Source of the DNA: a virus
Lineage: Duplodnaviria > Heunggongvirae > Uroviricota > Caudoviricetes
Virus record (IMG/VR): IMGVR_UViG_2681813455_000010
Location: 1 to 64,000 of that record
Length of the DNA: 64,000 nucleotides
Reading direction: 5' to 3' (one strand)
The translations under genes were made by a program, and so were the position numbers. The notes beneath the pieces are model-generated. The model was not told the origin of the DNA. It saw nothing but the letters and a program-made list of their open reading frames with translations, and did no database searches. Positions within the stretch are counted from its first letter, which is position 1; the number at the start of each line of letters is the position of its first letter. Shown here in pieces: positions 1 to 64,000 of this stretch.

Positions 1-2223
1 ATGGACGGCTCAGCGAATATGTCCGGTACATTTACTCAGGAAAACGGTCGTCTGACCATTCAGGGCCACCCGGTTATCCATGCTTCAACGTCTCAGAGTA
101 TTGCAAATACAGTCTCGTCTCTGGGCGACAATTCCGTTCTGACACAGCCCACCTCATTTACACAGGATGACTGGGAGAACAGGACGTTCAGCTTTGGTTC
201 GCTCGTGTTAAAAGATACAGACTTTGGTCTGGGCCGCAATGCCACACTGAACACAACCATCCAGGCAGATAACTCCAGCGTCACGCTGGGCGACAGTCGG
301 GTATTTATCGACAAAAAAGATGGCCAGGGAACAGCATTTACCCTTGAAGAAGGCACATCTGTTGCAACTAAAGATGCAGATAAAAGCGTCTTCAACGGCA
401 CCGTCAACCTGGATAATCAGTCAGTGCTGAATATCAATGAGATATTCAATGGCGGAATACAGGCGAACAACAGTACCGTGAATATCTCCTCAGACAGTGC
501 CGTTCTGGAGAACTCAACGCTGACCAGTACCGCCCTGAATCTGAACAAGGGAGCAAATGTTCTGGCCAGTCAGAGTTTTGTTTCTGACGGTCCGGTGAAT
601 ATTTCTGATGCCACCCTGAGTCTGAACAGCCGTCCTGATGAGGTATCTCACACACTTTTACCTGTATACGATTATGCCGGTTCATGGAACCTGAAGGGAG
701 ACGATGCCCGCCTGAACGTGGGGCCGTACAGTATGTTGTCAGGTAATATCAATGTTCAGGATAAAGGGACTGTCACCCTCGGAGGGGAAGGGGAACTGAG
801 TCCTGACCTGACTCTTCAGAATCAGATGTTGTACAGCCTGTTTAACGGGTACCGCAATACCTGGAGCGGGAGCCTGAATGCACCGGATGCCACCGTCAGC
901 ATGACAGACACCCAGTGGTCGATGAACGGAAACTCCACGGCAGGAAATATGAAACTTAACCGGACAATAGTCGGTTTTAACGGGGGAACATCATCGTTCA
1001 CGACACTGACAACAGATAATCTGGACGCGGTTCAGTCAGCATTTGTCATGCGTACAGACCTTAACAAGGCAGACAAACTGGTGATAAACAAGTCGGCAAC
1101 AGGTCATGACAACAGCATCTGGGTTAACTTCCTGAAAAAACCCTCTGACAAGGACACGCTTGATATTCCACTGGTCAGCGCACCTGAAGCGACAGCTGAT
1201 AATCTGTTCAGGGCATCAACACGGGTTGTGGGATTCAGTGATGTCACCCCCACCCTTAGTGTCAGAAAAGAGGACGGGAAAAAAGAGTGGGTCCTCGATG
1301 GTTACCAGGTTGCACGTAACGACGGCCAGGGTAAGGCTGCCGCCACATTCATGCACATCAGCTATAACAACTTCATCACTGAAGTTAACAACCTGAACAA
1401 ACGCATGGGCGATTTGAGGGATATTAACGGCGAAGCCGGTACGTGGGTGCGTCTGCTGAACGGTTCCGGCTCTGCTGATGGCGGTTTCACTGACCACTAT
1501 ACCCTGCTGCAGATGGGGGCTGACCGTAAGCACGAACTGGGAAGTATGGACCTGTTTACCGGCGTGATGGCCACCTACACTGACACAGATGCGTCAGCAG
1601 GCCTGTACAGCGGTAAAACAAAATCATGGGGTGGTGGTTTCTATGCCAGTGGTCTGTTCCGGTCCGGCGCTTACTTTGATTTGATTGCCAAATATATTCA
1701 CAATGAAAACAAATATGACCTGAACTTTGCCGGAGCTGGTAAACAGAACTTCCGCAGCCATTCACTGTATGCAGGTGCAGAAGTCGGATACCGTTATCAT
1801 CTGACAGATACGACGTTTGTTGAACCTCAGGCGGAACTGGTCTGGGGAAGACTGCAGGGCCAAACATTTAACTGGAACGACAGTGGAATGGATGTCTCAA
1901 TGCGTCGTAACAGCGTTAATCCTCTGGTAGGCAGAACCGGCGTTGTTTCCGGTAAAACCTTCAGTGGTAAGGACTGGAGTCTGACAGCCCGTGCCGGCCT
2001 GCATTATGAGTTCGATCTGACGGACAGTGCTGACGTTCACCTGAAGGATGCAGCGGGAGAACATCAGATTAATGGCAGAAAAGACGGTCGTATGCTTTAC
2101 GGTGTGGGGTTAAATGCCCGGTTTGGCGACAATACGCGTCTGGGGCTGGAAGTTGAACGCTCTGCATTCGGTAAATACAACACAGATGATGCGATAAACG
2201 CTAATATTCGTTATTCATTCTGA
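1..2223 (+). CDS. autotransporter (type Va) adhesin-like protein, C-terminal part; 5' end outside window
   Basis: ORF open from window start (740 codons, stop 2221-2223); Asn/Thr/Ser-rich passenger-like region then C-terminal domain ending in terminal Phe (..IRYSF) typical of outer-membrane beta-barrel translocators. Confidence 0.7.
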   Translation: MDGSANMSGTFTQENGRLTIQGHPVIHASTSQSIANTVSSLGDNSVLTQPTSFTQDDWENRTFSFGSLVLKDTDFGLGRNATLNTTIQADNSSVTLGDSRVFIDKKDGQGTAFTLEEGTSVATKDADKSVFNGTVNLDNQSVLNINEIFNGGIQANNSTVNISSDSAVLENSTLTSTALNLNKGANVLASQSFVSDGPVNISDATLSLNSRPDEVSHTLLPVYDYAGSWNLKGDDARLNVGPYSMLSGNINVQDKGTVTLGGEGELSPDLTLQNQMLYSLFNGYRNTWSGSLNAPDATVSMTDTQWSMNGNSTAGNMKLNRTIVGFNGGTSSFTTLTTDNLDAVQSAFVMRTDLNKADKLVINKSATGHDNSIWVNFLKKPSDKDTLDIPLVSAPEATADNLFRASTRVVGFSDVTPTLSVRKEDGKKEWVLDGYQVARNDGQGKAAATFMHISYNNFITEVNNLNKRMGDLRDINGEAGTWVRLLNGSGSADGGFTDHYTLLQMGADRKHELGSMDLFTGVMATYTDTDASAGLYSGKTKSWGGGFYASGLFRSGAYFDLIAKYIHNENKYDLNFAGAGKQNFRSHSLYAGAEVGYRYHLTDTTFVEPQAELVWGRLQGQTFNWNDSGMDVSMRRNSVNPLVGRTGVVSGKTFSGKDWSLTARAGLHYEFDLTDSADVHLKDAAGEHQINGRKDGRMLYGVGLNARFGDNTRLGLEVERSAFGKYNTDDAINANIRYSF

Positions 2224-2348
2224 TGCTGTGCAGCAAAGGGACTATTGCTTTGTCCCTTTGCTGCGATTATCTGATTACGGTACAGGCTGGAACTTAGATT
2301 TTCCGGCGTTCACGATACTTCATGTAACACTCAGGTTGAGTAATCTTC

Positions 2349-2873
2349 ATGAGTTTTCTTTTGCCGTGTGGTGGAATTATGAATAATATAGATTTATTAA
2401 AAACTATAACAAACTACAAAAAAATCAAAAATCCGGCATACCCGGCTCAGGAGAGTCTGTTAATACACTTATATATTAGAGTAAATGACAAAATCCAGAG
2501 TATTATAGAAAATGAATTGAGCGAGTATAGAATAAACACTTCAACATTTATGGTGTTAGTTTCATTATATATGTCTGATGATTATTGTCAGTCCCCTTCT
2601 GATATTTACAAGGAGTTACAATTCTCCAAAACAAACATCACACACATCATAGACAAATTAGAAAAAAAGAATATTGCCAAAAGAATTAATAATAAAAACG
2701 ATCGTCGAAGCAAAAGTATTTGCTTAACCCCTGACGGAGTTACACTTGCTCAAAAACTAATAAACACTCAAAATGTAATGCTAAAGAAAATCTGGAGCGG
2801 GCTATCAGATGATGAAATGAAAACATTTGAACTCGCCAACAAAAAATTATTATCAAACCTTAATGTTAATTGA
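2349..2873 (+). CDS. MarR/SlyA-like winged-helix transcriptional regulator (alternative start ATG 2379)
   Basis: 174-aa ORF, very AT-rich; wing-like motif DRRSKSICLTPDG recalled from MarR family; no search run. Confidence 0.45.
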   Translation: MSFLLPCGGIMNNIDLLKTITNYKKIKNPAYPAQESLLIHLYIRVNDKIQSIIENELSEYRINTSTFMVLVSLYMSDDYCQSPSDIYKELQFSKTNITHIIDKLEKKNIAKRINNKNDRRSKSICLTPDGVTLAQKLINTQNVMLKKIWSGLSDDEMKTFELANKKLLSNLNVN

Positions 2874-3307
2874 TGTTAAAACATACTAACAGTCATCTTC
2901 TTACAATGTATTCTTCTGGAGAGAATAACTACCAGAATATATAAAGACATTAATCACACTCTCATTTAATTACAATGAGCATAAGAGCCACCAATGTTTA
3001 TGCTGGTTAGGCTTTATATAGGAAACAATAAAAAAACGTCATTAAACAAAGCGTTTTTAATGGCGTTGTTATTTAAAAGAAAGATATCAAATATAGATTA
3101 ACCCCCATCGAATAAAGATGTTGTCTAATCATACCTGAAGGTATTTATCACTAGAATTTTATTTGTATAAATGGACATATACCATTGGAAGATTTAGAAA
3201 AGCATGTCCAGGAGTTTAAGGACAAATCTCATACTGATTATCGGAAGCTTTTATCATTATATGATTACCAAGCATACAATGTATAATTATATACACTATT
3301 ATTGTGA

Positions 3308-3646
3308 TTATAATTTGTTACTGTGCCACTCAAGGGCAATATCTTTGAAGGTGTTGTTTAACTGCGTTTCCCGGGCAATCTTTTCCTCTCGCTTCACTTC
3401 CATCAGATCGATTCCCCCAGAGATACCTCTTTTAGCTTCTTCAAGTTTTGCAGGAGCATCAGCTAAGGTGACCTCAGGATACACACCTAGTGCTAACAGC
3501 TTCTCTTTACCAGCTACACGATACTTGAGACGCCAATATTCTCCTCCACCAGGTTTTACCAGGAGGTACAGACCACCACCATCAGCCAACTTGTAAGCCT
3601 TCTCTTTTGGCTTGGCAGTGTCTATTTGACGGGCATTGAGTTTCAC
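3308..3646 (-). pseudogene. N-terminal remnant (~112 aa) of a P4-type tyrosine integrase (arm-binding domain), truncated
   Basis: Translation ..AKPKEKAYKLADGGGLYLLVKPGGGEYWRLKYR.. matches the conserved N-terminal arm-binding domain pattern of P4-family integrases; ORF ends after 112 codons with no catalytic domain; adjacent to tRNA-derived repeat at 3810. Confidence 0.6.
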
Positions 3647-3809
3647 TTGGGGGTATCTCCACTAAACTGAACAGCAAATCCCCTCAATTGCTTGTAGAGT
3701 TTGGGGTACTTAAATAGACGTCAAAAGACTAAAAGGGGCATTAATATACTGATTATAAGAGGTTTTTAAATACTTGAGTAGACTTGGGGAGACGTTAGAA
3801 TGGTGCCGA

Positions 3810-3829
3810 TAATAGGAGTAAAACACTCG
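3810..3829. repeat. 20-bp direct repeat ATGGTGCCGATAATAGGAGT (reverse complement of tRNA-Thr 3' end incl. CCA); putative att site
   Basis: Identical 20-mer recurs at 16377-16396; flanks integrase-containing element. Confidence 0.65.
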
Positions 3830-3905
3830 ATTAATCTCGTGTTAATGCCATCACCTACGACCATTACTAATTGATTGAATCTTATAGAAAAAATCATCAT
3901 TTTCT

Positions 3906-5240
3906 ATGCGTTACAATCAATTTTCACATTACAAACGCTCCGACACTTTAGCCGGGGAGTTTATGAGATACAAGCCCAATCAATACATAATCTGTGATTC
4001 TTACGGTAACTACTATTTAAGGATCACGCTGCCTGTGTATATGCAGCCCTTTTTTGAAGGAAAAAGGACGTTTGTCAGGAGTCTGCACACAAGTAATCTT
4101 CGTGTTGCACGTAGAAAGCGTGATCAGATTGCAGATGAATACCATTGCTTACGGGAGAGTGTCGCCCCTGTAAACAGCACAATAGAGAACACGCTGGAAC
4201 TGTTACGCAGTAAGGCTAAATACGCCAAAACAGCTACCAGAATGCAAGATACAGCGTCTTCGTGTCCGTCATTGCTTAAAATTCTTGAAATCTACCTGAC
4301 AATTAACAGCACGAAGAAGAAGCCAGCCACTTTAGCTAAGGCAAGAAAAGCGGTAGAGATGTTTCTCTCCTACCGTAAAAAGCCTGATATTGCATTGCAA
4401 GATGTGAGCCGCACCACTGTTACAGGCTGGATTGAACACATGCAAAAAACCCTTTCACAACAATCAATTGCAAATTATATCAGCCCAATGGCCCAGCTAT
4501 GGGAGTTAGCTTCATCACGTTACCACGATGCGCCAGAAAGGGCGCTCTCCCCCTGGCGAGGGCATAGGCTTGATGTGGCACAAAGTAGAGAGAGCTACGA
4601 GGCATTTTCTAACAAAGAGCTATTGCAGGTGTTGCAAGTATTTTCCGGTAATTCAGCAGAAAACAAAGAAATGATGGCTTTGTGTCTTATCGGTGCTTAT
4701 ACAGGTATGCGGATCAATGAGATAGCAAGTCTCACAATAGACGATGTGAAAGAGATCGAAGGTGTGCTGTGTTTTGAAATCACACAGGGAAAAACGAAAG
4801 CTGCGGCGCGTGTTGTGCCTGTACATAGCCTTATCACTCCGTTGGTGTTGTCGCTGCGTGAAAAGCCTCATAATGGCTTTTTGTTCTATCACGCCAGCAT
4901 TACAGAGCGTGCTGATGGTAAACGTTCCACGTGGCACACGCAGAGATTTACAAGAGCTAAACGAAAGGCTTTAGGGGAAAAGGGAACAGAAAGGAAAGTG
5001 TTTCATTCTCTGAGACACGGAGTAGCACAGCTTCTTGATCGAAATCAAATTCCAGAAGACAGGATCGCCCTTCTCCTGGGCCATACACGCGGCAATACAG
5101 AGACATTCCGCACATATAGCAAGAATGCAGCTTCTCCAGTAGAGCTTAAAAACTATATTGAGCTTCTACGCTACCCTGAAATAGAGAAAGGCTTATCAAT
5201 CAATAAAAAATCAAATTTAAGGCGTAAAACAACGCCATAG
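3906..5240 (+). CDS. int: tyrosine-type site-specific integrase
   Basis: 444-aa ORF with ATG start; C-terminal catalytic pattern ..HSLRHGVAQLL..LLGHTRGNTETFRTYSK.. (R..H..R/H..Y) typical of tyrosine recombinases. Confidence 0.75.
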   Translation: MRYNQFSHYKRSDTLAGEFMRYKPNQYIICDSYGNYYLRITLPVYMQPFFEGKRTFVRSLHTSNLRVARRKRDQIADEYHCLRESVAPVNSTIENTLELLRSKAKYAKTATRMQDTASSCPSLLKILEIYLTINSTKKKPATLAKARKAVEMFLSYRKKPDIALQDVSRTTVTGWIEHMQKTLSQQSIANYISPMAQLWELASSRYHDAPERALSPWRGHRLDVAQSRESYEAFSNKELLQVLQVFSGNSAENKEMMALCLIGAYTGMRINEIASLTIDDVKEIEGVLCFEITQGKTKAAARVVPVHSLITPLVLSLREKPHNGFLFYHASITERADGKRSTWHTQRFTRAKRKALGEKGTERKVFHSLRHGVAQLLDRNQIPEDRIALLLGHTRGNTETFRTYSKNAASPVELKNYIELLRYPEIEKGLSINKKSNLRRKTTP

Positions 5241-5320
5241 ACGCAATAAAGAGGCTTCAACATAATTGGTAGCCTCTTTTATAATTACATCGTTACAGAG
5301 CGTTTTAGAGGCGTTTACGG

Positions 5321-6034
5321 CTATTCCTGTTTAAAGGCAGGCGTAATAGTGTCTTCACCTTCACTACTTGATTTTTCAGTGTTAACACGTTTTTTCATAT
5401 TAGCCCCGATGTTCTTAGATGGCTGTGTTTTGAGAGCTACAGTGTTTACAGTGCCATACGACACTAATCTGATTTGCTCAAATTCCAAATCAAATACCAG
5501 AGATTCGCTTGCTTCTTCTGTGTATTCGATGCCTGTTAAAACAACGTTCTCAAAAGTTTTATTTTCTGTAACAAGAAGAAAAGGCTGTCTACTGTCCATA
5601 ATCTGATTTAGATAATCAATCGCTAATGATCTTCTGTTCCCGTTCACCCCTGCACTCTTTAACAAGCCAGGATCGCTTTTAATCGGTGTTTCAGTGATCC
5701 TTCCTTTAAGAGAAAACTTATTGTTTTTAATTTGAACGTGATCAGACACAGTAGCACCATTTTCTACGGGGTAGCTTGTGACATCTGCCGAACGTCTCAC
5801 GTTCACATCGTCTACACTGTCAAAGGCCAGTGCCATATAATTTTCATAAACGTCATTGCCAGAAGATGCCAAGCCACTGGTAACAATAGCAAATCCGTTC
5901 TCTCCTTTTGTTTTATTAGCTTTGCTATTTTCGTTTTTTGTAGAGTTTATATCTTGTTCTGCTTTGTAAACAGCCTGAACGTGTTGTTCTGGAGTATTTG
6001 CTGCACGTATGGTTAAAATCCCGGCGGTCGCCAT
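5321..6034 (-). CDS. hypothetical protein (237 aa)
   Basis: ATG start with AAGGAAA Shine-Dalgarno; co-directional with neighbouring gene block. Confidence 0.45.
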   Translation of the reverse strand: MATAGILTIRAANTPEQHVQAVYKAEQDINSTKNENSKANKTKGENGFAIVTSGLASSGNDVYENYMALAFDSVDDVNVRRSADVTSYPVENGATVSDHVQIKNNKFSLKGRITETPIKSDPGLLKSAGVNGNRRSLAIDYLNQIMDSRQPFLLVTENKTFENVVLTGIEYTEEASESLVFDLEFEQIRLVSYGTVNTVALKTQPSKNIGANMKKRVNTEKSSSEGEDTITPAFKQE

Positions 6035-6067
6035 AATAATAATTTCCTTGTAATGTTATGGCGGGAA

Positions 6068-7897
6068 TTACCCGCCGTTGGATTGTCCTGATAAGCTGGT
6101 TAATGTTAATGATTTCAAGAAGCTATCCCGACTTGCTCTCGCTGTAAAATCCACATAATCGCTTAATCTGGATGTGTCAGAATTAATAGTAAGAGGAACC
6201 TCTGTTACCACTTCAAATGTAGGATTCAGATTAAACACAGGAGATAAATTATAAGCCGGAGTTGTCATTGCAAGATTATTTAAAGCACCCTGTTTGAGAT
6301 TGGTTATCGGTGCTTCGCTGACTGACATTTTTACATCTGACACAGAAGATTTATCATCGAAAAGCAATCCCTTAATCGTATTAAATAGAGAATGACTATT
6401 ATCAGGTGTAGTTGTTGCAGTGCCAGCGCCTTTATATTGATCAGGAACGAGATTAGAAAGATTCTGTTTCATTCCTTCATTGCTTAATGGCGGTGCATCT
6501 CCCATATTTTTCTGAATAGCTTCCGTCTTATCATCATTACGATTAAACCAGTTTACAATCTTCATAATAGCTTCAAAGAGACTTCCTGTAGCTTCTCCCA
6601 GCTTCGTAAAATACGGAGTGAGATTAGAAAGGTTTTTCATAAACTCTTCCGTTACTTTTGGATCAAGAGATTTCATAAAGCCGTCTACGAATGCTACTTG
6701 TCTTGCATCAGAAAGCTGTGAAAGCTGTCTGTTTAGTTCTCTGAATTTAACGATAGATTCTTGCTGTGTTTCTGTTAGCCATTTTCCAGAGGCTTTTTGC
6801 TGATTAATACTTTCTTGTACATCTTTAACGGAACGTTGCCAATATTTTGACGTAAGCATCAAATCATCGCCCAGGTCTTCTAAACGTTGTCCAATTTGGG
6901 AGTCTGAAAACCCTTTTTTCATCATTCCATTAACAGCCTTAGAAATTAATCCGGCTGGATTATCAGCAAATTTTTTAAGGTCGCTTTTGTTAATAACACC
7001 GATGTTTAGAAGTTCATTAATAGCGTTATCACCGCCTTTCCATTCAGATTTTCCGGTTTTCTTATCTTTCACCAATTCAGCTTCACTGTAGGATTTTGCG
7101 GCACGTTCCCTAACATCTTTCATCTGATCCAGGTATTTTCTAGCCCCTTGATCACCCATCATAGAGTCAACGCCGTTTCTATAGGCCCATTCTGTAATGT
7201 TATACATCTGGTTAACGTCTACACCGCCCAGCTTGGCACGTTGAATTAGCTCACCTTGCGTGTCAGCGTTAGCGAAGCTATTAGCCATAAATTCAGCGGT
7301 TTTGCTTGCAGCCATCACGCCAGCCGCCGCTGTAGCGCCTCCAAATAACAGAGCGCCCATAGTGGCGGAATTCCCTGATCCTCCCTTAACGGGGGCTAAT
7401 TGAGCTTTTCTGTTGCCATTAATCTTACGTTGTTGCTGTTGTAAGCGTTTCATCTGGCTATTCATACGTGCAAGCGAGATAGCCCCTTGCTCATATTGTT
7501 TCGCTATCTCTCTAGCCTGTGCAATAGCTTTATATTGTTCCGCTACAGAGAGGCGGTGCATTGCACTAATGCTTGATCCAACGTCTAAAAGCTTTAGTTC
7601 AGCTTTCTCCTTACGTGCTGCTATTTGTTGCTGTTGCCTTGCCTGTGCTCTTGCTGCGGCAGCTTGTGCTCTTTGATTCTGTTTTTCTGTTTTAGCTTTC
7701 TGTTGAGCAATCTTGTCTACTTCGCTTTGTGCTTTCTTATAGCCTTTAGTGACATTATCAAACCTCAGTTTAGCTGGCTTGATATTATCAGTGAATTCTT
7801 TTAGGCTTGTAATAGAGTCTTTCGCTTTTTTCAAGCTGTCTTTATCTACACTAAATGTAACTGTGTTCTTAATTTTAGAAGTGTTAATTTCTAACAT
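6068..7897 (-). CDS. hypothetical coiled-coil protein (609 aa) with Gln/Ala-rich helix and Gly/Ala-rich hydrophobic segment; tape-measure-like or scaffold-like (speculative)
   Basis: ATG start with AGGGGA SD; long heptad-like Q/A/R-rich stretch and GALLFGGATAAAGVMAAS segment. Confidence 0.5.
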   Translation of the reverse strand: MLEINTSKIKNTVTFSVDKDSLKKAKDSITSLKEFTDNIKPAKLRFDNVTKGYKKAQSEVDKIAQQKAKTEKQNQRAQAAAARAQARQQQQIAARKEKAELKLLDVGSSISAMHRLSVAEQYKAIAQAREIAKQYEQGAISLARMNSQMKRLQQQQRKINGNRKAQLAPVKGGSGNSATMGALLFGGATAAAGVMAASKTAEFMANSFANADTQGELIQRAKLGGVDVNQMYNITEWAYRNGVDSMMGDQGARKYLDQMKDVRERAAKSYSEAELVKDKKTGKSEWKGGDNAINELLNIGVINKSDLKKFADNPAGLISKAVNGMMKKGFSDSQIGQRLEDLGDDLMLTSKYWQRSVKDVQESINQQKASGKWLTETQQESIVKFRELNRQLSQLSDARQVAFVDGFMKSLDPKVTEEFMKNLSNLTPYFTKLGEATGSLFEAIMKIVNWFNRNDDKTEAIQKNMGDAPPLSNEGMKQNLSNLVPDQYKGAGTATTTPDNSHSLFNTIKGLLFDDKSSVSDVKMSVSEAPITNLKQGALNNLAMTTPAYNLSPVFNLNPTFEVVTEVPLTINSDTSRLSDYVDFTARASRDSFLKSLTLTSLSGQSNGG

Positions 7898-7911
7898 TTA
7901 AAATCCCCTTA

Positions 7912-8115
7912 TTAATCATTTTTATCACCTTCTTTACTTAAGAAATGGTGTAGAGCCTGATCAATACTCTCGTTTAATCTGAACATACGGGCTTTTACTC
8001 CTTCATATGGAACATCTAAAAGAGAACAGAGATATTTCAGATTTAACAAGCCTCTAGAATCATTAGCATCTAGATGTACGTGCACACCATTTTTTGATTT
8101 CAAAATCACTTCCAT
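7912..8115 (-). CDS. hypothetical protein (67 aa)
   Basis: Short ORF tightly packed between neighbouring minus-strand genes. Confidence 0.35.
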   Translation of the reverse strand: MEVILKSKNGVHVHLDANDSRGLLNLKYLCSLLDVPYEGVKARMFRLNESIDQALHHFLSKEGDKND

Positions 8116-8201
8116 ATTTTAATCACCTCTCAAAATTTAAAAATAAATAAAAAAAAGGCGAAGCGTGAATACACGCCACGCCTCTATTACACGTTAAAAT
8201 A

Positions 8202-9230
8202 TTATTTAACAGTGATTTGAACGGAGAAGCCTACACCGTGGTTTACAACCATCTGGCTATTCTCTGTAACAACGTTAACAGCATCACCACGAGAAGATTC
8301 ATAGCTGTAGCTATAGACCTCAGTAGGGGCGGCATTGATCAGTTCAAAGGTGCTGGAAGCAGCCCCGTAGATGTTCTGATATACGTTAGAGCCTTTAGCG
8401 AATTTAGGCACAGCTACAGCGTCTGCGGTCATATGTGCCAGGTGTAGCGGATCTACCAGTTTAATAACATCAATGTTAGTTCCTGGAATAGTGAACGCTG
8501 TCACTCCTGGCAGCAGGTCACGACGCTGATACACAACGTTCCCTTCTTCCAGTGGGCTTACATACTGGAATGCGTTTGCCATACCAGCAGAGAATCGAAT
8601 TGCAGAGAAGGCGTCAGGTTTACAGAAAACAACAATACGCTCTACAGCAGCCGCCTGACTCTGTGCTTTTTCAATAATATCAGTAGCAATCTGATCAAAT
8701 TCTTTAAAAATCTTCGTGGTGTCAGTGCTGGAAGCGTTCACAGTGGCTTTCATAGCTGATACGTTAAACAGCTTGCCCCACTCAATTAACACATCATCAG
8801 TTTTCGGTGTGTAAGTTTTACCGCTAAACAGAGATGCAGCTAGCACGCTCTCTTTTGTACGCTGATACGCTACGTGATGTTTTGCAACATAGTCAGCATA
8901 GATATCAGTGAGTGTTTCCTGAAAATCAGTGCCAGGCTTACGCTTGCCTTGAACATCAGAAGGACGGATCACATCTTCACGAAGAAAATACGGGATTTCA
9001 ATCAGCCATTCTTTACCTTGTTCTCGCTTAGTAACATTGTGTTCAGAAGAGAAACGAGAGGTTTCTTTGTTGAACAGAGATTCGTTGCTTTCGACAAGCT
9101 GGGAAACAGCTACTTTATGAGATGTAACCCCTACAGAATCCGTAAAATCAAGAGTAGAAAGCAGATAGTTTCTAGTGCTATGCGCAGAGAACAGAGGAGC
9201 TAAATCAACGTAATCATTACCTAGAATCAT
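8202..9230 (-). CDS. hypothetical protein (342 aa); possible major capsid protein of lambda gpE-like family (weak, pattern-based)
   Basis: ATG start with AAGGA SD; size and C-terminal half pattern (..RIVVFCKPDAFSAIRF.., ..VVY..) loosely resemble lambda gpE; no search run. Confidence 0.5.
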   Translation of the reverse strand: MILGNDYVDLAPLFSAHSTRNYLLSTLDFTDSVGVTSHKVAVSQLVESNESLFNKETSRFSSEHNVTKREQGKEWLIEIPYFLREDVIRPSDVQGKRKPGTDFQETLTDIYADYVAKHHVAYQRTKESVLAASLFSGKTYTPKTDDVLIEWGKLFNVSAMKATVNASSTDTTKIFKEFDQIATDIIEKAQSQAAAVERIVVFCKPDAFSAIRFSAGMANAFQYVSPLEEGNVVYQRRDLLPGVTAFTIPGTNIDVIKLVDPLHLAHMTADAVAVPKFAKGSNVYQNIYGAASSTFELINAAPTEVYSYSYESSRGDAVNVVTENSQMVVNHGVGFSVQITVK

Positions 9231-9248
9231 TTATTATTATTCCTTTTA

Positions 9249-9611
9249 TTAAGAAGTGAAAACCGTATTAAAGCCTTCAAGCTGGAAGCCTTTTTTAATT
9301 AATGCTGTTTTTGCTGCTTCACTTACAGCATTCAGGGCATCAGCTTTAATGCACACAAGGCCAGCATTGCTACGTAGCACATCTACAGGCTTGTTTTCTC
9401 CTGCCGTTACAAATTCACTCATAACAACATAGATATCATCTCCTGATTCATATTTAGCGCCCGTGCTTGTGATCAAGTCGCCACACTCAACATCAGCAGG
9501 AAGAGAAGCAAAAACCTTGCTTTCTACAGAGGCAAACGGATCAGTACAATAACTTACAATATCTGTGAAAGTCTTTCTAACTGGAAACAGAGTGTCTAAA
9601 TCAATAATCAT
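9249..9611 (-). CDS. hypothetical protein (120 aa); possible head decoration-like protein (position-based guess)
   Basis: ATG start with AAGGAGA SD; immediately upstream of capsid-like gene. Confidence 0.4.
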   Translation of the reverse strand: MIIDLDTLFPVRKTFTDIVSYCTDPFASVESKVFASLPADVECGDLITSTGAKYESGDDIYVVMSEFVTAGENKPVDVLRSNAGLVCIKADALNAVSEAAKTALIKKGFQLEGFNTVFTS

Positions 9612-9820
9612 TTAGTAATCTCCTTAGCTTTTAATTTGATTAATTCATTAAGGGAAGGTGTAGACGGAGAAGAAGGAGAAAAATATTTTTCAACACATCT
9701 TTCTACTTCCTCTACAGAACACCCAGCGTATTTAGCTACCATTTCGGTAATTTGTGGATTAATTTTCAGCATTTCATCTTTATACTTGATGATTTGCTCT
9801 TTATCATTTAAGAACAACAT
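9608..9820 (-). CDS. hypothetical protein (70 aa)
   Basis: ATG start, 4-bp overlap with downstream gene (coupling). Confidence 0.4.
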   Translation of the reverse strand: MLFLNDKEQIIKYKDEMLKINPQITEMVAKYAGCSVEEVERCVEKYFSPSSPSTPSLNELIKLKAKEITK

Positions 9821-10169
9821 TTATATAAACCTTGTTACCTTGTTTAAAGTAAGAAATACAACTTTTAAGTTGCATAACGGGCAAAATAAAAGGCAGCATT
9901 TAGAGCCGCCTTTTATTAACTTGTACCTATGTAATTACCCTATGTTATGCATACTCCAAGATGTATGCATAACAAAGGAAAAAAGAGGTAATAATGACAC
10001 AGTATTACTTAAGGAGGAGAAGCGGGGAGCGGAGATTTTACTCCCCTTTAACGACAAGAAGAATTTTTAATATCGAACCAATAAAGGAAAAATAATCACC
10101 CCTATATAATTATATTAACATACAATAGATGAAATGTCAAGATATTTTACAACTTTTTTGTTGCTTTTT

Positions 10170-10538
10170 TTATTCTTCTGTGATAGTAGCGCCTAAGCGT
10201 TGAGCTAGTTCAACAAGGCCATCTCCCACATAGCGAACATCAGATTCAATATCTTCTATCCAGTTTGAGAGACTCCATATCTGATCCGCTGTCAGATATG
10301 CGTTCTCACGCTTACAGAGCATCTCTACACGCTTAGAGAGGTGCTCAAAGGCATTCACAGCTAAATCCCAGTGTTTAAACGCCTCATTGAGTGCCGCTGG
10401 CGTGTTTTCTCTGTATGCTTCAAGTTCAGCACGGTTTAAAGGCAGGAGGTAATCATCCTCATAATAATTAATTAGTGAGTAAATTGTGTCATACGTGTTT
10501 TTGTTCATATTAAAAGTCTCCATAGTGATCAGCACCAT
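10170..10538 (-). CDS. hypothetical protein (122 aa)
   Basis: ORF in co-directional block; overlaps upstream gene end. Confidence 0.4.
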   Translation of the reverse strand: MVLITMETFNMNKNTYDTIYSLINYYEDDYLLPLNRAELEAYRENTPAALNEAFKHWDLAVNAFEHLSKRVEMLCKRENAYLTADQIWSLSNWIEDIESDVRYVGDGLVELAQRLGATITEE

Positions 10539-10920
10539 CTAAAATTTGGAATTCAGGGACTAAATTATTTAGGCCATTGGTGGCGAGATAACCGACGTAG
10601 TGATTATAATCTTCAAATCCTAAAATCTGGTATTTGCGTAAATCAGAGCTATCAACGATATACTCTTTTCTTTTTCTAGGTTTCCAGAATACGCCAGGTG
10701 TTGAAGATAAGATTTCTTGTAAGGCGTTAAATTCATCTCCACAAGGCACAGAGGGAGAATGTTCTATGATCTCTGTTTTCCATTCGCCAGGGGCGCTATT
10801 TTGCTTGGTGAGCGTAACTAGCTCTTTAAAGTCTTTACGTCTTAGAATAGATTTAGGTTTACTTAGAAGAGAAGCTGAATCACCGATTTTCTTAACAACG
10901 TTGTTTTTTCTTTTTGCCAT
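10510..10920 (-). CDS. hypothetical protein (136 aa), basic N-terminus
   Basis: ORF in co-directional block. Confidence 0.4.
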   Translation of the reverse strand: MAKRKNNVVKKIGDSASLLSKPKSILRRKDFKELVTLTKQNSAPGEWKTEIIEHSPSVPCGDEFNALQEILSSTPGVFWKPRKRKEYIVDSSDLRKYQILGFEDYNHYVGYLATNGLNNLVPEFQILDGADHYGDF

Positions 10921-11052
10921 TATTTACTTTTCCTTTTCTTTTAAAGGAAAACACCCCGAAATATGCTTCTAACGTGATAAAGAACAATAACCAATACATA
11001 GCTACTATCATAATAATGTTTTCCTTTTATATTTTAATTACATAGAGAGATT

Positions 11053-11331
11053 TTAGAGAGTGGAATAGATGAAGTCTATTTCTTTATCCAGTCTTTTGAG
11101 ATTGAATGTAGAGAAAGATAATTCTTTAATCTCTATAACACCGAAATTTGATAGCTGTCTAAGCCAGAATTTTAAACCATCTTCAGAGCACCCTGCTCGA
11201 TGTAACACATCGCTATATTTTAGCGGTGTTGGCTTTCCTTTATAGAGGTAAGCAAGTGTTTCATAGATGCGTTTTCCTGTGTCATTACACTGAATTCTGT
11301 CTACTTGATTTTTTACTAAATATTGAATCAT
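11053..11331 (-). CDS. hypothetical small DNA-binding-like protein (92 aa)
   Basis: ORF in co-directional block; helix-turn-helix-like middle segment (guess). Confidence 0.35.
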   Translation of the reverse strand: MIQYLVKNQVDRIQCNDTGKRIYETLAYLYKGKPTPLKYSDVLHRAGCSEDGLKFWLRQLSNFGVIEIKELSFSTFNLKRLDKEIDFIYSTL

Positions 11332-11342
11332 AACCCTCCTTA

Positions 11343-12035
11343 TTAAAATGGAATATCAAAGTCTTCATATACTTTGGGATGTTTCTTAGCAAAATATGCC
11401 TCAATACCATTTGGTCGTTTTAGCCCGTATCTACAAGCTAGTGAATTTGCAAACTCAATAAATGATGCCCCTGCTGTTCTGGTATTCTTCTGCTGGCAGA
11501 TAAGAGAGGCAAAATTCTCTAACACATCCTCCTCATTATCATTAGCTACCTTTTCATTTGATGAAACAGGTGTTTCTTCCGTCTCCCACGGCAAAGGCGT
11601 ATCCCAATCATCATCAAGAACATCAAAAGAAGGCTGTTTATGGCCTTTAGGTTGTTCCTGTGCTTCTTCTGCCTCAGAAAGATCAGAGAGTGATGATTCT
11701 CCTGGGGGAGTAATATGTGCATCTGTGAGAGGGAGAGCATTGTAAATCAAAGATGAAATATACGGATCAGGATGTGGGGATGTTTCTAATAATCCCATCT
11801 CTTTAAGATCGTTTATCTTACGTTTAATTGTTGACGATGAAGACTTAAAAATCTTAGCTAATGTTTCGTGACTTTCATAACAATTAAGGTTGTTTTCCTG
11901 ATAACTAAGGAATCGAAAATAAAGCACAATATGTAATAGATCTAAATCTTTTCCTTGAGGGAATTTATCAGAATAAATCTTTGATACATTATCAAACGTG
12001 TCATAGTGTTTTGTAAAAGTTAGTTGATTAATCAT
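11343..12035 (-). CDS. hypothetical protein (230 aa) with N-terminal winged-helix-like segment and acidic linker; candidate replication or regulatory protein
   Basis: ATG start with AAGGAGA SD; ..ETLAKIFKSSSSTIKRKINDLKEMGLLE.. resembles wHTH. Confidence 0.45.
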   Translation of the reverse strand: MINQLTFTKHYDTFDNVSKIYSDKFPQGKDLDLLHIVLYFRFLSYQENNLNCYESHETLAKIFKSSSSTIKRKINDLKEMGLLETSPHPDPYISSLIYNALPLTDAHITPPGESSLSDLSEAEEAQEQPKGHKQPSFDVLDDDWDTPLPWETEETPVSSNEKVANDNEEDVLENFASLICQQKNTRTAGASFIEFANSLACRYGLKRPNGIEAYFAKKHPKVYEDFDIPF

Positions 12036-12086
12036 TAAAAATCTCCTTATAAATCACGCTTAATGCGCTACTAAAGTGAATGAGGA

Positions 12087-12254
12087 TCACTTACCCTTTT
12101 TTTGTTTGATGTTCTCTGCTGCTTCAGTAATGATTTCTAACATCAAATCACTGACCATAATTTGCCTTTTCTTGGCTTCAGCAAATAAAACCTTGAAGAT
12201 TTCAGGGTCAACGTGTAGGTAAGTGCGCGGAATTGGTTTCTTAGTTTCGCTCAT
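12087..12254 (-). CDS. small ribbon-helix-helix-like protein (55 aa)
   Basis: ATG 12254 with AGGAG SD; translation MSETKKPIPRTYLHVDPEIFKVLFAEAKKRQIMVSDLMLEIITEAAENIKQKKGK; below ORF-track cutoff, found by eye. Confidence 0.4.
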   Translation of the reverse strand: MSETKKPIPRTYLHVDPEIFKVLFAEAKKRQIMVSDLMLEIITEAAENIKQKKGK

Positions 12255-12273
12255 AGTTTTCTCCTTCTATTCT

Positions 12274-12462
12274 TTACTCTGTTTCAGATTCTTTTTCATT
12301 TTTTCTTAGTTCATCAATAATCTTGAGTGCTTCATTGAAGCAAGCTGCTCGTTCTGGATAACCTCGACTCCTTGCCATATTACGATTCATTACTACTTGA
12401 TGGCGTGTAAGCTCACCTTTTTTAAATGCCTGGATGACGTGCTCAGGTGTAAACCATTTCAT
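12274..12462 (-). CDS. hypothetical protein (62 aa)
   Basis: Short ORF adjacent to RHH gene. Confidence 0.3.
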   Translation of the reverse strand: MKWFTPEHVIQAFKKGELTRHQVVMNRNMARSRGYPERAACFNEALKIIDELRKNEKESETE

Positions 12463-13221
12463 AAAAAACTCCTTATTCAGTTAAAAGAAAAACACCTTGC
12501 AAGCCTGACGGCTTCAAAGTGCATTGATTTTGATTATTTAGAGAAGAATGTTTTTCTGTCCCTCTAATACCTATTATTACATATAAAGAAACATTTGTCA
12601 ATACCTTTTCACAAAAAATCTGATCTTTTTCATGCACTTACATTTTTTCTTAGCAATTCGTGCTCTTCTGTGTAGTGCTATTCTTCATTATTGTCTAAAA
12701 CGCTCTAAAACGCGTTCTAACGAGATTTTGATAAAAGCAATACATTCCCTTATGTAATGGCTGTTTAGCTCGCCAGAGGCTTATTTAAGGGGCTTATTTT
12801 GTATTTGTTAGGTATATGAAAAGGTAATGGTAGATATAAGATAGAGAGTCACTTTATAAAACGCTCTGTAAAGCCCTGTAGTGAGCTTATATATGTAGGC
12901 AATGCGTTTCCATTCCCTACCCTGCTTAATGCTGTTAGAGAAGCATTTAGACCCCTTATTTTTAATTAATTAAAGTATCCTCTATACATTCCTGTTATGA
13001 AACACCTCTGAATCCTTCATAAAACACATTATGACGCAAAGAACACTTTTCTAAGGTGATTCCCTTTCTGAACTCTGTTTCTTGCGTCAAAGAGCTACAC
13101 AGAGTTTATAAAGCTATTATTAATAATAAAGTAGATAAAGTAAGTAAGATAACTAAGATAGATAAGATTAATAAGATCAGAATTCTCTTTCGGTGTCGCC
13201 TCTGGCTTTTCCACCGAAAAC

Positions 13222-13384
13222 AATTACACGACTACAGAATGTAGGAAGTGGAATTGTATTGAGGCTTAGTGAAATTACACGAGGAAAGCAGAGTGTAATT
13301 GAGCTTTAGCCGCTCTCTCTTCGAGTAATTACACAACTACAGAGAATAACGAGAGTTATTAAGTGTAGGAGGGTAATTACGAGG
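13222..13384. repeat. cluster of 4-5 AATTACAC(G/A)A-containing repeats (two 17-bp near-identical copies at 13222-13238 and 13327-13343)
   Basis: Read directly: aattacacgactacaga / aattacacgagg / aattacacaactacaga / aattacgagg. Confidence 0.6.
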
Positions 13385-13620
13385 TAGAGAGATAGAGTTA
13401 ACACATAAGCAATCTATGATTGGTTAGGTGATTACTCTTCTGCGCACAGCGCAATAGTATTTCTTCGTGGGCGTTACCGCCAACGATAGTTACACGAAGA
13501 AAGTAACGCTTTGCTTTCGGTGTGAGCGGAACGGGCCAGCCAACGTAGCCCGAAAGGTAGCGGAGTAAGGCTGCTTGCCAGAGAGTGAAGCTAACGCCGG
13601 AAGGCAAAAGATCATATATA

Positions 13621-13821
13621 TATATAGATATAAAGAATATTATTATTATGATCTAATTAATAATCTAATATAGTTTTATTAATAGTCTTATTGTAGTTCA
13701 CAGTGACCTACCCCCTAGCTCACTATGACCTACCCCCTAGCTCATAGTGAACTACCCCCCTAGTTCACAGTGACCTACCCCCTAGGTCACAGTGACCTAT
13801 ATAGATATAAAGAATATTATT
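13621..13821. repeat. iteron array: ~4.5 tandem 22-bp repeats (TCACAGTGACCTACCCCCTAGC type, 13698-13800) bracketed by 24-bp AT-rich direct repeats (13621-13644 and 13798-13821); putative plasmid-type replication origin
   Basis: Tandem near-identical 22-mers read directly; flanking TATATAGATATAAAGAATATTATT duplicated; extra iteron copy near 13975-13990. Confidence 0.7.
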
Positions 13822-13872
13822 TAATTATTATTTAATTATTCTTATTAACTTATTCTTATCGGGTATCAGTTT

Positions 13873-13957
13873 TGATAGGGGTAGGGGTATCAATATTGAT
13901 AGGGGTATCATCGGTTTATTATTCTTTATAAACCCCTGTTAGACTTGATAGGGGTAA
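13873..13957. repeat. three to four TGATAGGGGTA repeats
   Basis: ttgataggggta recurring at ~13873, ~13896, ~13946. Confidence 0.55.
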
Positions 13958-14644
13958 CAGAATTCTGTGGGGGTAGCTCACAGTGACCTACCGTTACTAC
14001 CAACTTTCTTACAGAGAGCATTTCAGATAGCTGAATGTAACCTCTCGTTACATCCATTTGTCACATAGCACTCTGTGTAATGCCTTTCTATGTGTGTGCC
14101 ATAATCCCCCCTATATTCCCTGTGTAAATCATAGAATATCCCTAACTTATTCCTGTGTAATTCCATACTAAAAATTAAATGAAAAGTAGCTTAAAAGTGC
14201 AATTCTTACTTTCTTCACTTTTACATCACTTTCGCAAAGCCTTGTGTAGTGCGGCTTACAGAGCACTATCAGAAATTGTTGGCTAAAAAATGTTCTGCTT
14301 GTTTCTTAATGAGTTCTCTCGTTTGTGCAAATTTTAAAATTTATTTTGTTTTTACAGCCTTATTTCGTGTAATGCGTGGCATAGCAAGCCCTTTTCTTGT
14401 GTTGTCAAGACATTTGGCAACGTTCAAACATCTGTTTAGAAATGCCAAATTGTTGATCTAACAAATAAACCTGTATAAACAGAACACCATTTAATCTATC
14501 CCCCTGTGTATCCATTAGGCATACCAAATGAATACAGTTAAATCGTGTAATATTCCGTACCTATAAGGCTTGAAACAGACCAAATGAATACGGTATACTC
14601 ATTTGCATTGAAGTAGTGCCAAATCGATACATTAAGGGGCTTTT

Positions 14645-15184
14645 ATGAGCAATATCGGTTATAAGCGTGTGAGCACTGTAGATCAGAACACTGATCGCCA
14701 GCTTGCAGGAGTAACTCTCGATAAAGTCTTTGAAGATAAGCTGTCTGGTAAAGACACTAACCGTCCAGGCTTACAAGCGTGTTTAGCCTATCTGAGAGAA
14801 GGCGACACCTTACACGTGCACTCTCTCGACCGTTTAGGACGTAACACCTTAGACATCCTTGCTTTAGTTGAACAACTTAATAATCGAGGTGTGATTGTTC
14901 GATTTCACAAAGAAGGGATCATTGCAGACATTACAAGCGCGATGGGAAAAATGATGCTTACTATGTTGTCGGCAGTGGCAACGTGTGAACGTGAACTGAT
15001 GCTAGAACGTAAACGAGAAGCGCAAGCCGTCAATCCTACAAAGCGTGGTAAAGGTAAAGCAGTAGATAGAGAAGGTATAAAGAAAGCCCTTTCTGATGGC
15101 GTGTCAGTGCGTAAAACCGCCGAGATCTTTAATGTTGCTCCTTCAACGGTGCAACGTATCAAGAAGGAAGAAGAGGAGGCGTAA
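14645..15184 (+). CDS. serine recombinase (resolvase/invertase family)
   Basis: 179 aa; N-terminal YKRVSTVDQ motif with catalytic Ser, C-terminal HTH; ATG start. Confidence 0.8.
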   Translation: MSNIGYKRVSTVDQNTDRQLAGVTLDKVFEDKLSGKDTNRPGLQACLAYLREGDTLHVHSLDRLGRNTLDILALVEQLNNRGVIVRFHKEGIIADITSAMGKMMLTMLSAVATCERELMLERKREAQAVNPTKRGKGKAVDREGIKKALSDGVSVRKTAEIFNVAPSTVQRIKKEEEEA

Positions 15185-16376
15185 TGCCTCCTTGATATTT
15201 GGGGATTCTGGATTTTCCAGATCGGGGGGCGCTGAAAATCGCGTTAAGCACCTCTCGCAATCTAGCCATAAGGGAGGGGATATAGGTATTAAGATGTATT
15301 TATAGCTATTTATGGCTATTTATTTTTTATTTACCTTTATTTAAAAATAACCTTATAAATCAATAAGATACAGAACTATCTGTTTATATTTTAACCAATT
15401 AAATCAAGTTTAATACCCTTAAATAACCTGAAAATAGCCTTAAATACCCCAATAATTAATTTTAAGGCTTTCCGTGTTCTCTCCTGCATTATGAAAATGC
15501 AAAATAAGGCACAAAACAAGCTCACAGACGCATTAAACACACATCACCTATACATCCCTATACCAAGCAATGAAAACAGCGTTAGAATGCGTCCTGTTGC
15601 GCTCTGGAGATTTTCAGAAATCCTCTCTAAGCCATTTCAACTCACTAAGGAGTTTTCTTTCTTCGTTCTCTCGTTGCTTTCGCTCTAGCCAGGCTTTTCC
15701 TTCTGGCGTAGACAGGAACTTACGAGCGTGAATCTTGCGGTTATTCCGTTTGATAGCTGCAATGTTTTTCATCGTGTGCCTCTGTATTCATATGAAAATT
15801 AACAAGTTACATACTACACAGGGAGACTACGCATAAAACACAATACAAGTAAAGATACATTTTCAAGACAATAGGAGCCATAAAGCGCCTTTGATGGTTA
15901 TACCAAAAAATAAGCGCCGTAGGCGTATCCACTAAAAAGGGCTTTTTCACAAAAGCTATGAAGTCTTAGCAGTTCTTCTCTTATCAGGCACCCGTTGTAC
16001 TCCGGTGGACGAAACCGTGCTAGAGCTTGATTCTTTCCCGATCAAGTTAGGTTTTGAAGAGGTGGGCTTTAATCCACTATTGCACTTAAAACTCTTCCCA
16101 TCATTTAGCCTGTTTATCCTCTGCAACGTCTCACGACGTGTAGCATCATTGGACACCGCGCCAGGTGTGGAACATCTTGCTAAGAGTTTTGGTAGAAGGT
16201 TTAGAGACGGTGGCACGTCTTCCAGCTTCAAAGGAACTTGTTACGAGGTTGAGCCTGGGAACTACTCGCCCATACGTGTTACACTACCAAAGCCCATAAC
16301 AACGTATAGGCGTTTGTAAGTGATAACAGAAGATACAATTTCTTAGAGAAGTTAAGCTAAGTTATTGATTTTCTTG

Positions 16377-16396
16377 ATGGTGCCGATAATAGGAGT
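16377..16396. repeat. second copy of 20-bp direct repeat ATGGTGCCGATAATAGGAGT (att)
   Basis: Identical to 3810-3829. Confidence 0.65.
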
Positions 16397-16422
16397 CGAA
16401 CCTACGACCTTCGCATTACGAA
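16378..16422 (-). tRNA. tRNA-Thr (anticodon CGU, thrW-like) 3' 45-nt fragment (anticodon loop to CCA); not a complete gene
   Basis: Reverse complement TTCGTAATGCGAAGGTCGTAGGTTCGACTCCTATTATCGGCACCA has a T-arm (GTAGG/TTCGACT/CCTAT), acceptor 3' strand and CCA; sequence beyond 16422 cannot pair as acceptor/D-arm. Confidence 0.6.
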
Positions 16423-16761
16423 TTATAAGAATCCGTTTCTAATTCAAAGAATTACCCCATAAACACTGCGCTCACACGTCCCACCACATCAAAACATGTA
16501 AAGCCTTGCAAGCCATTGTGAGGCCTTATGTGTCTCAGTTTTGTCCCACCTTGTATTACGACTTGCATAGCCGATGAAGATAAACGCGACGACAAACGGC
16601 GCAGCAGTCTTCCTTTCTTTCACGACTTCCCCATCCCAAGCATGCATACCTTTCCGCCATAACTGTAGTGAATGTCTGTTATGAGCGAATTGAGGACGTA
16701 ACACTAGCAATTGCTGCTGGTTTGGAGCGTAGCAGAAAACCAGTTCGACAAAATTCGGTTG

Positions 16762-17802
16762 TTAGGCCTTTTTTAAGTACTCTCTCTGAATATTATTTGT
16801 AAGTTCAATTCTGTTAATCTCATTTGGGGTAAAAACCAAATTAACAAAACCCGCTTGTGCAGCGTGTAATTCCCCAGTATTTTCTATTTTCCCCTGCGAT
16901 TTTAACTCATATTCTAATGCATGGATGAGCTGTACCAATTTTTTACCCCTAGAAGTGAGTGGTGCCATAAAAGATGGCTGTCTATAACGATCATACCATT
17001 CAATCATGCATTCAGAAAAATCAATATCAGCTATATGTTGATGCACGATGAACTTTATATACTCAAACAAAAAATTTTGTTCTGAATCACCGACTCCGAT
17101 TCCAAAAGGTAAATTTTGATTATCCATTTCAATTTCTGCTATTCCTAATGCCATATCCATACCAAAATATAAAGATCGTCCGGCATTAGTTAGGCCAGTA
17201 CAGAAAAGATTGAAATATGAGACAGGAAATGAAGCATTGTTACTCTCAGTCTTAATCAAATAGTCTAGGATAGCTTCGACAGACATGATGTCTTGATCTA
17301 AAATCGCAAATCCTTCAAAGAGTTTTTTAGCACTGGTCAATTGCAAGACATTTGATTTGGGTATGGTAATACCCTTTGCATCAGTTGTCTTGGAAACTCT
17401 TAATGCATGGCGAACATCTTGCCAATAACTTAAATTTGTTTCTGGGTTGTGAATAATAATAAGCACAGGCAATGGAAATCTTTCCCAGTAAAATCGATGC
17501 TTCTCTTCCGGGTAGAAAATCCAATATCCATTACTTTCCTTAAAAAAGGACACCCCTGACTTTATTTGAACGGCTATTATCCTTCCTGTAGCAAAACCCT
17601 CGGGACTGACATACTCAATCTGACCATCAATTCCAACGTCAGCCATCGGAGTTTCACGCCAAATCTGGCCAATTTTGGCCATTGCTTCCGCTACAGCATT
17701 TACACCCAATCTTTCTTGAGAATTAGTCTGGTTATATTTTGGGAAATTCATATTTTTTCTCAATCGCATGACACTGGCAACATTTCCTTCAAAATCTGGC
17801 AC
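16762..17802 (-). CDS. DUF4365-like (restriction-endonuclease-fold) N-terminal domain protein with unknown C-terminal domain; candidate defence protein. Start uncertain (GTG 17802, ATG 17769 or 17751)
   Basis: N-terminus ..ERLGVNAVAEAMAKIGQIWRETPMADVGIDGQIEYV..IAVQIKSG.. matches recalled DUF4365 pattern with D...E.K-like residues; AT-rich. Confidence 0.45.
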   Translation of the reverse strand: MPDFEGNVASVMRLRKNMNFPKYNQTNSQERLGVNAVAEAMAKIGQIWRETPMADVGIDGQIEYVSPEGFATGRIIAVQIKSGVSFFKESNGYWIFYPEEKHRFYWERFPLPVLIIIHNPETNLSYWQDVRHALRVSKTTDAKGITIPKSNVLQLTSAKKLFEGFAILDQDIMSVEAILDYLIKTESNNASFPVSYFNLFCTGLTNAGRSLYFGMDMALGIAEIEMDNQNLPFGIGVGDSEQNFLFEYIKFIVHQHIADIDFSECMIEWYDRYRQPSFMAPLTSRGKKLVQLIHALEYELKSQGKIENTGELHAAQAGFVNLVFTPNEINRIELTNNIQREYLKKA

Positions 17803-18050
17803 GAAATTTCGCCAGAAATTTAAGTTTAGGTTTGTGGCCCATTGCTGACTTTCAATAGGTTTCTACTCAAACAAAGAAAACAATCCAAACAACCCGGTAC
17901 TGTCTATTTTTGAGTGTTCGAAAATCAACTCATAGTTATTGACTATTTATTTCTCCAGTGATTTTGTAACTTTTTTGGGGCACTGTAAAGTCACATCAGA
18001 CGAAGATTGTTCGTTTTTGGCATAGGGCTGCTGTTGCAACCCTGACAACC

Positions 18051-18341
18051 TTAGACTTCAACCGATTCAGAGATCTCTAACGCATCATCAACTTCAATGC
18101 CCAGATAACGGACTGTGCTTTCCAGTTTCTTATGGCCCAACAGAAGTTGGATCACCCAGAGATTCTTGGTTTTCTTGTAGATCAGGTAAGGTTTTGTTTT
18201 TCTCATGGAATGTGTGCTGTAAAGCGAATCTTCGAGACCAAGCTTTTCTACCCACCCATGAAAGATTCGGTTGTATTGCCGGGTTGATATGTGCCGATTA
18301 GTTCCGATCCGAGACCGGAACAAGAAGTCTTTACTATGCAA
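18051..18341 (-). pseudogene. C-terminal remnant (~96 aa) of a tyrosine recombinase/integrase
   Basis: ..HSMRKT..LLGHKKLESTVRYLG.. = conserved H-x-x-R / LLGH / Y catalytic box; no N-terminal domain upstream. Confidence 0.6.
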
Positions 18342-18376
18342 ATTAACAGGCTGTATACACAGCCTGTTAATTTATG

Positions 18377-19516
18377 CTAGAGCTTATAAAGCTCAGTTAA
18401 TCTAGCTTTTTCTTTGGCAAATTCTTCATCAAGGTTCGAGAAGTCTGGAAGTGTAACCATTAAATCCTTAAGTTGATGAATAACATTCCAGGCATCGTAA
18501 TGAATAAAGGGGTTTAAGCCAATAACGTTTCCCTCATCATTATTTTTAGATTTTCCTACACCACATAATTTGATGAATTTGTTGATTGCAGTTGTTTCAT
18601 TCCAGTCAGAAACAAAAAGAAGCAAGGCAGAAACAGCCAAAAGGGGATTGTTTTTTTTAACAGCGGATAAGCTCCTGATCTTTCTGAAAAGAAACTCGTG
18701 ATGTCTAGTTATTTTTTGTGCTATCCTTATCGTTGCTTCATATTTATCTTTAAGCAACCTTCTATCATAAACCTGATAACCTCGATCTCGTGCTACTAAT
18801 CGATATGCTTGTTTAGTAAATGTGGTGCTATTCACAAGATTATAGAAAATAGCATTATTCTTATTGGTCATATCGATCATCAATGATGGGTATTTGAATC
18901 TTAAAGAACGATAAACTTCATCGTTTATATCAAACCAAGATTTATTTTTTCTCTCTTCAGTGACAATATATGTATCTTCTCCTTTGCGGGAATACATGCT
19001 GGCTCTTACTAGATTGATCATGTGAGGGCTGTAGTTAACAGAAAAAGTGCCTGATTGGCGTAATTCAGTAAACCACCGTCGCATGTTTCTAATATCTTCC
19101 TGATTGAACTCTTCATGTTCAATACCTCTACATACAAGCTCTCGAATTATACTTGTAATCTCAGAGTCGGAAGTGCCTAATTTTATAAAACCATCCTTTG
19201 AAGAATCTATTTGTTTATCATCCCCATTGTAATGATCGCAAAATATTTTGTGCGCGTCTGTTCCGTCTTTTGTTCTAAACGAAAAATGAGATTGGCTAAC
19301 TATTTTATTTGTTGTTTTCGAATAACCTTCTGAAACAACAATTGCACCGCTTACATTACAAATTGGGCACTCTGCATCAAACGCAACAAATTCCTTGAAA
19401 TCACTAAAATTAAGTACGTTATTTGATAAATAAAGGTTTAGCAATTGAACTATGTCCAATTCCTTTTTGAATGTACGAGAATAGACCGTAATTGCCATTT
19501 GCACTCCCTTCGTCAT
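18377..19516 (-). CDS. hypothetical protein (373-379 aa); probable start ATG 19498 (AAGGGAG SD)
   Basis: Long AT-rich ORF with good SD; no recognisable family by eye. Confidence 0.5.
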   Translation of the reverse strand: MTKGVQMAITVYSRTFKKELDIVQLLNLYLSNNVLNFSDFKEFVAFDAECPICNVSGAIVVSEGYSKTTNKIVSQSHFSFRTKDGTDAHKIFCDHYNGDDKQIDSSKDGFIKLGTSDSEITSIIRELVCRGIEHEEFNQEDIRNMRRWFTELRQSGTFSVNYSPHMINLVRASMYSRKGEDTYIVTEERKNKSWFDINDEVYRSLRFKYPSLMIDMTNKNNAIFYNLVNSTTFTKQAYRLVARDRGYQVYDRRLLKDKYEATIRIAQKITRHHEFLFRKIRSLSAVKKNNPLLAVSALLLFVSDWNETTAINKFIKLCGVGKSKNNDEGNVIGLNPFIHYDAWNVIHQLKDLMVTLPDFSNLDEEFAKEKARLTELYKL

Positions 19517-20442
19517 AAATTCAGTTTGTATGAAATATTATCGCATAAAGATACTGATGAGCCAGTAATATAACTAGAAAATATTTTTTGTGGTTCAGCG
19601 ACCTAGACGTCTGCTACTGGCACAGAGCAGACCATCGGACTGAACTGAAGGTCCTCTCTGTGCGAGAAACGGAAGTTAGCAATTGTGATACAGACGTGGG
19701 GCATTACTCGCTTTACAGTGTGTTAATCAATTGGAAACAGGTCAGAATTTATTGGGTGGAATGACACCTTTAAACTTCTTGCGCATCGCAAGGAATATCT
19801 CCACCAGACGGTAAGACAGTAGATTGCGCCACAAGTCCTCAGAATGCCCTTTGCTGGGTTAACCACACGTCGTAATCATCCTTCCAGTGCAGCGGATCAA
19901 GATCGTAATGCTCATAGTCACGCGATTTCAAATACAAGCCCAGTGGTGTTATCCGTGAGCTGGACAGTGCTTCCGGCAACATGACTGAGACAGACAAAAA
20001 ATCAGTTAGTACAGCATTGACTCAGGTTGAGCAGGAGTTAAAACAAACTGGGCTGGAGCAGTAGAAGCCTGCAGTGAATTCCCTGAATCAGGCGATTAAG
20101 GTGGCTTAAGAGTCCGTGTATGCCATGTGCCGCGAGATGTCGTGCTATACGTGAAAGTCAGCGATATATATCGTTTTGAAGATGATTTAGGTTACGGGAG
20201 TGTCTCTGGGTGATGTATTACTTCATCGACATCGGCTACGCACGGGTTGCCGCGATGCAGCGGATGGAAGCTGTCTGGGAAAAGAAAGCTCCGCTTGCTA
20301 ATATTAGTACATCCGATGAAAAATCGTGTGTGAAAGTTGCAGATTAGTAATATACTAATGAAGAATGGAGATGTATTTTATATAATAAAAACATCTAAGT
20401 AGAGCTTTTTATTTTAAATCCTTCATTATTACTGGAGATTTT

Positions 20443-22221
20443 ATGGGTTTTTATAATGACGCACTGAGTAAAATATATAGTGAAGATGATGATTTCCTAA
20501 TTATAGGATTAACAGGGAGGACGGGGTCAGGCTGTTCAACAGTTTCTAATATACTGTCATCAGAATCAAGTGAGATAAAGCATTCTCTATTTAACGGTGA
20601 TTACCCTAAGTCGAATGAAGAAAGAAAAGAGCGGGTTCTATTTAAATATTTTTCCGTGTCATGGGTTCCATTTATAAAAATACAAGCAAGTTCCATACTG
20701 ACATTGTGTTTATCAAAGGACTTTGATGGTAAGCTGAATAAATTTATTCGGGAAGTGACGGAGTTAGGTAATGACCAAAGAATCCTAGAGTCAACAGTTA
20801 ATGATCTTGAATCTATACTAAAAGAAATTAAAGCTAAAGATGAAAGCTCTGATCATGATATAGATGATAAGATAAAATTCATAAATGAATATCTAATAAA
20901 AGCGAATACACAAATTAAATCCATATTTAAGAACAAGGCTGACTATATAAAATTATATCAAGCTATAGGTAATAATTATAGATCTAGTGGGATGTACCAT
21001 GACAGTTCATTTAGTGATGATTTCCATGGCTTTTTTCTTCCTAAAAAAATAAATGATATAATTCAAAGATTAAGAACCTTAGCAAAAGAAAAGAACACAA
21101 AAACTGGAGAAAAGAAACCTATTTATATAGTTATTGATGCTATAAGAAATCCGTTCGAAGCAACATACTTCCAAGATAGATACTCATCATTTTATTTAAT
21201 GGCTGTTTCTACAGAAGAGCATTACAGGCATCAAAGGCTTAGAGAACAAGGTTTAACTGATGCTGAGATAAAAGATATTGATGCAAAAGAATACCGTAAA
21301 TCATCTTTGGATGAGAAGTCATCATATATATATCAGAATATACAGTCTTGTTTAGAAATATCAGACATCTATGTTGAGAATCCGGAAGAGGAAAATGTTG
21401 TTTGTCGGTACTCAGGATTGGCTAATCAATTAATTAAATTCACTTCATTAATGAAGCGTCCTGGTATAATAACTCCATCAAATGTTGAACGTTGCATGCA
21501 GATAGCATATACAGCTAAGTTGAACTCTGGTTGTATATCCAGGCAGGTAGGCGCTGCAGTATCTGATAGTTCATTTTCAATTAAGTCTATTGGTTGGAAT
21601 GATGTACCAAGTGGTCAAGTTCCTTGCTCTTTAAGGGATAGGTTTGATTTGTCTGAGGGGATTGATGATATTGCTTACTCTGAATTCGAAAAGAACGAAA
21701 ATAGTTTCATTCGAAAAATAGATAGCACTAAGATTATTTTTTTAGATGTTAAAAATAAAGGAATGAGAGCTCCATTTTGTTTTAAAACAGAATGGAATAA
21801 TATCCTTGATGATAAATACAAAGAAGATCTACGGGTCGAACATAAGTTAAATGATGATGAGTTTGCTATTATTGACAAAATAAAGTCTAACGCTAATCAA
21901 GTTTTTACAAGATCACTTCATGCTGAAGAGAATGCTTTCTTACAAATATCTAAGTATGGTGGCGTTGGTATACAGAATGGTTTTTTGTTCACAACAGCAA
22001 GCCCTTGTGAATTATGTTCTAAAAAAGCGTATCAATTAGGGATCAAACAAATATATTACATAGATCCATACCCTGGTATAGCAATGAGGAATATTTTAAA
22101 CGCAGGGAGCAATAAACCATTGCTTAAGCTTTTCAATGGTGCAATAGGTAAGGCATTCCATAATTTTTACACGCCAAGAATGGCTTATAAAGATGAGCTT
22201 TCAGCAAGATCTAGGGGATGA
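20443..22221 (+). CDS. P-loop kinase-like N-terminal domain fused to cytidine/dCMP-deaminase-like C-terminal domain; candidate nucleotide-depletion defence protein (dCTP-deaminase type)
   Basis: ATG with GGAG SD; N-terminal GLTGRTGSGCST P-loop-like motif; C-terminal HAEENA...SPCELC zinc-deaminase signature. Confidence 0.55.
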   Translation: MGFYNDALSKIYSEDDDFLIIGLTGRTGSGCSTVSNILSSESSEIKHSLFNGDYPKSNEERKERVLFKYFSVSWVPFIKIQASSILTLCLSKDFDGKLNKFIREVTELGNDQRILESTVNDLESILKEIKAKDESSDHDIDDKIKFINEYLIKANTQIKSIFKNKADYIKLYQAIGNNYRSSGMYHDSSFSDDFHGFFLPKKINDIIQRLRTLAKEKNTKTGEKKPIYIVIDAIRNPFEATYFQDRYSSFYLMAVSTEEHYRHQRLREQGLTDAEIKDIDAKEYRKSSLDEKSSYIYQNIQSCLEISDIYVENPEEENVVCRYSGLANQLIKFTSLMKRPGIITPSNVERCMQIAYTAKLNSGCISRQVGAAVSDSSFSIKSIGWNDVPSGQVPCSLRDRFDLSEGIDDIAYSEFEKNENSFIRKIDSTKIIFLDVKNKGMRAPFCFKTEWNNILDDKYKEDLRVEHKLNDDEFAIIDKIKSNANQVFTRSLHAEENAFLQISKYGGVGIQNGFLFTTASPCELCSKKAYQLGIKQIYYIDPYPGIAMRNILNAGSNKPLLKLFNGAIGKAFHNFYTPRMAYKDELSARSRG

Positions 22222-23022
22222 AAATATTGATACAGCTAAAGGCAACGAACCAGAAATGCTCGAGACTATTCTGGCTAAGTCTGCCGGGCGATAAGCACGA
22301 GTGCAGATGCTGTTCCAAAAGTCTTCTATTCAATAAATTACGAAGTGCTAACTAACTGACCATGTACAATAAGAACAAATCACCTTGAATTGCTCTTGAT
22401 TGAATGGTGAAGAATTATGAGGGTGATAGTCCTTACCACCCTCAATTAAAATTAAAGGTATTTACGTGAGAAATTTTTCTTAACCACACTACTAATAAAA
22501 CTATTTAGTCCATGCCCATCCTGGGCTAGCTCTTTCATCTTAGAGACCGTTGAAGCACCCAGTTTTGTAGAATCGTAACGTATTTCCATCCATCTTTAAA
22601 CTGTACTGTGATAACATCGGGAGTAATCTCATAAAACACTATTCCCGAATTACCGCCTTAATTAGCATAAGTTGGCATTTTTTATTCTTATTAAATTATT
22701 GCAGCAAGTCGCTGCACTCTAGTCATATGACCCCATGCTAAACCTAATTGTTGAGCTAAGTCATAATTTCGATTATTTGATGAACGTAAGTTATTTGACA
22801 GGCAGAATTAACCATACACAGTAATATCCGTTTCTGGCACATAGCAGTCCTATAGATAGTGGCATACAGTCATAGATGGTCGATGGGAGGAGGTGCAAAT
22901 TCTCCCATACAAAAAATACGTAAAATCAATAACAGCTGGAAATTATTTAATAATCAAATTATCGGAAGTTCACCAGCCAGCCGCAGTATTCTGCCACGAC
23001 AAGTTGCTGCGGCTTTTTATGT

Positions 23023-23310
23023 TTAACGGATAAACAGCCAGACCAGCAGACACGCCACCGCCGGCACCGCAAAATCCATCAGACTTGCTACATCCCACGC
23101 GCTTGGATCAAAACCGCCCCACCACGGCATATTCATACGCTTGCCATGCCCGAACATTTCAATCCAGCGATATTCTGCCTGGGTGTGTTCACGCGCAATG
23201 AAGAACGTACAACCGGCTATCGCTCCGTAAGCCCAGTTCCCGGTAAAAAGACCAATCAGTAGCTGCGCAGCCACAGCACAAAGTGCATGAAGTAAGGGGC
23301 TTATATCCAT
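23023..23310 (-). CDS. small membrane protein (95 aa)
   Basis: ATG with AAGGAGGAG SD; two hydrophobic helices. Confidence 0.45.
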   Translation of the reverse strand: MDISPLLHALCAVAAQLLIGLFTGNWAYGAIAGCTFFIAREHTQAEYRWIEMFGHGKRMNMPWWGGFDPSAWDVASLMDFAVPAVACLLVWLFIR

Positions 23311-23320
23311 TACTCCTCCT

Positions 23321-24025
23321 TTATCCGATATCGCTTCGGGAAGTTGATAACAGCTTTAATTCTGACTCAAGTTCATCAACTCTTTCAGTCAGCTTCTGGA
23401 TATGGTGAATCAGTGGAACAACCAGACGTTCGTACATTACACCTTCGGCAACAAGGCCATTGCTGGAAATAGCTTCCGGTGCATCATCTTCGTTAGCTGG
23501 TCGCCAGTGTACAAACTGAGGGGCAATTTCTCCTACTTCCTCGGCAATCAATCCGTAGAATCCCCAGTCACGCCTATCATTTTCGCATTGCGACCTGTAC
23601 CACACAGGGCGCATCTTGAAAATGAGATCGGCGTGCTCTGAATCTATCGTCTCTACTGAATGTTTATAGCGGATAGACGATGTTGACCGCAGTACAGACG
23701 AAATTGCAGGGTCAGGATTAAGATAAAGGTTTGCCGCCGCAGTTGTCGTGCCCAACCCCCATAAATAAAACGCTTCGCGGCCAGTCAGCGGGTAAAAATC
23801 TCCACCATAATTACCGCTTTCGAGAGCATTCACTTCCAGTTTGTTTTTCAGCTTATTATCAACTTCAGTTTTTGTGTATCTGGTGCTGATATCCTGCTTT
23901 GCACTGGCCATATCAGCCTGAAGCGTTGATACTTTTCCGTTAATTGAGGAAATATCTTCCTTAGTTTTACTGACATATCCCTTCAGCGTGGTAATGTCTC
24001 CCGGAATTACTGTCGATGTAGCCAT
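23321..24025 (-). CDS. tail-fibre-associated protein with C-terminal intramolecular-chaperone-like (peptidase S74-like) region
   Basis: ATG with GAGGAAG SD; C-terminal ..SSIRYKHSVETID..WGFYGLIAEEV..LVAEGVMYERL.. pattern recalled from auto-cleaving tail-fibre chaperone domains. Confidence 0.45.
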   Translation of the reverse strand: MATSTVIPGDITTLKGYVSKTKEDISSINGKVSTLQADMASAKQDISTRYTKTEVDNKLKNKLEVNALESGNYGGDFYPLTGREAFYLWGLGTTTAAANLYLNPDPAISSVLRSTSSIRYKHSVETIDSEHADLIFKMRPVWYRSQCENDRRDWGFYGLIAEEVGEIAPQFVHWRPANEDDAPEAISSNGLVAEGVMYERLVVPLIHHIQKLTERVDELESELKLLSTSRSDIG

Positions 24026-24034
24026 TTTTCTTCC

Positions 24035-24316
24035 TCACATCCAGCCACGAAGTTGATGCTCAACAGCAACCACGTATTCATCGAATATTGACGGTGTTTT
24101 CACATCATTAATGATGCGCACGTTTACAAAATATCCATCTTCCTTAATACATACCGGTTCGCCATCTTCAGTCAGCTCTCCGGTTTCTTTGTACACGTTA
24201 CCGATCACGTCAATAAGAATATCATCCTGCATCGACTCGTCATCATAATAGCCAGTACTCTCCATAAAGGCCGAAAAGTTGGCTCTGTCGGGAAATTTGA
24301 GTGTTAAATCTTTCAT
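24035..24316 (-). CDS. hypothetical protein (93 aa) downstream of side tail fibre gene
   Basis: ATG with GGGGGAG SD. Confidence 0.4.
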   Translation of the reverse strand: MKDLTLKFPDRANFSAFMESTGYYDDESMQDDILIDVIGNVYKETGELTEDGEPVCIKEDGYFVNVRIINDVKTPSIFDEYVVAVEHQLRGWM

Positions 24317-26688
24317 TAGATTGACTCCCCCACCTGAGCATCAGTCAATGCCTTGTGCCATATTCTGAAATTCCTGACATGACCAAATAAATGACGTAAC
24401 CCGGCTGTAGTCTGGCCTCCAATACGGATAATTGCGGTGTTCTGAATATAGGACCATGTGGTTTTTGTTTCGCTGGATATACGCCCGTTACTTACTGAGC
24501 ACGTAGACTGATCTGACTTTACACGCATCCCCATAACCATTTTTTCAAGCGATGCGTTTTCGTTTACCCGTCTGTTAGCTCCTCCAATATCGCAATAAGG
24601 AAATCCGTCGTAATCTGCTGAAGAACCGAAGCCAAGAATAATAGCCGCTCCGGTTTGATGACCGCCGGTGTCAAAAACACGCGGCGCTGCATTTGGCGTT
24701 TTATACCAGTTCTTATGTACCTCACAAAGAACCGTAAAAGGAAGATTATAAAGATTATTCTTAATGGGAACTGTAACTATATCGCTTGCGCGGGTCGCCG
24801 CCGTCGTTCCTGATATAATAAAAGATGATACACAAGGCCCATTTTCTACTTGTGGGGTGGCCAGATAAATATAGTCACCAGATACGGTTGCCCCGCCCTG
24901 CTTAGGAGAATACTGTATCTGAGAACCTATTTTTAACTCCCCATCAATTGCCTGAATTGTTGCCTCTGCAAAAATCCATCCGGTAGCTTCGTCCTTTCTG
25001 ACTCTCGCTGTAATCCTTGAGGCAGCACCGCCTGTCATATTAATTTCAAGCGTTTGTGTATCAATATACGCATCACCAAGAAAAGTTGTTGCGCTACCGT
25101 CATATTTATCAAACCGGATACGCAACCTTACCTGCAGTTCTGTTTTAAAACGACATGAGGTTGTCACGTATTTATTATCGCCTGAGACATCAACTGACTT
25201 TGTTGCAGCAATTGATGCCATATTAATGGCTGAGGTTTGCCCAATCAGAGAATCGTTACAGACGAACTTTCCATAGGTAAAACCAAAACTATCCTTCCCG
25301 GTTTCGGGAACATCCATATTTGACGATCGCCCCCAACTGGCAGGGTTTTCCGAATTGAGCATGTAGTTTGTTCTTTGCCCCTCAATAAGCAGGCCATCAC
25401 GTTCAAACCGTGGCTCGTCAATGGCAGCCTCTGTCAGCACACCAGATTTATTAATATAGGTTGCTTTCGATGCGCGTTTAAACTTTACAACCTTATCGCC
25501 AGGCATCGTTATTTCATCATCACCAATAACAATCTTTTTATATGACGGCGAAAAGCCCGTAATCATATCCAGTGAATCGTTAAACGGTATCCACACATCG
25601 GGAAGCGGCTGCAAAACTTGTTTATACGGCTCCGCAGCCTGGCTTGCATACTCTCTGGCTGCGTCTTCACTTGCTTTTGCAGCCGTCTGGCTTGCAGCGG
25701 ATGCTTTCGCCGAGTTAGCCGCCGCAGTCTCGCTCGCCTTTGCGTTGGTTTCACTGGTTTTTGCAGCTTTTTGACTGTTGGCTGATGCAGTGGCAGAAGA
25801 AGCCGCCGCACTTGCAGAACCAGCTGCGGCACTCTCGCTTTGGGCCGCTGCATCCTGACTGTTTTTCGCCGCAGTTTCGCTGGCTTTGGCATTCGTTTCG
25901 CTGGTCTTCGCTGCCGTCTGGCTGGACTTTGCGTTAGTTTCGCTCGTCTTCGCTGCTTTCTGGCTGTTAGCCGCAGCAGTTGCTGATCCAGCTGCTGAAG
26001 TCGCAGAACCGGCTGCAGCACTCTCGCTTTCGGCTGCTGCAGCCTGACTGCTTTTCGCCGCAGTTTCACTGGTTTTGGCATTCGTTTCGCTTGTTTTCGC
26101 TGCCGTCTGGCTGGACTTTGCGTTGGTTTCGCTCGTCTTTGCGGCTGTCTCGCTGTTTTTCGCGTTGGTTTCTGATTTTTTGGCTGCTGTCGCGGAGTTT
26201 GCCGATGCAGTCTGTGAGGCCGCTGCTGCCTGTGCGCTGTTAGCTGCATTCGTTTCTGAGGTTTTCGCCGCGTTCTTCGATGATGCCGCTGCAGTTTCGG
26301 ATTTCTTTGCCGCCGCTGCGCTCTGAGAGGCGGCTTCGGCGTTGCGTGCCGCTTCTTCCACCATCTCCTCAAAACGACGCAATGCCTCCGGCATGACATC
26401 ATCTTCCGTCATGGCACCGAGAAAATCATTCAGCGTACCTGGTCTGGAACCTTCATAGACGGTAATGATCCCGGCATGTGAAGGCGGAAAACCTTCAACC
26501 AGCAGGGTGACGCTGTACTGGCCATACTCAACATCCATGCTGTAACGCCCGGCTTCATCCGGATTTTCAGAGGCCACCGTGTTCACCAGTACCGTGGTGC
26601 TGTTACGCTTTGCCTTCAGTTGAATAGTGCAGTTCTGTATTGGTTTTCCCGCACCATCTTTCAGCACACCAGAAATCTGTACTGCCAT
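24316..26688 (-). CDS. stf: side tail fibre protein (lambda Stf-like) with Ala/Ser/Thr-rich repeat region
   Basis: N-terminus MAVQISGVLKDGAGKPIQNCTIQLKAKRNSTT.. closely matches lambda Stf as I recall it; start set at ATG 26688. Confidence 0.85.
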   Translation of the reverse strand: MAVQISGVLKDGAGKPIQNCTIQLKAKRNSTTVLVNTVASENPDEAGRYSMDVEYGQYSVTLLVEGFPPSHAGIITVYEGSRPGTLNDFLGAMTEDDVMPEALRRFEEMVEEAARNAEAASQSAAAAKKSETAAASSKNAAKTSETNAANSAQAAAASQTASANSATAAKKSETNAKNSETAAKTSETNAKSSQTAAKTSETNAKTSETAAKSSQAAAAESESAAAGSATSAAGSATAAANSQKAAKTSETNAKSSQTAAKTSETNAKASETAAKNSQDAAAQSESAAAGSASAAASSATASANSQKAAKTSETNAKASETAAANSAKASAASQTAAKASEDAAREYASQAAEPYKQVLQPLPDVWIPFNDSLDMITGFSPSYKKIVIGDDEITMPGDKVVKFKRASKATYINKSGVLTEAAIDEPRFERDGLLIEGQRTNYMLNSENPASWGRSSNMDVPETGKDSFGFTYGKFVCNDSLIGQTSAINMASIAATKSVDVSGDNKYVTTSCRFKTELQVRLRIRFDKYDGSATTFLGDAYIDTQTLEINMTGGAASRITARVRKDEATGWIFAEATIQAIDGELKIGSQIQYSPKQGGATVSGDYIYLATPQVENGPCVSSFIISGTTAATRASDIVTVPIKNNLYNLPFTVLCEVHKNWYKTPNAAPRVFDTGGHQTGAAIILGFGSSADYDGFPYCDIGGANRRVNENASLEKMVMGMRVKSDQSTCSVSNGRISSETKTTWSYIQNTAIIRIGGQTTAGLRHLFGHVRNFRIWHKALTDAQVGESI

Positions 26689-26748
26689 ACTCACTCCACA
26701 AATAAAAAAGGCGCCATTTCTGGCGCCCGTATTGGGGTTATAAATATT

Positions 26749-29700
26749 TCAACGGATACTGATACCGGAAGCAGCTTTTTTGGTCACAATCACCGTACAG
26801 TCTGTGATGTTACCTGCGCCCTGATTGCCTTTCTGGAAAATCTTAAACTCCAGAGTGACGCTACCACCACCACTCGGCATATCAATAACCGCACTGTAAC
26901 TACCGGGAATGGCTCCTTTAGTTTCTCTGGATGCGATTAATACGCCGTTTTTGCGAACTTCAAAACCATAACCCGTGTATTTCGTACCTCCCGGGTTATT
27001 ACCGCTCCCCGGATCGTCATACGCCATACCGTTAAAAATAATGGGTGGAATAATAATCTGGCGGTCAAAGTTATGATCATCGTAAATGGTGACTGTAACC
27101 GTCCCGCCTGGTGTTTCCGTATCGCCCCACGAGCCAGTTTTTTTCGGGAATGGCTTAGATACAGCTTTAACGAAGTCACCTTTGACCTGAGTAGCCTCGA
27201 GCATTCCCTTAATCGTACAGTTCTCATTTATCGTGACGTTGTTGAGCGTCCCGGAGTTCGCATTCACGTTACCGCTGATATCGGCATTTTTCGCCGTCAA
27301 CCGCCCGTCCGGTGTCAGGGAAAATACCGGCGGATTGCCGCCGCTGGTAATGGTGGGAGCCGTCAGATACTTCAGGAACACTTCGTTCATGAATATCTGG
27401 TTGCCCTGCGCCACAAACATCGGAGTTTCATTCCCGTTTGCCGGGTCAATAAACGCGATACGGTTAGCGGCAACCAGGAACTGGCTCAGTTTACCTTCCT
27501 CCGTATCCTCCATGCTGAGGCCAATCCCCGCGACATAATGCCTGCCGTCTTCGGTCTGCTCAATTTTGACGCCCCACATGGCATTCCATTTATCGTTGGC
27601 GTCTTTCCACTCTTTCGAAAACTCCTCCAGTTTGCTGGCGTTATCCTCCGTCAGCTCGACTTTTTCCAGCAGCTCCTTGCCGAGATGGGATTCGGTTATC
27701 TGGCCTTTGAAAAAATCCAGGTAACCTTCCGCATCATCGCTCGCCCGACCGACAGCCTCCACAAATGCCGATTTGCCAACGGTGTTCACACTGCGGATAT
27801 AAAAATAATAATCATGGCCCGGTTTGATATTGATACTGGCGGCTATCCAGTACAGCGCCGTGCCAAGATAGCGGGCTGTGGTTTCAACCTGCCTGATATC
27901 CGCTATCCGCTTTTCCGAGAACCAGAACTCAAACTGTACCGTCGGATCATAAACCGCAAGATGCGGCGTGGCGGTTATCTGAAAATAGCCCGGCGTCAGC
28001 TCAATCCGCGACGGTGCTGCCGGTGCGGCAATCCGGAACGATACCGATGCCGGATCGCCCTGCTGTCCCCACGCATTTACCGCCCGGACTGTCAGCCTGT
28101 AATTTCCCAGCGCCAGTTGCGTGAAGCGGTATGTGGTTTCCGTCGTCCTGGCCGTGCTTACCAGCCGCTCACTGCCATCGTCCGCTGCCACGGTCAGGCG
28201 AAGCAGGAATCTCACGCCCTTCACCACCTTCGGCGTGTCCCAGCGCGCCAGCACCTGATATTCCCCACTGTCTGCGGTGACTTCTGCGGTCAGGTGCTGC
28301 ACCGCTGGCGGCGTGACACCATTCACCGTGCCGCTCCGGTCGCCGTCAAAGTGCGCCCCGTTATCCACGATGGCCTCTTTTTCCGGCACATGCTGCACGG
28401 CAGTGATGGCATACGTGCCGTCGTCGTTCTCACGGATACTCACACAGCGGAACAGGCGCTGGCGCAGCGTCGGCAGCTTCAGCCCCCACACGCTGTATTC
28501 AGCAACGCCGTCAGGAACACGGCTCACTTTCACCTTCACGCCGTCGGTGACGGACTGGACCTCCACACTGACCGGATTACCCTCACCGTCAACCAGGCTT
28601 ATCAGCGTGGTGCCGGAGGATGGCAGCGTGATTTCACGGTCGAGCGTCAGCGTCCGGGTCTGGCTGTTCACCGCCAGTACGCGACCACCGATGCTGATCC
28701 CCGCATAGTCATCATCGCAGATTTCAATGACATCGCCCGGTACATGGCGAAGCCCTTCTGCGCCCACGCTGAAGTCCACGGTCTGCGTTTCCAGCAGTTC
28801 CGTTTTAATCAGCCACAGCCCGGCGCGGTGCGCCTGCCCCCGGCTGGTACAGCCAAAGGCATCCATCTTCGTGACGTTACGACCGTAACGGAGAATGGCC
28901 TGCGTATCCTCCACAAGCTCTGTTGCCGTCTCCCAGCCGTTATCCGGGTCAATCCAGTTCACCTCAACGGCATTATGGCGGTCTTTCAGGGCGCTGAAGC
29001 TGTAGCGGAACGGCGCGCCATCATCCGGCATCACCACATTACTGCGGTTATAGGTCCACACCTTATCCGACGGTCGGTCCTGCACGAACGTCAGCATCTG
29101 CCCGTTCCATACCGGCATACAGCGCATCGCCGAGCAGAAATCGCTGAGAACATCCCACGCCTTACGCTGCGTGGTCAGGTAAGCGTTACAGGTGATGCGC
29201 GGCTCCGTGCCACCAAAGCCATCCGGCACCGACTGGTCGCAATTCTGGCCGATGACATACAGCGCCCATTTGTCCACATCCGCCGCACCGAGACGCTTCC
29301 CCATGCCGTAGCGCGGATGGGTCAGCATATCCCACAGACACCAGGCCATGTTGTTGCTGTATGCCGGTTTAAACGTCCCGTCCCAGATACCGCTGTATTG
29401 CCGCGTCTGCGGGTTATAGTTCGACGGCACCTGCAGAATGCGCCCGCGAAGATGATAATTACGGCTCACCTGCTGGCTGCCGAACTGCTCCGAATCCACC
29501 TGCACGCCGACCAGTGCCGTGTTCGGGTAGCACTGTTTCACATCGATGATTTCGGTGTATGACGACCAGAGCGTTTTGTTCTGCAGCTGGTCTGTGGTGC
29601 TGTCCGGCGTCATCCTGCGCATCCGGATATTAAACGGGCGCGGCGGCAGGTTATCCACCACCACCGAGGCCAGATACTGTGAAGTGGTTTTGCCCTTAAT

Positions 29701-30162
29701 GGTGATGTCTTTTTCCGTCACCCAGCCACCGTTACGTTGTATCTGAACCAGCAGGCGGACTTCCGACGGATTCCGGTCACCCTTTGAGGTGGTTTCCACC
29801 AGTGCCTGCACACCAAAGGTAAAGCGCAGACGGTCGATGTTTGCAGACGTGATGGTGCGGGTTATCGGCGTGTCGTATTTCACTTCCGTACCCAGCACCG
29901 TCTCGGAGCCGGAGGATTCAAAACCCTCCGGCGGTGTCTGCTCCTGCTCACCTGCCCGGAACACCACCGTGACACCGGCGATGTTGGTATTCCCTTCGCT
30001 ATCCAGCACCGGCGTACTGTTCAGCAGCACGCTTTTTAATCCATCCACCGGACCTTCAATCGGCCCTTCGCTGATGGCATCGATCACACTCAGCAGCTGC
30101 GTGGACTTCAGGTTGTCCTTCGCTTCGCGCGGGGTATGCCCCTTACTGCTTCCTTTACCCAT
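26749..30162 (-). CDS. J: host specificity protein J (central tail fibre)
   Basis: 1137 aa; size, position and sequence match lambda gpJ. Confidence 0.95.
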
Positions 30163-30228
30163 TCCTCACACTCCATAAACAACAAAGCCGCCCAAAAGGC
30201 GGCTCATGAGTTACGGCAGGATTAACTA

Positions 30229-30567
30229 TTATTTACATGCATTAACACTATCAGCAAAAATTTTTGGCGTTAATGCTGGTACACGTTCATAAAGAGTAAA
30301 ACTACTGCCATTTCCTGCTTTTTTGATATCAAGCACAACATCATATCCCCCCATAGCCTGTGGAACTAAAAGGCTTACCCCATTCTCAATAGGAAGGGAT
30401 GTTATAGGTGTTCCATTACCAGCCCATTGTCTGGATATGCAGCCTGACAATTCATCAATATTTTTTAATGAATTACCTTCCATTACAGGTTTTCCGGATT
30501 TTACGTAATCCAAAGATTTACATCCTGTTAAGGCAATAATCGTGCAGAATAAAATCGTTTTGTTCAT
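30229..30567 (-). CDS. lipoprotein (112 aa) inserted between tail genes I and J; moron candidate
   Basis: ATG 30567; signal peptide MNKTILFCTIIALTGC with lipobox; no lambda counterpart at this position. Confidence 0.55.
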   Translation of the reverse strand: MNKTILFCTIIALTGCKSLDYVKSGKPVMEGNSLKNIDELSGCISRQWAGNGTPITSLPIENGVSLLVPQAMGGYDVVLDIKKAGNGSSFTLYERVPALTPKIFADSVNACK

Positions 30568-30639
30568 ATAGCTAACCAATAGAATAATTATCAGTGTTCG
30601 ATATAAATATTAAATCAGTTAGAACATGAGTAAATAATA

Positions 30640-31281
30640 TTACCGCCCAATTACCACAACCTGACCACCATCCCCTTCATCTGCCGTGCTGATCTCCTGA
30701 GAAACCACGCGTGACCCCACGCGCATTTCACCGTACAGAACAGGCAGAACATTGCCCTGGGCAACCATGTTATCCAGTGAGGAGAAATAGGTGTTCTGTT
30801 TGCCGTTATCCGTTGTCTGTGTACGGGGTGTTTTGGGTTTAGGAGCCAGCATCTGTGCAACACCACCAAGCGTCATCGCTGCCCCCATAGAAAAGAGGAT
30901 GTCACTGAAAGCGATACTGATTCCCGGCATCCAGATTGCCGTTGCAATCAGCGCCGCACCCAGCACCGCCTGAAATACACCACCACTTTTAGCACCCGCC
31001 AGACGCGGTACGATGTGGATCACGGCACCATTTGCCAACGGCTCATTAAGACGGACTGATAATTCCGTTTCACCTGCATCACGCCCGGCAATGCGCACCT
31101 GATACCAGCCCTCATTCAGTTTCTGACGAAATGCGGGGATCTGCGTGGCCAGCGCCCGGATGGCTTCGGCACCCGTTTTCACACGAAGGTCGATGCGGCG
31201 GCCAAATCGTTGCAAATCCCCGTAAAGGCAGATGCGTGCCATGCCCGGTGACGCCAGAGGGAGTGTGTGCGTCGCTGCCAT
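30640..31281 (-). CDS. I: tail assembly protein I
   Basis: MAATHTLPLASPGMARICLYGDLQRF.. matches lambda gpI. Confidence 0.9.
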   Translation of the reverse strand: MAATHTLPLASPGMARICLYGDLQRFGRRIDLRVKTGAEAIRALATQIPAFRQKLNEGWYQVRIAGRDAGETELSVRLNEPLANGAVIHIVPRLAGAKSGGVFQAVLGAALIATAIWMPGISIAFSDILFSMGAAMTLGGVAQMLAPKPKTPRTQTTDNGKQNTYFSSLDNMVAQGNVLPVLYGEMRVGSRVVSQEISTADEGDGGQVVVIGR

Positions 31282-31922
31282 TTGTCGGTATACCTCTCTC
31301 GTTTGCTCAGTTGTTCAGGAATATGGTGCAGCAGCTCACTGTCGCCACAGTAAATGGCGGCATGATTCGGCACCGATGAACCAAAACAGCACAGCAGCAC
31401 ATCGCCCGGCTGTGCCGCTGACAACGGCACCTGATACAGCCCCGTCGCCTCCAGATTATCCAGATAGAGATTCTGGCCGTTACGCCACCAGTCATCCTCA
31501 CGATGAAAGTCCGGCATCTCAATCCCCGCCAGATGATAAGCATCCCGGAACAGGGTGTAACAGTCCGTCACACCGTGCTCAAAGCGCCGCCCGGTAAGAT
31601 GCGGCACACAGCGGAACTTATGAATCGTCCCCCGGCAGACCAGCCACCACGGCAAATCACTCTGCACCTGCAGCCGCCGGTCGGCCTCACTCAGCCAGGG
31701 CAGACCACCGGGGTGGCTGTGGACCAGCGCCACAATCTCACCCTGCATTTCTGCCTGCAGCCAGTCTTCCGGAGACATCCGGAAATACTCCTCCGACTCA
31801 CCGGAGATATTCACGCAGGGAAAATATCTTTCCCCCTCCGGCGTTCTCACCACGAAGCCGCACGACTCCGCTGGCGCACATCGTCGGGCGTGCGCCAGAA
31901 TCGCTGATTCTGTCTCTGTCAT
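31179..31922 (-). CDS. K: tail assembly protein K
   Basis: Matches lambda gpK; overlaps I as in lambda. Confidence 0.9.
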   Translation of the reverse strand: MTETESAILAHARRCAPAESCGFVVRTPEGERYFPCVNISGESEEYFRMSPEDWLQAEMQGEIVALVHSHPGGLPWLSEADRRLQVQSDLPWWLVCRGTIHKFRCVPHLTGRRFEHGVTDCYTLFRDAYHLAGIEMPDFHREDDWWRNGQNLYLDNLEATGLYQVPLSAAQPGDVLLCCFGSSVPNHAAIYCGDSELLHHIPEQLSKRERYTDKWQRRTHSLWRHRAWHASAFTGICNDLAAASTFV

Positions 31923-31927
31923 GGGAT

Positions 31928-32626
31928 TTACTGCGAAAGTTTGTTAATGGAAAGGAAGCCGCCAAAGTTGCCGACGTTATTGCGAAACTTACAGCCACTC
32001 AGGCATTTGCTGCATTTATCCTTCGTGATATCGGACGTCGGCTGGTCATATTCATCCGCGACCGCCGGACCGTTATAACCGCACTCATCACCGCGATAGA
32101 TCCAGGTGCAGGTATTAGCCAGCATAATGCGCCCCGGAAAAACGGCACCATCCGTTTCAGTCGGCGTGGACAGTACAAAGGAGGCACTGACCGCGCTCAA
32201 TTCGCTGCACTGCTCGATGCGCCAGCGGCTAATCACCTCCTGCTCCGGATCGGCGTCGCTGTTTCCGTTGACGAAGTTCACCGCATCCAGAAAACGGGCA
32301 TAAACCTTACGCCTGACCACCGTTCCGCCGACCAGACTCTGCAGATCTTCCACCATCCCGGTGACCATGCCGTACAGGTTAGAGACTGCCAGCGTGGGGC
32401 GCGTACTGGTGCCTTTGCCATTCAGTTCAAAACCACTCCCCTGAATGGGATACGCCAGATACTGCCGCCCCTGCCAGGTGACCGGCTCACCTTTTTCGTT
32501 CTGCTCATTACAGAAAAAATAGCGTTCACCACCGACCTCTGTCAGATCGATTTCCCAGAGCACCACGCTGGCCGACTGCTCCGCACGGGTGCATTCATTC
32601 AGTGTTTCCTGCCGGATATCCTGCAT
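31928..32626 (-). CDS. L: minor tail protein L
   Basis: Matches lambda gpL. Confidence 0.9.
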   Translation of the reverse strand: MQDIRQETLNECTRAEQSASVVLWEIDLTEVGGERYFFCNEQNEKGEPVTWQGRQYLAYPIQGSGFELNGKGTSTRPTLAVSNLYGMVTGMVEDLQSLVGGTVVRRKVYARFLDAVNFVNGNSDADPEQEVISRWRIEQCSELSAVSASFVLSTPTETDGAVFPGRIMLANTCTWIYRGDECGYNGPAVADEYDQPTSDITKDKCSKCLSGCKFRNNVGNFGGFLSINKLSQ

Positions 32627-32955
32627 CAGTTCACCACCTGTTTAAACTCTGCGCTGAACTCAACACGCAGCATACTGACCCGCGACGTCCATTTTGCGCA
32701 GGTCACCTTTATCTGCCGCCAGTCATAAGGCGGCGTCCACAGAAAGGCTTTCCAGCCGCCGTGCTCTGCCAGAAACGATTCCAGCGCCGTGGCCTCCCAA
32801 CGGGGGACAGAAATCGTCACGCTGTACGTTTTCAGGTTGGCATTCAGCCCGGCAGGCGCGCGCTGGGAGTAACCATCACCAAAGCGCACCTCCCTGACGG
32901 AAGGAGTCGAAGCCACATCCATACCCGGTTTCACTTTCCAGCGGAAGGTTTTCAT
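32626..32955 (-). CDS. M: minor tail protein M
   Basis: Matches lambda gpM; synteny. Confidence 0.9.
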   Translation of the reverse strand: MKTFRWKVKPGMDVASTPSVREVRFGDGYSQRAPAGLNANLKTYSVTISVPRWEATALESFLAEHGGWKAFLWTPPYDWRQIKVTCAKWTSRVSMLRVEFSAEFKQVVN

Positions 32956-35531
32956 CGTCCACCTCCGGAGAACAGACCACCATCACGCATCTGCCCGGTC
33001 ACAACATCCATTGCCGCCTTACGGGCTACGTCATAAACCGCCTTCAGCGCCTGTGGCCCTATCTGACCGTTCGTGCCGTCGTTGTTAATCACCACATGGT
33101 TATTCTGCTCAAACTTCCCGGACGCCTGCGACCGGCTGTCCGCCATGCTGCCCGGTGTACCGACATAACCGCCGGTGGCATAGCCGCGCATCAGCCGGTA
33201 AAGATTCCCCACGCCAATCCGGCTGGTTGCCTCCTTCGTGAAGACAAATTCACCACGATGAACAATCCCCGCAGGCTCATATTTGCCGCCGGTTCCCGTA
33301 AATCCCCCGGTCGCAAAATGGAATTTCGCCGCAGCTGCCTGAATGGCTGTACCACCTGACGCTGATGCGCCACTACTGGCAACACCGCCAATGGCGCTGC
33401 CGATACTCCCGACAATCCCCACCATTGCCTGCTTAAGCAGAATTTCTGTCATCATGGACAGCACGGAACGGGTGAAGCTGCGCCAGTTCTGCTCACTGCC
33501 GGTCAGCATCGCCGCCATATTCTGTGCAATACCATCAAAGGTCTGCGTGGCAGCACTTTTAACCTGCGACATACTGTCCGTGGCGCTCTCTTCCCACTCA
33601 CTCCAGCCAGACTTGAGGCCTGCCATCCAGCTCCCGCGAAGCTGGTCTTCAGCCGCCCAGGTCTTTTTCTGCTCTGACATGACGTTATTCAGCGCCAGAG
33701 GATTATCGCCATACTGTTCCTTCAGGCGCTGTTCCGTGGCGTCCCGCGCTGCCTGCCGGTCAGTCAGCCCCCGGTTTTTCGCCTCAATGGCTGCCCGTTT
33801 TGCCCGTTGCTGCTGTGCGAATTTATCCGCCTGCTGCGCCAGCGCGTTCAGGCGCTCCTGATACGTAACCTTGTCACCAAGTGCAGCCAGCTGGCGTTTG
33901 TACTCCAGCGTCTCATCTTTATGCGCCAGCAGGGATTTCTCCTGTGCAGACAGCTGGCGACGTTGCGCCGCCTCCTCCAGTACCGCGAACTGACTCTCCG
34001 CCTTCCACAAATCCCGGCGCTGCTGGCTGATTTTCTCATTCGCTCCGGCATGCTTCTCCAGCATCCGGAGTTCTGCCTGAAGCGTCAGCAGGGCAGCATG
34101 AGCACTGTCTTCCTGACGATCGCCCGCAGACACTTTCACGCCGGACTGCTTCGGCTTTTTCAGCGTCGCTTCATAGTCCTTTTTCGCCGCCGCCATCAGC
34201 GTGTTGTAATCTGCCTGCAGGATTTTTCCGTCTTTCAGAGCCTTATTCAGTTCCTCCTGGCGGGCGGTATATTTCTCCAGCGGTGTCTGCAGGCGTTCGT
34301 AAGCCTTCTGCGCCTCTTCGGTATATTTCAGCCGTGATGCCTCAGACTCGGCCCGATCTTTTGCTGCCATCTCACTGGCCTTTTCAAGATCTGCCTGCAA
34401 CGTGGCGGCTGAAAGCCCAAGTCGCGCATTCTCTCTCTTCTCCCATGCCCCCCGGAGATTGGCAAGAAATGCTGACGTTTTACCGCGCCGGTGGCTCCGG
34501 CTCTGATACCACTGCCATTTTTTATCCGCTTCATCAAAAGCCTTTTCAGCTTTGGCGAGCATATCAGCAGAGGAGTCCGGGCGGCCAATATCCAGCACCG
34601 CATCCCACATGGATTTGAATGCCTGTGCAGTCTTGTCTGCCCAGGTCTCCAGCGTACCCATGTTATCTTTCAGTTTACGGGTCTGGTCATCAAACCCTTT
34701 CGTTGCGGCCTCGTTCGCCGCCTGCAATGCCCCGGCTCCATCGCCGGAACGCTGCAACTGAGCAACATACGCAATCTGCTCTGCCGTCACGTTATGGAAC
34801 TGGCGCGCCATCGCCGTCAGCCCCGACGTCGGGTCTGTGGTCAGCTTCCCGAAGGCTTCAGCGACCTTGTCCACCTCCACGCCGGATGCAGAGGAGAAAC
34901 GCGCCACACTCTGGCTGATTGCCTCAAACTGCTCACCACCACGCACACCGGCATTCACCAGCGCCGTCAGTGACTCACTGGTCTGGTTAAACGTCAGCCC
35001 TGCCGCCTGCCCGGCTCTGGACAGGGCCAGCATACGATCTGCCGTCAGTCCCGCCTGATTACCGGAAAGAACCAGCGTTTTATTGAAATCGGACAGGGTT
35101 GAGTCACCCTGATACCAGGCATACGCCAGCGCACCGGTCGCCACCGCCAGCGAAGTGATACCAACCATCGGCGGGGTGATCGCACCGGCAAGCCCCCTGA
35201 ACATGGGGATCATCCCGCCGAAGGAGTCCTTCACCTGACCACCCTGTTGCAACAGGATCAGCCACGGATTCTGCCCCCCTGCAAGCTGTGTGGCCACGTC
35301 GGTGAACTGCGCAGGCAGCATACGCATGGCAGCTTTATACTGCCCGACGGAAATCCCCGCTTTCTGTGCAGCCAGCGCCTGCCGGTTCATTGACTGTTCA
35401 ACGACTGCCGCTGTTTTTTTCGCATCACTTTCCGTACCGGAAAAATGACGCCTGACTCTGGCCATCTGCTCGTCAAATCTGGTCGCATCCAGACTTAAAT
35501 CAACGACCAGATCGCCTACCGGTTCAGCCAT
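32952..35531 (-). CDS. H: tail tape measure protein H
   Basis: 859 aa; matches lambda gpH. Confidence 0.95.
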   Translation of the reverse strand: MAEPVGDLVVDLSLDATRFDEQMARVRRHFSGTESDAKKTAAVVEQSMNRQALAAQKAGISVGQYKAAMRMLPAQFTDVATQLAGGQNPWLILLQQGGQVKDSFGGMIPMFRGLAGAITPPMVGITSLAVATGALAYAWYQGDSTLSDFNKTLVLSGNQAGLTADRMLALSRAGQAAGLTFNQTSESLTALVNAGVRGGEQFEAISQSVARFSSASGVEVDKVAEAFGKLTTDPTSGLTAMARQFHNVTAEQIAYVAQLQRSGDGAGALQAANEAATKGFDDQTRKLKDNMGTLETWADKTAQAFKSMWDAVLDIGRPDSSADMLAKAEKAFDEADKKWQWYQSRSHRRGKTSAFLANLRGAWEKRENARLGLSAATLQADLEKASEMAAKDRAESEASRLKYTEEAQKAYERLQTPLEKYTARQEELNKALKDGKILQADYNTLMAAAKKDYEATLKKPKQSGVKVSAGDRQEDSAHAALLTLQAELRMLEKHAGANEKISQQRRDLWKAESQFAVLEEAAQRRQLSAQEKSLLAHKDETLEYKRQLAALGDKVTYQERLNALAQQADKFAQQQRAKRAAIEAKNRGLTDRQAARDATEQRLKEQYGDNPLALNNVMSEQKKTWAAEDQLRGSWMAGLKSGWSEWEESATDSMSQVKSAATQTFDGIAQNMAAMLTGSEQNWRSFTRSVLSMMTEILLKQAMVGIVGSIGSAIGGVASSGASASGGTAIQAAAAKFHFATGGFTGTGGKYEPAGIVHRGEFVFTKEATSRIGVGNLYRLMRGYATGGYVGTPGSMADSRSQASGKFEQNNHVVINNDGTNGQIGPQALKAVYDVARKAAMDVVTGQMRDGGLFSGGGR

Positions 35532-35958
35532 ACCGGACTCCTCCTGCGATCCCTTCTGATACTGTCATCAGCATTACGTCATCCTCCGTCATGCCCGCCA
35601 CATCCGGGGAAGCGGGGATAACTTCATTCCCGTCCGGGTCAAAGCGGACGCCTCCGGCAAGCCCTGCCGCTTTCTGCATCAGCACATCATCTTCAGGCTC
35701 TTCGTCAGCCTCACACCGGTTCAGCAGACTGAAATCCAGCGGATGCATATCCGGATCGCTGAAAAACAGGCTGAGTACGGTGTACGTCAGCCCGGAAAAG
35801 TGCATATCCAGCAGAACATCATGAAAATAATGGGTACTGTAAAAGCGGTGCCAGTCGGCATACTCCGTGGATGACATCCCGGCAAGCATGGCGCGCCAGT
35901 CGGGTCGCCCCATCTCACGCGCCAGTTTCAGGGCAAAACTCAGCTCACCGTCGAACAC
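35524..35958 (-). CDS. T: tail assembly chaperone T (expressed as G-T fusion by -1 frameshift)
   Basis: Synteny; overlaps G end; slippery GGGAAAG on coding strand at 35949-35955. Confidence 0.8.
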   Translation of the reverse strand: MFDGELSFALKLAREMGRPDWRAMLAGMSSTEYADWHRFYSTHYFHDVLLDMHFSGLTYTVLSLFFSDPDMHPLDFSLLNRCEADEEPEDDVLMQKAAGLAGGVRFDPDGNEVIPASPDVAGMTEDDVMLMTVSEGIAGGVRYG

Positions 35959-36362
35959 TTTCCCGCAGAAACAGGCTCTGCAGGCCCGGCGTCATCTGCC
36001 TGTTCAGGGGCATTATTCACCACAAACTCAGACATTCCGGACAGACGTAACACCACGTTTTCAGCCTGAGCAATTGCCTCCGTGGGCCAGGTGGTAAGCA
36101 CTTCCTGCTCAATCTGCGTAATGGCTTCATTCATGGACGGCAGCTTTGTCTTCTGCGGATGGTTATGCCACAGAGACATCGCCACCAGAAACGCCCCGCC
36201 TCTGATAAGATCCTCTACAGACACCTGCAGGTTGCCGCTGGATTCAGCCTTTTTTTCCTGCTCTTTCAACCAGGCAAGATGCTCAATACGCTGCAGGGCT
36301 GACAGTTCAGAAAGCGTGACGGTCACGCCGTTATGTTCAAATGATTCTGTTTTCAGGAACAT
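35940..36362 (-). CDS. G: tail assembly chaperone G
   Basis: 140 aa; synteny and sequence match lambda gpG. Confidence 0.85.
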   Translation of the reverse strand: MFLKTESFEHNGVTVTLSELSALQRIEHLAWLKEQEKKAESSGNLQVSVEDLIRGGAFLVAMSLWHNHPQKTKLPSMNEAITQIEQEVLTTWPTEAIAQAENVVLRLSGMSEFVVNNAPEQADDAGPAEPVSAGKCSTVS

Positions 36363-36377
36363 CGCTGACTCTCCGGA

Positions 36378-37118
36378 TTAACTGGCGGTGACGGTGATTT
36401 CTGCAACCGCAGCAAACTCACCATTACCGGATACAACCGGAATGTTGACCTTGCCTGCAGCAACGCCGTTCACGGTGATGGTCATACCACTGACCGACAC
36501 GGTGGCTTTTGTTTTATCCGCTGACACCGCACGGAAGCTCTTGTCGGTTGCGCCTTCCGGCTGGAAGGCCACGGTCAGCGTGGTGCTCTGCCCTTTCACT
36601 ACGGAAGCACTGGCTGGCGTTACCGTCATGCCGGTGGCCGCTGTTACCGTGCTGCGATCTTCTGCCATCGACGGGCGTCCCACATTGGTGACCTTCACCG
36701 TGCGGGTGATCACTTCCTTCGCCGTCACCGCTTTACCGATACTGCTGACCCAGCCACGGAACACATCGACCGTGCCGTTCGGGAAGCGGATTTTATAGGC
36801 ACGGGTATCACCTTCATTAAACCACGCCAGCAGCGCCTGCTGCCCCTGCTCTCCGGGCATCCACGCCAGCGTGAAGCTGGTATCTCCGGCTGATTTCTGC
36901 CCCTGCCCGGTCGCAGTCCAGTCCGCATCCTCATCATCGAGATAACTGTCGTCATAGGACTCAGCGGTCAGTTCGCCGGGCGTCAGGTCTTTAACTTTTG
37001 CCAGACGCGACCAGTCAACGTCTGAAAGCGGGTTCGCATAAGGGTCACCGTTCCCCTTATAAACCCACAGTGTGGTCCCGGCACCTTTCACCGGCATTGT
37101 TGGATTTGGTACAGGCAT
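36378..37118 (-). CDS. V: major tail protein V
   Basis: [22 protein letters not shown].. matches lambda gpV; start set at that ATG. Confidence 0.9.
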
Positions 37119-37125
37119 ATCGTCC

Positions 37126-37521
37126 TCACATTTCATAGGTAATGACATAAGTCAGATCGGCTGAACTCCACAGGCCCGCATCATCGTCGCGTCGGTAGTC
37201 ATAGCCACTGGCCACCATACTGGTGATCAAATCTGACAGTGCCGGGATATCGCTCATCACCGGATAAATCCGGGACTCCATCCACGAATCCAGCTCTGAA
37301 TCCGGCACCTGAGCAGGCAGGAAAACTTCAATATGCAACTCCGCCTGCCAGGTATCGCTGTCCAGCTCTTCGCCCGTGTATTCAGCGCCGGTGAGATAAA
37401 CGGCAATTGCCGGAAAATCCGCCTCATCAAAAACAGCGGGGCGACCATCAAAAAGCGTCGCCCCGGTGTCATGCTTCTCCAGTGCATCCAGTACGGCTGC
37501 ACGGAGTTCAGTATGTTTCAT
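37126..37521 (-). CDS. U: tail terminator protein U
   Basis: Matches lambda gpU. Confidence 0.9.
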
Positions 37522-38096
37522 CGCTTTATTACCATTCTCAGTTGATGCTGCAGCGCATAGCCCAGCTCTTTCGGAAGACGCTCACGCCGTATCCGTTCAA
37601 TATTCTGTTTAAACGCCGTGGTCAGTGGCACCGCCATCGGGATTTTCACCACATCAATGGGGTAACGGTTTTTCCCGGCCACACGCTGCATAACATGCCA
37701 CCGGCCATTTTTCAGTTGCTGAATAAACGCGCCGGGAATACGACGGTTTCCCACCACAAGCACGCTGCCGCCACCTTTCAGGGATGAACGCTGCCCCTTT
37801 TTACGACGCCTGCGTCGGGACAGGACAACCCGCGCATTACCCAGCTTGATTACGGGCAAATCCCCCCGGTTAACCTTGATTCTGGCCTGCGGATTTTTAA
37901 CCGTAGCCCTTTTCAGCCTGGCCCTTTCCTTTACCAGTTTCCGGCGTACCTTTGTCTCACGGGCAACCTGTGACGCAGACTGCGATATCGCGGATGAAGC
38001 AACGCGGTTAATGGCCATTGCGGCGGCACCAGGCACCGCCGTTTTGCTGATACGGCTGAGGTTTTCAACGGCCTGCTCAAGACCTTTTATGGCCAT
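37518..38096 (-). CDS. Z: tail completion protein Z
   Basis: Matches lambda gpZ. Confidence 0.9.
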   Translation of the reverse strand: MAIKGLEQAVENLSRISKTAVPGAAAMAINRVASSAISQSASQVARETKVRRKLVKERARLKRATVKNPQARIKVNRGDLPVIKLGNARVVLSRRRRRKKGQRSSLKGGGSVLVVGNRRIPGAFIQQLKNGRWHVMQRVAGKNRYPIDVVKIPMAVPLTTAFKQNIERIRRERLPKELGYALQHQLRMVIKR

Positions 38097-38107
38097 ACAT
38101 CCCCCTT

Positions 38108-38461
38108 TCAGCGGCGACGGTTAACGGCAGGCGGTACGCCCCGCCCAAGCCAGAGATGACAGCTTCCGCCATCATCCGGCGAAACACGATCTATCCAGAA
38201 GTTTTCCTCACCGATGGTCAGCGTGTCTCCACGCCGCAGTTGCCGCACATCATCAGTCCGGACAAACAGGGATGGGCTGGAGCCTTCAACGCGCACGCCC
38301 TGTCCGGCATAGCTGATATTTTCAGGGTCATCAAAAACACCACGTATCACTGCACCGGACTGCTCACCGGATGTAATGGTGGCTGACGTTCCCATGTACC
38401 CGCGTATCGTTTCATCGGCGCGGGCAATGGCAGCATCGAACAGGTTATCGAAATCAGCCAC
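38108..38461 (-). CDS. FII: head-tail joining protein FII
   Basis: Matches lambda gpFII. Confidence 0.9.
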   Translation of the reverse strand: MADFDNLFDAAIARADETIRGYMGTSATITSGEQSGAVIRGVFDDPENISYAGQGVRVEGSSPSLFVRTDDVRQLRRGDTLTIGEENFWIDRVSPDDGGSCHLWLGRGVPPAVNRRR

Positions 38462-38472
38462 AGCGCCTCCCG

Positions 38473-38871
38473 TTATTGCATTCTGGCCAGGCCGCGCTCT
38501 GTCATTTCGGCTGCCACACCGGCAGAGACACGAAACGCCGTTCCCGGCAGCACAAATGCCACAGGTTCATCCCGCGTGGCGTGAAGTGCATCAGTATGCA
38601 GCGTCACCAGTGCCACGACCGTGACCAGTTCAGCCGTATCCTGAATCACGGTGTCCGGCTGCGCTGATACCACCTCATTTTCATGCCCGGTCAGCACATT
38701 TTCCGGGCTGAGAGGGGTGTCCTGACCGGCAGTGTCATCCGTGTCATCAAGCTCCTCTTCCAGCTCTGCCACACGGAGCGCCAGTTCTTCTTTCGTCCCC
38801 GTCAGGCTGACATCACGGTTCAGTTGTTCACCCAGCGAGCGGAGACGGGCAATCAGTTCATCTTTCGTCAT
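38473..38871 (-). CDS. FI: DNA packaging protein FI
   Basis: MTKDELIARLRSLGEQLNRD.. matches lambda gpFI; start set at that ATG. Confidence 0.85.
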   Translation of the reverse strand: MTKDELIARLRSLGEQLNRDVSLTGTKEELALRVAELEEELDDTDDTAGQDTPLSPENVLTGHENEVVSAQPDTVIQDTAELVTVVALVTLHTDALHATRDEPVAFVLPGTAFRVSAGVAAEMTERGLARMQ

Positions 38872-38912
38872 GGACTTCTCCACAGAGAGACAATGGCCCC
38901 GAAGGGCCATGA

Positions 38913-39938
38913 TTACGCCAGTTGTACGGACACGAACTCATCAGGGTCAGCCAGCAGCATCAGCGGTGCTGACTGAATCATGGTGAACTCACGTGCCGGA
39001 TCGCCGGTGGTCACCCAGTTTTTCGGGTAACGGGCAGAGGCGTTAATGCCTTCGCGCTGTGCGTCCGCATCCTGAATACAACCATAGGTGCGCAGACCGC
39101 GTGCCTGAGTGTTCCCCAGCACCATCGTGTTGTCCGGCAGGAAGTTCTTTTTGACGCCGTTTTCCACGTACTGTCCGGAATACACGACGATGGCAACATC
39201 GCCATACATACCCTTATAGGACACCGCTTTACCCAGGTCTTTTACCGCTGTCTCCAGCTCGGAATGAGAGCCACGACGGGTATCCAGCTTCTCCTTGACG
39301 GCTTTGAAGGAACGGAACAGCGCCCAGCCTTTCGGATCAAACACGATGATATTCACCACACCGCTGGCGTTCAGCGCGTAGGCTTCGATATCGTCGGTCG
39401 GGTCATACGTGGACTTGTCACGCTTGCTCCACTCCGTGCCGCCGGACTGCGTGATGTTATTCGCCGCACTGCGGCCCATATCCACCTCAACCGGATCGAA
39501 GGCTTCACCGGTCATGGTGTATTTGCCCTTAAGCACGGCAGAAACGGCCTGCATCTCTTCGACCTGAGCAATGGCCAGCTCTTCGTCACGCATGTTCTGC
39601 ATGATGATGCGACGGCGGCGGTAAGCCGGGTCCGCCAGATTCTGCGGATCTTCATCCGGCAGGCGACGCAGGGTCATCTGCGGATTCACCTCATGCTTCG
39701 GCTTGACATATCCCGGCGTAAATTCAGAGGTGGAGCCGCCACGGGAACGGATAACCTCACCGGAAACAATCGGCGAAACGTACAGCGCCATGTTTACCAG
39801 TCCCGGAATTTGTGAGAGATAGACTTTCTCCGTGGTGAAGGGATAGCTCTCACGGAAAAAGAGACGCAGAAACAGCGGATCAAACTTAAATTTCTGCTCA
39901 TTTGCCGCCAGCAGCTGGGCGGTTGTGTACATCGACAT
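38913..39938 (-). CDS. E: major capsid protein E
   Basis: 341 aa, matches lambda gpE. Confidence 0.95.
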   Translation of the reverse strand: MSMYTTAQLLAANEQKFKFDPLFLRLFFRESYPFTTEKVYLSQIPGLVNMALYVSPIVSGEVIRSRGGSTSEFTPGYVKPKHEVNPQMTLRRLPDEDPQNLADPAYRRRRIIMQNMRDEELAIAQVEEMQAVSAVLKGKYTMTGEAFDPVEVDMGRSAANNITQSGGTEWSKRDKSTYDPTDDIEAYALNASGVVNIIVFDPKGWALFRSFKAVKEKLDTRRGSHSELETAVKDLGKAVSYKGMYGDVAIVVYSGQYVENGVKKNFLPDNTMVLGNTQARGLRTYGCIQDADAQREGINASARYPKNWVTTGDPAREFTMIQSAPLMLLADPDEFVSVQLA

Positions 39939-39994
39939 AAAAAAAATCCCGTAAAAAAAGCCGCACAGGCGGCCTTTAGTGATGAAGGGTAAAG

Positions 39995-40327
39995 TTAAAC
40001 GATGCTGATTGCCGTTCCGGCAAACGCGGTCCGTTTTTTCGTCTCGTCGCTGGCAGCCTCCGGCCAGAGCACATCCTCATAACGGAACGTGCCGGACTTG
40101 TAGAACGTCAGCGTGGTGCTGGTCTGGTCAGCTGCAACAGCCAGAATGCCAACGGCAGCACCGTCGGTGGTGCCATCCCACGCAACCAGCTTACGGGTGG
40201 CGGTGTCAAGCATCAGCGGAGTCATTGCAGGCGCTTTCGCACTCAATCCGCCGGGCGCGGTTGCGGTATGAGCCGGGTCACTGTTGCCCAGCGGCTGGTA
40301 ATGGGTAAAGGTTTCTTTGCTCGTCAT
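39995..40327 (-). CDS. D: head decoration protein D
   Basis: [27 protein letters not shown].. matches lambda gpD. Confidence 0.9.
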
Positions 40328-40336
40328 AAACATCCC

Positions 40337-41636
40337 TTACACTGGTGTGTTCAGCAAATCGTTAACGGCATCAGATGCCAGGTTACCTGCAGCCAGTGGT
40401 GCCGGTGCACCCTGCATCAGACGATCCAGCGCAGTGTCACTGCGCGCCTGTGCACTCTGTGGTGCTGCGGCCAGAATGCGGCGGGCCGTTTCCACGGTCA
40501 TTCCGGGGGTTTCTGCCAGAACGCGCGCCTGTTCTTCGCGTCCGTGAGCCTCCTCACAGTTGAGGATCCCCATAATGCGGCTGTTTTCTGCCGCAACCGC
40601 TGCGGTGATCTGCGCGTTCACGTCCGGCTGCGCCGCGCTGGCGTTTTCGCCCTCCGTAGCTGGCACCACGTCAGTAACGTCAGCCTGCGAAGCGGTGGCT
40701 GAAACAGTTGTTGATTGAGTCTCTTTGGTCATTCGCCCTCCTGAGAGACGGGATTTACGTGCATCCAGTGCATCACGCATAACGGTGATCGCATCGGTGC
40801 TGTTGACAAGTTCATCAGCCAGTCCGGCATCAATGGCCTCCTGACCGCTGTACACTGCAGCCTCGGTATCCAGCACAGCCTGCACAGACAGGCCGGTATA
40901 TGCCGACACTTTCTGCGCAAACATCTGGCGGGTTGCATCCATCCGGGACTGCAGTGTTTCCCGGACGTTATCCGGAAGATGGCTGTAGGGGTTGCCATCC
41001 ACCTTATGGCTGCCGCTGTAAATCAGCGTGATTTCCACGCCCTGTTTCTCCAGCGCAGCACCGTAATTGCTGTGAGCCATCATGACGCCGATGGAGCCTG
41101 TCCGGGCGGTCTGCGTGACCAGGCGCCGGGAAGCGGCGCTGGCAAGCAACTGACCTGCACTGCAGTTCATGTCGTTGGCAAGCGCCCATACCGGTTTTAT
41201 GTCACGCACACGGGCGATGATGTCAGCGCAGTCAAATGCCCCCGCCACCATCCCGCCGGGCGTGTCCATATCGAGCAGAATGCCGTCCACCATCGGGTCG
41301 CTGGCAGCCTGTTGCAGACGGGCGATAATGCCGTTGTAACCGGTCATCCCCGAATACGGCTGCAGCGCCCGCGTCCGGCTGACCAGCGTGCCGGAAACCG
41401 GCAGCACGGCGATGCCGTTCATGACCTGATAACTGCGGGCCTGTCGTGGTCCGTCATCATCACCGGATAACGCCAGCGTCGCGGGTGCCTCCGGGGCAGT
41501 CAGGCTGTCACCGGACACCGCATCTGTCAGGCGGCTGATCCCAAGCTGGCCTGCAAGCGCACAAAAGAAAACCCGCGCATAGGCGGGTTCAAGCATCAGC
41601 GGCTCATTAAAGGCCATGCTGGCAATATGCGGGAGA

Positions 41637-41656
<20 letters not shown>
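40337..41656 (-). CDS. C: capsid assembly protease C (with nested scaffold Nu3)
   Basis: Matches lambda gpC from TAELRNLPHIASMAFNEP..; probable GTG start 41656 with AGGAGGAG SD. Confidence 0.9.
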
Positions 41657-45337
<3,681 letters not shown>

Positions 45338-45363
<26 letters not shown>

Positions 45364-45883
45364 TCAGCAACCCCGGTATCAGTTCATCCAGCGCGGCTGC
45401 TTTGTTCATGGCTTTGATGATATCCCGTTTCAGGAAATCAACATGTCGGTTTTCCAGTTCCGGAAAACGCCGCTGCACCGACAGGGGGATCCCGTCGAGA
45501 ATACTGGCAATTTCACCTGCGATCCGCGACAGCACGAAAGTACAGAATGCGGTTTCCACCACTTCAGCGGAGTCTCTGGCATTTTTCAGCTCCTGTGCGT
45601 CGGCCTGCGCACGCGTAAGTCGATGGCGTTCGTACTCAATAGTCCCTGGCTGGAGATCTGTCTCGCTGGCCTGCCGCAGTTCTTCAACTTCCCGGCGCAG
45701 CTTTTCGTTCTCAATTTCAGCATCCCTTTCGGCATACCATTTTATGGCGGCGGCAGAGTCATAAAGCACCTCATTACCCTTGCCACCACCCCGCAGAACG
45801 GGCATTCCCTGCTCCTGCCAGTTCTGAATGGTACGGATACTCGCACCGAAAATGTCAGCCAGCTGCTTTTTGTTGACTTCCAT
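45338..45883 (-). CDS. nu1: terminase small subunit Nu1
   Basis: 181 aa, matches lambda Nu1. Confidence 0.95.
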
Positions 45884-45889
45884 TGTTCA

Positions 45890-46080
45890 TTCCACGGACA
45901 AAAACAGAGAAAGGAAACGACAGAGGCCAAAAAGCTCGTTTTCAGCACCTGTCGTTTCCTTTCTTTTCATAGGGTGTTTTAAATAAAAACATTAGGTTAC
46001 GGCGAAGAAGAACGGAAACGCCTTAAACCGGAAAATTTTCATAAATAGCGAAAACCCGCGCGCCTTCCGCCCCGTGAGAG
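45890..46080. other. cos region (cosB/cosN), lambda-like; cosN approx 46055-46075
   Basis: Reverse complement matches the lambda left-end sequence through ..CGAAAACCCGCG; the 12-nt cohesive-end segment differs from lambda at several positions. Confidence 0.6.
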
Positions 46081-46220
46081 CTCAGGTCATCAGAAGGACC
46101 CACATTAAAGGCAGAATATTCACTCTGATATTACGCATTGTTTTGCTTTTGCAGATTCGCAATTTACGGTAAAAATCCTTTTGCTATTTCTTCGTACCAT
46201 AAATGCACAGGAGTATCTTA

Positions 46221-46541
46221 ATGTCCATAAAGGTATTCAGAAGTGACCTTCAGACTGAGAGTGAATCAGACTATCGTAATTGGCTTGGCGATAATCCAGA
46301 CGGATATGTTGTCAATGCATTGAAGCGAACCAGAGGTAAAGGTAATAAATCTGACGAACGCTTTACCAGAATCCATAGAGCATCTTGCAAAACGATTAAT
46401 CCCCTGAAACGCAAGATCGATAAAACAGGATTCACAACTGGAGATTATCAAAAAATATGCTCAACCAACTTCCTCAATGTTGAAAATGAAGCAAAGAAAA
46501 TGACAGGTCTGACGAGCATCATCAAATGTCGATGCATCTAA
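46221..46541 (+). CDS. hypothetical protein (106 aa) between cos and Rz on the opposite strand (the position of bor in lambda)
   Basis: ATG 46221 with AGGAG SD; not a lipoprotein; no recognised family. Confidence 0.35.
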   Translation: MSIKVFRSDLQTESESDYRNWLGDNPDGYVVNALKRTRGKGNKSDERFTRIHRASCKTINPLKRKIDKTGFTTGDYQKICSTNFLNVENEAKKMTGLTSIIKCRCI

Positions 46542-46758
46542 AGCGTCCTGTAATTAACATGTTCAAAACACTCTCCGGGTGACCGCTAATGCTGTTGTCA
46601 GCCAAAAACTCTACGTTTCGATTATGTCAATTTTGCACCGCCCGATGCCGATAAATGCGAAAATCCGGCGACTATGTAGCGTAATCAAATCAACGAGATA
46701 CCACTTTCATGAAATAATTATCATCTGTCAGTTCAATATCAATGTTGAGAGAGAATAA

Positions 46759-46911
46759 ATGAGAGGAATGCCAAGAGGAAGTCGAGGACAGAGGGCTGTC
46801 CAGTCAACAGCAAGAAGAGCAAGACGATCAAATGCCAGCCATTCTGACCAATTAGGATGCCTGGCACTAATCATCTTTGGCCTGATATTTATCTATTTCA
46901 TGGCTAATTAG
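46759..46911 (+). CDS. possible small tail-anchored membrane protein (50 aa)
   Basis: MRGMPRGSRGQRAVQSTARRARRSNASHSDQLGCLALIIFGLIFIYFMAN: basic N-terminus plus one C-terminal TM helix; below ORF-track cutoff. Confidence 0.3.
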   Translation: MRGMPRGSRGQRAVQSTARRARRSNASHSDQLGCLALIIFGLIFIYFMAN

Positions 46912-46921
46912 CAAAGATTGC

Positions 46922-47377
46922 TCATCTTACACACTGCGTTCGAATGTATTGCTGCAAGCCTCGGATCATTTTATCACTGGTTTCAATCCGCTTTCTAAGG
47001 GTGAAATAATCCCGTTGAGCGGTGTCAGTAAGTCTGGGGCTGGCGCCATCATCCACGCCGGAGGCGGCGGTGATTTTATGCATGTCGGGACAGACTGCAT
47101 TGAAGCGCAGCCGCTTACGCCCAGCAGAAACATCAGCACGTAGACTTTCGATAGTCGCGTTAGCATCAGCAAGTTCCTTTGTATATCTGGCATCGAGTTC
47201 AGCTACATCACGTTGACGCTTCTGCATATCAGAGATGATAGATGTGGCTTTATCGCGCTGGTCTTTGTAGGCGATGGCGTTATCACGGTAATGATTAACA
47301 GCCAATGACAGGCAGACGATGATGCAGATAACCAGAACGGAGATAATCGCGGTTACCCTGCCCATTGTTGCCCCCAC
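46922..47377 (-). CDS. Rz: i-spanin Rz
   Basis: N-terminal TM plus ..[18 protein letters not shown].. matches lambda Rz. Confidence 0.85.
46966..47166 (-). CDS. Rz1: o-spanin Rz1 (lipoprotein embedded in +1 frame of Rz)
   Basis: Embedded ORF with lipobox ..LLGVSGC and proline-rich [13 protein letters not shown]; start set at ATG 47166. Confidence 0.7.
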
Positions 47378-47859
47378 AAACAGACCTCACGCTCAATCTC
47401 ACGACGAGTCATCAGGCCTTTCCATTGCTTACCGCCAGCGTATGTCCAGCGACGTAGCTGGTCACATGCGCCCTTGATATCGCCCTGGTTTATTTTGCGA
47501 AGAAGAGTAGATGTTCTGAAATTGCCTGCGCCCACGTTATAGACGAACGAGTAAAGAGCGCCGCGCGTTGTTTCCGGTATATCGACTTTGATGTACGGGT
47601 TAATTTGTCTGGCGACAGTGGCAAGGTCTTTATTCAGGAGGGCTTTGCATTCTGCTTCGGTATACGTTTTACCGAGCATAATGTCTTTTCCGGTGTGCCC
47701 GTAACATACAGTCCATACGCCAACGATATCTTTATATGGTATGTAGCTGACACCTTCCAGACCATCGTCACCACTCGGACCAGTGATGAGCACAGACGCT
47801 ATGGCAACAGCCCCACCACCAATAGCAGCTGCAACAGCCTTGCGTAATGATGGCGACAT
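47353..47859 (-). CDS. R: SAR-endolysin (T4-lysozyme-family muramidase with N-terminal signal-arrest-release helix)
   Basis: Gly/Ala-rich weakly hydrophobic N-terminal helix then lysozyme-like catalytic region; resembles phage 21-type endolysin. Confidence 0.8.
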
Positions 47860-48074
47860 TATTCACCTCTCGCAGCCTTACGCTTATCTTCTTTAATCTT
47901 GAAATAAAGGTTTGTCAGGTACGTCAGCAGGCCAAATACCAGACTACCCAGCACACCTATTGCCGCCCACTGTGATGGCGTGACTTTATCGAGCAACTGT
48001 AAAAACCAGTAGCCAGCACTGCCTGCAGAGGTGCCATAGGCGACACCTGTTGTTAACTTATCCATTGATTTCAT
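47859..48074 (-). CDS. S: pinholin (phage 21 S21-like), dual-start motif MKSMDK
   Basis: ..[57 protein letters not shown] closely matches S21 pinholin as recalled. Confidence 0.85.
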
Positions 48075-48295
48075 ATCCTCACCCCGATGTACACGGATGG
48101 TGCAATATGTTTGAAAAGATCGGAGTCTACGGGTTAGTTTTTACAGCAAACGTTGTTCTCAACGACGCTCAAAAAACAGAAAATTAAAATAACGTGGTTA
48201 AATATTTTAAAAGAAAAACCATCTATTAAATAATAATGCGGGATATATTTTTCTATTTAGTGTAATGTATACGGCCATTTATACAGGAAAAGCCT

Positions 48296-48466
48296 ATGTC
48301 AGAACGTAAAGACTCAAAATCACGCCGTAATTATCTCGTAAAATGTTCCTGCCCAAACTGTACCCAAGAATCAGAACACAGTTTTTCTAGAGTACAAAAA
48401 GGTGCCCTTTTGATCTGCCCTCATTGCAACAAAGTATTCCAAACAAATCTTAAAGCTGTTGCCTGA
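48296..48466 (+). CDS. small zinc-ribbon-like protein (56 aa)
   Basis: ATG with AGGAAA SD; two CxxC pairs (CSCPNC...CPHC); followed by hairpin terminator; below ORF-track cutoff. Confidence 0.35.
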   Translation: MSERKDSKSRRNYLVKCSCPNCTQESEHSFSRVQKGALLICPHCNKVFQTNLKAVA

Positions 48467-48526
48467 GTGTTTTGATTACTTACAAAGAGTTTTTATATTT
48501 TAATAATATATTTAAATCAGATAATA

Positions 48527-48550
48527 AAAAACCCGCCTGCGCGGGTTTGA
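48527..48550. terminator. bidirectional rho-independent terminator hairpin
   Basis: aaaaaacccgcctgcgcgggttt: GC stem with A/T runs on both sides. Confidence 0.5.
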
Positions 48551-48747
48551 GATTGTGGTGCTTTTTGTGGTAGTTACCCACTTACGCACTTTGTATTGCT
48601 ATGCCAGCAGTTAGCTTCTACTGTAAAACTATTCATGCAGCAAACCTGCACTTCACCACAAAATGGGATTCAATACCCACAACTCTATCTGCATCTCTAC
48701 TCAGGCATCAGCCTTCTTCGTTATCGTATACAGACAAGCTATGAATT

Positions 48748-48963
48748 TTAATCAGTAATAATGACATTTGCTGCTGCAGGACCTTTAGCACCACTCTCTA
48801 CAGAGAAGGTAACCTTTTGGCCTTCAAATAAGGTTCGATAATTATCATTCTGAATTGCAGAAAAATGCACAAACACATCTTTACTACCATCAACAGGAGA
48901 AATAAAGCCAAAACCTTTATCAGCGTTAAACCATTTTACTAAACCAGTCATTTTATTTGACAT
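48748..48963 (-). CDS. cold-shock protein (CspA family) carried in prophage late region
   Basis: [38 protein letters not shown].. canonical cold-shock domain with RNP motifs. Confidence 0.9.
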
Positions 48964-49202
48964 TCTACATTCCTTAACTTGAGCCTTTCGGCATAAATGA
49001 TTTGTATAACAGAAACGACTTCGTACTTAATTGGAGAGACTCAAAGAAGGAATAAGTGAATAACACCTGAAATGAGAACTGCTTTAGTAAACTACTTCGT
49101 ATATCGTCTGTTCTTCAAACCGACGCAGCCATTAACGCATAGTTGTACACTTGGAAGCAATGTTTATTTTAGACATCCAGCCACCTCCCCATTTAAAACA
49201 CA

Positions 49203-49228
49203 AAAACCCGCTCATTAGCGGGTTTTCT
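49203..49228. terminator. rho-independent terminator downstream of Q (tR'-like)
   Basis: aaaacccgctcattagcgggtttt hairpin with flanking T-runs, ~100 bp downstream of Q stop. Confidence 0.5.
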
Positions 49229-49331
49229 ACTTTTTCTCAACACCGGACATACAAAGCCCATCGTTGAGAAAATCCTATCCATGTTTTTTGAAAAATGCAA
49301 GCATCATGTCGATATCTTCGGCGAAAATTAT

Positions 49332-50084
49332 TTATCTTGTCACTTTTCTCAACTGTGCTTCTGCATATGCTTCTTCCTGCCAGCACTTTGTAACCAGTTT
49401 ATCAATAACATCAGCATACCCCTTGTACCACTGATAATCCGTCAGGTCCGGTACCAGTTTCTGGACATGATGCCGCGCCAGTGTGGTTGGTAAACGGCTA
49501 AACCGGTTTCCATTGCAACGCCCACAAATCTTATAAACAGGCGTGCCATGAAGCCGGGTCCTTTTTTCATCCAGGACAATACCTTTACCCTTACACCCTC
49601 TGCACGCTGTGCTGACTTCTCCCTTACCATGACAATGCTGACATAGTTCCTTCACCCACTCTTCCTTGATAACGGATTCCCCGCTTCTGGAATGTTTCAC
49701 CACTTCGCGCAATACATTATGAAATCCCGTACCAGCACAATGCTCACAGCGAGCCTTACTTGCCGCAGACCTGGAATAATCAGCAAAGGCAAAATTCACG
49801 AGGTAAGGAATAATCTGTAACCGTGTTTCTGCACTCAATTTATTCAATGTCGGGTTATCCAGTGCCATCGCGTAATTGAGCAGACCTTCAATCGCAAACT
49901 GAGGGTCCTGAACACCAACTTTTGCCAGGAATAAGGCAAACCCAAGCGGTGCTTTCGACTGCACCATCCCCTGCGCAGCCATCACATCCGTAATTGATAA
50001 ACCACCTGAGTCTGTCGCCGGTGCGTCATCGCTCAATTTTGGAGATTTTGGGGAGTAATATTTTGGTAAGGCCTCAAGATTCAT
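49332..50084 (-). CDS. Q: late gene antiterminator Q (QuuD/phage 82-type)
   Basis: From MNLEALPKYYSPKSPKLSDDAPAT.. matches recalled DLP12 QuuD; CxxC zinc motifs. Confidence 0.85.
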   Translation of the reverse strand: MNLEALPKYYSPKSPKLSDDAPATDSGGLSITDVMAAQGMVQSKAPLGFALFLAKVGVQDPQFAIEGLLNYAMALDNPTLNKLSAETRLQIIPYLVNFAFADYSRSAASKARCEHCAGTGFHNVLREVVKHSRSGESVIKEEWVKELCQHCHGKGEVSTACRGCKGKGIVLDEKRTRLHGTPVYKICGRCNGNRFSRLPTTLARHHVQKLVPDLTDYQWYKGYADVIDKLVTKCWQEEAYAEAQLRKVTR

Positions 50085-50300
50085 TCTCGCTCTCCATTTA
50101 CACCAGCACGCCAATTGGCAGCAAAAAACAATAAAACGGCATCAACCGATCGTTATCTCTGGCTTCATACAATTGTCTCTGCCAGTGTTTTGGCGTAATT
50201 CTTCAGTATCCGGTAATCGGTCAAAACAGAACCGGGAAACGATATAAGCGCAGGCGCACCCAGCGGTAGCGAAGGAGTTCTGCCATATATGACTCACACA

Positions 50301-50663
50301 TCATTCATCCCCCAGTTCGGTGATGATCAGTTCCAGCTTTCCACCCTTGGTAACGGGCATTTTCACAACGCGATAATCAACGACCTGAGCATCATCCAGC
50401 CAGAAACCTGCTTTGGTGAGTGCGTCAAAAGCTGCTTTTTGCAGATTATCCAGGTCACGGCGACGGCGATCCGGCATGTGGCACTCAATACGGATTTTCA
50501 CTGGCATAGCCAGACCGATATCCAGCATGGAGCCTTTGATGATTCGGGCGACGTTATCGCGGTATACCTGCCCCTCTGCGCTGATGTGCGTGCGCCCGCG
50601 ATTATGGCGATAATAGCGATTATTGCTCGGAGGCCAGGGTAATGTGATGCTGTAGGTATTCAC
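50301..50663 (-). CDS. rusA: Holliday junction resolvase RusA
   Basis: [26 protein letters not shown].. matches E. coli RusA. Confidence 0.9.
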
Positions 50664-50950
50664 GCGTTAATAACCCCCTCTTTCAGCCAGATAACCTGTG
50701 TTCTCGCCATACCTTCCAGCGCGCATTCTTTTGCATATCCAGCGTCAACAAAATGCGTGCGACGGTCGATCTCATCGTGACAGGCAGAACATGCAATGGT
50801 GGCAATCAGGTCTGGCGGTTTGGTACCGGTGCCACACAATCCAGCCAGCCGGATATGTGCCAGTACAGACGTTTCAGGGTTGCCATTACATATGCCAGGG
50901 ATTCTTACCTGGCATTCCCGACCACGCGCTGCTTTTCTCAAATCAGCCAT
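50660..50950 (-). CDS. ybcO: YbcO-like protein (DUF1364)
   Basis: [35 protein letters not shown].. matches DLP12 YbcO as recalled. Confidence 0.75.
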
Positions 50951-51113
50951 GATTCCTCCTTGCTGCCAGTCGCAACCATTTTTTATCAACCAGGCTGGCG
51001 GTATACCCTAGCAGTGTTGGTATTTCGGATGGCTTCAGCTCAGGCTTACGCTTACGACGATTTGGTACTCTGTAGATGTGTCCGTTCATGACACGAATAA
51101 GCGGTGTAGCCAT
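50943..51113 (-). CDS. ninE: NinE
   Basis: [56 protein letters not shown]; below ORF-track cutoff. Confidence 0.7.
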   Translation of the reverse strand: MATPLIRVMNGHIYRVPNRRKRKPELKPSEIPTLLGYTASLVDKKWLRLAARRNHG

Positions 51114-51568
51114 TACGCCTCCTGCTTGTCGCGGAGCTGCTGGAACTCGCAGCTCTGCGGAATAGTCAGGTGGCAGCCAATATTCATCGCCCAGGCTTCA
51201 ACCTTACAGAGGAAGACATACATCTCTCCGGTATCAAGATCGGAGGTATGGCGTAACGACTGGATAGTGGTGATATCACCGGTTACGACATCAACCAGGT
51301 CTTTGGTTTCATAACCGAGATATGTGTGTTTGAGAGCATCTTTTACCCAAGCTGGAGTGGCGAACGTTTTACCCTTGCTGATGAGGTATTCACTGATTTC
51401 GCTGTACCACATGTGGCTGAGTGCATTCTGGGAAAGACTGCGTCTCTCGCGCCACGGTTTAAGCACCATGCGAAAGCATTTTCCGTCCTCCAGATAAGGC
51501 TGGATCTGCTGACCGATAGCGGTGAAGTTACCGCGATGCAATTTGATACCGTCTTGTGGGAGGTTCAC
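51113..51568 (-). CDS. ybcN: YbcN-like nin-region protein
   Basis: 151 aa; position upstream of ninE/ybcO/rusA as in DLP12. Confidence 0.65.
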
Positions 51569-51755
51569 GCTTCACCTCCGCAGAGGTCAAACGCTAGATG
51601 CAAAGAATTGCAGGTGCATTTCTGCATCTGTGAAGGGAGAAGAGAGTTTGGATTGTATGTGCGCATAAACGTCCCCGTTTAGCGCAGAAGTCACCGGAGT
51701 TGTTCAGGCTCCGATGACATGATTATGGCGGGTTGATTATGGAAAATCAATCAAG

Positions 51756-52265
51756 CTATGTTTCATCGGCGAGGTCATCATCTGTGACAATCATGAGGTT
51801 AAAGAATGAAATAATGTTTAACCACTGCGAGTAAATATCGCTCGTCATGCTGGTTAGCTCCTCTCCGTGAAAGAAGGCATCAGGCCCAACCTCATAGTTG
51901 AGCTCTTCAAAAAGCTCCATGTTTAATTGGCTAATAAAGAATTGCTTCAGACCTTTCATTGCATCCTGATTGTTGGTATCTGAGTAATTTATTATGCTCC
52001 CCATTGCCATGTTCAAACATCGAACAATATTGGCTGCGTCATGAAAGCTCCAGTCAGCCCCTTTCTTTCCTTTTGAGTATGAATTCGCTCTCTCAGCGCA
52101 AGCTTTTAATGTCTCGTACAAATACTGCTTTCCTTGCAACTGCAAAGCTTTTTCGGATGTGGCCCTGCTAGCTTCTGAGGATCGCCATGCTAAATAAGTT
52201 GCTACCGCAGATGCGATAGCTGCAATCGCAGAAACTGCATCTATACCGTTATCCCAACCAGACAT
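51756..52265 (-). CDS. hypothetical protein (169 aa), N-terminal TM helix; nin-region cargo
   Basis: AT-rich ORF with hydrophobic N-terminus (AVSAIAAIASAVATYLAW). Confidence 0.5.
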   Translation of the reverse strand: MSGWDNGIDAVSAIAAIASAVATYLAWRSSEASRATSEKALQLQGKQYLYETLKACAERANSYSKGKKGADWSFHDAANIVRCLNMAMGSIINYSDTNNQDAMKGLKQFFISQLNMELFEELNYEVGPDAFFHGEELTSMTSDIYSQWLNIISFFNLMIVTDDDLADET

Positions 52266-52314
52266 AAAAACCCCCTCGATTATTTGAGGGGATTATACCT
52301 TCAAAGTTTCCGCG

Positions 52315-52536
52315 CTACCCATTCATAACTAAAGCTTTTGCTTTCCAATGAGAAAGCGCGCTATGTTCGCTAGAACCTGTTTCGACTATATGGCGCCCCC
52401 AGGAATCTCCCCATGCCCTCCACGTTGACTTGCCGGTTTGGACTACTGTGACAACATACTCTTTGCCGTCGATGTTAACTTCATGCTGCACTGGTGATTG
52501 TGATTTCATTTTCAAACCTCTGCTTATCGTTGACAT
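52315..52536 (-). CDS. hypothetical protein (73 aa)
   Basis: Short ORF in nin region. Confidence 0.4.
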   Translation of the reverse strand: MSTISRGLKMKSQSPVQHEVNIDGKEYVVTVVQTGKSTWRAWGDSWGRHIVETGSSEHSALSHWKAKALVMNG

Positions 52537-52560
52537 CGCAATTATGCTGTCACGACATAA

Positions 52561-53367
52561 TCACTTCGCCTCCTGCTGCGGTGCTGCTGCGATCATGGCC
52601 TTCCATTGGTGGTCTGGGCTCCATAATCCACCGCCATCTTCACACTCTTCCTGCGCCTGATGGTACGCCTCACGCATTTCTGGAGTTGGCTCCTTAGGAA
52701 CCAGCACCCAACCATCCGGAATCACCGGAGAGTTGCTGACGGGCGACTCGGAAATTTTTGGCGAAGAATCTAGGGCTGGCGCGGTCTGCATGGTGGTGGG
52801 CGACTCGGCTTTTTCGGCACCCTGAAGCATGGCGTCGCGGCATCCGTCATACGCTTCTTTCATAGCATCACGCACCCATCCGACAGGTTTCTGCTCAGTC
52901 AACTCACACCATTTCTCGAATGTGGGCACAGATACCGGAACTGGCGGTGCTGCATAAAGCGCCTGACAACTCCAGCCAGACCAGTGAGCACCCTCCGCTC
53001 TCTCATCATCTTCAGGGCGAACAAGCGTGACTTCGCTCGGGTGTTTCCTGTGTGACCACAGCCAGGCTACGGTTTCGGCATTGGCTGGCTCTGGCGGGGC
53101 GGAGTAAAAATACTCATCCTCAATCCCATCAACGGGCTTTGAGAAGCCGATAAAATCACCATAATGCCAAGGATAGGGGCCGTATGGCTCAGAGGTCACA
53201 CGACGCCACCGGTGAATGGCAGGCTCCGCTTCGAGCGATGCCAGCGCGATACGCAGTGCCGCCAGCGTGTTGCTGTCGCCTTCGTCCAGACCGAACGGGA
53301 TTTCATCTCTGGCTGCTTCCATGTCGGCAATTTTCTGCTGCAGCCATTGTTTGGTAATAGTGCTCAT
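52561..53367 (-). CDS. hypothetical protein (268 aa)
   Basis: ORF in nin region; acidic, Trp-rich. Confidence 0.5.
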   Translation of the reverse strand: MSTITKQWLQQKIADMEAARDEIPFGLDEGDSNTLAALRIALASLEAEPAIHRWRRVTSEPYGPYPWHYGDFIGFSKPVDGIEDEYFYSAPPEPANAETVAWLWSHRKHPSEVTLVRPEDDERAEGAHWSGWSCQALYAAPPVPVSVPTFEKWCELTEQKPVGWVRDAMKEAYDGCRDAMLQGAEKAESPTTMQTAPALDSSPKISESPVSNSPVIPDGWVLVPKEPTPEMREAYHQAQEECEDGGGLWSPDHQWKAMIAAAPQQEAK

Positions 53368-53633
53368 GATGCCTCTCCTTTACCGGATGCGGCGGCGATC
53401 AGCTTCTGCGCCTGCTGAATGTCAGGATTGCCTGCAATCATCACTTCTGGCGCGTCACAGTCACCGCCAAGGTCAAGAATGCGCTCATGTCCGGTACGCA
53501 GGCAGGATTTGTATCCTGAAACCGTCTGCTTGAGCGATTCGGTCAGCACAGCAATCCTCTGGTCTTTGGCTTCCAGCTCATCCAGCAGCGCCAGCACTGT
53601 GGCTGGGTTGGCTGCGGAGTTCAGCGCGTTCAA
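53364..53633 (-). CDS. hypothetical protein (89 aa)
   Basis: 4-bp overlap with downstream gene. Confidence 0.4.
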   Translation of the reverse strand: MNALNSAANPATVLALLDELEAKDQRIAVLTESLKQTVSGYKSCLRTGHERILDLGGDCDAPEVMIAGNPDIQQAQKLIAAASGKGEAS

Positions 53634-53773
53634 GGCAGTGATATCTGCATCAAGCTGAGTTCATTCTGCCAGTGAGATATCGAAAATGTCATCAGGCGGC
53701 ATAACACTAAGGCGCTCATGTGCACCAACTGCTGCCTCAGCGATTTCACGTAATGCGCGTTTGTCGATGTTGC

Positions 53774-54004
53774 TCATTCTTCATCCTCCAACTCAGATAC
53801 GGCGTCCATTACATCTGAGCCGCGAATGGTTTCGAATGCCACACAAGCCATTTCAAAGCACAGGCGCTCATGCGGGTGCGGAGATTGCCAATACTTGAAG
53901 CCAGGACGATGCGAATAGCCCTGCATCGCATAAAACTCTCCGGCCAATTCAATGGCGGCATCCACCAGTTCACGGTTTGTCATTGGTTTGTCGATGTTGC
54001 TCAT
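53774..54004 (-). CDS. hypothetical protein (76 aa)
   Basis: Short ORF; shares MSNIDK start motif with a tiny adjacent ORF. Confidence 0.4.
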   Translation of the reverse strand: MSNIDKPMTNRELVDAAIELAGEFYAMQGYSHRPGFKYWQSPHPHERLCFEMACVAFETIRGSDVMDAVSELEDEE

Positions 54005-54258
54005 TGGGCGGCCTCCTGGATTAACTTTTCGAGAATGGCATCAAGGGCTTTCCGTTTTCCGATATACCCGCCACCAACCCACTCTCCACGAAGCAAGGCG
54101 TAATATTTCCCGTCGTCTTCGTGATACGGTCCTCGGATAGACCAGTCGGTTGTGATGGCGTCGATAGCCTTTTTAGTTTCTGCGAAATCCATCATGCTCA
54201 TACCCCTACCCTCCCCCAAACCATCAACACCCGCTTCATCGCGGCACTCTGGCGACAC
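54001..54258 (-). CDS. hypothetical protein (85 aa)
   Basis: 4-bp overlap coupling. Confidence 0.4.
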   Translation of the reverse strand: MSPECRDEAGVDGLGEGRGMSMMDFAETKKAIDAITTDWSIRGPYHEDDGKYYALLRGEWVGGGYIGKRKALDAILEKLIQEAAQ

Positions 54259-54491
54259 TCCTTAAAAATCAGGTTAGTGCTCACCTTTCCTTCCCGTTCT
54301 TCCCTGGTAGCGAATCTGTAATACACCGTTCGCCAGACCTTACCATCAATGACCAAGATTCCTGCCCGCGCCATTTTAGCCGCAGCCTGATTTATGCTGG
54401 TTACTGTTGCGCCTGTTACCGCGGCAACGTCCTGCGCACAGAAGCTCTTATGCGTCCCCAGGTAATAAATAATTGCCTCTTTGCCCGTCAT
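54198..54491 (-). CDS. hypothetical protein (97 aa) immediately downstream of P
   Basis: 4-bp overlap with P stop. Confidence 0.4.
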   Translation of the reverse strand: MTGKEAIIYYLGTHKSFCAQDVAAVTGATVTSINQAAAKMARAGILVIDGKVWRTVYYRFATREEREGKVSTNLIFKECRQSAAMKRVLMVWGRVGV

Positions 54492-55189
54492 ACACTTGCT
54501 CCTTTCAGTCCGAACTTAGCTTTGATTTCTGCGATCTTCGCCAAAGCCTGTGCACGATTTAAAGGTCTACCGCCCATGACAGGAAGTTGTTTTACTGGTT
54601 CAGGTATCGCCTCACCACGGTTAATTCGCGCGGTCATACAGGTCAGCTCATCGGCAGCTTTACGCCGTAATTCCGCGTCAGTCAGCGCATTGGCCCGCAT
54701 GTTCTGGTACAGGTTGGTAACCAACCAGTAGTGCGCGTTTGATTTCCATGGATAAGACTCTGCGTCCGGATACAGGCCACGCTTCCGGCAATACTCGTAA
54801 ACCATATCAACCAGCTCGCTGACGTTTGGCAGTCCGGCGGTAACGGATGCTTCTTCCCGGCACCATGCAACAAACTGCCCGGGTGATGGCAGAAATGGTC
54901 GATTCTGCCGACGGGCTACGCGCATTCCTGCGTTAACCTGTTCCATCGTGGTGATCCCGTTTTCCCGAAAAGCCAGAACCCACTGGCGACGGATTTCGTT
55001 CACTTCGTTCTGGTCACGGTTAGCCAGGCTCGCCGGGAAAGTTGCCAGTAACTGGCTGAACACACCGTTGATGATCTGCGCTACCTGCTGTACCTGCGGC
55101 TTTTCGTCGTACTGTTCCGGCATGTTGTTGGCGATCCGACGCATCTGCTCACGGTCAAAGTTAACCATCTGTGCGGCGATGTTTTTCAT
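54488..55189 (-). CDS. P: replication protein P (DnaB helicase loader)
   Basis: MKNIAAQMVNFDREQMRRIANNMPEQYDEKPQ.. matches lambda P along its length. Confidence 0.95.
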   Translation of the reverse strand: MKNIAAQMVNFDREQMRRIANNMPEQYDEKPQVQQVAQIINGVFSQLLATFPASLANRDQNEVNEIRRQWVLAFRENGITTMEQVNAGMRVARRQNRPFLPSPGQFVAWCREEASVTAGLPNVSELVDMVYEYCRKRGLYPDAESYPWKSNAHYWLVTNLYQNMRANALTDAELRRKAADELTCMTARINRGEAIPEPVKQLPVMGGRPLNRAQALAKIAEIKAKFGLKGASV

Positions 55190-56205
55190 AGATCCACCCC
55201 GTAAATCCAGTCTGTGTTTGTCAGGTCGAGTTTTGGTTTGCTGGCTGTCACGCCTGCCTGTTGCTTGTTACGGTTGATTTCGAGTTGGGTCCACTTATCG
55301 CGGAGTTTGGCCGGACTTAGCACGTTACCGGACCAGAAGTTGTCCTGGCATGCCCAGCGGAACAGCACGCACATGTCGCGGTGGTTACGTCCGTCACGTT
55401 CACGCATCAGGCGGATATCGTTAGCCCACCCTGCAAAATTCGGTTTTCTGGCTGATGGCGCGATGGTCTTCACCATGTCAAACATCCACTCTGCGGCGGT
55501 CAGGTCTTCTGCTGTCCCCCACCTGCTGCCGCTCTGAATTGCAACATCTGGTTTCTCCACAGGAAGATCGTTTTCTGGTTGGTCAGAGGATTCGCCAGAA
55601 TTCTCGGACGAAAAAGGTTTTATATTGTCTTTTGTTAGTTTGTCTTTTGTGTTTACCTGATTCGGGTAAACGCCTTTACCTGATTTGGGTAAACTTTTCT
55701 TACCTGATTCAGGTAAATTTACCTCTTTCAGGTAAACTTTATTTTTCTTACCTGATTCGGGTAATGTTGACCATTCACTGACCACATTATTAATGCCGAT
55801 ATTCCGCCCGCTCTGAATAAAAATCCCACGCTTTACCAGAACACTTTTTGCAGCAGAACACTTGTGCGGCAATATCCCGGTCAACTCGGAAAGTTGCTCG
55901 TTGCTCACCCAATCCAGTTTTTTATTAAAGCCATATGTTTTGCGCATGACAGCCAGGAAGACCAGAAGCTGGTGCTGTGTTAATCCGGCCAGCATCACAG
56001 CTTCCAGCAACTCATTTGCAATGCGCGTATAACCATCATCGAGATCTGCCACGCGCGGCTCCTTTTGTGCCACATCCGGCACTGGAAAATTGAATATCTC
56101 AGCAGTGTTTGCCATAATTCCTCCCGCAATGAGTGTGTTACGATTTGCACCTGAAAGTCGGTTCTGTTCGCGCAGACCGGCTTTCGCCATTTCTGAACCT
56201 GTCAT
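55186..56205 (-). CDS. O: replication initiator O
   Basis: Lambda O-like organisation with internal ori iterons; C-terminus P-interacting-like. Confidence 0.85.
   Translation of the reverse strand: MTGSEMAKAGLREQNRLSGANRNTLIAGGIMANTAEIFNFPVPDVAQKEPRVADLDDGYTRIANELLEAVMLAGLTQHQLLVFLAVMRKTYGFNKKLDWVSNEQLSELTGILPHKCSAAKSVLVKRGIFIQSGRNIGINNVVSEWSTLPESGKKNKVYLKEVNLPESGKKSLPKSGKGVYPNQVNTKDKLTKDNIKPFSSENSGESSDQPENDLPVEKPDVAIQSGSRWGTAEDLTAAEWMFDMVKTIAPSARKPNFAGWANDIRLMRERDGRNHRDMCVLFRWACQDNFWSGNVLSPAKLRDKWTQLEINRNKQQAGVTASKPKLDLTNTDWIYGVDL
55655..55765. repeat. ori iterons inside O gene (four ~18-bp TTACCTGATTCGGGTAAA-type repeats) followed by AT-rich stretch
   Basis: Read directly: cctgattcgggtaaacg / cctgatttgggtaaac / cctgattcaggtaaat / cctgattcgggtaatg. 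Confidence 0.8.
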
Positions 56206-56747
56206 ATTGCCCCCAGCATGGTGGTGACCATCGCCATCAATGGACCAGCCAGGTCCGGGTCCACACGAAACATCGACACAATGCCTTCACTCATCTCCTT
56301 CAGTTTCTGGTGGCGTGGTGCGTTGAGAATGACAGCCTGTTTTGCCTCACTGAGTTCCTTTTCCATTTCAGCCAACCGAGTCATGAAGCTATCCTGCTCA
56401 ACCAGGTAACCGCGATATTCCAGCGGTAGTACCGCCAGAATTGCCGGGGTCAGTTCACGCACGTTATTTCGGTATTTTTCAGAATCGAATTTGTTATCGA
56501 GGAAGCGGAACAGCTTCTGGCGTGCACGGCTGACATCATCAGGGAAATCGATGGTGCCGCCGCCCTGCTCCCGATACTCATTCACAATGAGTGCGGCAAC
56601 AACATCCTGATTATCTGCAGCCGACCAGGCGCGGACGGCATCACGGATTTTTTCGTGGCCTGGCACCTGTTTTATTTGAGAACGATTTATCACCGCAGTC
56701 GGGCTAAATCCGCTAGTCTGTTGGTATGTAAGTGGTTGCATAGTCAT
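56202..56747 (-). CDS. hypothetical regulator in the cII position (181 aa); possibly phage 186 CII-like
   Basis: Position between cro and O; family assignment is a guess from memory. Confidence 0.4.
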   Translation of the reverse strand: MTMQPLTYQQTSGFSPTAVINRSQIKQVPGHEKIRDAVRAWSAADNQDVVAALIVNEYREQGGGTIDFPDDVSRARQKLFRFLDNKFDSEKYRNNVRELTPAILAVLPLEYRGYLVEQDSFMTRLAEMEKELSEAKQAVILNAPRHQKLKEMSEGIVSMFRVDPDLAGPLMAMVTTMLGAI

Positions 56748-56771
56748 TGCCTTATCAGTTAACGCCGCAGT

Positions 56772-56999
56772 TTAGGCGGCAGAATTACTCGCGTTAAACA
56801 ATGGTGCGAGGTCGGGACGAATATCTGCTGGTTTAATCTTTCCACCAGTGGCTGAGACAATTTTCATTACATAGCGGGCATCAATTCCGCCACCGTGTAG
56901 CCAACGCCAAACTGTGGGTTGGGCTACACCGCATAGATCTGCCAGTCGTTTTTGACTACCTGTAATACTGATTGCGAGTTGAATGGTTTGATTTGTCAT
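56772..56999 (-). CDS. cro: Cro-like HTH repressor
   Basis: ..QKRLADLCGVAQPTVWRWLHGG.. HTH; divergent from cI; start set at ATG 56999. Confidence 0.6.
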   Translation of the reverse strand: MTNQTIQLAISITGSQKRLADLCGVAQPTVWRWLHGGGIDARYVMKIVSATGGKIKPADIRPDLAPLFNASNSAA

Positions 57000-57109
57000 T
57001 ATCAATTCCTATTGGTATTGCAATGAATGAATAATAGCAATGCGTATTAATCCAAGCAATAGCAAAACGTGTTTTGACCATCAATACGCAAGCGTATAAA
57101 TTAAAACTT
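57000..57109. promoter_or_regulatory. OR-like operator/promoter region between cro and cI
   Basis: Repeated TAGCAAT/AGCAATAGC half-site motifs also found at the OL-like cluster (59094-59140). Confidence 0.45.
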
Positions 57110-57802
57110 ATGAAAAAAGAAACTCTTGCTGATCGCTTAAACCTAGCGATGGAACAATCTGGAATGTCTCAAGGCGCTCTTGCAAAGGCGTCTGGCGTAG
57201 CTCAACCCACAATCTGGAGACTGACAAGCGGCAACGCGCGCGGCTCAACAAAAATTGTTGAAATAGCTAATGCATTGGGTGTTCGAACAGAATGGCTCTC
57301 ATCAGGCATAGGCCCGATGAGAAATGACGGTCAACAATCAGGGAAGCCTGCTGTCAGCCATTCCAAATACTTCAAAATTGACGTTCTTGATATAGAAGTC
57401 AGTGCCGGGCCAGGTGTAATCAACCGTGAGTTTGTAGAAGTTCTACGCTCGGTTGAGTACTCGTTTGACGATGCTCGTCACATGTTCGATGGCAGGAAGG
57501 CGGAAAATATCCGCATCATTAACGTGCGAGGTGACAGCATGTCAGGGACGATCGAACCAGGTGACCTGCTGTTCGTTGATATCACTGTTAAATCTTTCGA
57601 CGGTGATGGCATCTATGCGTTTCTATATGACGACACCGCCCATGTAAAGCGCCTGCAAATGATGAAGGATAAACTGCTGGTTATCTCTGATAACAAAAGC
57701 TACTCACCGTGGGACCCGATCGAGAAAGACGAGATGAACCGGGTATTCATCTTCGGTAAGGTTATTGGGAGCATGCCGCAGACGTATAGGAAACATGGTT
57801 AA
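57110..57802 (+). CDS. cI: cI-type repressor (HTH plus S24 LexA-like autopeptidase)
   Basis: N-terminal HTH (QGALAKASGVAQPTIWRL), C-terminal ..GDSMSGTIEPGDLLFVD.. and K-containing S24 pattern; ATG 57110 has no SD (leaderless as lambda cI); ORF track extends to 57074 via TTG. Confidence 0.85.
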   Translation: MKKETLADRLNLAMEQSGMSQGALAKASGVAQPTIWRLTSGNARGSTKIVEIANALGVRTEWLSSGIGPMRNDGQQSGKPAVSHSKYFKIDVLDIEVSAGPGVINREFVEVLRSVEYSFDDARHMFDGRKAENIRIINVRGDSMSGTIEPGDLLFVDITVKSFDGDGIYAFLYDDTAHVKRLQMMKDKLLVISDNKSYSPWDPIEKDEMNRVFIFGKVIGSMPQTYRKHG

Positions 57803-58090
57803 TCCCATGTCTAAATAATAGACAATATTAATGATGGCGATAGTCAAAGCTCTCGCCATGACACTTTATATTGTATTGAATTATGCCTCTCTACCACTAT
57901 ATATAGCAAACAACTTTCCAGTACCTCTCCCCAGAATAATATGCTGTCCAATGAGGATAAACAGCAATAAATCCTATCGTTTTATAAGTGACGGATGTAC
58001 ATAAAGTTATTAATATGTACTAACAGTTACCTTTCAGGTAAAATGCAAACATTACACAACTGGTTATTTATACAGTTAAGGGGGCATAAC

Positions 58091-58561
58091 ATGGCTTACT
58101 CAGCTGCAGCGGTTGCTAATGCCTTCATTGAAAAGGCTTTAAAGGGTGAGTTAAAGAATCTGACTCCAATGAAGCTCCAGAAGCTTCTTTTTTATACTCA
58201 ATCATGGCATTTAAAGTTACGCGACAACACACCGCTTTTTGATGATCTTTTCGCCAGATGGAAATTCGGGCCTGTTATTCCACCGCTTTATCATATGTTG
58301 AAGAAGTATGGCGCAAACGAAATCACTGAAAAGATTAGCGTCATCTTAGAGTGTGATGGCGAATTAAAAAGAATCACCCCTACAATTCAAAAAGATGATG
58401 AAGAAGCTCAAGCTCTTATCAATAAAATCATCGAAGTATATGGGAAATTTTCAGGTACTGAACTGTCTAACTTAACACATGCGCCTGGTACAGCATGGAG
58501 CAAGGGAAGTGCAGATGGTGGCCCCATTTCTCATGAGGATATGGCGAAGCATATTCACTAA
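58091..58561 (+). CDS. Panacea/DUF4065-like (PanA/SocA antitoxin-type) domain protein, 156 aa
   Basis: ATG 58091 with AAGGGGG SD; ..LTPMKLQKLLFYTQSWHL..FARWKFGPVIPPLYH.. matches recalled DUF4065 core pattern; stop overlaps next start (TAATG). Confidence 0.5.
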   Translation: MAYSAAAVANAFIEKALKGELKNLTPMKLQKLLFYTQSWHLKLRDNTPLFDDLFARWKFGPVIPPLYHMLKKYGANEITEKISVILECDGELKRITPTIQKDDEEAQALINKIIEVYGKFSGTELSNLTHAPGTAWSKGSADGGPISHEDMAKHIH

Positions 58562-58944
58562 TGAAGTCGTTTGATAGCATATCTATACCCAGTGGCACAA
58601 ATGTAGGCTCATCGAAAGTATCAAGTGCCGAAGATGAGCCGCCAATTACAGAAAGAATATCCAGAGGTGACGACCTCAATGCTCAAAAAGCGGCAGATGC
58701 CAAGTCAAACAGGCAACTTCGTGAGATCTTGGCAGAAAAAGCGTACCGTGTCGTAAAAAAATCACTTTACGGATGGGCTTTGTTTCTTTTCTTTCAAGGC
58801 TGGTTTTCTATCATTGGGATAAAGGTTTTTTCCGATAAGGTAGTTTTGGCTGTAACAACAGCTGTTACTCTTAATGTATTCGCTGCTTTTCTTGGTGTTA
58901 TCAGGGGATTATTCCCAGCTGCCAGTAGAAAAGATAAAAGTTAA
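58561..58944 (+). CDS. small membrane protein (127 aa), candidate toxin/effector partner
   Basis: Hydrophilic N-terminal half; C-terminal hydrophobic helices WALFLFFQGWFSIIGIKVF and LAVTTAVTLNVFAAFLGVI; translationally coupled to upstream gene. Confidence 0.5.
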   Translation: MKSFDSISIPSGTNVGSSKVSSAEDEPPITERISRGDDLNAQKAADAKSNRQLREILAEKAYRVVKKSLYGWALFLFFQGWFSIIGIKVFSDKVVLAVTTAVTLNVFAAFLGVIRGLFPAASRKDKS

Positions 58945-58971
58945 CCCGGCCACCGTGCCGGGTTTTCTTTT
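58945..58971 (+). terminator. rho-independent terminator after the two-gene cassette
   Basis: cccggccaccgtgccggg hairpin followed by ttttctttt. Confidence 0.55.
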
Positions 58972-59093
58972 GTCCCCTCCCCTCATCACACACCACTCAA
59001 AAAACCACCACACCTCACTTCAGTTATCGCTATGCGATGCAAGTCACAAAATTAATTCTTTTTGCTATCAAACATTTAATATCAAAACACATC

Positions 59094-59140
59094 TAGCAAT
59101 AGCAATAAGTATTGATATCATCAATAGCAATAGCTATTAT
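59094..59140. promoter_or_regulatory. OL-like operator cluster
   Basis: tagcaatagcaata...caatagcaatagctatt shares half-site motif with OR region. Confidence 0.4.
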
Positions 59141-59417
59141 CACCATGTCGCAACAACACAACGATACGGCAATCACCTGATTCACCGTTGCGATGACCGC
59201 TTAGATCCGCAGCTTGAATTTCAGCAGGCTCCGGGGAGTGCGAGGGGTGAAGCGGACGCGTGAACGTCGGTGTGACCAGCTGAAATCAACTCAACACTTC
59301 ATACCTCAGTCGCTTCAACGAGGCGGCTTAGTTATGACAACCGGCGGCCATCCACCGCCTGAATACGCGCAGAAGTCTTTATATGTTCAGCAGCCCAGCT
59401 TACGGGCAGGAGTTTTT

Positions 59418-59624
59418 ATGGTTCATCAACATTACGGAACGCAGACCGTTAATCGCGGTGCGGTCATGCCAGGAATGCTGGTCAAACACAAAGATGGTAC
59501 CTGGACTGCATCAGCTAATTTACGCGGACGGCTTTATCTGCATCGCGGCATCGAGCGCACTTATACCCGTGACTTGCTCGTGGAAGTTTTTCTCGACGTA
59601 CGCGGCAACGGCCTGAATCACTAA
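59418..59624 (+). CDS. hypothetical early-left protein (68 aa)
   Basis: ATG with AGGAG SD inside longer ORF 59214-59624; no recognised family. Confidence 0.3.
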
Positions 59625-59699
59625 CCCCCTTTCCTGTTTTCCTAATCAGCCTGGCATTTCGCGGGCGATATTTCCACAGCCATTTTCAGGAGTTCAGCC

Positions 59700-59996
59700 A
59701 TGAACGCTTATTACATTCAGGATCGTCTTGAGGCTCAGAGCTGGACGCGTCACTACCAGCAGATCGCCCGTGAAGAGAAAGAGGCAGAACTGGCAGACGA
59801 CATGGAAAAAGGCCTGCCCCAGCACCTGTTTGAATCGCTATGCATCGATCATTTGCAACGCCACGGGGTCAGCAAAAAAGCCATTACCCGTGCGTTCGAT
59901 GACGATGTTGAGTTTCAGGGGCGCATGGCAGAACACATCCGGTACATGGTTGAAACCATTGCTCACCACCAGGTTGATATTGATTCAGAGGTATAA
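59700..59996 (+). CDS. gam: Gam (RecBCD inhibitor), short GamS-type form
   Basis: [56 protein letters not shown].. matches lambda Gam. Confidence 0.9.
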
Positions 59997-60001
59997 AACG
60001 G

Positions 60002-60787
60002 ATGAGTACAGCACTCGCAACGCTGGCTGGGAAGCTGGCTGAACGTGTCGGCATGGATTCTGTCGACCCACAGGAACTGATCACCACTCTTCGCCAGACG
60101 GCATTTAAAGGTGATGCCAGCGATGCGCAGTTCATCGCATTGTTGATCGTCGCCAACCAGTACGGCCTTAATCCGTGGACGAAAGAAATTTACGCCTTCC
60201 CTGACAAGCAGAACGGCATCGTTCCGGTGGTGGGCGTTGATGGCTGGTCCCGCATCATCAATGAAAACCAGCAGTTTGATGGCATGGACTTTGAGCAGGA
60301 CAATGAATCCTGCACATGCCGGATTTACCGCAAAGACCGCAATCATCCGATCTGCGTTACCGAGTGGATGGATGAATGCCGCCGCGAACCATTCAAAACC
60401 CGCGAAGGCAGAGAAATCACGGGGCCGTGGCAGTCGCATCCCAAACGGATGTTACGGCATAAAGCCATGATTCAGTGTGCCCGTCTCGCCTTCGGATTTG
60501 CTGGTATCTATGACAAGGATGAAGCCGAGCGCATTGTCGAAAATACCGCATACACTGCAGAACGTCAGCCGGAACGCGACATCACTCCGGTTAACGATGA
60601 AACCATGCAGGAGATTAACACTCTGCTGATTGCCCTGGATAAAACATGGGATGACGACTTATTGCCGCTCTGTTCCCAGATATTTCGCCGCGACATTCGC
60701 GCATCGTCAGAACTGACACAGGCCGAAGCAGTGAAAGCTCTTGGATTCCTGAAACAGAAAGCCACTGAGCAGAAGGTGGCAGCATGA
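60002..60787 (+). CDS. bet: Bet single-strand annealing protein
   Basis: 261 aa, matches lambda Bet. Confidence 0.95.
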
Positions 60788-61464
60788 CACCGGACATTAT
60801 ACTGCAGCGTACCGGGATCGACGTGAGAGCTGTCGAACAGGGGGATGATGCATGGCACAAATTACGGCTCGGCGTCATCACCGCTTCAGAAGTTCACAAC
60901 GTGATAGCAAAGCCCCGATCAGGAAAGAAGTGGCCTGACATGAAAATGTCCTACTTCCACACCCTGCTGGCTGAGGTTTGCACCGGTGTGGCTCCGGAAG
61001 TTAACGCTAAAGCGCTGGCCTGGGGAAAACAGTACGAGAACGACGCCAGAACCCTGTTTGAGTTCACTTCCGGCGTAAATGTTATTGAATCCCCGATCAT
61101 CTATCGCGACGAAAGTATGCGCACCGCCTGCTCTCCCGATGGTTTATGCAGTGACGGCAATGGCCTTGAGCTGAAATGCCCGTTTACCTCCCGGGATTTC
61201 ATGAAGTTCCGGCTCGGTGGTTTCGAGGCCATAAAGTCGGCTTACATGGCCCAGGTGCAGTACAGCATGTGGGTGACGCGAAAAGATGCCTGGTACTTTG
61301 CCAACTATGACCCGCGTATGAAGCGTGAAGGCCTGCATTATGTCGTGGTTGAGCGGGATGAAAAGTACATGGCGAGTTTTGACGAGATGGTGCCGGAGTT
61401 CATCGAAAAAATGGACGAGGCACTGGCTGAAATTGGTTTTGCATTTGGGGAGCAATGGCGATGA
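60784..61464 (+). CDS. exo: Exo 5'-3' exonuclease
   Basis: 226 aa, matches lambda Exo. Confidence 0.95.
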
Positions 61465-61622
61465 AGCATCCTCACGATAATATCCGGGTAGGCACGATCA
61501 CTTTCGTCTACTCCGTTACAAAGCGAGGCTGGGTATTTCCCGGCCTTTCTGTTATCCGAAATCCCCTGAAAGCACAGCGGCTGGCTGAGGAGATAAATAA
61601 TAAACGGGGGCTGTATGACTGA
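61461..61622 (+). CDS. small protein (53 aa), translationally coupled to exo and methyltransferase
   Basis: ATGA overlap with exo stop, stop overlaps next ATG; below ORF-track cutoff. Confidence 0.35.
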
Positions 61623-62172
61623 TTTCACCGGAAGCAATACTCCTGCCGAACATCGCGACAGCTGGCGCACACCACCAGAGATTTTTGCTGCGCTTAATGC
61701 AGAGTTCGTTTTTCAACTTGATGCTGCCGCCAGCGAAAAAAACCGACTATGTCGGCTTTTTATCTCACAGGAGCAGAACACATTAACCACTTCATGGCCT
61801 GAAGCAATGGGATATGCCTCTGGTTATGTCTGGTTGAATCCACCATACAGCAATATTTCCCCTTTTGTGAAAAAGGCAGCCACTGAAAACAAATTCAGTA
61901 GTGTGGGATGTGTAATGTTATTGCCTGCTGACACATCTGTCGGATGGTTTCATGAAGCGATACAAACCGCCAGTGAGGTCAGATTCATCACGGCAGGACG
62001 ACTGGCATTTATTAACCCACTCACTGAGAAACCCGTCAGTGGAAATAATAAAGGCTCGATGCTCATTATCTGGCACCCATACCCCCGTACACACTGCCAC
62101 TTTACGACCGTTGATCGTGGAGAGTTGATGGCGTTCGGCTCAAGGATTCTTGCCCGTCGGGAGGCTGCATGA
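61615..62172 (+). CDS. phage-type DNA N6-adenine methyltransferase (Dam-like)
   Basis: ..YVWLNPPYSN.. NPPY catalytic motif plus upstream motif I-like region. Confidence 0.65.
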   Translation: MTDFTGSNTPAEHRDSWRTPPEIFAALNAEFVFQLDAAASEKNRLCRLFISQEQNTLTTSWPEAMGYASGYVWLNPPYSNISPFVKKAATENKFSSVGCVMLLPADTSVGWFHEAIQTASEVRFITAGRLAFINPLTEKPVSGNNKGSMLIIWHPYPRTHCHFTTVDRGELMAFGSRILARREAA

Positions 62173-62248
62173 CAACCACGGAATGCATTTTTCTGGCAGC
62201 GGGCTTCATATTCTGTGTGCTTATGCTTGCCGACATGGGACTTGTTCA

Positions 62249-62464
62249 ATGACACCTCAGCAGGAAAACGCCCTTCGCAGCATTGCCCGTCAGGCTAATT
62301 CTGAAATCAAAAAAGCCAGACAGCAGTTTCCGGATAAAAACGTCGATGACATTTGCCGTAGCGTACTGAAGAAGCACCGCGAAACGGTAACGCTGATGGG
62401 ATTCACACCGACTCATTTAAGCCTGGCAATCGGCATGTTAAACGGCGTCTTTAAGGAACGATGA
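62249..62464 (+). CDS. hypothetical protein (71 aa)
   Basis: ATG 62249 within ORF 62150-62464; coupled gene chain. Confidence 0.3.
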   Translation: MTPQQENALRSIARQANSEIKKARQQFPDKNVDDICRSVLKKHRETVTLMGFTPTHLSLAIGMLNGVFKER

Positions 62465-62562
62465 ACATGAAAAGCAAAATCATCAGGGAGCTACAGGCTC
62501 CTTTTTTATTATTCGCATTCACCCTCAAGCGTATTAACCAACAATTCAGGGATTAATGGAAG

Positions 62563-62781
62563 ATGGCAGACATCATTGATTCAGCATCAGAAATTGAAGA
62601 ATTACAGCGCAACACAGCAATAAAAATGCGCCGCCTGAACCACCAGGCTATATCTGCCACTCATTGTTGTGAGTGTGGCGATCCGATAGATGAACGAAGA
62701 CGCCTGGTCGTTCAGGGTTGTCGGACTTGTGCAAGTTGCCAGGAGGAGATCGAACTTAAGAACAAACAATGGGGATTGTGA
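62563..62781 (+). CDS. TraR/DksA-family C4 zinc-finger protein
   Basis: 72 aa with CxxC...CxxC (CCECGDPIDE...CRTCASC). Confidence 0.6.
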   Translation: MADIIDSASEIEELQRNTAIKMRRLNHQAISATHCCECGDPIDERRRLVVQGCRTCASCQEEIELKNKQWGL

Positions 62782-62828
62782 TGGCCTCAAAGCAGCAAAT
62801 TTCAACATCGTCCAACTGAGGTGTAAAA

Positions 62829-63107
62829 ATGTTCAGAATCATTTTTCCTAACACCTGGTACGTCGACCACCACGGCACTCCCTGCAAAATCCTGCGTTCT
62901 ACCCACAACAAAGTTCACTACATCCGAAAAGGCAGAACATGTATCGCCAGCATGTTCCGCTTTAATCATGACTTTGAACCTGTGAATAAAGCTGATGCAG
63001 ATCGGATAGCAGAAGAGATCGAAACGGCAGAACACATTAAGAAGTTACGTGACATGCGTTCAAAAAGCAGAGGTAACCATGGAATCATACAGCCTCACAC
63101 TCGATGA
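62829..63107 (+). CDS. hypothetical protein (92 aa)
   Basis: ATG with GAGGTG SD. Confidence 0.4.
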   Translation: MFRIIFPNTWYVDHHGTPCKILRSTHNKVHYIRKGRTCIASMFRFNHDFEPVNKADADRIAEEIETAEHIKKLRDMRSKSRGNHGIIQPHTR

Positions 63108-63429
63108 GGCCTGTCAGTTTCTTAAGATATCCAGACCAACCGCCACCAACTGGATACGAACAGGCCGCCTACAGGCAACACGCAAAGACCCCACTAAACC
63201 AAAATCTCCTTACCTCACAACGCGACAAGCCTGCATTGCGGCGCTTCAGTCTCCGCTGCATACTGTCCAGGTGAGCGCGGGTGATGGCATAACAGAGGAA
63301 AGAAAATGTCACTCTTCCGCAGAGGTGAAATATGGTACGCCAGTTTCACATTGCCGAACGGTAAAAGATTTAAACAGTCTCTTGGAACAAAGGACAAAAG
63401 GCAGGCGACAGAACTCCATGACAAGCTAA
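63079..63429 (+). CDS. xis: excisionase (Xis), P22-like
   Basis: [31 protein letters not shown].. HTH immediately upstream of and overlapping int; start ATG 63079. Confidence 0.5.
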
Positions 63430-64000
63430 AGGCTGAAGCATGGCGGGTCAGCAAACTTGGTGAAATACCTGATATAACGTTCGAGGAAGCGTGTGTCAGG
63501 TGGCTTGAAGAGAAAGCACATAAAAAATCACTGGACGATGACAAAAGCCGGATCGGATTCTGGCTTCAACATTTCGCAGGAATGCAACTAAGAGACATTA
63601 CTGAATCAAAAATTTATTCAGCAATGCAGAAAATGACGAACCGGCGTCATGAGGAAAACTGGAAACTCAGGGCAGAAGCATGCAGAAAAAAAGGGAAACC
63701 TGTTCCAGAATACACGCCAAAACCAGCGTCCGTTGCAACGAAGGCTACGCATCTTTCATTTATAAAGGCCCTACTAAGAGCCGCAGAGCGTGAATGGAAA
63801 ATGCTGGATAAGGCACCAATTATTAAAGTGCCTCAACCAAAGAATAAACGGATCCGCTGGCTGGAGCCCCATGAAGCACAAAGGCTGATTGATGAATGTC
63901 CGGAGCCATTAAAGTCTGTTGTTGAATTTGCACTGGCAACAGGCTTAAGACGCTCGAACATCATCAACCTTGAATGGCAACAAATAGACATGCAGCGCCG
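63306..64000 (+). CDS. int: lambdoid (P22/DLP12-type) tyrosine integrase, N-terminal 231 codons; continues beyond window
   Basis: [41 protein letters not shown].. matches recalled P22-family Int N-terminus; open to window end. Confidence 0.9.

Follow-up and report, generated by a model that had tools for sequence, protein, structure and literature searches.

The window, which is the whole stretch of 64,000 nucleotides analyzed here, is DNA of Escherichia coli SF-468 and contains a cargo region that spans the interval between a tRNA-Thr att scar and the last of the tail genes in a lambdoid prophage. The region is bounded by the 3' fragment of that tRNA gene and by a repeat at position 22826, where homology to the prophage backbone starts (Table 1). 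Two repeat-bounded segments lie within it, one of which is a module with the orphan gene that is our subject. The other (19633-22826) carries a dCTP deaminase gene, located 945 bp upstream of the orphan gene and transcribed divergently from it; the product also matches the NCBIfam antiphage_deaminase model with an E value of 1e-110 and 370.7 bits, just below the curated 400-bit cutoff. A gene for a DUF4365 restriction-endonuclease-like protein is found 575 bp downstream of the orphan gene, and these distances bear out the initial annotation of this DNA, which had placed two candidate defense genes within 1 kb. A gene for a small serine recombinase of 179 aa (14645-15184) lies 3.2 kb from the orphan gene, and neither GajA nor GajB is encoded in the window.

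Table 1. Features of the prophage cargo region around the orphan gene (positions in the window)
Feature	Position	Strand	Details
tRNA-Thr 3' fragment (47 nt), att scar	16377-16423	+	Outer end of cargo region
DUF4365 restriction-endonuclease-like protein	16762-17802	-	Pfam E 1.5e-31; best PADLOC match Aga_REase-PNTD
Site A, recombination-site-like repeat GTTCGTTTTTGGCATAGGGC...	18009..18032	+	Left boundary of 1.6-kb module
Tyrosine integrase C-terminal fragment	18018..18356	-	ORF 18051-18341, 96 aa
Perfect 28-bp palindrome	18343-18370		12-bp stem, 4-nt loop; extendable to 34 bp (18340..18373)
Orphan-protein CDS	18377..19498	-	373 aa, 43.4 kDa, pI 8.7, no transmembrane segment
Shine-Dalgarno AAGGGAG	19510-19504	-	Read directly; 5 nt upstream of ATG
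Site B, exact consensus match GTCYGCTNYTGGCACAGRGC	19609..19632	+	Right module boundary, 111 nt upstream of ATG
Site B', inverted degenerate partner of B	19651..19674	-	18 bp from site B
Anti-phage dCTP deaminase	20443-22221	+	PADLOC dCTPase E 5e-127
Site C, third repeat copy	22826..22849	+	Start of prophage backbone homology

The mechanically delimited reading frame of the orphan gene (18377..19516, minus strand) would encode 379 aa, and its true start is the ATG at 19498-19496: alignment places the conserved opening M-x-I-T-x-Y/F-S of all homologs at this codon, and the PGAP annotation (WP_064759822.1) likewise has 373 aa. Both this ATG and its Shine-Dalgarno element, on which the description of the frame as well initiated had been based, are read directly in the sequence, and the AT richness remarked on earlier is reflected in a GC content of 34%, compared with about 50% toward either end of the window (1-2000 and 50001-57000). 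The frame is not a chance one, because 103 full-length homologs of its product were found and the dN/dS ratio is 0.10 to 0.14 in four comparisons; the gene is genuine and subject to purifying selection. The palindrome, which lies 6 nt past the stop codon, is probably the terminator of the gene; an intrinsic-terminator scan made no call at this position on account of the short T tract.

The adjoining ORF 18051-18341 on the minus strand matches the Pfam Phage_integrase profile with an E value of 4e-11. The match is limited to profile positions 92 to 166 of 172, which identifies the ORF as a C-terminal fragment, and PGAP calls it a pseudogene lacking the N terminus, in agreement with the decayed integrase C terminus noticed initially. 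The 96-aa piece derives from an approximately 200-aa "site-specific integrase" (WP_024178309.1; a full-length integrase, WP_000201382.1, has 357 aa), and this remnant and the small serine recombinases make up the recombinase genes found nearby. The fragment and the orphan gene constitute a single 1.6-kb module (18012-19628). A copy with 98% identity occurs in Serratia sp. Ag1, embedded on either side in DNA unrelated to that of the window. The 3' end of the integrase (18008/18018-18356) recurs, annotated as integrase genes, in 11 of 40 E. coli rows drawn from the 2,392 records that matched, and this widespread homology ends exactly inside the palindrome, at 18356. The fragment travels inside a module shared with Serratia sp. 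Ag1, and the earlier view of it as the decayed integrase of a local element was too simple. The suggestion that the gene is cargo of a degraded element holds insofar as it is mobile cargo among defense genes and fails in positing an independent degraded island; the host element is the cargo region at the tail-fiber end of a lambdoid prophage.

The module boundaries coincide with copies of a recombination-site-like repeat of 20 to 24 bp, with the consensus GTCYGCT-N2-TGGCAC-A-RRGC(-GGAC), found at the junction of cargo and backbone. Site B displays an imperfect 9-6-9 dyad symmetry and forms with its degenerate partner B' a composite site of about 66 bp, and the flanking sequences diverge at site B in five independent loci. 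At site C, the alignment with the prophage backbone of other E. coli genomes that extends best begins at position 22837. The same repeat occurs in at least 120 IMG/VR viral contigs, in which one side is hypervariable and the other belongs to one of a few conserved backbones, downstream of a 175-aa gene that in our reading of its sequence is tail-fiber-assembly-like, a DUF977 gene (an assignment given here as annotated), an integrase gene, or a tail gene. A 396-aa protein on the cargo side of the repeat reads like a P2-type tail sheath. Of 10 cargo ORFs less than 450 nt from the sites, the nearest ones in a small random sample of 20, six match PADLOC models (ThsB, TIR-TM, PDC-S15, PDC-S35, PDC-S51, and Ppl/LmuB-like). 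As none of the approximately 120 repeat-bearing viral contigs encodes a homolog of the orphan protein, the sites do not need the orphan gene. The survey of homologs for this repeat and for integrase fragments covered a minority of the family, outside the alphaproteobacteria, betaproteobacteria, and cyanobacteria.

In their position downstream of tail-fiber or tail-fiber-assembly genes and next to att, as well as in their exchangeable defense gene content, these regions resemble known variable loci in temperate phage genomes (the Z/fun and tin/old loci of P2, the P4 hotspot, and the b-region morons of lambda). A cargo/backbone junction repeat may, reportedly, be described by Nilsson et al. (2004). 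Variable phage hotspots have been characterized by their conserved flanking genes (Rousset et al. 2022, PMC9122126; iLund4u, 10.1101/2024.10.15.618418), and a term search of these two reports found no mention of the 20- to 24-bp junction repeat.

Several other readings of the repeat were considered. The TGGCAC core is reminiscent of a sigma-54 promoter, a reading that visual inspection ruled out, the -12 element being absent or out of place, and an Rfam scan of positions 12000 to 23500, at both the gathering score and an E value of ≤1, retrieved no RNA family in the repeats or between the genes. Integron gene cassettes offer a parallel: here too, single genes close to a promoter lie between imperfectly palindromic sites of a recombination type and are stacked beside the end of a tyrosine recombinase gene, with neighbors that vary between genomes. 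Unlike those of integrons, the repeats lack an R/L box structure, their consensus differs from attC, no IntI-type integrase is present, and recombination at them is putative. The repeat may be a physical handle for swapping defense genes between prophage hotspots, which would explain the turnover of these hotspots, and it would serve as a sequence tag for finding new cargo.

The orphan protein belongs to a small, closed family, with 216 clusters at the 50% identity level in a set of 1.84 billion proteins, whose members are all of about 375 aa or fragments thereof and are never seen in fusions. It matches the PHROG 12525 HMM with an E value of 1.1e-138 (residues 1 to 372 versus profile positions 1 to 356 of 399), a family to which no function is assigned. 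Across 55 diverse homologs with identities down to 25%, C44, C47, H83, and C87 are invariant. They form a CxxC knuckle (C44-P-I-C47) and a second pair, H83-x3-C87 (H83-K-I-F-C87), that is, the arrangement in sequence expected of a structural zinc site of the zinc ribbon or treble clef type. At the level of sequence, this conservation upholds the initial surmise that the CPICNVSG...H..C cluster might bind a metal: it is probably a metal-binding motif, and we infer that the Cys2-His-Cys site binds zinc. The putative site is part of an N-terminal beta/zinc module (residues ~1 to 95), which is basic and has most of the invariant polar residues (T4, S7, E13, D15, Q18, D41, Q69, and the nearly invariant H71). 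The remainder of the protein is an all-helical body that holds an invariant loop (GNVIGLNPF; GNxIGLNPF) with G323, G327, N329, and P330.

Scans of the orphan protein against Pfam and NCBIfam returned nothing significant, and none of the 5027 defense protein models of PADLOC-DB v2.0.0 matched it at an E value of ≤0.1. The remote-homology searches proposed with the initial annotation gave the same picture: a sequence-profile search with the family against all PDB sequences yielded only E values above 2, and a search of the PDB by fold recovered no known relative of its predicted fold. The protein remains, as first described, unclassified, and on its predicted structure the family is an orphan, predicted to bind zinc, that corresponds to PHROG 12525 and has no known relatives or fold. 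Searches by accession of full texts and of the DefensePredictor supplements found no mention of it. Among the marginal matches, that to Pfam SabA_adhesion (E = 0.007) falls short of the cutoff and can be dismissed as noise, and those of the 55 members to DUF7367 and, in 11 of them, to DUF7516 (best E value of 8e-4; residues 4 to 42 in the one member examined) are subthreshold and uninformative.

One Acinetobacter member is named "HNH endonuclease" in UniRef. Together with the basic pI, the zinc-type motif, the recombination-site-like repeats flanking the gene, the co-traveling integrase fragment, and the small serine recombinase genes that occur in the window and adjoin homologs in Pectobacterium (divergent) and a Pseudomonas MAG (convergent), this label could be taken to mean that the protein processes DNA on behalf of its module, as a recombination directionality or cassette mobilization factor or as an HNH-type nuclease. 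We regard such a role as highly unlikely. No nuclease or recombinase family was matched by the 55 members, and no HNH family at an E value of ≤1 by these or by the labeled Acinetobacter protein (P0283); the beta-beta-alpha-metal fold that surrounds the catalytic histidine of HNH/His-Me finger enzymes was not recovered; and the viral contigs with the repeat are devoid of homologs.

A survey of genomic contexts, which had been suggested at the outset, places the homologs, without exception, on prophages, phage-plasmids, conjugative elements, plasmids, and genomic or defense islands. The orphan family occurs in at least four different contexts in E. coli; in another E. coli island, its gene is accompanied by one for a caspase-family protein. 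GajA and/or GajB is encoded within 6 kb of the homolog in 29 of 62 species-level loci, corresponding to 14 of 38 clusters after dereplication at 90% identity of the orphan protein. These Gabija neighbors (GajA, an OLD-family nuclease, and GajB, a UvrD helicase) are the commonest ones of the distant members, fall into three GajA subfamilies (PADLOC E ≤ 1e-192) and at least four arrangements of the genes, and are often separated from the homolog by gaps of only 24 to 120 nt. Alphaproteobacterial loci with GajAB beside a homolog include those of Phyllobacterium sp. YR531 and Xanthobacter. Hachiman is found in 2 of the 62 loci, with HamA/HamB directly upstream and codirectional in two halomonad genomes (Vreelandella and Halomonas). 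The frequency of Gabija is far above that expected of one particular system beside a random island gene.

Such recurrence would be expected if the protein were an accessory factor or sensor of helicase-nuclease systems that senses a phage cue or phage-encoded inhibitor and modulates the nuclease complex, with the enterobacterial copies orphaned or acting with unlinked partners. This explanation appears unlikely to us. Convergent, upstream codirectional, and downstream codirectional arrangements are all seen, usually with intergenic gaps, and this inconsistency argues that the homolog and Gabija do not form a fixed operon; moreover, 33 of the 62 loci have neither Gabija nor Hachiman nearby, and the gene is intact and under purifying selection in their absence. 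The association is also confined to the branch with 26 to 32% identity and is absent from the Enterobacterales branch to which the window gene belongs, and all inspected loci with at least 35% identity (Enterobacterales plus one Photobacterium and one Pseudomonas MAG, window included) are without either system nearby; the association may not be transferable to the window protein. The orphan protein shows no relationship to GajA or GajB, and the absence of Gabija genes from the window, together with the variable gene order and orientation at the distant loci, led us to reject it as a Gabija component. It is likewise unrelated to the published "GajC" of type II Gabija, which is MazF-like (PMC13069673).

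No neighbor is conserved across the orphan family that would qualify as an operon partner. A 417-aa hypothetical protein, WP_000042049.1, follows the allele with 92% identity in five loci of three context types, is absent from the alleles with 98 to 100% identity (SF-468, Serratia sp. Ag1, and E. coli isolate 12), and has no Pfam or PADLOC match. Clade-specific tight neighbors of 257 and 387 aa similarly had no matches in the library scans.

Homologs are further present on 267 plasmids, most of which are of about 110 kb and match in the manner of phage-plasmid SSU5; those of ~27% identity recur on such plasmids of Klebsiella, Salmonella, E. coli, and Enterobacter. The SSU5 protein itself, SSU5_107 (YP_006906739.1) of the Salmonella phage-plasmid, is a true homolog (28% identity over 92% of the protein) with the same length and N-terminal motif; its kind recurs on SSU5-like plasmids, while the window copy is exchangeable cargo of a prophage hotspot. 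In SSU5 the gene shares an accessory region with a DNA methyltransferase gene and numerous small ORFs, and the recurrence on these plasmids could point to a role in the life cycle of the element itself or in counterdefense. Placement among early or accessory genes, the occurrence of homologs on conjugative and IncFII-type plasmids and in a conjugative element, and the match to a phage protein family are all compatible with an anti-defense or interelement competition factor, for example, an inhibitor or decoy shielding the incoming element from host immunity. We hold this to be distinctly unlikely, since the protein, at 373 aa and with a conserved putative active or binding center, is large for a typical inhibitor, its chromosomal copies are found in defense islands beside complete systems rather than in plasmid leading regions, and most of the cargo near the same repeat in the hotspots matches defense models.

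The gene travels among anti-phage defense genes on mobile elements, and this makes it a good candidate for a new bacterial immunity gene. We tentatively favor, at somewhat less than an even chance, the reading that the orphan protein is a stand-alone candidate anti-phage protein that by itself confers immunity to phages or other mobile elements. Such guilt by association would also suit regulators, accessory factors, and anti-defense genes, and the protein has no homology to any validated defense protein. The family spreads through variable defense hotspots as an autonomous cargo gene with its own transcription. We infer the defense function and every step of the following mechanism: the basic N-terminal zinc module would recognize nucleic acid or a phage product; and the helical body with its invariant loop would then transmit or execute the response, an effector step that is a guess because no catalytic motif was identified in the protein. 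A more far-reaching version, which we consider rather improbable, is that of a new immune protein with an unprecedented zinc fold that senses infection, operates together with Gabija or Hachiman in many Proteobacteria, and in enterobacterial prophages forms part of defense cassettes shuffled by site-specific recombination at the 24-bp dyad site. Were this cassette shuffling real, the tail-end and Qin-type prophage hotspots would amount to integron-like arrays of defense genes.

If protective, the stand-alone candidate would be a defense gene with no precedent in sequence or structure, and the recurrent pairing of its distant relatives with Gabija and Hachiman offers a concrete starting point for testing what complements helicase-nuclease systems, and how. 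Clinical E. coli, Klebsiella, and Salmonella commonly carry the family, be it on their chromosomes, on virulence plasmids, or on phage-plasmids, and a protective function would therefore bear on the host range of therapeutic phages and on the ecology of plasmids and phage-plasmids. Among its nearest counterparts are single-gene defense candidates identified through guilt by association, such as the FRG-domain proteins classified by PADLOC as PDC-S15. Unlike these, the orphan protein matches no PADLOC model, and the two share no sequence or fold similarity; both are mid-sized cytoplasmic proteins, separately transcribed, on mobile elements and in defense islands. The two also meet directly: in a Pantoea conjugative element, a PDC-S15 gene follows the homolog at a distance of 2 nt, and PDC-S15 is found in the repeat-marked hotspots as well.

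The 373-aa orphan protein of the window (WP_064759822.1) belongs to PHROG 12525, a family of unknown function that was its sole strong library match (E = 1e-138), and to nothing else; because it lies outside every described family, we rate it as new. In agreement with the initial annotation, which could assign no motif, scans of Pfam, NCBIfam, and PADLOC returned nothing, and a profile search with the family against all PDB chain sequences found no relative (E > 2). The family is small, closed, and uncharacterized: a word-indexed search recovered 103 homologs, nearly all of 365 to 400 aa and all named "hypothetical," and when 1.84 billion cluster representatives were searched exhaustively with a profile, only 216 matched at E ≤ 0.001, each of them a fragment or a full-length protein of about 375 aa and none fused to another domain. 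Its members come from Enterobacterales, Vibrionaceae, Acinetobacter, Pseudomonas, many Alpha- and Betaproteobacteria, heterocystous cyanobacteria, and one flavobacterium.

The mechanical ORF spans 18377..19516 on the minus strand, and the true start is ATG 19498, with AAGGGAG 5 nt upstream; the PGAP product is the same 373 aa, and M-x-I-T-x-Y/F-S opens every homolog at this position, so the gene is well initiated, as had been claimed. It has 34% GC and encodes a protein of 43.4 kDa and pI 8.7 without a transmembrane segment. Pairwise dN/dS is 0.10 to 0.12 when the window allele is compared with those sharing 99%, 92%, or 70% protein identity, and 0.14 between the two 92% alleles; these values exclude a pseudogene, a possibility raised at the outset. 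In an alignment of 55 diverse homologs, with identity down to 25%, T4, S7, E13, Q18, C44, C47, F72, F74, H83, and C87 are invariant, as are M139, R140, A288, L294, G323, G327, N329, and P330; residues conserved in at least 90% include D15, D41, Q69, H71, W142, and D245. This invariance indicates that the cluster first flagged as a possible metal site, C44-P-I-C47 ... H83-x3-C87, is a genuine conserved Cys2-His-Cys site, which, judged from sequence, very probably binds zinc. An AlphaFold2 model from the family alignment is confident (pLDDT 90.9, pTM 0.87); its N-terminal β/α module extends from residue 1 to about residue 95, and the body beyond it is all helical. By comparison with the PDB the predicted fold is novel, making the family a predicted fold orphan. 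The UniRef name "HNH endonuclease," borne by one Acinetobacter member, is supported neither by profiles nor by the fold.

The window comes from E. coli SF-468, a strain isolated from blood, and corresponds to about 3.89 to 3.95 Mb of its chromosome (NZ_CP012625.1); the region of the gene is 100% identical in SF-468 and three other strains. The gene is rare (19 of 5,426 complete E. coli genomes) and lies in an AT-rich stretch (2 to 23 kb, 33 to 45% GC) with the vat autotransporter gene on one side and lambdoid prophage tail genes on the other. Both the decayed integrase C terminus downstream and the two candidate defense genes nearby, a dCTP deaminase and a DUF4365 protein, were borne out (see the table). 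The deaminase scores 370.7 bits against a curated NCBIfam cutoff of 400 bits, and by BLAST its DNA is found, among complete E. coli genomes, only in four SF-468-like strains. The C-terminal half of the DUF4365 protein has no assignment, and this protein may be a separate single-gene defense candidate.

Features in the window and in fetched loci (L002, strain JMF1; L004, L065, L073, L074, and L196, other fetched loci)
Feature	Location	Strand	Evidence or remark
Serine recombinase, 179 aa, resolvase/invertase with C-terminal HTH	14645-15184	+	Conserved with surroundings in JMF1
tRNA-Thr (thrW) 3' fragment, 47 nt	16377-16423		Identical to tRNA 3' end; outer att scar
DUF4365 protein, 346 aa, restriction-endonuclease-like N-terminal domain	16762-17802	-	Best PADLOC match Aga_REase-PNTD, E 8.5e-22
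Tyrosine-integrase C-terminal fragment	18051-18341		Downstream of orphan gene; Pfam E 4e-11, profile 92-166 of 172
Anti-phage dCTP deaminase, 592 aa (kinase-like N terminus, dCMP/cytidine deaminase domain)	20443-22221	+	PADLOC dCTPase E 5e-127; NCBIfam E 1e-110
"Site-specific integrase," 200 aa	L196 7034-7636; L065 13273-13875		Catalytic domain only
417-aa gene (WP_000042049.1)	L065 10133-11386; L002 9067-10320; also L004, L073, L074

BLAST against related loci revealed that Serratia sp. Ag1 shares exactly positions 18012-19628 at 98% identity, with both flanks unrelated to the window. Both ends of this 1.6-kb module bear the same motif, whose consensus from five independent junctions, GTCYGCTNYTGGCACAGRGC, is an imperfect 9-6-9 dyad (GTCYGCTCT / TGGCAC / AGAGCRGAC); five loci align upstream of the orphan gene as far as the motif and diverge inside or just past its center. 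Three co-oriented copies lie in the window (18009-18032, 19609-19632, and 22826-22849), and an inverted degenerate partner (19651-19674, minus strand) lies 18 bp from the second. At ≤3 mismatches 0.05 copies are expected by chance in the window and none of 100 shuffles reached three; one of the window copies is to be expected in any case, since the consensus was built partly from it. One segment between copies carries the integrase fragment, a 28-bp perfect palindrome, and then the orphan gene; the other carries the dCTP deaminase. Of 2,392 matching records, 40 rows were sampled, and in 11 of them positions 18008/18018-18356 form the 3' end of annotated site-specific/tyrosine integrase genes; the homology ends mid-palindrome. 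In E. coli 2012EL-2448 and EC25 the matching gene, which lies in the Qin-type hotspot with hokD on one side and DUF977 on the other, encodes a 200-aa integrase that represents a remnant or, alternatively, a minimal hotspot recombinase. In 2012EL-2448 the motif immediately follows the stop codon of this gene. The integrase, the site, and the orphan gene (92% allele) come first in this locus; beyond them lie another, more diverged integrase fragment, a further degenerate site, and a 417-aa hypothetical gene. The initial proposal that the gene is cargo of a degraded element holds in part: the gene is mobile cargo, but the integrase fragment does not simply stem from a decayed resident element, as it belongs to the module shared with Serratia sp. 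Ag1.

In a BLAST search of all complete E. coli genomes, the best-extending prophage-backbone match begins at 22837, inside the third motif copy. The thrW scar, which has no intact tRNA beside it anywhere in the window, shows tandem accretion of elements at thrW. On the basis of the repeats, the backbone start, and the att scar, the orphan gene is prophage cargo between the last tail gene and att, the position of the b region of lambda. JMF1 DNA that is 98% identical to the window and overlaps 16377-16423 (L002 6518-6629) bears an unusual annotation, a 112-nt "tRNA-Ser."

The exact degenerate pattern GTCYGCTNYTGGCACARRGC[GGAC], a 20- to 24-bp imperfect dyad, was found in at least 120 IMG/VR contigs, against a rough estimate of about 7 chance matches, assuming about 6e10 bases; outside the window, the loci and contigs with the repeat are L002, L003, L004, L065, and L076 to L195. 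Alignment on the site shows hypervariable sequence to its left and, to its right, a small number of conserved classes. Among the matches listed, the closest gene on the right terminates about 70 nt from the site in every case; its product is a 140-aa DUF977-type protein at 36 sites, a 175-aa protein at 25, and otherwise a replication-region protein. From our own reading of the sequences, the 175-aa protein resembles a tail fiber assembly protein and the 396-aa cargo-side protein at its sites a P2-type tail sheath, an arrangement that corresponds to the classical Z/fun hotspot. Nilsson et al. reportedly proposed in 2004 that site-specific recombination takes place at the Z/fun locus of P2, and the repeat may be their site. 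Junction backbones comprise the ends of DUF977-type, tail-fiber-assembly-like, integrase, or tail genes, with a hypervariable, largely defensive cargo side. Unrelated backbone genes, at least five in number, are all followed by this motif, so what is conserved is the motif rather than any one backbone. When 20 random cargo ORFs were drawn and the 10 within 450 nt of a site were compared with PADLOC, six gave strong matches (ThsB, 9e-128; TIR-TM, 1e-111; PDC-S15, 7e-99; PDC-S51, 1e-73; PDC-S35, 1e-69; Ppl/LmuB-like, 7e-22). In strain TCM3e1, a lambdoid prophage at icd has the same backbone end, followed by a different three-gene cargo. In Rousset et al. 2022 (PMC9122126) and the iLund4u preprint (10.1101/2024.10.15.618418), hotspots are described by their flanking genes; the preprint adds that hotspots are rich in DNA invertases.

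The repeat looks like a recombinase core site. No recombinase consistently adjoins it across the at least 120 viral contigs listed; the 179-aa serine recombinase of the window is a candidate for the enzyme acting on it. The same contigs contain no homolog of the orphan protein. Since other loci with the repeat thus lack the gene, and in view of the profile and fold tests, the protein is improbable as a DNA-processing factor of the module or an HNH nuclease.

We surveyed 62 loci, one genome per species, calling ORFs, clustering the neighbors, and naming recurrent clusters. The neighborhoods are strikingly defense rich, from E. coli to cyanobacteria, with no universal neighbor in the 62 loci; the gene behaves as an independent transcription unit, as it is usually flanked by intergenic gaps. 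GajA with a UvrD-type GajB lies within 6 kb of the homolog in 29 of the 62 loci, and in 14 of 38 clusters once near-identical proteins are collapsed (overall linkage, 37 to 47%). Three GajA subfamilies are represented (PADLOC E = 1e-192 to 1e-279), all of them accompanied by GajB, and HamA-HamB lies directly upstream in two halomonad genomes (Vreelandella and Halomonas; HamB PADLOC E = 0). This Gabija and Hachiman linkage could point to an accessory of helicase-nuclease systems, a role we consider unlikely given the variable gene arrangement and the complete lack of such partners in the branch containing the orphan protein. At least four Gabija arrangements occur: convergent with a 36-nt gap; GajA-GajB co-directional and upstream; co-directional and downstream with a 74- to 118-nt gap; and the third GajA subfamily farther upstream. 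Further recurrent neighbors are tyrosine integrases and the YhcG/DUF1016 nuclease. In alphaproteobacteria, a 387-aa gene lies 24 nt downstream of the homolog (L024-L026, L034) and a 257-aa gene 0 to 52 nt upstream (L026, L029, L032, L033, L035, L037, L060), both co-directional and without Pfam or PADLOC matches; they are possible clade-specific partners.

Within E. coli the gene occupies at least four contexts. One is the prophage end of SF-468; another is an island at thrW that also carries Fic/VbhA, an ABC-three-component system, and remnants of trb; in a third, the gene lies in a Qin-like prophage, with hokD on one side and a DUF977 gene on the other; and a fourth is a ychF island encoding a caspase-family protein. 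The 417-aa gene, which is absent from the window and whose product has no Pfam or PADLOC match, follows the 92%-identity allele at five loci of three context types (the thrW island of three E. coli strains, the Qin-like prophage, and Serratia montpellierensis) and could encode a partner or be merely a neighboring cassette.

Elsewhere, the Pectobacterium homolog (70% identity) sits in an island between two serine recombinases, the Pantoea homolog (54%) is cargo within a conjugative element, followed after 2 nt by an FRG-domain protein (PADLOC candidate PDC-S15, E = 5e-105), and the Salmonella homolog (42%) is on an IncFII plasmid. Small serine recombinases flank homologs in both Pectobacterium and a Pseudomonas MAG. 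PLSDB contains 267 plasmids with a homolog, the majority of about 110 kb from Klebsiella, Salmonella, E. coli, and Enterobacter and matching like phage-plasmid SSU5 (27% identity); copies at 41 to 45% identity occur on plasmids of Salmonella, Shigella, and Yersinia. The SSU5 homolog, SSU5_107, lies in an accessory region alongside a DNA methyltransferase and many small ORFs. This plasmid and phage-plasmid distribution would suit an anti-defense or element-competition factor, a role to which we give a rather small chance.

We tentatively favor an immunity protein, a candidate function suggested by a constrained, soluble, basic protein with an invariant zinc-type site and a novel predicted fold, its independent transcription, horizontal mobility, and defense company, and a repeat-marked hotspot with mostly defense cargo; the remaining probability goes to something else. 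In such an immunity protein, the N-terminal module, where most of the polar residues that never vary are found, would act as the center for recognition or catalysis, and the helical body with its GNxIGLNPF loop would serve as transducer or effector. The protein behaves like single-gene defense-island candidates but shares sequence, model, and fold with none. An orphan gene in a defense hotspot is a familiar idea, and unknown hotspot genes will not surprise specialists; what is concrete and testable is a confident fold-orphan family with predicted zinc binding and 37 to 47% Gabija linkage, its occurrence on plasmids and phage-plasmids that are common in the clinic, and a cassette boundary defined by sequence.

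Other elements of the window were also observed. Positions 3963-12462, beside vat and a MarR-family regulator gene, encode a tyrosine integrase, a "phage baseplate protein," a major capsid protein, regulators, and many small hypothetical proteins; by its PGAP names this segment is satellite-like, resembling a capsid-encoding phage satellite. A 2.2-kb stretch without an annotated gene contains five tandem 22-bp iteron-like repeats (CTAGxTCACAGTGACCTACCCC; 13689-13801), with a sixth copy 190 bp off (13973-13992), as well as two 23-bp repeats at 13861-13907; together these repeats probably form an origin of replication belonging to the adjacent element. Inside the lambdoid prophage, a cspA-type thermoregulator 5' untranslated region (48732-49124, minus strand; Rfam RF01766, 156 bits) recalls the cold-shock gene cargo of Qin/Rac-type prophages.

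Follow-up and report, generated by a model that had tools for sequence, protein, structure and literature searches.

Anti-phage dCTP deaminases have been known as a family since 2022 and were defined as proteins of more than 350 aa that combine an N-terminal kinase-like domain with a C-terminal zinc deaminase domain of the cytidine/dCMP type (Tal et al., 2022, 10.1101/2021.04.26.441389). Amongst the experimentally validated members is the E. coli AW1.7 enzyme (WP_045268677.1), in which mutations at G29, C30 (C30A among them), C370 and C401 abolished both defence and dCTP depletion, the latter two residues having been mutated as predicted zinc ligands (Tal et al., 2022, 10.1101/2021.04.26.441389). 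The same study described the defensive dGTPases, bacterial SAMHD1-like enzymes that likewise deplete one dNTP on infection and whose trigger is tied to the same phage function, but whose HD phosphohydrolase fold and chemistry are unrelated to the protein analysed here. A further described system is AvcID (DcdV-DifV), a type III toxin-antitoxin system of V. cholerae, V. parahaemolyticus, P. mirabilis and ETEC, the toxin of which deaminates dCTP as well as dCMP, requires both of its domains and is switched on when a phage stops host transcription (10.1101/2021.03.31.437871; PMC10511110). Its AvcI component is an RNA of about 152-174 nt in minimal form and about 280 nt as the full transcript, located immediately 5' of the toxin gene on the same strand, co-transcribed with it and far more abundant; the AW1.7-type and AvcD enzymes are regarded as one kind of enzyme (10.1101/2021.03.31.437871; PMC10511110). 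The known AvcI RNAs are without sequence similarity to each other (10.1101/2021.03.31.437871).

The locus described here encodes a 592-aa protein and lies in a window of 64,000 nt, by which we mean the whole stretch of DNA that was analysed (Table 1). With a probability that we put at roughly 0.85, the protein is functional and constitutes a single-protein anti-phage dCTP deaminase such as those reported by Tal et al. (2022) from E. coli (AW1.7/U09) and, as AvcD/DcdV, by Hsueh et al. (2022), carried as prophage cargo that would protect the lysogen.

Table 1. Features of the dCTP deaminase gene and its flanks, with positions in the window.
Feature	Position	Strand	Evidence
ORF, anti-phage dCTP deaminase (AvcD/DcdV family)	20443..22221	+	ORF list, family profiles, BLASTP against AW1.7
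Kinase-like domain with P-loop (N-terminal), about aa 17-340, with long helical insertion	20491..21462	+	weak Pfam, AF2 model, Foldseek
P-loop GLTGRTGSGCST, aa 22-33; Cys31 at the Walker A Lys position	20506..20541	+	motif position
Zinc-dependent dCMP/CMP-type deaminase domain (C-terminal), aa 347-545	21481..22077	+	Pfam, PDB sequence and fold matches
Segment with invariant Cys364 (NSGC) and Cys395 (QVPC)	21523..21627	+	correspond to AW1.7 C370, C401
Clade-specific insert ILDDKYKEDLRVEHKLNDDEFAIIDKIK, aa 454-481, between CFK motif and catalytic HAE	21802..21885	+	alignment A1, motif spacing, model
Catalytic HAEENA, aa 493-498	21919..21936	+	invariant in alignments A1 and A5; 79/80 species loci
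SPCELC, aa 520-525	22000..22017	+	invariant in alignments A1 and A5; PCELC in 74/80 species loci
Promoter-proximal leader travelling with the gene	20314..20442	+	only upstream DNA common with locus L011
Non-coding DNA, 47.4% GC	19618..20313	.	found with the gene in E. coli prophages; from 19715 also in locus L012
Qin-like/lambdoid early-region fragment, directly 3' of the dCTP deaminase gene	22235..22844	.	nucleotide comparison

Family membership of the 592-aa protein

The open reading frame starts with ATG and has a GC content of 32.7%, as compared to 56.5% in the structural genes of the prophage. Its product is identical to RefSeq entry WP_060710333.1, which carries the product name 'hypothetical protein'. 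More than 4,500 homologues were retrieved at E<1e-5, and a comparison with a 97%-identical homologue gave nucleotide identities of 97.5, 98.8 and 90.7% at codon positions 1, 2 and 3, respectively, a pattern that indicates purifying selection on the ORF. Since it combines this pattern with such a number of homologues, the ORF is not a product of chance.

The PADLOC dCTPase model (PDLC02373) matches the protein from aa 8 to 585 (5.3e-127, 423 bits), the NCBIfam model NF041025 'anti-phage dCTP deaminase' aligns over profile positions 1-437 of 437 (E 9.7e-111, 370.7 bits), and the phage family phrog_8118 of the PHROG collection covers the full length (2e-117). A BLASTP comparison with the AW1.7 enzyme likewise aligned the two proteins from end to end, at 38% identity (E 6e-123). 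The NF041025 score is below the curated equivalog cutoff of 400 bits, which is an annotation rule and no biological definition. Scored against the same model, AW1.7 reaches 449 bits, ETEC1747 424, P0090 401, P0008 392, P0003 386, P0051 386, the 592-aa protein 371 and P0004 366, the whole series forming a continuum, and P0051 is named 'anti-phage dCTP deaminase' by NCBI despite its position under the cutoff. We attribute the label 'hypothetical' on WP_060710333.1 to this cutoff. The only Pfam domain over threshold is dCMP_cyt_deam_1 (2.5e-12, aa 347-539), with weak matches to AAA_18 and CoaE at aa 19-68; length, Pfam, the AlphaFold2 (AF2) model and Foldseek together give the protein the architecture defined by Tal et al. 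(2022).

The original prediction of a 592-aa, AT-rich ORF with the architecture of the dCTP-deaminase anti-phage proteins is borne out by these searches, and its coordinates, length and AT-richness were all as claimed. The HMM and structure comparison that it proposed returned the full-length, two-domain anti-phage family as best homologues, and not housekeeping dCMP or riboflavin deaminases. The zinc-deaminase signature HAEENA...SPCELC, which it had assigned to the C-terminus, was located at aa 493-525. The Cys that it had noticed in place of the Walker A Lys is real as well (Cys31), but it is no oddity of this protein, as the residue is invariant in the family and occurs in all 74 species loci with a detectable motif (80 loci surveyed). 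By sequence, a Cys at this position is a hallmark of the dCTP deaminase family, to which the 592-aa protein clearly belongs, albeit as yet without a label.

The likeness to the AW1.7 enzyme extends to the two-domain architecture and the overall size (576 aa in AW1.7), the P-loop core GLTGRTGSGC is identical, and both HAEENAF and SPCELC are common to the two proteins. Both genes reside in mobile elements that have integrated at a tRNA gene, that of AW1.7, however, in an integrase island at tRNA-Phe and that of the 592-aa protein in a lambdoid prophage. The proteins further differ in the helical insertion of the kinase-like domain, which is shorter in the 592-aa protein and carries an insert of about 9 aa at aa 215-225, and in the deaminase domain, where the 592-aa protein has about 26-28 additional residues; the upstream regions of the two genes are dissimilar and their products are set apart by the NF041025 scores given above. 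The NF041025 score under the cutoff, the low identity, only 38% to any tested enzyme, the insert in the deaminase domain of the clade, the split or truncated state of many of its database copies and the failure to identify an AvcI-type RNA all weigh against our reading. The combination of a P-loop kinase-like and a dCMP-deaminase domain is also that of the AvcID toxin, Vibrio AvcD being likened here by its description.

Conserved residues, predicted structure and the clade-specific insert

All four AW1.7 residues shown by mutation to be essential are conserved (4/4), with G29, C30, C370 and C401 corresponding to G30, C31, C364 and C395 of the 592-aa protein, and these four as well as H493, E495, C522 and C525 occupy invariant alignment columns. 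By analogy with deaminases of the CDA fold, His493, Cys522 and Cys525 would act as zinc ligands and Glu495 as proton shuttle.

The AF2 model (pLDDT 84.9, pTM 0.85) exhibits a two-domain fold. In the N-domain, strands at 18-25, 78-81, 227-232, 250-256 and 309-312 alternate with helices, and Foldseek identified dephospho-CoA kinases (8dv0, 4ttp) as closest structures. For the C-domain, the closest structures are dCMP deaminases, including the PBCV-1 dCMP/dCTP enzyme; for the deaminase domain, sequence and fold searches of the PDB returned the dCMP(/dCTP) deaminases of T4 (Cd, 1vq2), S-TIM5 (4p9c), human (DCTD, 2w4l), S. mutans (2hvw) and PBCV-1 (7fh4), which share the C-terminal fold and the HAE...PCxxC zinc site. 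Unlike the 592-aa protein, to which they are 15-22% identical, these enzymes are single-domain proteins devoid of a kinase-like domain. They are 130-190 aa in length and serve dTTP synthesis, the PBCV-1 enzyme being bifunctional for dCMP and dCTP. No solved full-length relative was present among the results of the PDB sequence, profile and fold searches, and a literature search for an AvcD structure found none.

The deaminase domain carries a clade-specific insert of about 26-28 aa, which in alignment A1 is common only to P0003 and P0004. It extends the spacing between the CFK motif and HAE to 47 aa; among 79 species loci, 70 have a spacing of 21 aa. The AF2 model places helices at 447-466 and 471-481 in this region, with low pLDDT at 480-491. 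The clade that carries the insert is enterobacterial, comprising E. coli, Proteus, Yersinia and Morganella; many of its database copies are split or truncated, which indicates that the gene is often lost, and some bear the name 'dCMP deaminase'.

The frequent splitting and truncation in this clade, together with the NCBIfam score under the cutoff and the mosaic of fragments that makes up the neighbouring DNA (integrase at 18051-18341, Qin-like at 22235-22844), would also fit the remnant of a defence gene that is decaying or no longer active. We regard such a remnant as quite unlikely: the 592-aa ORF is intact, the identical sequence occurs on 40 contigs, the catalytic and experimentally essential residues are all present, the ORF is under purifying selection, and the RBS and -10 element are intact.

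Position in the prophage and distribution

A repeat of 45 nt at 16377-16421 (+), antisense in orientation, matches the 3' end of the tRNA-Thr gene thrW exactly and is the distal att copy for an array of thrW-integrated elements, and a second copy of the thrW 3' end, 21 nt in length, is found at 3799-3819. ARAGORN detected no intact tRNA in the 64-kb window, and the intact thrW is located just past its right end, adjoining the prophage integrase. The lambdoid tail-fibre genes begin at 23023 on the minus strand, and the dCTP deaminase gene lies past them on the strand opposite to the late operon. The Qin-like fragment directly 3' of the gene is 80-95% identical in 42 other E. coli genomes, where it borders a variable cargo slot: in SCU-113 an 'ATP-dependent nuclease' terminates at the very junction where the dCTP deaminase gene ends, and Es_ST80 carries another small gene there. 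Strain Rb-50 encodes the identical protein and has kept the flank with the tail-fibre prophage while its chromosomal flank is a different one. The original prediction had placed the gene in a defence-like islet between the tRNA-derived att fragment and the tail-fibre end; these neighbours are real, but the arrangement in Rb-50 points to terminal cargo of a thrW-integrated lambdoid prophage in the E. coli chromosome, a more fitting description of the gene than a separate islet.

Of 5,426 complete E. coli genomes, only 6 contain the gene, always in mobile DNA. Its neighbours include a DUF4365 protein with PADLOC matches. In locus L011 a 90%-identical homologue adjoins a restriction-modification cluster on a plasmid-like contig with Rep3/TraM, and in locus L012 a 97% homologue is found upstream of a PT-HINT gene. 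The distribution is thus sporadic and falls into mobile or defence-linked DNA, in keeping with membership of the family. A search of 50,697 sequenced phage genomes returned no close homologue, the best matches being partial and 25-27% identical.

A gene located within a prophage could also encode an auxiliary metabolic enzyme, that is, a dCMP deaminase making dUMP/dTMP for the phage's own replication as T4 Cd does, the more so as the phage enzymes of T4 (1vq2) and S-TIM5 (4p9c) are the closest solved structures and PHROG dCMP-deaminase families do match, more weakly. The matches to phage deaminases, however, are confined to the C-terminal domain, whereas the alignment with the validated AW1.7 defence enzyme spans the whole protein and takes in the Cys-P-loop domain. 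The location in a cargo slot past the tail fibres and opposite to the late operon, the promoter-like leader of its own, the GC content far below that of the phage genes and the absence of a close homologue from the sequenced phage genomes likewise make a metabolic role very unlikely. Still less probable is a deaminase of the housekeeping or competence type (dCMP deaminase/ComEB or RibD-like) fused by chance to a kinase-like domain, as might be suggested by the generic dCMP_cyt_deam_1 as sole Pfam domain over threshold and by the name 'dCMP deaminase' of some database copies; the ComEB model gives 36.6 bits where its cutoff is 219, the gene is rare in E. coli and confined to mobile DNA, and the protein has the architecture and the residues of the defence family. 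A secreted nucleic-acid deaminase of the polymorphic-toxin type (MafB19/DddA-like), directed against the DNA or RNA of competitors, can practically be dismissed despite weak Pfam matches to MafB19-deam (E 0.016) and Bd3614-deam (E 0.098) and the PT-HINT gene in L012, as both matches are far under the gathering scores, secretion or trafficking domains and an adjoining immunity gene are lacking, and both sequence and fold place the deaminase domain with the dCMP deaminases.

Upstream DNA, proposed mechanism and significance

The ATG of the dCTP deaminase gene is preceded by 926 nt that separate it from the upstream gene. The leader immediately 5' of the gene has a GC content of 25.6% and features a perfect -10 element TATAAT (20381-20386), a Shine-Dalgarno motif GGAG (20434-20437) and palindromes at 20343-20359 and 20369-20396. 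The promoter is a reading of the sequence by eye; the consensus promoter scan made no call and identified no promoter-like site on the plus strand between 19500 and 20442. The leader is 87.7% identical to its counterpart in L011, compared to 75.7% at third codon positions of the gene. Judged from these comparisons, the mobile module is compact and consists of the ORF and about 129 nt upstream.

The non-coding DNA further upstream is not present in L011, L005 or L009. Its part from 19715 onwards is 92.4% identical to L012, with 13 gap columns, which is about the neutral rate, and none of its ORFs is longer than 58 aa. At the gathering threshold, Rfam returned nothing relevant in the whole window (a cspA thermoregulator lies elsewhere in it), and at E<=5 on 19400-23100 only noise (snoZ194, Enterococcus sRNA_1300). 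Folding of upstream RNA gave z-scores of -0.54 and 0.04, the latter for 19618-20313. Alignment of close homologues for a conserved upstream RNA yielded 129 nt with L011 and zero with L005 or L009; homologues of 71% and 59% identity have upstream spacers of 60 nt and 200 nt, respectively, and show no upstream similarity. In a survey of 72 reference loci the median spacer was 256 nt, with 19 loci below 100 nt, a noisy measure given spurious ORFs in GC-rich genomes. An AvcI-like element common to the upstream DNA of AW1.7, LF4-1 and ETEC1747 was not found either: AW1.7 shares nothing with the other two, and the similarity between LF4-1 and ETEC1747 is largely an ssrA att fragment. Rfam, folding and homologue alignment thus gave no positive evidence for an AvcI-type RNA upstream of the gene, although sequence alone cannot prove its absence. 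In this respect the locus appears to differ from AvcID, which is defined by the AvcI RNA: none is evident here and only 129 nt of upstream DNA are conserved.

For a functional anti-phage dCTP deaminase, we envisage that the C-terminal zinc domain (H493/E495, C522/C525) would deaminate dCTP, and probably dCMP as well, to deoxyuridine nucleotides. The enzyme would not work without its N-terminal kinase-like domain, which probably serves to bind nucleotides or to regulate the enzyme rather than as a canonical kinase. In the uninfected lysogen the enzyme would be kept inactive; once a lytic phage shuts off host transcription it would be released, upon which the dCTP pool would collapse and phage DNA replication would stall. 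Substrate, dCTP depletion on infection and trigger are proposed here after the relatives of the protein. The gene itself would be of foreign, AT-rich origin, brought in as cargo at the tail-fibre/att end together with a promoter and an RBS of its own, and in this position it would protect the lysogen, and the prophage with it, against superinfecting phages.

Tentatively, the insert clade might constitute a stand-alone type of dCTP deaminase, independent of any AvcI RNA encoded in cis, in which the off-state and the sensing are protein-intrinsic or depend on a host factor, a possibility we hold to be rather doubtful. The protein-intrinsic route may, for example, involve autoinhibition by the insert or by the Cys-P-loop domain, a host factor being the alternative.

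The enzyme family itself is already known and the find is in this respect fairly ordinary; new details are the cargo position at the prophage end, the compact module and the clade-specific insert. As the enterobacterial clade falls just below the HMM cutoff, public records list its members as 'hypothetical' or 'dCMP deaminase', and inventories of defence genes that rely on RefSeq product names would therefore overlook the enzyme in clinical E. coli, Proteus, Yersinia and Morganella. The locus illustrates cleanly how a temperate phage can carry, in the cargo slot at its end, a defence based on nucleotide depletion, and this is of relevance for superinfection exclusion and for the choice of phages for therapy against strains carrying the gene. 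As a compact module without a recognisable RNA antitoxin, it is tractable for asking if AvcI-type control is universal in the family. If the stand-alone mode of control tentatively considered above were true, the insert clade would represent a second regulatory logic inside the dCTP deaminase family.

Family membership and conserved residues

The open reading frame of the deaminase is as the original prediction gave it (592 aa from an ATG), with the P-loop-like motif (GLTGRTGSGCST, aa 22-33) and zinc-deaminase signature (HAEENA, aa 493-498; SPCELC, aa 520-525) both present and its AT-richness borne out by a GC content of 32.7%, against 56.5% in the neighbouring prophage structural genes. It is a real gene: over 4,500 proteins in the databases reach E<1e-5 against it, and the identities to a 97%-identical homologue at codon positions 1, 2 and 3 (97.5, 98.8 and 90.7%) point to purifying selection. 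With Pfam, the N-terminus gives only weak P-loop matches and aa 347-539 nothing more specific than a generic dCMP/cytidine deaminase domain (2.5e-12); at the level of sequence, decisive for identity are the defence-specific libraries, with matches to PADLOC 'dCTPase' (5.3e-127, spanning aa 8-585) and to the NCBIfam profile NF041025 'anti-phage dCTP deaminase' (9.7e-111, entire profile covered).

The window matches the chromosome of E. coli SF-468 at 100% identity; there the deaminase is deposited as WP_060710333.1, 'hypothetical protein'. Among complete E. coli genomes, a distant-mode search turned up 38 diverged copies that carry the annotation 'anti-phage dCTP deaminase', including one in strain AW1.7, whose enzyme has been validated experimentally (Tal et al., 2022; 10.1101/2021.04.26.441389). 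The AW1.7 enzyme (576 aa) and the window protein align over their full lengths with 38% identity (E 6e-123). Substitutions in its nucleotide-binding motif (G29A/C30A) and at C370A/C401A abolish defence and dCTP depletion (Tal et al., 2022; 10.1101/2021.04.26.441389); these residues correspond to G30, C31, C364 and C395 of the window protein, all in invariant alignment columns, as are H493, E495, C522 and C525. Among 80 species-representative loci, 79 carry HAEENA, and the P-loop reads G[RQ]xG[SA]GC[ST]T in all 74 with a detected motif. The cysteine at the Walker A lysine position had been correctly noticed but taken for an oddity; its invariance and the AW1.7 mutagenesis make it a family hallmark. 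The assignment to the dCTP-deaminase defence family itself was right, given the library matches, the full-length alignment and the conserved essential residues.

AlphaFold2, given an alignment of 50 sequences, produced a confident model (mean pLDDT 84.9, pTM 0.85). In Foldseek comparisons with the PDB, the predicted C-terminal domain resembles dCMP deaminases of T4 (1vq2), human (2w4l) and S. mutans (2hvw), as well as those of cyanophage S-TIM5 (4p9c/e) and the bifunctional dCMP/dCTP deaminase of PBCV-1 (7fh4), while the modelled N-terminal domain matches dephospho-CoA kinases more weakly; PDB sequence and profile searches are consistent with this placement. None of the three kinds of search found a full-length relative of solved structure, nor did a literature search find a structural paper on the family. 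The readings of the gene as a phage metabolic dCMP deaminase, a housekeeping deaminase, a polymorphic-toxin deaminase or a decaying pseudogene are contradicted by full-length homology to a defence enzyme, by cargo position and composition, by the sub-threshold scores of the alternative families and by an intact ORF under selection.

An unannotated clade with an insert

The protein scores 370.7 bits against NF041025, under the equivalog cutoff of 400 bits, which is why WP_060710333.1 has remained 'hypothetical'. Homologues score on both sides of this value (AW1.7 449, E. coli ETEC1747 424, P0090 401, P0008 392, P0003 386, P0051 386, window protein 371, P0004 366), so that, judged by these scores, the cutoff splits a continuum and marks no biological boundary. 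At ≥90% identity the clusters draw on E. coli, Proteus terrae and Yersinia enterocolitica, at 59% on Morganella morganii; no source name in these clusters goes beyond 'hypothetical protein' or 'dCMP/deoxycytidylate deaminase'. An insert common only to the 59-97% homologues widens the CFK-to-HAE spacing to 47 residues, compared with 21 in 70 of 79 reference loci; in the model it is helical and leads into a loop of low confidence. In the clusters around the window protein and P0004, many deposited copies of the clade are split or truncated (340 + 202 aa in E. coli ST131; 344 aa and 259 + 181 aa in Morganella morganii), which suggests either frequent gene inactivation or assembly errors in AT-rich sequence. 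Known since 2021-2022, the family here gains a further, unannotated member, of modest interest for its prophage carriage, its clade-specific insert and the lack of a recognisable RNA antitoxin.

Upstream DNA and regulation

In Vibrio, Proteus and ETEC, the toxin AvcD is held inactive by AvcI, a 152-174 nt RNA (full transcript about 280 nt) encoded immediately 5' of avcD on the same strand, co-transcribed with it at 20-60 times its abundance and degraded once host transcription is halted by a phage; no sequence similarity exists among AvcI RNAs, and each works only with its cognate partner (Hsueh et al., 2022; 10.1101/2021.03.31.437871; PMC10511110). Since the constructs of Tal et al. comprised genes with their own promoter regions (10.1101/2021.04.26.441389), an AvcI-like RNA is neither required nor excluded by those data. 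Upstream of the deaminase ATG lie 926 nt without long ORFs, in which an Rfam search gave no relevant match, a promoter scan found no plus-strand site and RNA folding gave z-scores of -0.54 and 0.04.

Upstream homology extends to 19715 with the 97% locus, only to 20314 with the 90% locus and, in the upstream alignment, not past the ATG with the 71% and 59% loci; the 71% homologue is squeezed between a housekeeping gene (60 nt upstream) and glyS (82 nt downstream), and a gap of 200 nt separates the 59% homologue from a preceding LysR gene. Positions 19715-20313 are 92.4% identical to the 97% locus (13 gap columns; third codon positions 90.7%) and diverge at about the synonymous rate. The proximal 129 nt are constrained, with 87.7% identity to the 90% locus, against 75.7% at third positions. 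GC content falls from 47.4% (19618-20313) to 25.6% (20314-20442; ORF 32.7%), a break coinciding with the homology limit at 20314. From homology limit, divergence and composition together, the transferred unit seems to consist of the ORF and a leader of 129 nt, which holds two palindromes, a Shine-Dalgarno sequence and a perfect TATAAT, the putative promoter. The 97% locus (L012) has a 69-aa ORF called at 390-599, equivalent to window ~19986-20195, where the upstream DNA common to both is least conserved (87-90% identity); the window holds no counterpart of at least 50 aa (longest plus-strand ORFs there 27-28 aa), so this is not a conserved protein.

Rfam, promoter scan, folding, upstream comparison and composition thus gave nothing positive for an AvcI equivalent. 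As known AvcI RNAs are not conserved, these null searches are no proof of its absence; the deaminase is a candidate rather than an established member of the AvcID toxin-antitoxin type, and may have an off-switch other than an AvcI-type RNA.

Prophage cargo and proposed role

Features at the deaminase locus (window positions unless stated)
Feature	Position	Strand	Details
thrW 3'-end exact copy	3799-3819		21 nt
thrW 3'-end exact copy	16377-16421		45 nt
DUF4365 protein	16762-17802	-	346 aa; Pfam 1.4e-31
Integrase C-terminal fragment	18051-18341	-	
379-aa protein	18377-19516	-	full-length match to phrog_12525 (unknown function), 1.2e-138
TATAAT, perfect	20381-20386		in 129-nt leader
GGAG Shine-Dalgarno	20434-20437		in 129-nt leader
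Deaminase	20443-22221	+	592 aa; between 379-aa protein and Qin-like fragment
Clade-specific insert	aa 454-481		between conserved CFK motif and catalytic HAE (alignment)
Qin-like early-region fragment	22235-22844		610 nt
Tail-fibre genes	from 23023		follow the Qin-like fragment
Intact thrW	3958099-3958174 (SF-468 record)		just beyond window 64000

The integrase of the lambdoid prophage adjoins tRNA-Thr (thrW) just past the right end of the window, and the predicted tRNA-derived att fragment is real, represented by two exact thrW 3'-end copies, which indicate that several elements are stacked at thrW. The three 3'-end copies bound a tandem array: at about 3960-13000 a satellite- or phage-like element that encodes an integrase of its own, then a remnant or cargo segment, then the lambdoid prophage. 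In the cargo segment, the DUF4365 protein, possibly a second defence gene by its sequence, also matches PADLOC Argonaute-associated REase domain models (8.5e-22) and PDC-M02A; its C-terminal 180 aa have no family assignment. The divergent 379-aa protein upstream of the deaminase matched no Pfam, NCBIfam or PADLOC family and is missing from the version of the locus in strain Rb-50, whose identical deaminase likewise lies at the tail-fibre end of its lambdoid prophage. The DNA common to both begins at ~19618, and on its other side the Rb-50 gene is flanked by chromosomal genes (torT, MFS transporter, hydrolase, LysR), so the gene moves with the prophage end, a classical cargo ('moron') site. The slot beside the Qin-like fragment varies, a 626-aa 'ATP-dependent nuclease' ending at the same junction in SCU-113, and resembles a hotspot at which defence cargo is exchanged by recombination. 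The fragment itself derives from a prophage early region between hokD and DUF977/replication genes, has 80-95% identical copies in 42 other E. coli genomes and an equivalent at 9001-9606 in loci L093 and L094.

Elsewhere in the prophage, an annotated Panacea-domain gene (58091-58944, plus strand; SF-468 record 3951706-3952559) next to the immunity region may form a PanA-type toxin-antitoxin pair with an adjoining 127-aa hypothetical gene. A match to the cspA thermoregulator RNA family (Rfam RF01766, 48732-49124, minus strand, 155.9 bits) precedes a cspB-like gene, and a tail-fibre ORF (24316-26694, minus strand), in the mechanical ORF list a single 792-aa frame with a long Ala/Ser/Thr-rich repeat region, is covered in RefSeq by three separate pieces, one a pseudogene.

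The deaminase matches phrog_8118 (2e-117); 50,697 sequenced phage genome records contain no close relative, and seven plasmid records hold full-length relatives at 37-49% identity. The 90% homologue, on a Rep3/TraM contig, adjoins two DNA methylases and a BpuJI_N/NOV_C protein, a defence-island context. Upstream of the ETEC and LF4-1 dCTP deaminase genes (L003 ~2750-2800, L004 ~2760-2800) lies a fragment that we read as the reverse complement of the tmRNA (ssrA) 3' end. The ssrA att site, next to a P2-like prophage integrase, would then be where these genes lie, and att DNA would make up part of their 'conserved upstream region'.

The analysis establishes that the protein belongs to the family, shares its conserved residues and fold, is under selection and is linked to a prophage; taking substrate, trigger and phenotype from tested relatives, we propose that the deaminase would act on dCTP, and probably dCMP too. 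It would stay inactive in the lysogen until a lytic phage turns off host transcription; once released, it would collapse the dCTP pool and block phage DNA synthesis. The Cys-P-loop domain is by analogy probably essential; because the Walker lysine is missing, conventional kinase activity is unlikely. Carried on a temperate phage, the gene would shield the lysogen from superinfection.

Follow-up and report, generated by a model that had tools for sequence, protein, structure and literature searches.

Exclusion functions have been tested experimentally for several proteins encoded in the tail-gene regions of phages, namely Cor, HK97 gp15, and the mEp lipoproteins Lpp021 and Lpp010 (PMC3594210, PMC11893012). 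Cor is known from phi80, N15, HK022, and T1, corresponds to PHROG 1119, and inactivates FhuA. It is a small lipoprotein of about 77 residues with an outer-membrane signal, and it goes with FhuA-dependent phages. The cor gene is moron-like cargo that lies on the downstream side of J, close to the side tail fibre genes. Llp of T5 (8a60 chain B) and the mEpimmI proteins Lpp021 and Lpp010 are lipoproteins of 72 to 83 residues, which are encoded beside the receptor-binding gene. They have been shown to exclude phages that use the same receptor (FhuA, OmpA, or LamB), and each of them corresponds to the receptor that its own phage uses. To our knowledge, every characterised exclusion lipoprotein of the tail region (Cor, Llp, and the mEp Lpp proteins) is a receptor mask of 60 to 80 residues.

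Gene 15 of HK97 is a moron of the tail operon located in the slot between T and H, and its product is a tail-dependent superinfection exclusion protein (PMC3594210). The YebO-like gp15 is a small inner-membrane protein and not a lipoprotein. Its exclusion depends on the tail of the incoming phage rather than on a receptor, which is the type of mechanism favoured in the present work. Bor of lambda, associated with Iss-like serum resistance, is an outer-membrane lipoprotein of about 100 residues that is carried by the prophage as accessory cargo. The bor gene lies beside the lysis genes and is oriented in the opposite direction to them.

According to the definition of Juhala and Hendrix, a moron is an additional gene that separates two genes which are neighbours in related phages; it has a deviant base composition, its own terminator, and its own promoter, and is expressed from the repressed prophage (PMC3594210). 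The gene described here is a moron that was acquired horizontally and is intact; it occupies the I-J spacer of a lambda-like Escherichia coli prophage. Its product belongs to PHROG 914 and resembles Cor in being a small phage lipoprotein of the tail region with an outer-membrane signal, encoded by moron-like cargo. With Llp, Lpp021, and Lpp010 it shares the position of its gene beside the receptor-binding gene, and with Bor the approximate size and the accessory nature.

The lipoprotein gene and its neighbours

The window (the whole stretch of 64,000 nucleotides that was analysed) comprises a complete lambda-like prophage with its lysis, head, and tail genes on the minus strand. Its sequence is identical to that of E. 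coli SF-468 (NZ_CP012625.1), a bloodstream isolate. The features around the lipoprotein gene and the evidence for them are listed here.

30640..31281, minus strand: tail assembly gene I, upstream neighbour (ORF; Pfam Lambda_tail_I in equivalent loci)
about 30208..30636, minus strand: AT-rich inserted segment (moron) of about 425 bp (alignment of the lambda and cdtI I-J junctions; GC profile)
30229..30567, minus strand: PHROG 914 prolipoprotein gene (ORF and translation, RefSeq CDS, PHROG 914 match with E 7e-33, alignments, AlphaFold2 model)
30185..30205, minus strand: GC-rich hairpin with a trailing T-rich run (terminator-like match, located after the stop codon of the lipoprotein gene and before the ribosome-binding site of J)
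26749..30162, minus strand: tail tip and host-specificity gene J, downstream neighbour (ORF, annotation, J comparisons)

The first-pass annotation had described an ORF of 112 codons with a canonical lipoprotein signal on the late-gene strand, at a position where lambda has no gene, and both observations are borne out. The ORF is intact and runs from an ATG at 30567 to a TAA stop codon, and RefSeq places a CDS at identical coordinates on the SF-468 chromosome (WP_001332187.1, hypothetical protein). Translation of the ORF yields MNKTILFCTIIALTGC/KSLD..., a product of 112 residues with the N-terminus MNKTILFCTIIALTGCKSLDYV.... In lambda, the end of gene I (15444) and the start of J (15505) are separated by a spacer of only 60 bp without a gene. 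Phage cdtI likewise lacks the insert and has a gene-free I-J spacer of 60 bp.

In RefSeq, the upstream gene I ("tail assembly protein") begins at an internal start at 31215. The downstream gene encodes a J protein of 1137 residues, of which the last 300 or so represent one of at least four alternative C-terminal types found beside the same lipoprotein gene. Downstream of J (window 26749-26700 region), the very next gene is a tail-fibre gene, and lom is missing. An Ail/Lom gene after J is present in most of the other prophages that carry this lipoprotein gene.

Alignment with lambda and cdtI delimits the insert, which begins directly after the stop codon of I and stops just upstream of a hairpin that is also found in lambda. 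The deviant base composition of a moron is apparent, as the GC content is 0.34 to 0.40 across the insert (0.36 for the gene alone) and 0.55 to 0.62 in the flanking tail genes. The hairpin at 30185-30205 was considered as the moron's own terminator and rejected. The hairpin occurs in lambda (NC_001416, about 15470-15495) and cdtI as well, with differences in both arms; it therefore belongs to the resident I-J spacer and was not brought by the insert. It is nevertheless predicted that this hairpin would end any transcript starting inside the insert. In lambda, cdtI, and the present prophage alike, the spacer hairpin resembles an intrinsic terminator within the late operon. It may act as a landing pad that is used repeatedly, or be the trace left by an earlier moron.

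The 72-nt spacer upstream of the lipoprotein gene lies within the insert and contains only weak sigma-70-like hexamers. Promoter scans upstream of the E. coli copy found no sigma-70 match of at least 9/12 at normal spacing; the best candidates are TTTACT-16-TAATAT and TTTAAT-16-GATAAT with 8/12 each. There is no clear Shine-Dalgarno sequence ahead of the gene, and an Rfam scan gave only a sub-threshold GcvB match. Because the gene is located inside the late operon on the same strand, it is expected to be transcribed at least with the late tail genes. The prophage may also transcribe it independently.

Insertions at the I-J junction are recurrent. In mEp021, this slot is occupied by an HNH endonuclease gene (locus L037, MH706966.1, 45958-46524), and in one E. 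coli prophage an IS66 element is found between I and the lipoprotein gene (locus L021, 5377-7893).

Predicted localisation and fold

The protein has a signal peptide of 15 residues with the lipobox LTG/C16 and a lysine at position +2, leaving a mature part of 97 residues. The lipobox pattern [LVI][ASTVI][GAS]C is present as MNKTILFCTIIALTG/C. In an alignment of 58 diverse members, with a mean column identity of 26% and 16 to 54% identity to the window protein, the lipobox cysteine is found in all 58. Leucine occupies position -3 in 40 of them and glycine, alanine, or serine position -1 in every one, giving the family lipobox [LIVM][ATS][GAS]C. The invariant residues are the lipobox cysteine, Cys43, and Cys111, with Pro27, Trp48, and Gly63 being nearly so. 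Exactly two further cysteines are present in 52 of the 58 members. The +2 residue is A, S, K, T, G, V, E, or L, and never Asp.

In E. coli, an aspartate at +2 is the Lol signal for retention in the inner membrane. The conserved lipobox, the consistent absence of this aspartate, and the conserved cysteine pair therefore point to Lol sorting to the outer membrane and to one periplasmic disulfide, as far as sequence rules can predict. By the same rules, the protein would be exported via Sec and then lipidated at Cys16. With lysine instead of aspartate at +2, it would subsequently be passed by the Lol system to the outer membrane and anchored in its inner leaflet. The domain of about 95 residues that then faces the periplasm would be compact, helix-grip-like, and stapled by the disulfide.

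AlphaFold2 modelling with the family alignment gave a mean pLDDT of 85, exceeding 90 over most of the mature part, and a beta-alpha-beta4-alpha topology. The predicted fold is a helix-grip-like alpha/beta domain, for which a fold search identified Francisella Flpp3 as the closest structure. The similarity to Flpp3 (DUF3568) and to the N-terminal domain of BamC is a resemblance of fold only, with a sequence identity of 6 to 12%, and the window protein has no Pfam match to DUF3568. KA1, DUF302, and Bet v 1 score equally in the fold search. Given how common the helix-grip-like fold is, it is hardly informative about function. Of the viral models, an uncharacterised protein of Pseudomonas phage phiAH14a matches best and is probably a family member. 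A sequence search of the PDB returned no match, and T5 Llp (8a60_B) aligned over the signal peptide only.

Distribution and conservation of PHROG 914

The protein matches the PHROG 914 profile with an E value of 7.3e-33, residues 1-112 aligning to profile positions 1-118 of 118. PHROG 914 is annotated as "unknown function", and distant relatives match the same PHROG. Homologs with 50 to 60% identity are found in Klebsiella, Kluyvera, Enterobacter, and Jejubacter. Within the enterobacterial subgroup, dN/dS is about 0.1 to 0.2, with saturated dS. The full-length profile match, these homologs, the low dN/dS, and the recurrence in E. coli genomes show that the gene is not a chance ORF. A profile search of 1.8 billion representative proteins yielded 125 clusters, nearly all of 105 to 125 residues. 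Two long repeat proteins from the HMM search, P0091 and P0115, were discarded as spurious.

The spread within E. coli was determined with a 601-bp query (window 30100-30700) comprising the end of I, the gene, and the start of J. This query was covered to at least 80% in 334 of 5426 complete E. coli genomes (about 6%), while any match was found in 4237 genomes. Most E. coli genomes matching the I and J flanks of the query thus lack the gene, which is therefore dispensable. The exact protein is recorded on more than 1000 contigs, always under the name "hypothetical protein" or "Lipoprotein".

Overall, the family occurs in phages of Klebsiella, Enterobacter, Kluyvera, Serratia, Burkholderia, and Pseudomonas. 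Members from phage isolates include Gp19 of phiKO2 and p54 of Serratia phage vB_SspS_OS31 (both by tblastn), VUF53278.1 of Escherichia phage Fraca, and QBP07791.1 of Klebsiella phage ST846-OXA48phi9.1. The PHROG 914 members from phage isolates have the same length, lipobox, and two conserved cysteines as the E. coli copy, but share only 26 to 30% identity with it. When 50,697 phage records were searched by tblastn with the E. coli protein, nothing was returned at 1e-5; the distant members surfaced only with other queries.

Scans of the protein against Pfam, NCBIfam, and PADLOC identified no family, with zero PADLOC matches. The sole NCBIfam match, VirB7, was dismissed as signal-peptide level (E 0.08). 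The JGI label "YceK" on the distant member P0172 is unsupported by any search; the Pfam scans, in which P0172 itself was left out, gave no significant match. Neither the accession WP_001332187.1 nor the PHROG 914 identifier was mentioned in the literature searched. Taken together, profile, structure, and PADLOC searches revealed no homology or fold match of PHROG 914 to any protein of known function. The family is catalogued in PHROG without a name, and is a structurally distinct variant among the lipoprotein morons of tail regions.

Genomic slots

The position of the gene varies between hosts. The exact E. coli protein is always encoded between I and J, the Klebsiella and Kluyvera homologs occupy the slot between K and I, and the Enterobacter homolog lies between the chaperone gene T and the tape measure gene H. 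A census of 69 IMG/VR loci, covering the enterobacterial subfamily only, gave 58 with the gene between I and J, five between K and I, and six in front of H, with the gene on the tail-gene strand in all 69. The extra gene between adjacent genes that characterises a moron is thus found in three different slots, and is absent from lambda and cdtI. The slot-hopping, the foreign composition, and the dispensability identify the lipoprotein gene as a moron and not as a tail component. For a specialist, the mere presence of such a gene is not surprising; its recurrence in three slots of the tail operon is a mild surprise.

The members in Fraca, LMessi, and Klebsiella phage ST846-OXA48phi9.1, at 26 to 30% identity, are also located in the K-I slot. 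Wherever the context of phage-isolate members was read, the gene lies inside a lambda-type tail operon on the late strand, as in E. coli, where it differs in occupying I-J instead of K-I. In Fraca and LMessi, a second small gene (PHROG 2320, unknown function) is found just upstream of the lipoprotein gene (L016, 5725-5994, and L018, 5647-5994, respectively). In one IMG/VR locus, about 4 kb separate K from the lipoprotein gene (L099, 2045-6000). The gene of the OS31 member was described as adjoining tail fiber genes (PMC7556043).

In the K-I and T-H slots, each copy is followed by its own hairpin and T-run. The K-I copies also have in common the element TGCTAATCT, an extended -10-like sequence (TGnTAAT-like) about 30 nt upstream of the ATG. 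The terminators of the K-I and T-H copies and the element shared by the K-I copies suggest independent transcription.

More distant members lie outside tail operons altogether. In Burkholderia gladioli, the gene forms a unit by itself that closely follows a cI-like HTH repressor gene and is equipped with a terminator of its own. About 100 nt upstream of this copy (L029, about 5891-5906) lies a perfect LexA box, CTGTACATAAATACAG; of 14 family genes whose upstream regions were searched for LexA boxes, only the Burkholderia copy has one. Of the other distant members, one is antisense to head genes, one lies in a replication module, and one in an integrase-bounded island.

Comparison with other phage lipoproteins

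The first-pass annotation had likened the protein to Cor and had named sequence comparison with Cor and other phage lipoproteins as the check. This kinship did not materialise, as the protein matches PHROG 914 only and shows no match to PHROG 1119 at E values up to 10, whereas Cor of Fraca matches PHROG 1119 at 7e-34. The scores obtained with the PHROG 914 family profile are given below.

True family members: 90-121 bits
Cor (Fraca): 10.2 bits
Bor (lambda): 10.0 bits
Lpp021 (mEp021 gp81, 72 residues): 9.3 bits
Lpp010 (mEp010 gp116, 82 residues): 6.4 bits

Scores of 6.4 to 10.2 bits correspond to the level of a signal peptide, and in the case of Cor the similarity is indeed limited to this part. 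BLASTP with the mature part gave no match to Cor, Bor, Lpp021, or Lpp010. At 112 residues, the window protein is longer than Cor, and its gene is located upstream of J instead of downstream. Llp, Lpp021, and Lpp010 have neither detectable homology nor a fold match to it. HK97 gp15 shows no homology with PHROG 914 either, although its gene shares the slot between T and the tape measure gene with the Enterobacter copies.

Fraca carries both the PHROG 914 gene, in the K-I slot, and cor. The presence of both in one phage indicates that the two genes are not interchangeable.

Linkage to the receptor-binding end of J

Whereas Cor is found with FhuA-dependent phages, the PHROG 914 protein is not bound to any single J type. 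In a set of 46 loci for which J is complete, an identical lipoprotein, or one differing in a single residue, is linked to at least four types of J C-terminus (33, 6, 3, and 2 loci). A pair of J proteins aligned in full is 96 to 100% identical over the first 800 residues or so, with a breakpoint near residue 800. The last 150 residues of the two commonest types are about 40% identical to each other, and each is 35 to 43% identical to the corresponding part of lambda J. In Klebsiella and Kluyvera, the neighbouring J proteins have 1600 to 3300 residues.

As one and the same lipoprotein is combined with at least four J ends, it is the conserved tail-tip module that the gene accompanies, rather than the receptor-binding end. 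For the same reason, the protein does not appear to be matched to the receptor of its own phage. This indifference of the lipoprotein to the J end is a mild surprise. The variation is evidence against a Cor-type model and not proof, since recent swaps of J ends could give the same pattern.

The identity of the commonest linked J end with the LamB-binding end of lambda was considered and ruled out, as the two are only 43% identical. None of the alternative C-terminal cassettes (window 26749-27700; L019-L098) equals the LamB-binding end of lambda.

Proposed function

From its location and by analogy with the systems described above, an exclusion function in general is plausible. Of the Cor-type exclusion proposed by the first-pass annotation, the moron hallmarks and the predicted outer-membrane lipoprotein stand; the Cor-like part falls away with the missing homology, the coexistence with cor, and the multiple J ends. 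The reading preferred here, tentatively and with slightly less than even confidence, is that the protein acts as an envelope-level phage-exclusion factor without masking the receptor of its own phage, an assignment that draws on analogy and linkage. In a lysogen or a late-infected cell, the lipoprotein would exclude phages at the cell envelope. The best fit would be interference in the periplasm, following adsorption, with lambda-type tail-tip or tape-measure components of the incoming phage, or else the blocking of a receptor unrelated to that of its own phage. The gene is linked to T/H, K, I, and the N-terminal part of J, i.e. to the conserved tail-tip and tape-measure genes, and not to the variable J end.

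Ltp in Gram-positive bacteria and HK97 gp15 are both proposed to interfere after adsorption with tail-tip or tape-measure components. By analogy, PHROG 914 could represent a new class of periplasm-facing exclusion lipoproteins in siphophages of Gram-negative hosts, recognising such components of the incoming phage once it has adsorbed and serving as a functional counterpart of Ltp and gp15 instead of masking a receptor. This more specific proposal is doubtful. It would explain the linkage to T/H, K, I, and the N-terminal part of J, the indifference to the J end, and the coexistence with Cor. The linkage to tail genes may, on the other hand, reflect tolerated insertion sites and recombination of tail modules instead of function.

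An unlikely alternative is a lipoprotein for host fitness or virulence, which would provide serum resistance, stress tolerance, or adhesion by lysogenic conversion in the manner of Bor and Iss, and would have no anti-phage role. Lambda carries cargo of this kind with Bor and Lom (PMC3594210). The nearest structural neighbour, Flpp3, is a virulence determinant according to the title of its PDB entry. The window comes from a bloodstream ExPEC isolate and the family is widespread in clinical Enterobacteriaceae, but the sources of isolates are biased to clinical strains. The protein has no homology to Bor, and neither Bor nor Iss is matched in Pfam. Moreover, every enterobacterial copy is located in the tail operon on the late strand, which is odd for a gene that is needed in a repressed prophage, and the E. 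coli copy has no clear promoter.

Less probable still is that the protein is a late-phase helper of the phage's own lytic cycle. In this case, it would be produced solely together with the tail proteins or upon SOS induction, and would act on the envelope of the dying cell, for example by limiting re-adsorption of progeny to debris or by conditioning the outer membrane or peptidoglycan before lysis. The late-operon strand in all IMG/VR loci of the census and the weak or absent promoter signals of the E. coli copy agree with this, and the LexA box of the Burkholderia homolog suggests expression at induction. However, most lambda-like prophages do without the gene, which is hence dispensable for the lytic cycle. 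The terminators in the other slots and the TGnTAAT-like element of the K-I copies suggest independent transcription, and some distant members are antisense to late genes.

Finally, a Cor- or Llp-type lipoprotein that binds the receptor of its own phage from the periplasmic side, preventing superinfection and the loss of progeny on debris, is improbable: it would suit an outer-membrane-type lipoprotein encoded beside tail-tip genes, as with Cor, Llp, and the mEp proteins Lpp021 and Lpp010 (PMC11893012), and the family member OS31 p54 was speculated in 2020 to be a "Cor analog" (PMC7556043), but size and fold differ from those of these proteins, homology to them is absent, the J ends beside an identical protein diverge, giant J proteins accompany the family in Klebsiella and Kluyvera, Fraca has cor in addition, and the distant members are not near any receptor-binding gene.

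Other cargo in the window

Beyond the tail-fibre genes, the window contains defence-like cargo at 20443-22221 (plus strand) and 16762-17802 (minus strand). It includes a protein of 592 residues that matches the PADLOC dCTPase model (E 5e-127) and a DUF4365 protein, the N-terminus of which matches a model of an Argonaute-associated REase (E 8.5e-22). A partial integrase and a recombinase gene are found nearby. A compact element of about 9 kb is located at 3963-12462, beside a frameshifted vat autotransporter gene. It encodes its own integrase, a transcriptional regulator, a "major capsid protein", and a "phage baseplate protein", and looks like a phage satellite or remnant that is separate from the lambda-like prophage.

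Significance

Tail-region lipoprotein morons are recognised as a means of superinfection exclusion, and PHROG 914 adds a larger protein with a different fold. If the protein is a host-fitness factor instead, it would be a common and so far unannotated prophage cargo in ExPEC. If it provides receptor-independent exclusion, it would constitute a new envelope-level defence in the best-studied type of phage, relevant to the prediction of host range and to phage therapy directed at clinical Enterobacteriaceae.

Follow-up and report, generated by a model that had tools for sequence, protein, structure and literature searches.

A predicted PanA-PanT toxin-antitoxin cassette between cI and the OL/PL region of an Escherichia coli lambdoid prophage

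Organization of the cI-OL interval

We analyzed a stretch of 64,000 nucleotides from a viral sequence record (IMGVR_UViG_2681813455_000010), hereafter referred to as the window, whose segment from approximately 57 to 61 kb corresponds to the immunity and early-left region of an E. coli lambdoid prophage. This region was 100% identical to that of E. coli SF-468, where the same two coding sequences described below are annotated in RefSeq and the prophage is integrated adjoining tRNA-Thr and proA. The gene of a cI-type repressor, divergent from a cro-like gene, is the upstream boundary neighbour of the interval and has its stop at 57802. At the other side, the repeats of the OR region (57033-57081) recur in OL-like form at 59098-59146, and TTGATA-17-TATTAT at 59112-59140 makes up a PL-like promoter; past this point the genes on the plus strand follow the order kil, gam, bet and exo. 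The features of the interval and its boundaries, with the two enclosed genes named panA and panT (see below), are the following:

57110-57802, plus strand: cI-type repressor (HTH and S24 peptidase; PF00717 with E = 1.3e-18, HTH_3, RefSeq WP_001295669.1)
57803-58090, plus strand: cI-panA spacer, 288 nt, AT-rich (34% GC)
57997-58020, no strand: 7-bp inverted repeat GTACATA-N10-TATGTAC, judged a chance or lineage-specific occurrence
58016-58044, plus strand: putative cassette promoter, inferred, with -35-like TGTACT (58016-58021), a 17-nt spacer and -10-like TAAAAT (58039-58044)
58078-58084, plus strand: Shine-Dalgarno sequence AAGGGGG for panA (AAGGAGG or AAGGGGG kept in 8 of 9 homologues)
58091-58561, plus strand: panA, standalone Panacea (DUF4065) antitoxin of 156 aa (PF13274, phrog_1281)
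58559-58563, plus strand: TAATG stop/start overlap; the -1 overlap is also present in the L003-type homologue
58561-58944, plus strand: panT, predicted membrane toxin of 127 aa, PanT cluster T3 (phrog_33656, hydropathy, AF2 helices, family alignments and the link to T3)
58943-58974, plus strand: intrinsic terminator with a G+C-rich stem of 8 bp, a loop of 6 nt and a T-tract; it closes the cassette immediately ahead of OL/PL
59094-59146, plus strand: OL-like operators and PL-like promoter, the downstream boundary of the interval

In the lambda map, rexAB sits between cI and OL/PL, on the same strand as cI. A preliminary description of the window had placed in the equivalent position a cassette of two co-directional genes overlapping at TAATG, with a hairpin terminator of its own and an OL-like operator cluster beyond it. 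The position, its coordinates and each of these elements were confirmed, including the operator repeats shared with the OR region and the PL-like promoter. The terminator hairpin (58943-58964) had a folding energy of -19.8 kcal/mol (z = -5.0), none of 200 shuffled sequences folded as well, and the T-tract is present; by its place it is an analogue of lambda t_imm. A search of positions 56500-60000 against Rfam gave no match.

The products of panA and panT

The first gene had been taken for a Panacea (DUF4065) protein, and the HMM comparison with Pfam PF13274 bore this out: the match (E = 5.1e-21) scored 76.1 bits against a gathering threshold of 25.7 and spanned positions 1-112 of 113, i.e., nearly the whole profile. 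The product also matched phrog_1281 (E = 9e-42) and carries the RefSeq label "Panacea domain-containing protein". It has no N-terminal accessory domain; at 156 aa it is too short to fit an accessory or a DNA-binding domain besides the Panacea domain. A GPV motif at residues 60-62 (nt 58268-58276), within KFGPVIP (residues 58-64), was invariant in three lineages; the GPV motif (beta2) is functionally important in the PanA of V. harveyi (Kurata et al. 2022, PMC8832971). The score against NCBIfam NF047745 (SocA_antitoxin), 92.8 bits, fell under the 190-bit equivalog cutoff, and for this reason we regard the protein as a PanA and not as a SocA orthologue. A sequence search of the PDB with PanA found no relative. 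The start at 58091 is favoured over an upstream ATG at 57995 because of the Shine-Dalgarno sequence at 58078-58084.

The product of the second gene matched phrog_33656 (E = 3e-42) and had no match in Pfam, NCBIfam or PADLOC. It is a basic protein (pI 9.8) with an acidic, disordered region at residues 1-45 (net charge -2; block-mean pLDDT 47-56 over residues 1-40), a basic helix at residues ~46-70 (net charge +4), two hydrophobic segments and a short basic C-terminal tail. The Kyte-Doolittle profile (19-residue window, maximum 2.08) placed the hydrophobic segments at residues ~71-91 (TM1, nt 58771-58833) and ~93-119 (TM2, nt 58837-58917), and the AF2 model, of moderate confidence (pLDDT 68), showed helices 38-84 and 92-117 forming a helical hairpin. 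Hydropathy and model thus agree with the earlier reading of this gene as encoding 127 aa with a hydrophilic N-terminus and two C-terminal hydrophobic helices. A weak similarity to the phrog_881 holin (E = 0.039 over 18 residues) was not significant.

At 50% clustering identity, a full HMMER profile search gathered a gene-2 family of 310 clusters with E<=1e-3 and 122 with E<=1e-10. One layout is common to all the matches, namely a variable N-terminus, the motif xRxLRxxYAxKAY, TM1, and then SDxVLIAITTGxTVNVLAAFLGVIRGLFP. Among the Enterobacterales homologues the N-terminus is likewise free to vary and TM2 (TLNVFAAFLGVIRGLFP) is nearly invariant. The motif [EDQ][DE]xPP was found in 31 of 136 family members, against a chance expectation of 0.8, at a roughly fixed distance from TM2; in the window it reads EDEPP (residues 24-28). 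As a matter of speculation, it would be a candidate docking site.

Assignment to PanT cluster T3

In a survey of DUF4065 neighbourhoods, Kurata et al. (2022, PNAS, PMC8832971) defined 88 toxin clusters. Cluster T3 includes the pair of E. coli STEC O31, PanA WP_000287252.1 and PanT WP_000019185.1; this PanT was toxic, was neutralised by its PanA, depolarised the membrane, led to SYTOX uptake indicating pore formation, and blocked transcription, translation and replication indiscriminately (PMC8832971). In the same work PanA formed complexes with the cognate toxins and neutralisation was independent of ClpXP and Lon, a type II behaviour, and eight predicted PanTs were non-toxic in E. coli (PMC8832971).

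Three further T3 entries in Dataset S1 of that study, all in A|T order, are Tatumella morbirosei LMG 23360 (gap of 8 nt), T. saanichensis NML 06-3099 (15 nt) and Phaseolibacter flectens ATCC 12775 (-4 nt) (PMC8832971). Species-representative genomes were scanned with the alignment of Enterobacterales gene-2 homologues as the query. By tblastn, gene 2 matched the PanA-adjacent gene of T. morbirosei LMG 23360 with E = 2e-31, that of T. saanichensis NML 06-3099 with E = 5e-30 and that of P. flectens ATCC 12775 with E = 2e-30, with identities of 45-47% in the best aligned segment. In the three genomes the match lay directly downstream of the PanA ORF, and the PanA-PanT gaps (8, 15 and -4 nt, respectively) equalled those in Dataset S1. 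Since homologues occur in three genomes listed under T3, with identical gaps, gene 2 is, on sequence grounds, a member of T3; its tie to the validated STEC O31 PanT runs through these three other members, T3 being a jackhmmer-based cluster. Cluster T6, which also has Enterobacterales entries with -1 and -4 overlaps, was considered as a home for gene 2 and rejected: T6 is the cluster of the P. moraviensis MazF-like RNase.

The suggestion that this pairing might be undescribed was not borne out, as gene 2 is homologous to a cluster with an E. coli member already validated (PMC8832971). The cassette is an uncharacterised member of a published and experimentally validated toxin-antitoxin family.

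Linkage and distribution of the pair

We fetched 37 loci, each holding a gene-2 homologue, and in every one of them a PanA homologue was located directly upstream of the PanT homologue, outside lysis cassettes. Nineteen of these loci correspond to separate species-representative genomes (Enterobacterales, Pseudomonas and Vreelandella); the sample also spans prophage-end contexts in E. coli, Serratia and Enterobacter, an E. coli ssrA-adjacent island, an E. coli ICE, and Stx2-converting phages. The PanA/PanT identities were 79%/64% to one other E. coli lineage and 76%/55-57% to a second. Given the adjacency in 37/37 loci, panA and panT travel and diverge together. Such strict synteny of a Panacea protein with a small membrane protein supports the earlier impression that the gene pair resembles a toxin-antitoxin module.

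The two genes are bicistronic in the window, with a 1-nt overlap that lies within the <=100 nt criterion for toxin-antitoxin operons; the spacing in other lineages ranges from -4 to +15. From the TAATG overlap, translation of panT should be coupled to that of panA. Five PanAT lineages were distinguished when two queries were run by blastn against complete E. coli genomes. The cassette was also found on a circular, phage-like replicon of 44.8 kb that carries a plasmid annotation.

Promoter and upstream sequences

Approximately 75 nt upstream of panA are conserved between cassettes that lie in unrelated contexts, downstream of cI, DinI or int. Within the conserved sequence, the pattern T[GT][TG]ACT-17-[TC]AnnnT precedes panA in 7 of 9 homologous cassettes from differing genomic contexts, and Phaseolibacter presents a near-consensus TTGACT at the -35-like position. 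In the window the -35-like TGTACT is weak, and a simple consensus promoter scan did not call the promoter at 58016-58044; judged from its conservation, this block is likely the cassette's own weak sigma-70 promoter. No convincing terminator was found in the cI-panA spacer, where a hairpin at 57834-57859 lacks a U-tract (z = -1.8), so that read-through from PRM is possible, as for rexAB.

A 7-bp palindrome, GTACATA..TATGTAC, had been reported at approximately 58001-58024 and proposed to act as an autoregulatory operator. The repeat exists, a few bases away from that position, at 57997-58020, and the role as operator was rejected: 43% of random 288-nt sequences of matching composition contain a perfect inverted repeat of 7 bp, its right arm is the conserved -35-like element and its left arm differs in every other lineage, and PanA has no DNA-binding domain. 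The RNA fold of the palindrome was unremarkable (z = -0.9). Ernits et al. (2023, PMC10440598) also argued that Panacea is probably no transcriptional autoregulator.

The conserved block upstream of panA was also considered for a LexA box, an idea that was discarded; the Tatumella sequence reads CTG-N9-CAG, not the canonical N10, and the window has nothing comparable. DinI is a neighbour of the cassette in other contexts.

The interval as an exchangeable site

Elsewhere, an identical cI (WP_001295669.1) or the same OL region accompanies other two-gene cargos in the interval, such as those of 87 + 147 aa in SE11 and of 341 + 149 aa in PhiR68_2. Among 5,426 complete E. coli genomes, 11 had the window-type cassette and 1,233 the flanking OL segment. 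Another cI, 82% identical overall, accompanies the cassette as well; its DNA-binding domain is a different one, and the differences cluster in the HTH region at the N-terminus. A BsuBI-type restriction-modification (R-M) system followed by a diverged PanAT, with 76%/55-57% identity to the window pair, occupies the cI-PL interval of the Stx2 phage Lyz12581Vzw and of about 20 relatives.

PanAT is mobile between prophage slots. Because two diverged PanAT lineages and other cargos occupy the cI-OL slot, we regard it as an exchangeable accessory or defence site. The recurrent capture of PanAT in a cargo-exchanging slot, beside an R-M system, hints at protection of the host by abortive infection or exclusion. 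The location of PanAT is interesting, but this kind of location is not unprecedented.

Proposed mechanism and biological role

We propose, with a probability of roughly 0.75, that the cassette is a type II PanA-PanT toxin-antitoxin module carried as a moron in the cI-OL/PL slot and expressed in the lysogen, in which PanT would depolarise the membrane and PanA would neutralise it. In the lysogen, a weak sigma-70 promoter belonging to the cassette (58016-58044) would probably drive the pair, possibly supplemented by read-through from PRM-cI, and transcription would stop at the strong terminator before OL/PL. PanA would be made first and be translationally coupled to PanT. By analogy with characterised relatives, free PanT would insert into the inner membrane via its two C-terminal TM helices and dissipate the membrane potential, probably by pore formation. 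PanA would neutralise PanT through direct contact, and the likeliest binding sites would be the disordered N-terminus of PanT and the charged helix ahead of TM1; for the membrane toxin PanT_D11, the standalone Panacea protein was predicted to contact the unstructured N-terminus and the pre-TM helix, and mutagenesis agreed (PMC10440598). Gene 2 has these contact elements of PanT_D11, a disordered N-terminus and a pre-TM helix. Both the expression of PanAT in the lysogen and a prophage-borne role in abortive infection, exclusion or addiction are inferred.

Abortive infection or superinfection exclusion would be a specific version of the biological role and is no rival to the toxin-antitoxin identity. 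The two proteins would remain latent as PanA-PanT until an infecting phage, or one of its products perceived by the Panacea domain, freed PanT, the potential collapsed and the infection was aborted; in function this would parallel RexAB. We consider this possible, at somewhat less than even odds. It fits the lysogen-expressed cI-OL position of lambda rexAB, the variable cargo of the slot among phages with the same cI, the company of an R-M system and a homologous PanAT in the Stx2-phage slot, and the other copies at prophage ends, a location typical of morons. Panacea was hypothesised to be a sensor by Ernits et al. (2023, PMC10440598), and the phage-derived, membrane-depolarising RosmerTA does defend. 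On the other side, location alone is no proof of function, neither protein matches a PADLOC model, and the searchable literature holds no anti-phage report for PanA-T3 pairs. A more pointed version, which we put forward with greater reserve, is that PanAT in the cI-OL slot is a lysogen-expressed abortive-infection or exclusion system whose standalone Panacea protein responds to a specific phage cue by setting free the pore-forming PanT. If true, PanAT would be a non-homologous functional replacement of RexAB, and a Panacea "sensor" would for the first time have a natural trigger and a biological role in a lambdoid/E. coli system amenable to genetics.

The module could instead serve for addiction or stabilisation only, penalising the loss or decay of the prophage immunity region by post-segregational killing, with no anti-phage role. 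This is the classical role of type II modules on mobile elements, it was discussed for the vicinity of transposons and prophages by Kurata et al. (PMC8832971), and the finding of the cassette on an ICE and on the 44.8-kb replicon is in line with it. Nevertheless, we think it rather unlikely: integrated prophages are rarely lost by segregation, the repeated capture in lysogen-expressed, defence-type slots beside R-M suggests a benefit to the host, and neutralisation in the relatives is independent of Lon and ClpXP. It is also conceivable that gene 2 encodes a benign membrane protein, either an exclusion factor that blocks injection or a holin-like lysis accessory, with gene 1 as a Panacea-fold partner in another role. 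The similarity to the phrog_881 holin would point that way if it were significant, and some predicted membrane PanTs, e.g., that of C. difficile, are non-toxic in E. coli; the 37/37 synteny outside lysis cassettes and the homology of gene 2 to a cluster with an experimentally toxic, pore-forming E. coli member make this quite improbable.

Comparison with known systems

A 2022 publication described and validated the molecular class of the cassette, an E. coli member of T3 among others, and therefore the cassette is in itself no discovery. Its context is mildly useful, in that two diverged PanAT lineages occupy the lysogen-expressed cI-OL/PL slot of different lambdoid phages, and in that it would lend itself to studying the cue to which Panacea antitoxins respond, an open question according to Ernits et al. 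(2023, PMC10440598).

The T3 pair of STEC O31 resembles the window pair in its standalone Panacea gene upstream (A|T, "noNTD"), its occurrence in the same host species, and its small toxin, which is charged in the N-terminal part and has TM helices towards the C-terminus. It differs in being flagged "NotPhage" and having a 22-nt gap, whereas the window pair has a 1-nt overlap and lies in a prophage immunity region; on account of this flag and gap we regard the two pairs as different lineages. None of the five PanAT lineages revealed by blastn among complete E. coli genomes carried the accession WP_000019185.1, and tblastn against plasmids gave no match. The PanT_D11/T12-PanA pair of Bartonella choladocola (apis) also combines a small, depolarising, pore-forming toxin with a standalone Panacea protein that neutralises it directly (PMC8832971, PMC10440598), in an architecture that matches gene 2. 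It is by this architecture that T12 is likened to gene 2; it forms a separate FlaGs cluster that is only "potentially homologous" to T3.

In SocA-SocB, a type VI toxin-antitoxin system of Caulobacter, the antitoxin likewise carries a Panacea domain. The target of SocB is the DNA polymerase clamp, and SocA serves ClpXP as an adaptor. The window toxin, in contrast, is an unrelated membrane protein without similarity to SocB, and PanA scored under the SocA cutoff.

Lambda RexA-RexB shares with the cassette the slot, the strand, the number of genes and an own terminator before OL. RexB is a membrane protein, and its activation collapses the membrane potential, so that in both cases the effector acts, or for PanT is predicted to act, at the membrane. 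Neither window protein had a Rex match in PADLOC or Pfam, and the two systems have only their genomic position in common. RexB crosses the membrane four times, and RexA works as sensor and activator, not as an antitoxin. The logic of the two systems would accordingly be opposite if PanAT works as its relatives do: RexA activates RexB, whereas PanA would inhibit PanT.

Gene content of the cI-OL slot and cassette copies elsewhere

In Stx2-converting phages the cI-PL interval contained BsuBI-type restriction-modification (R-M) genes followed by PanA-PanT (76%/55% identity), and in phage Lyz12581Vzw (NC_049917) the R-M genes had a separate hairpin terminator, located upstream of the toxin-antitoxin cassette. 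The cargo of the cI-OL slot, i.e., the rexAB position in lambda, differed in phages whose cI protein was identical or whose OL region was the same; these carried other two-gene sets. Those of E. coli SE11 and phage PhiR68_2 had no significant match to Pfam domains and are candidates for lysogen-expressed accessory or defence genes. The loci compared, each in its own coordinates, were:

L008:1931-5381, BsuBI-type methyltransferase and endonuclease, then a diverged PanA-PanT pair (Stx2 phage Lyz12581Vzw)
L010:2706-3425, two-gene cargo of 87 and 147 aa (E. coli SE11, cI-OL slot)
L011:2048-3503, two-gene cargo of 341 and 149 aa (phage PhiR68_2, cI-OL slot)
L019:2501-3661, PanA (159 aa), PanT (153 aa) and a third ORF of 73 aa (E. 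coli C5 ICE)
L003:5028-5270, L015:4025-4264 and L020:1985-2224, PanAT contexts adjacent to DinI-family genes

The 153-aa PanT of the C5 ICE belonged to the same family as the window PanT (hhalign probability 100%); a Pfam search of the 73-aa ORF 3' of it gave no match. We also observed a near-identical prophage early region, PanAT cassette included, in pCE-O153H30-A (NZ_CP172337.1), which is circular, 44.8 kb long and carries a plasmid annotation. Avs2, a defence gene, is encoded there as well, and the HTH domain of its cI is a different one. This replicon may represent a phage genome that was excised or circularised, or else a phage-plasmid.

In three other contexts, at a prophage end or in an ssrA island, a DinI-family gene lay directly upstream of the cassette. 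A conserved ACTGAT block was located 5' of the promoter-like element; Tatumella had CTG-N9-CAG at this place, near the canonical LexA box yet non-canonical. An SOS link of the DinI-adjacent cassettes is possible.

Sequence elements in and around the window cassette

Three elements of the window were inspected:

57834-57859, hairpin with a 7-bp stem (ATGGCGA-N12-TCGCCAT), 32 nt 3' of the cI stop
58630-58644, [EDQ][DE]xPP motif of PanT (EDEPP, residues 24-28)
59214-59624, TTG-initiated ORF in frame with kil

The [EDQ][DE]xPP motif was present in 31 of the 136 PanT family members aligned (0.8 expected by shuffling), within the disordered, otherwise variable N-terminus and ~87 residues ahead of the conserved TM2 block, the second C-terminal hydrophobic helix. 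It may be a PanA-docking motif. The hairpin (-12.8 kcal/mol, z=-1.8) had no U-tract. In the copy on pCE-O153H30 both it and the spacer were conserved; it may be an RNA stability element.

From the end of the PL-like promoter (59112-59140) to the start of kil (59418-59624), the annotation contained no N-like antiterminator gene, and Rfam found no RNA families in this region (59141-59624). The TTG-initiated ORF has an arginine-rich start, RGVRGVKRTRERR, which is reminiscent of an N-type ARM.
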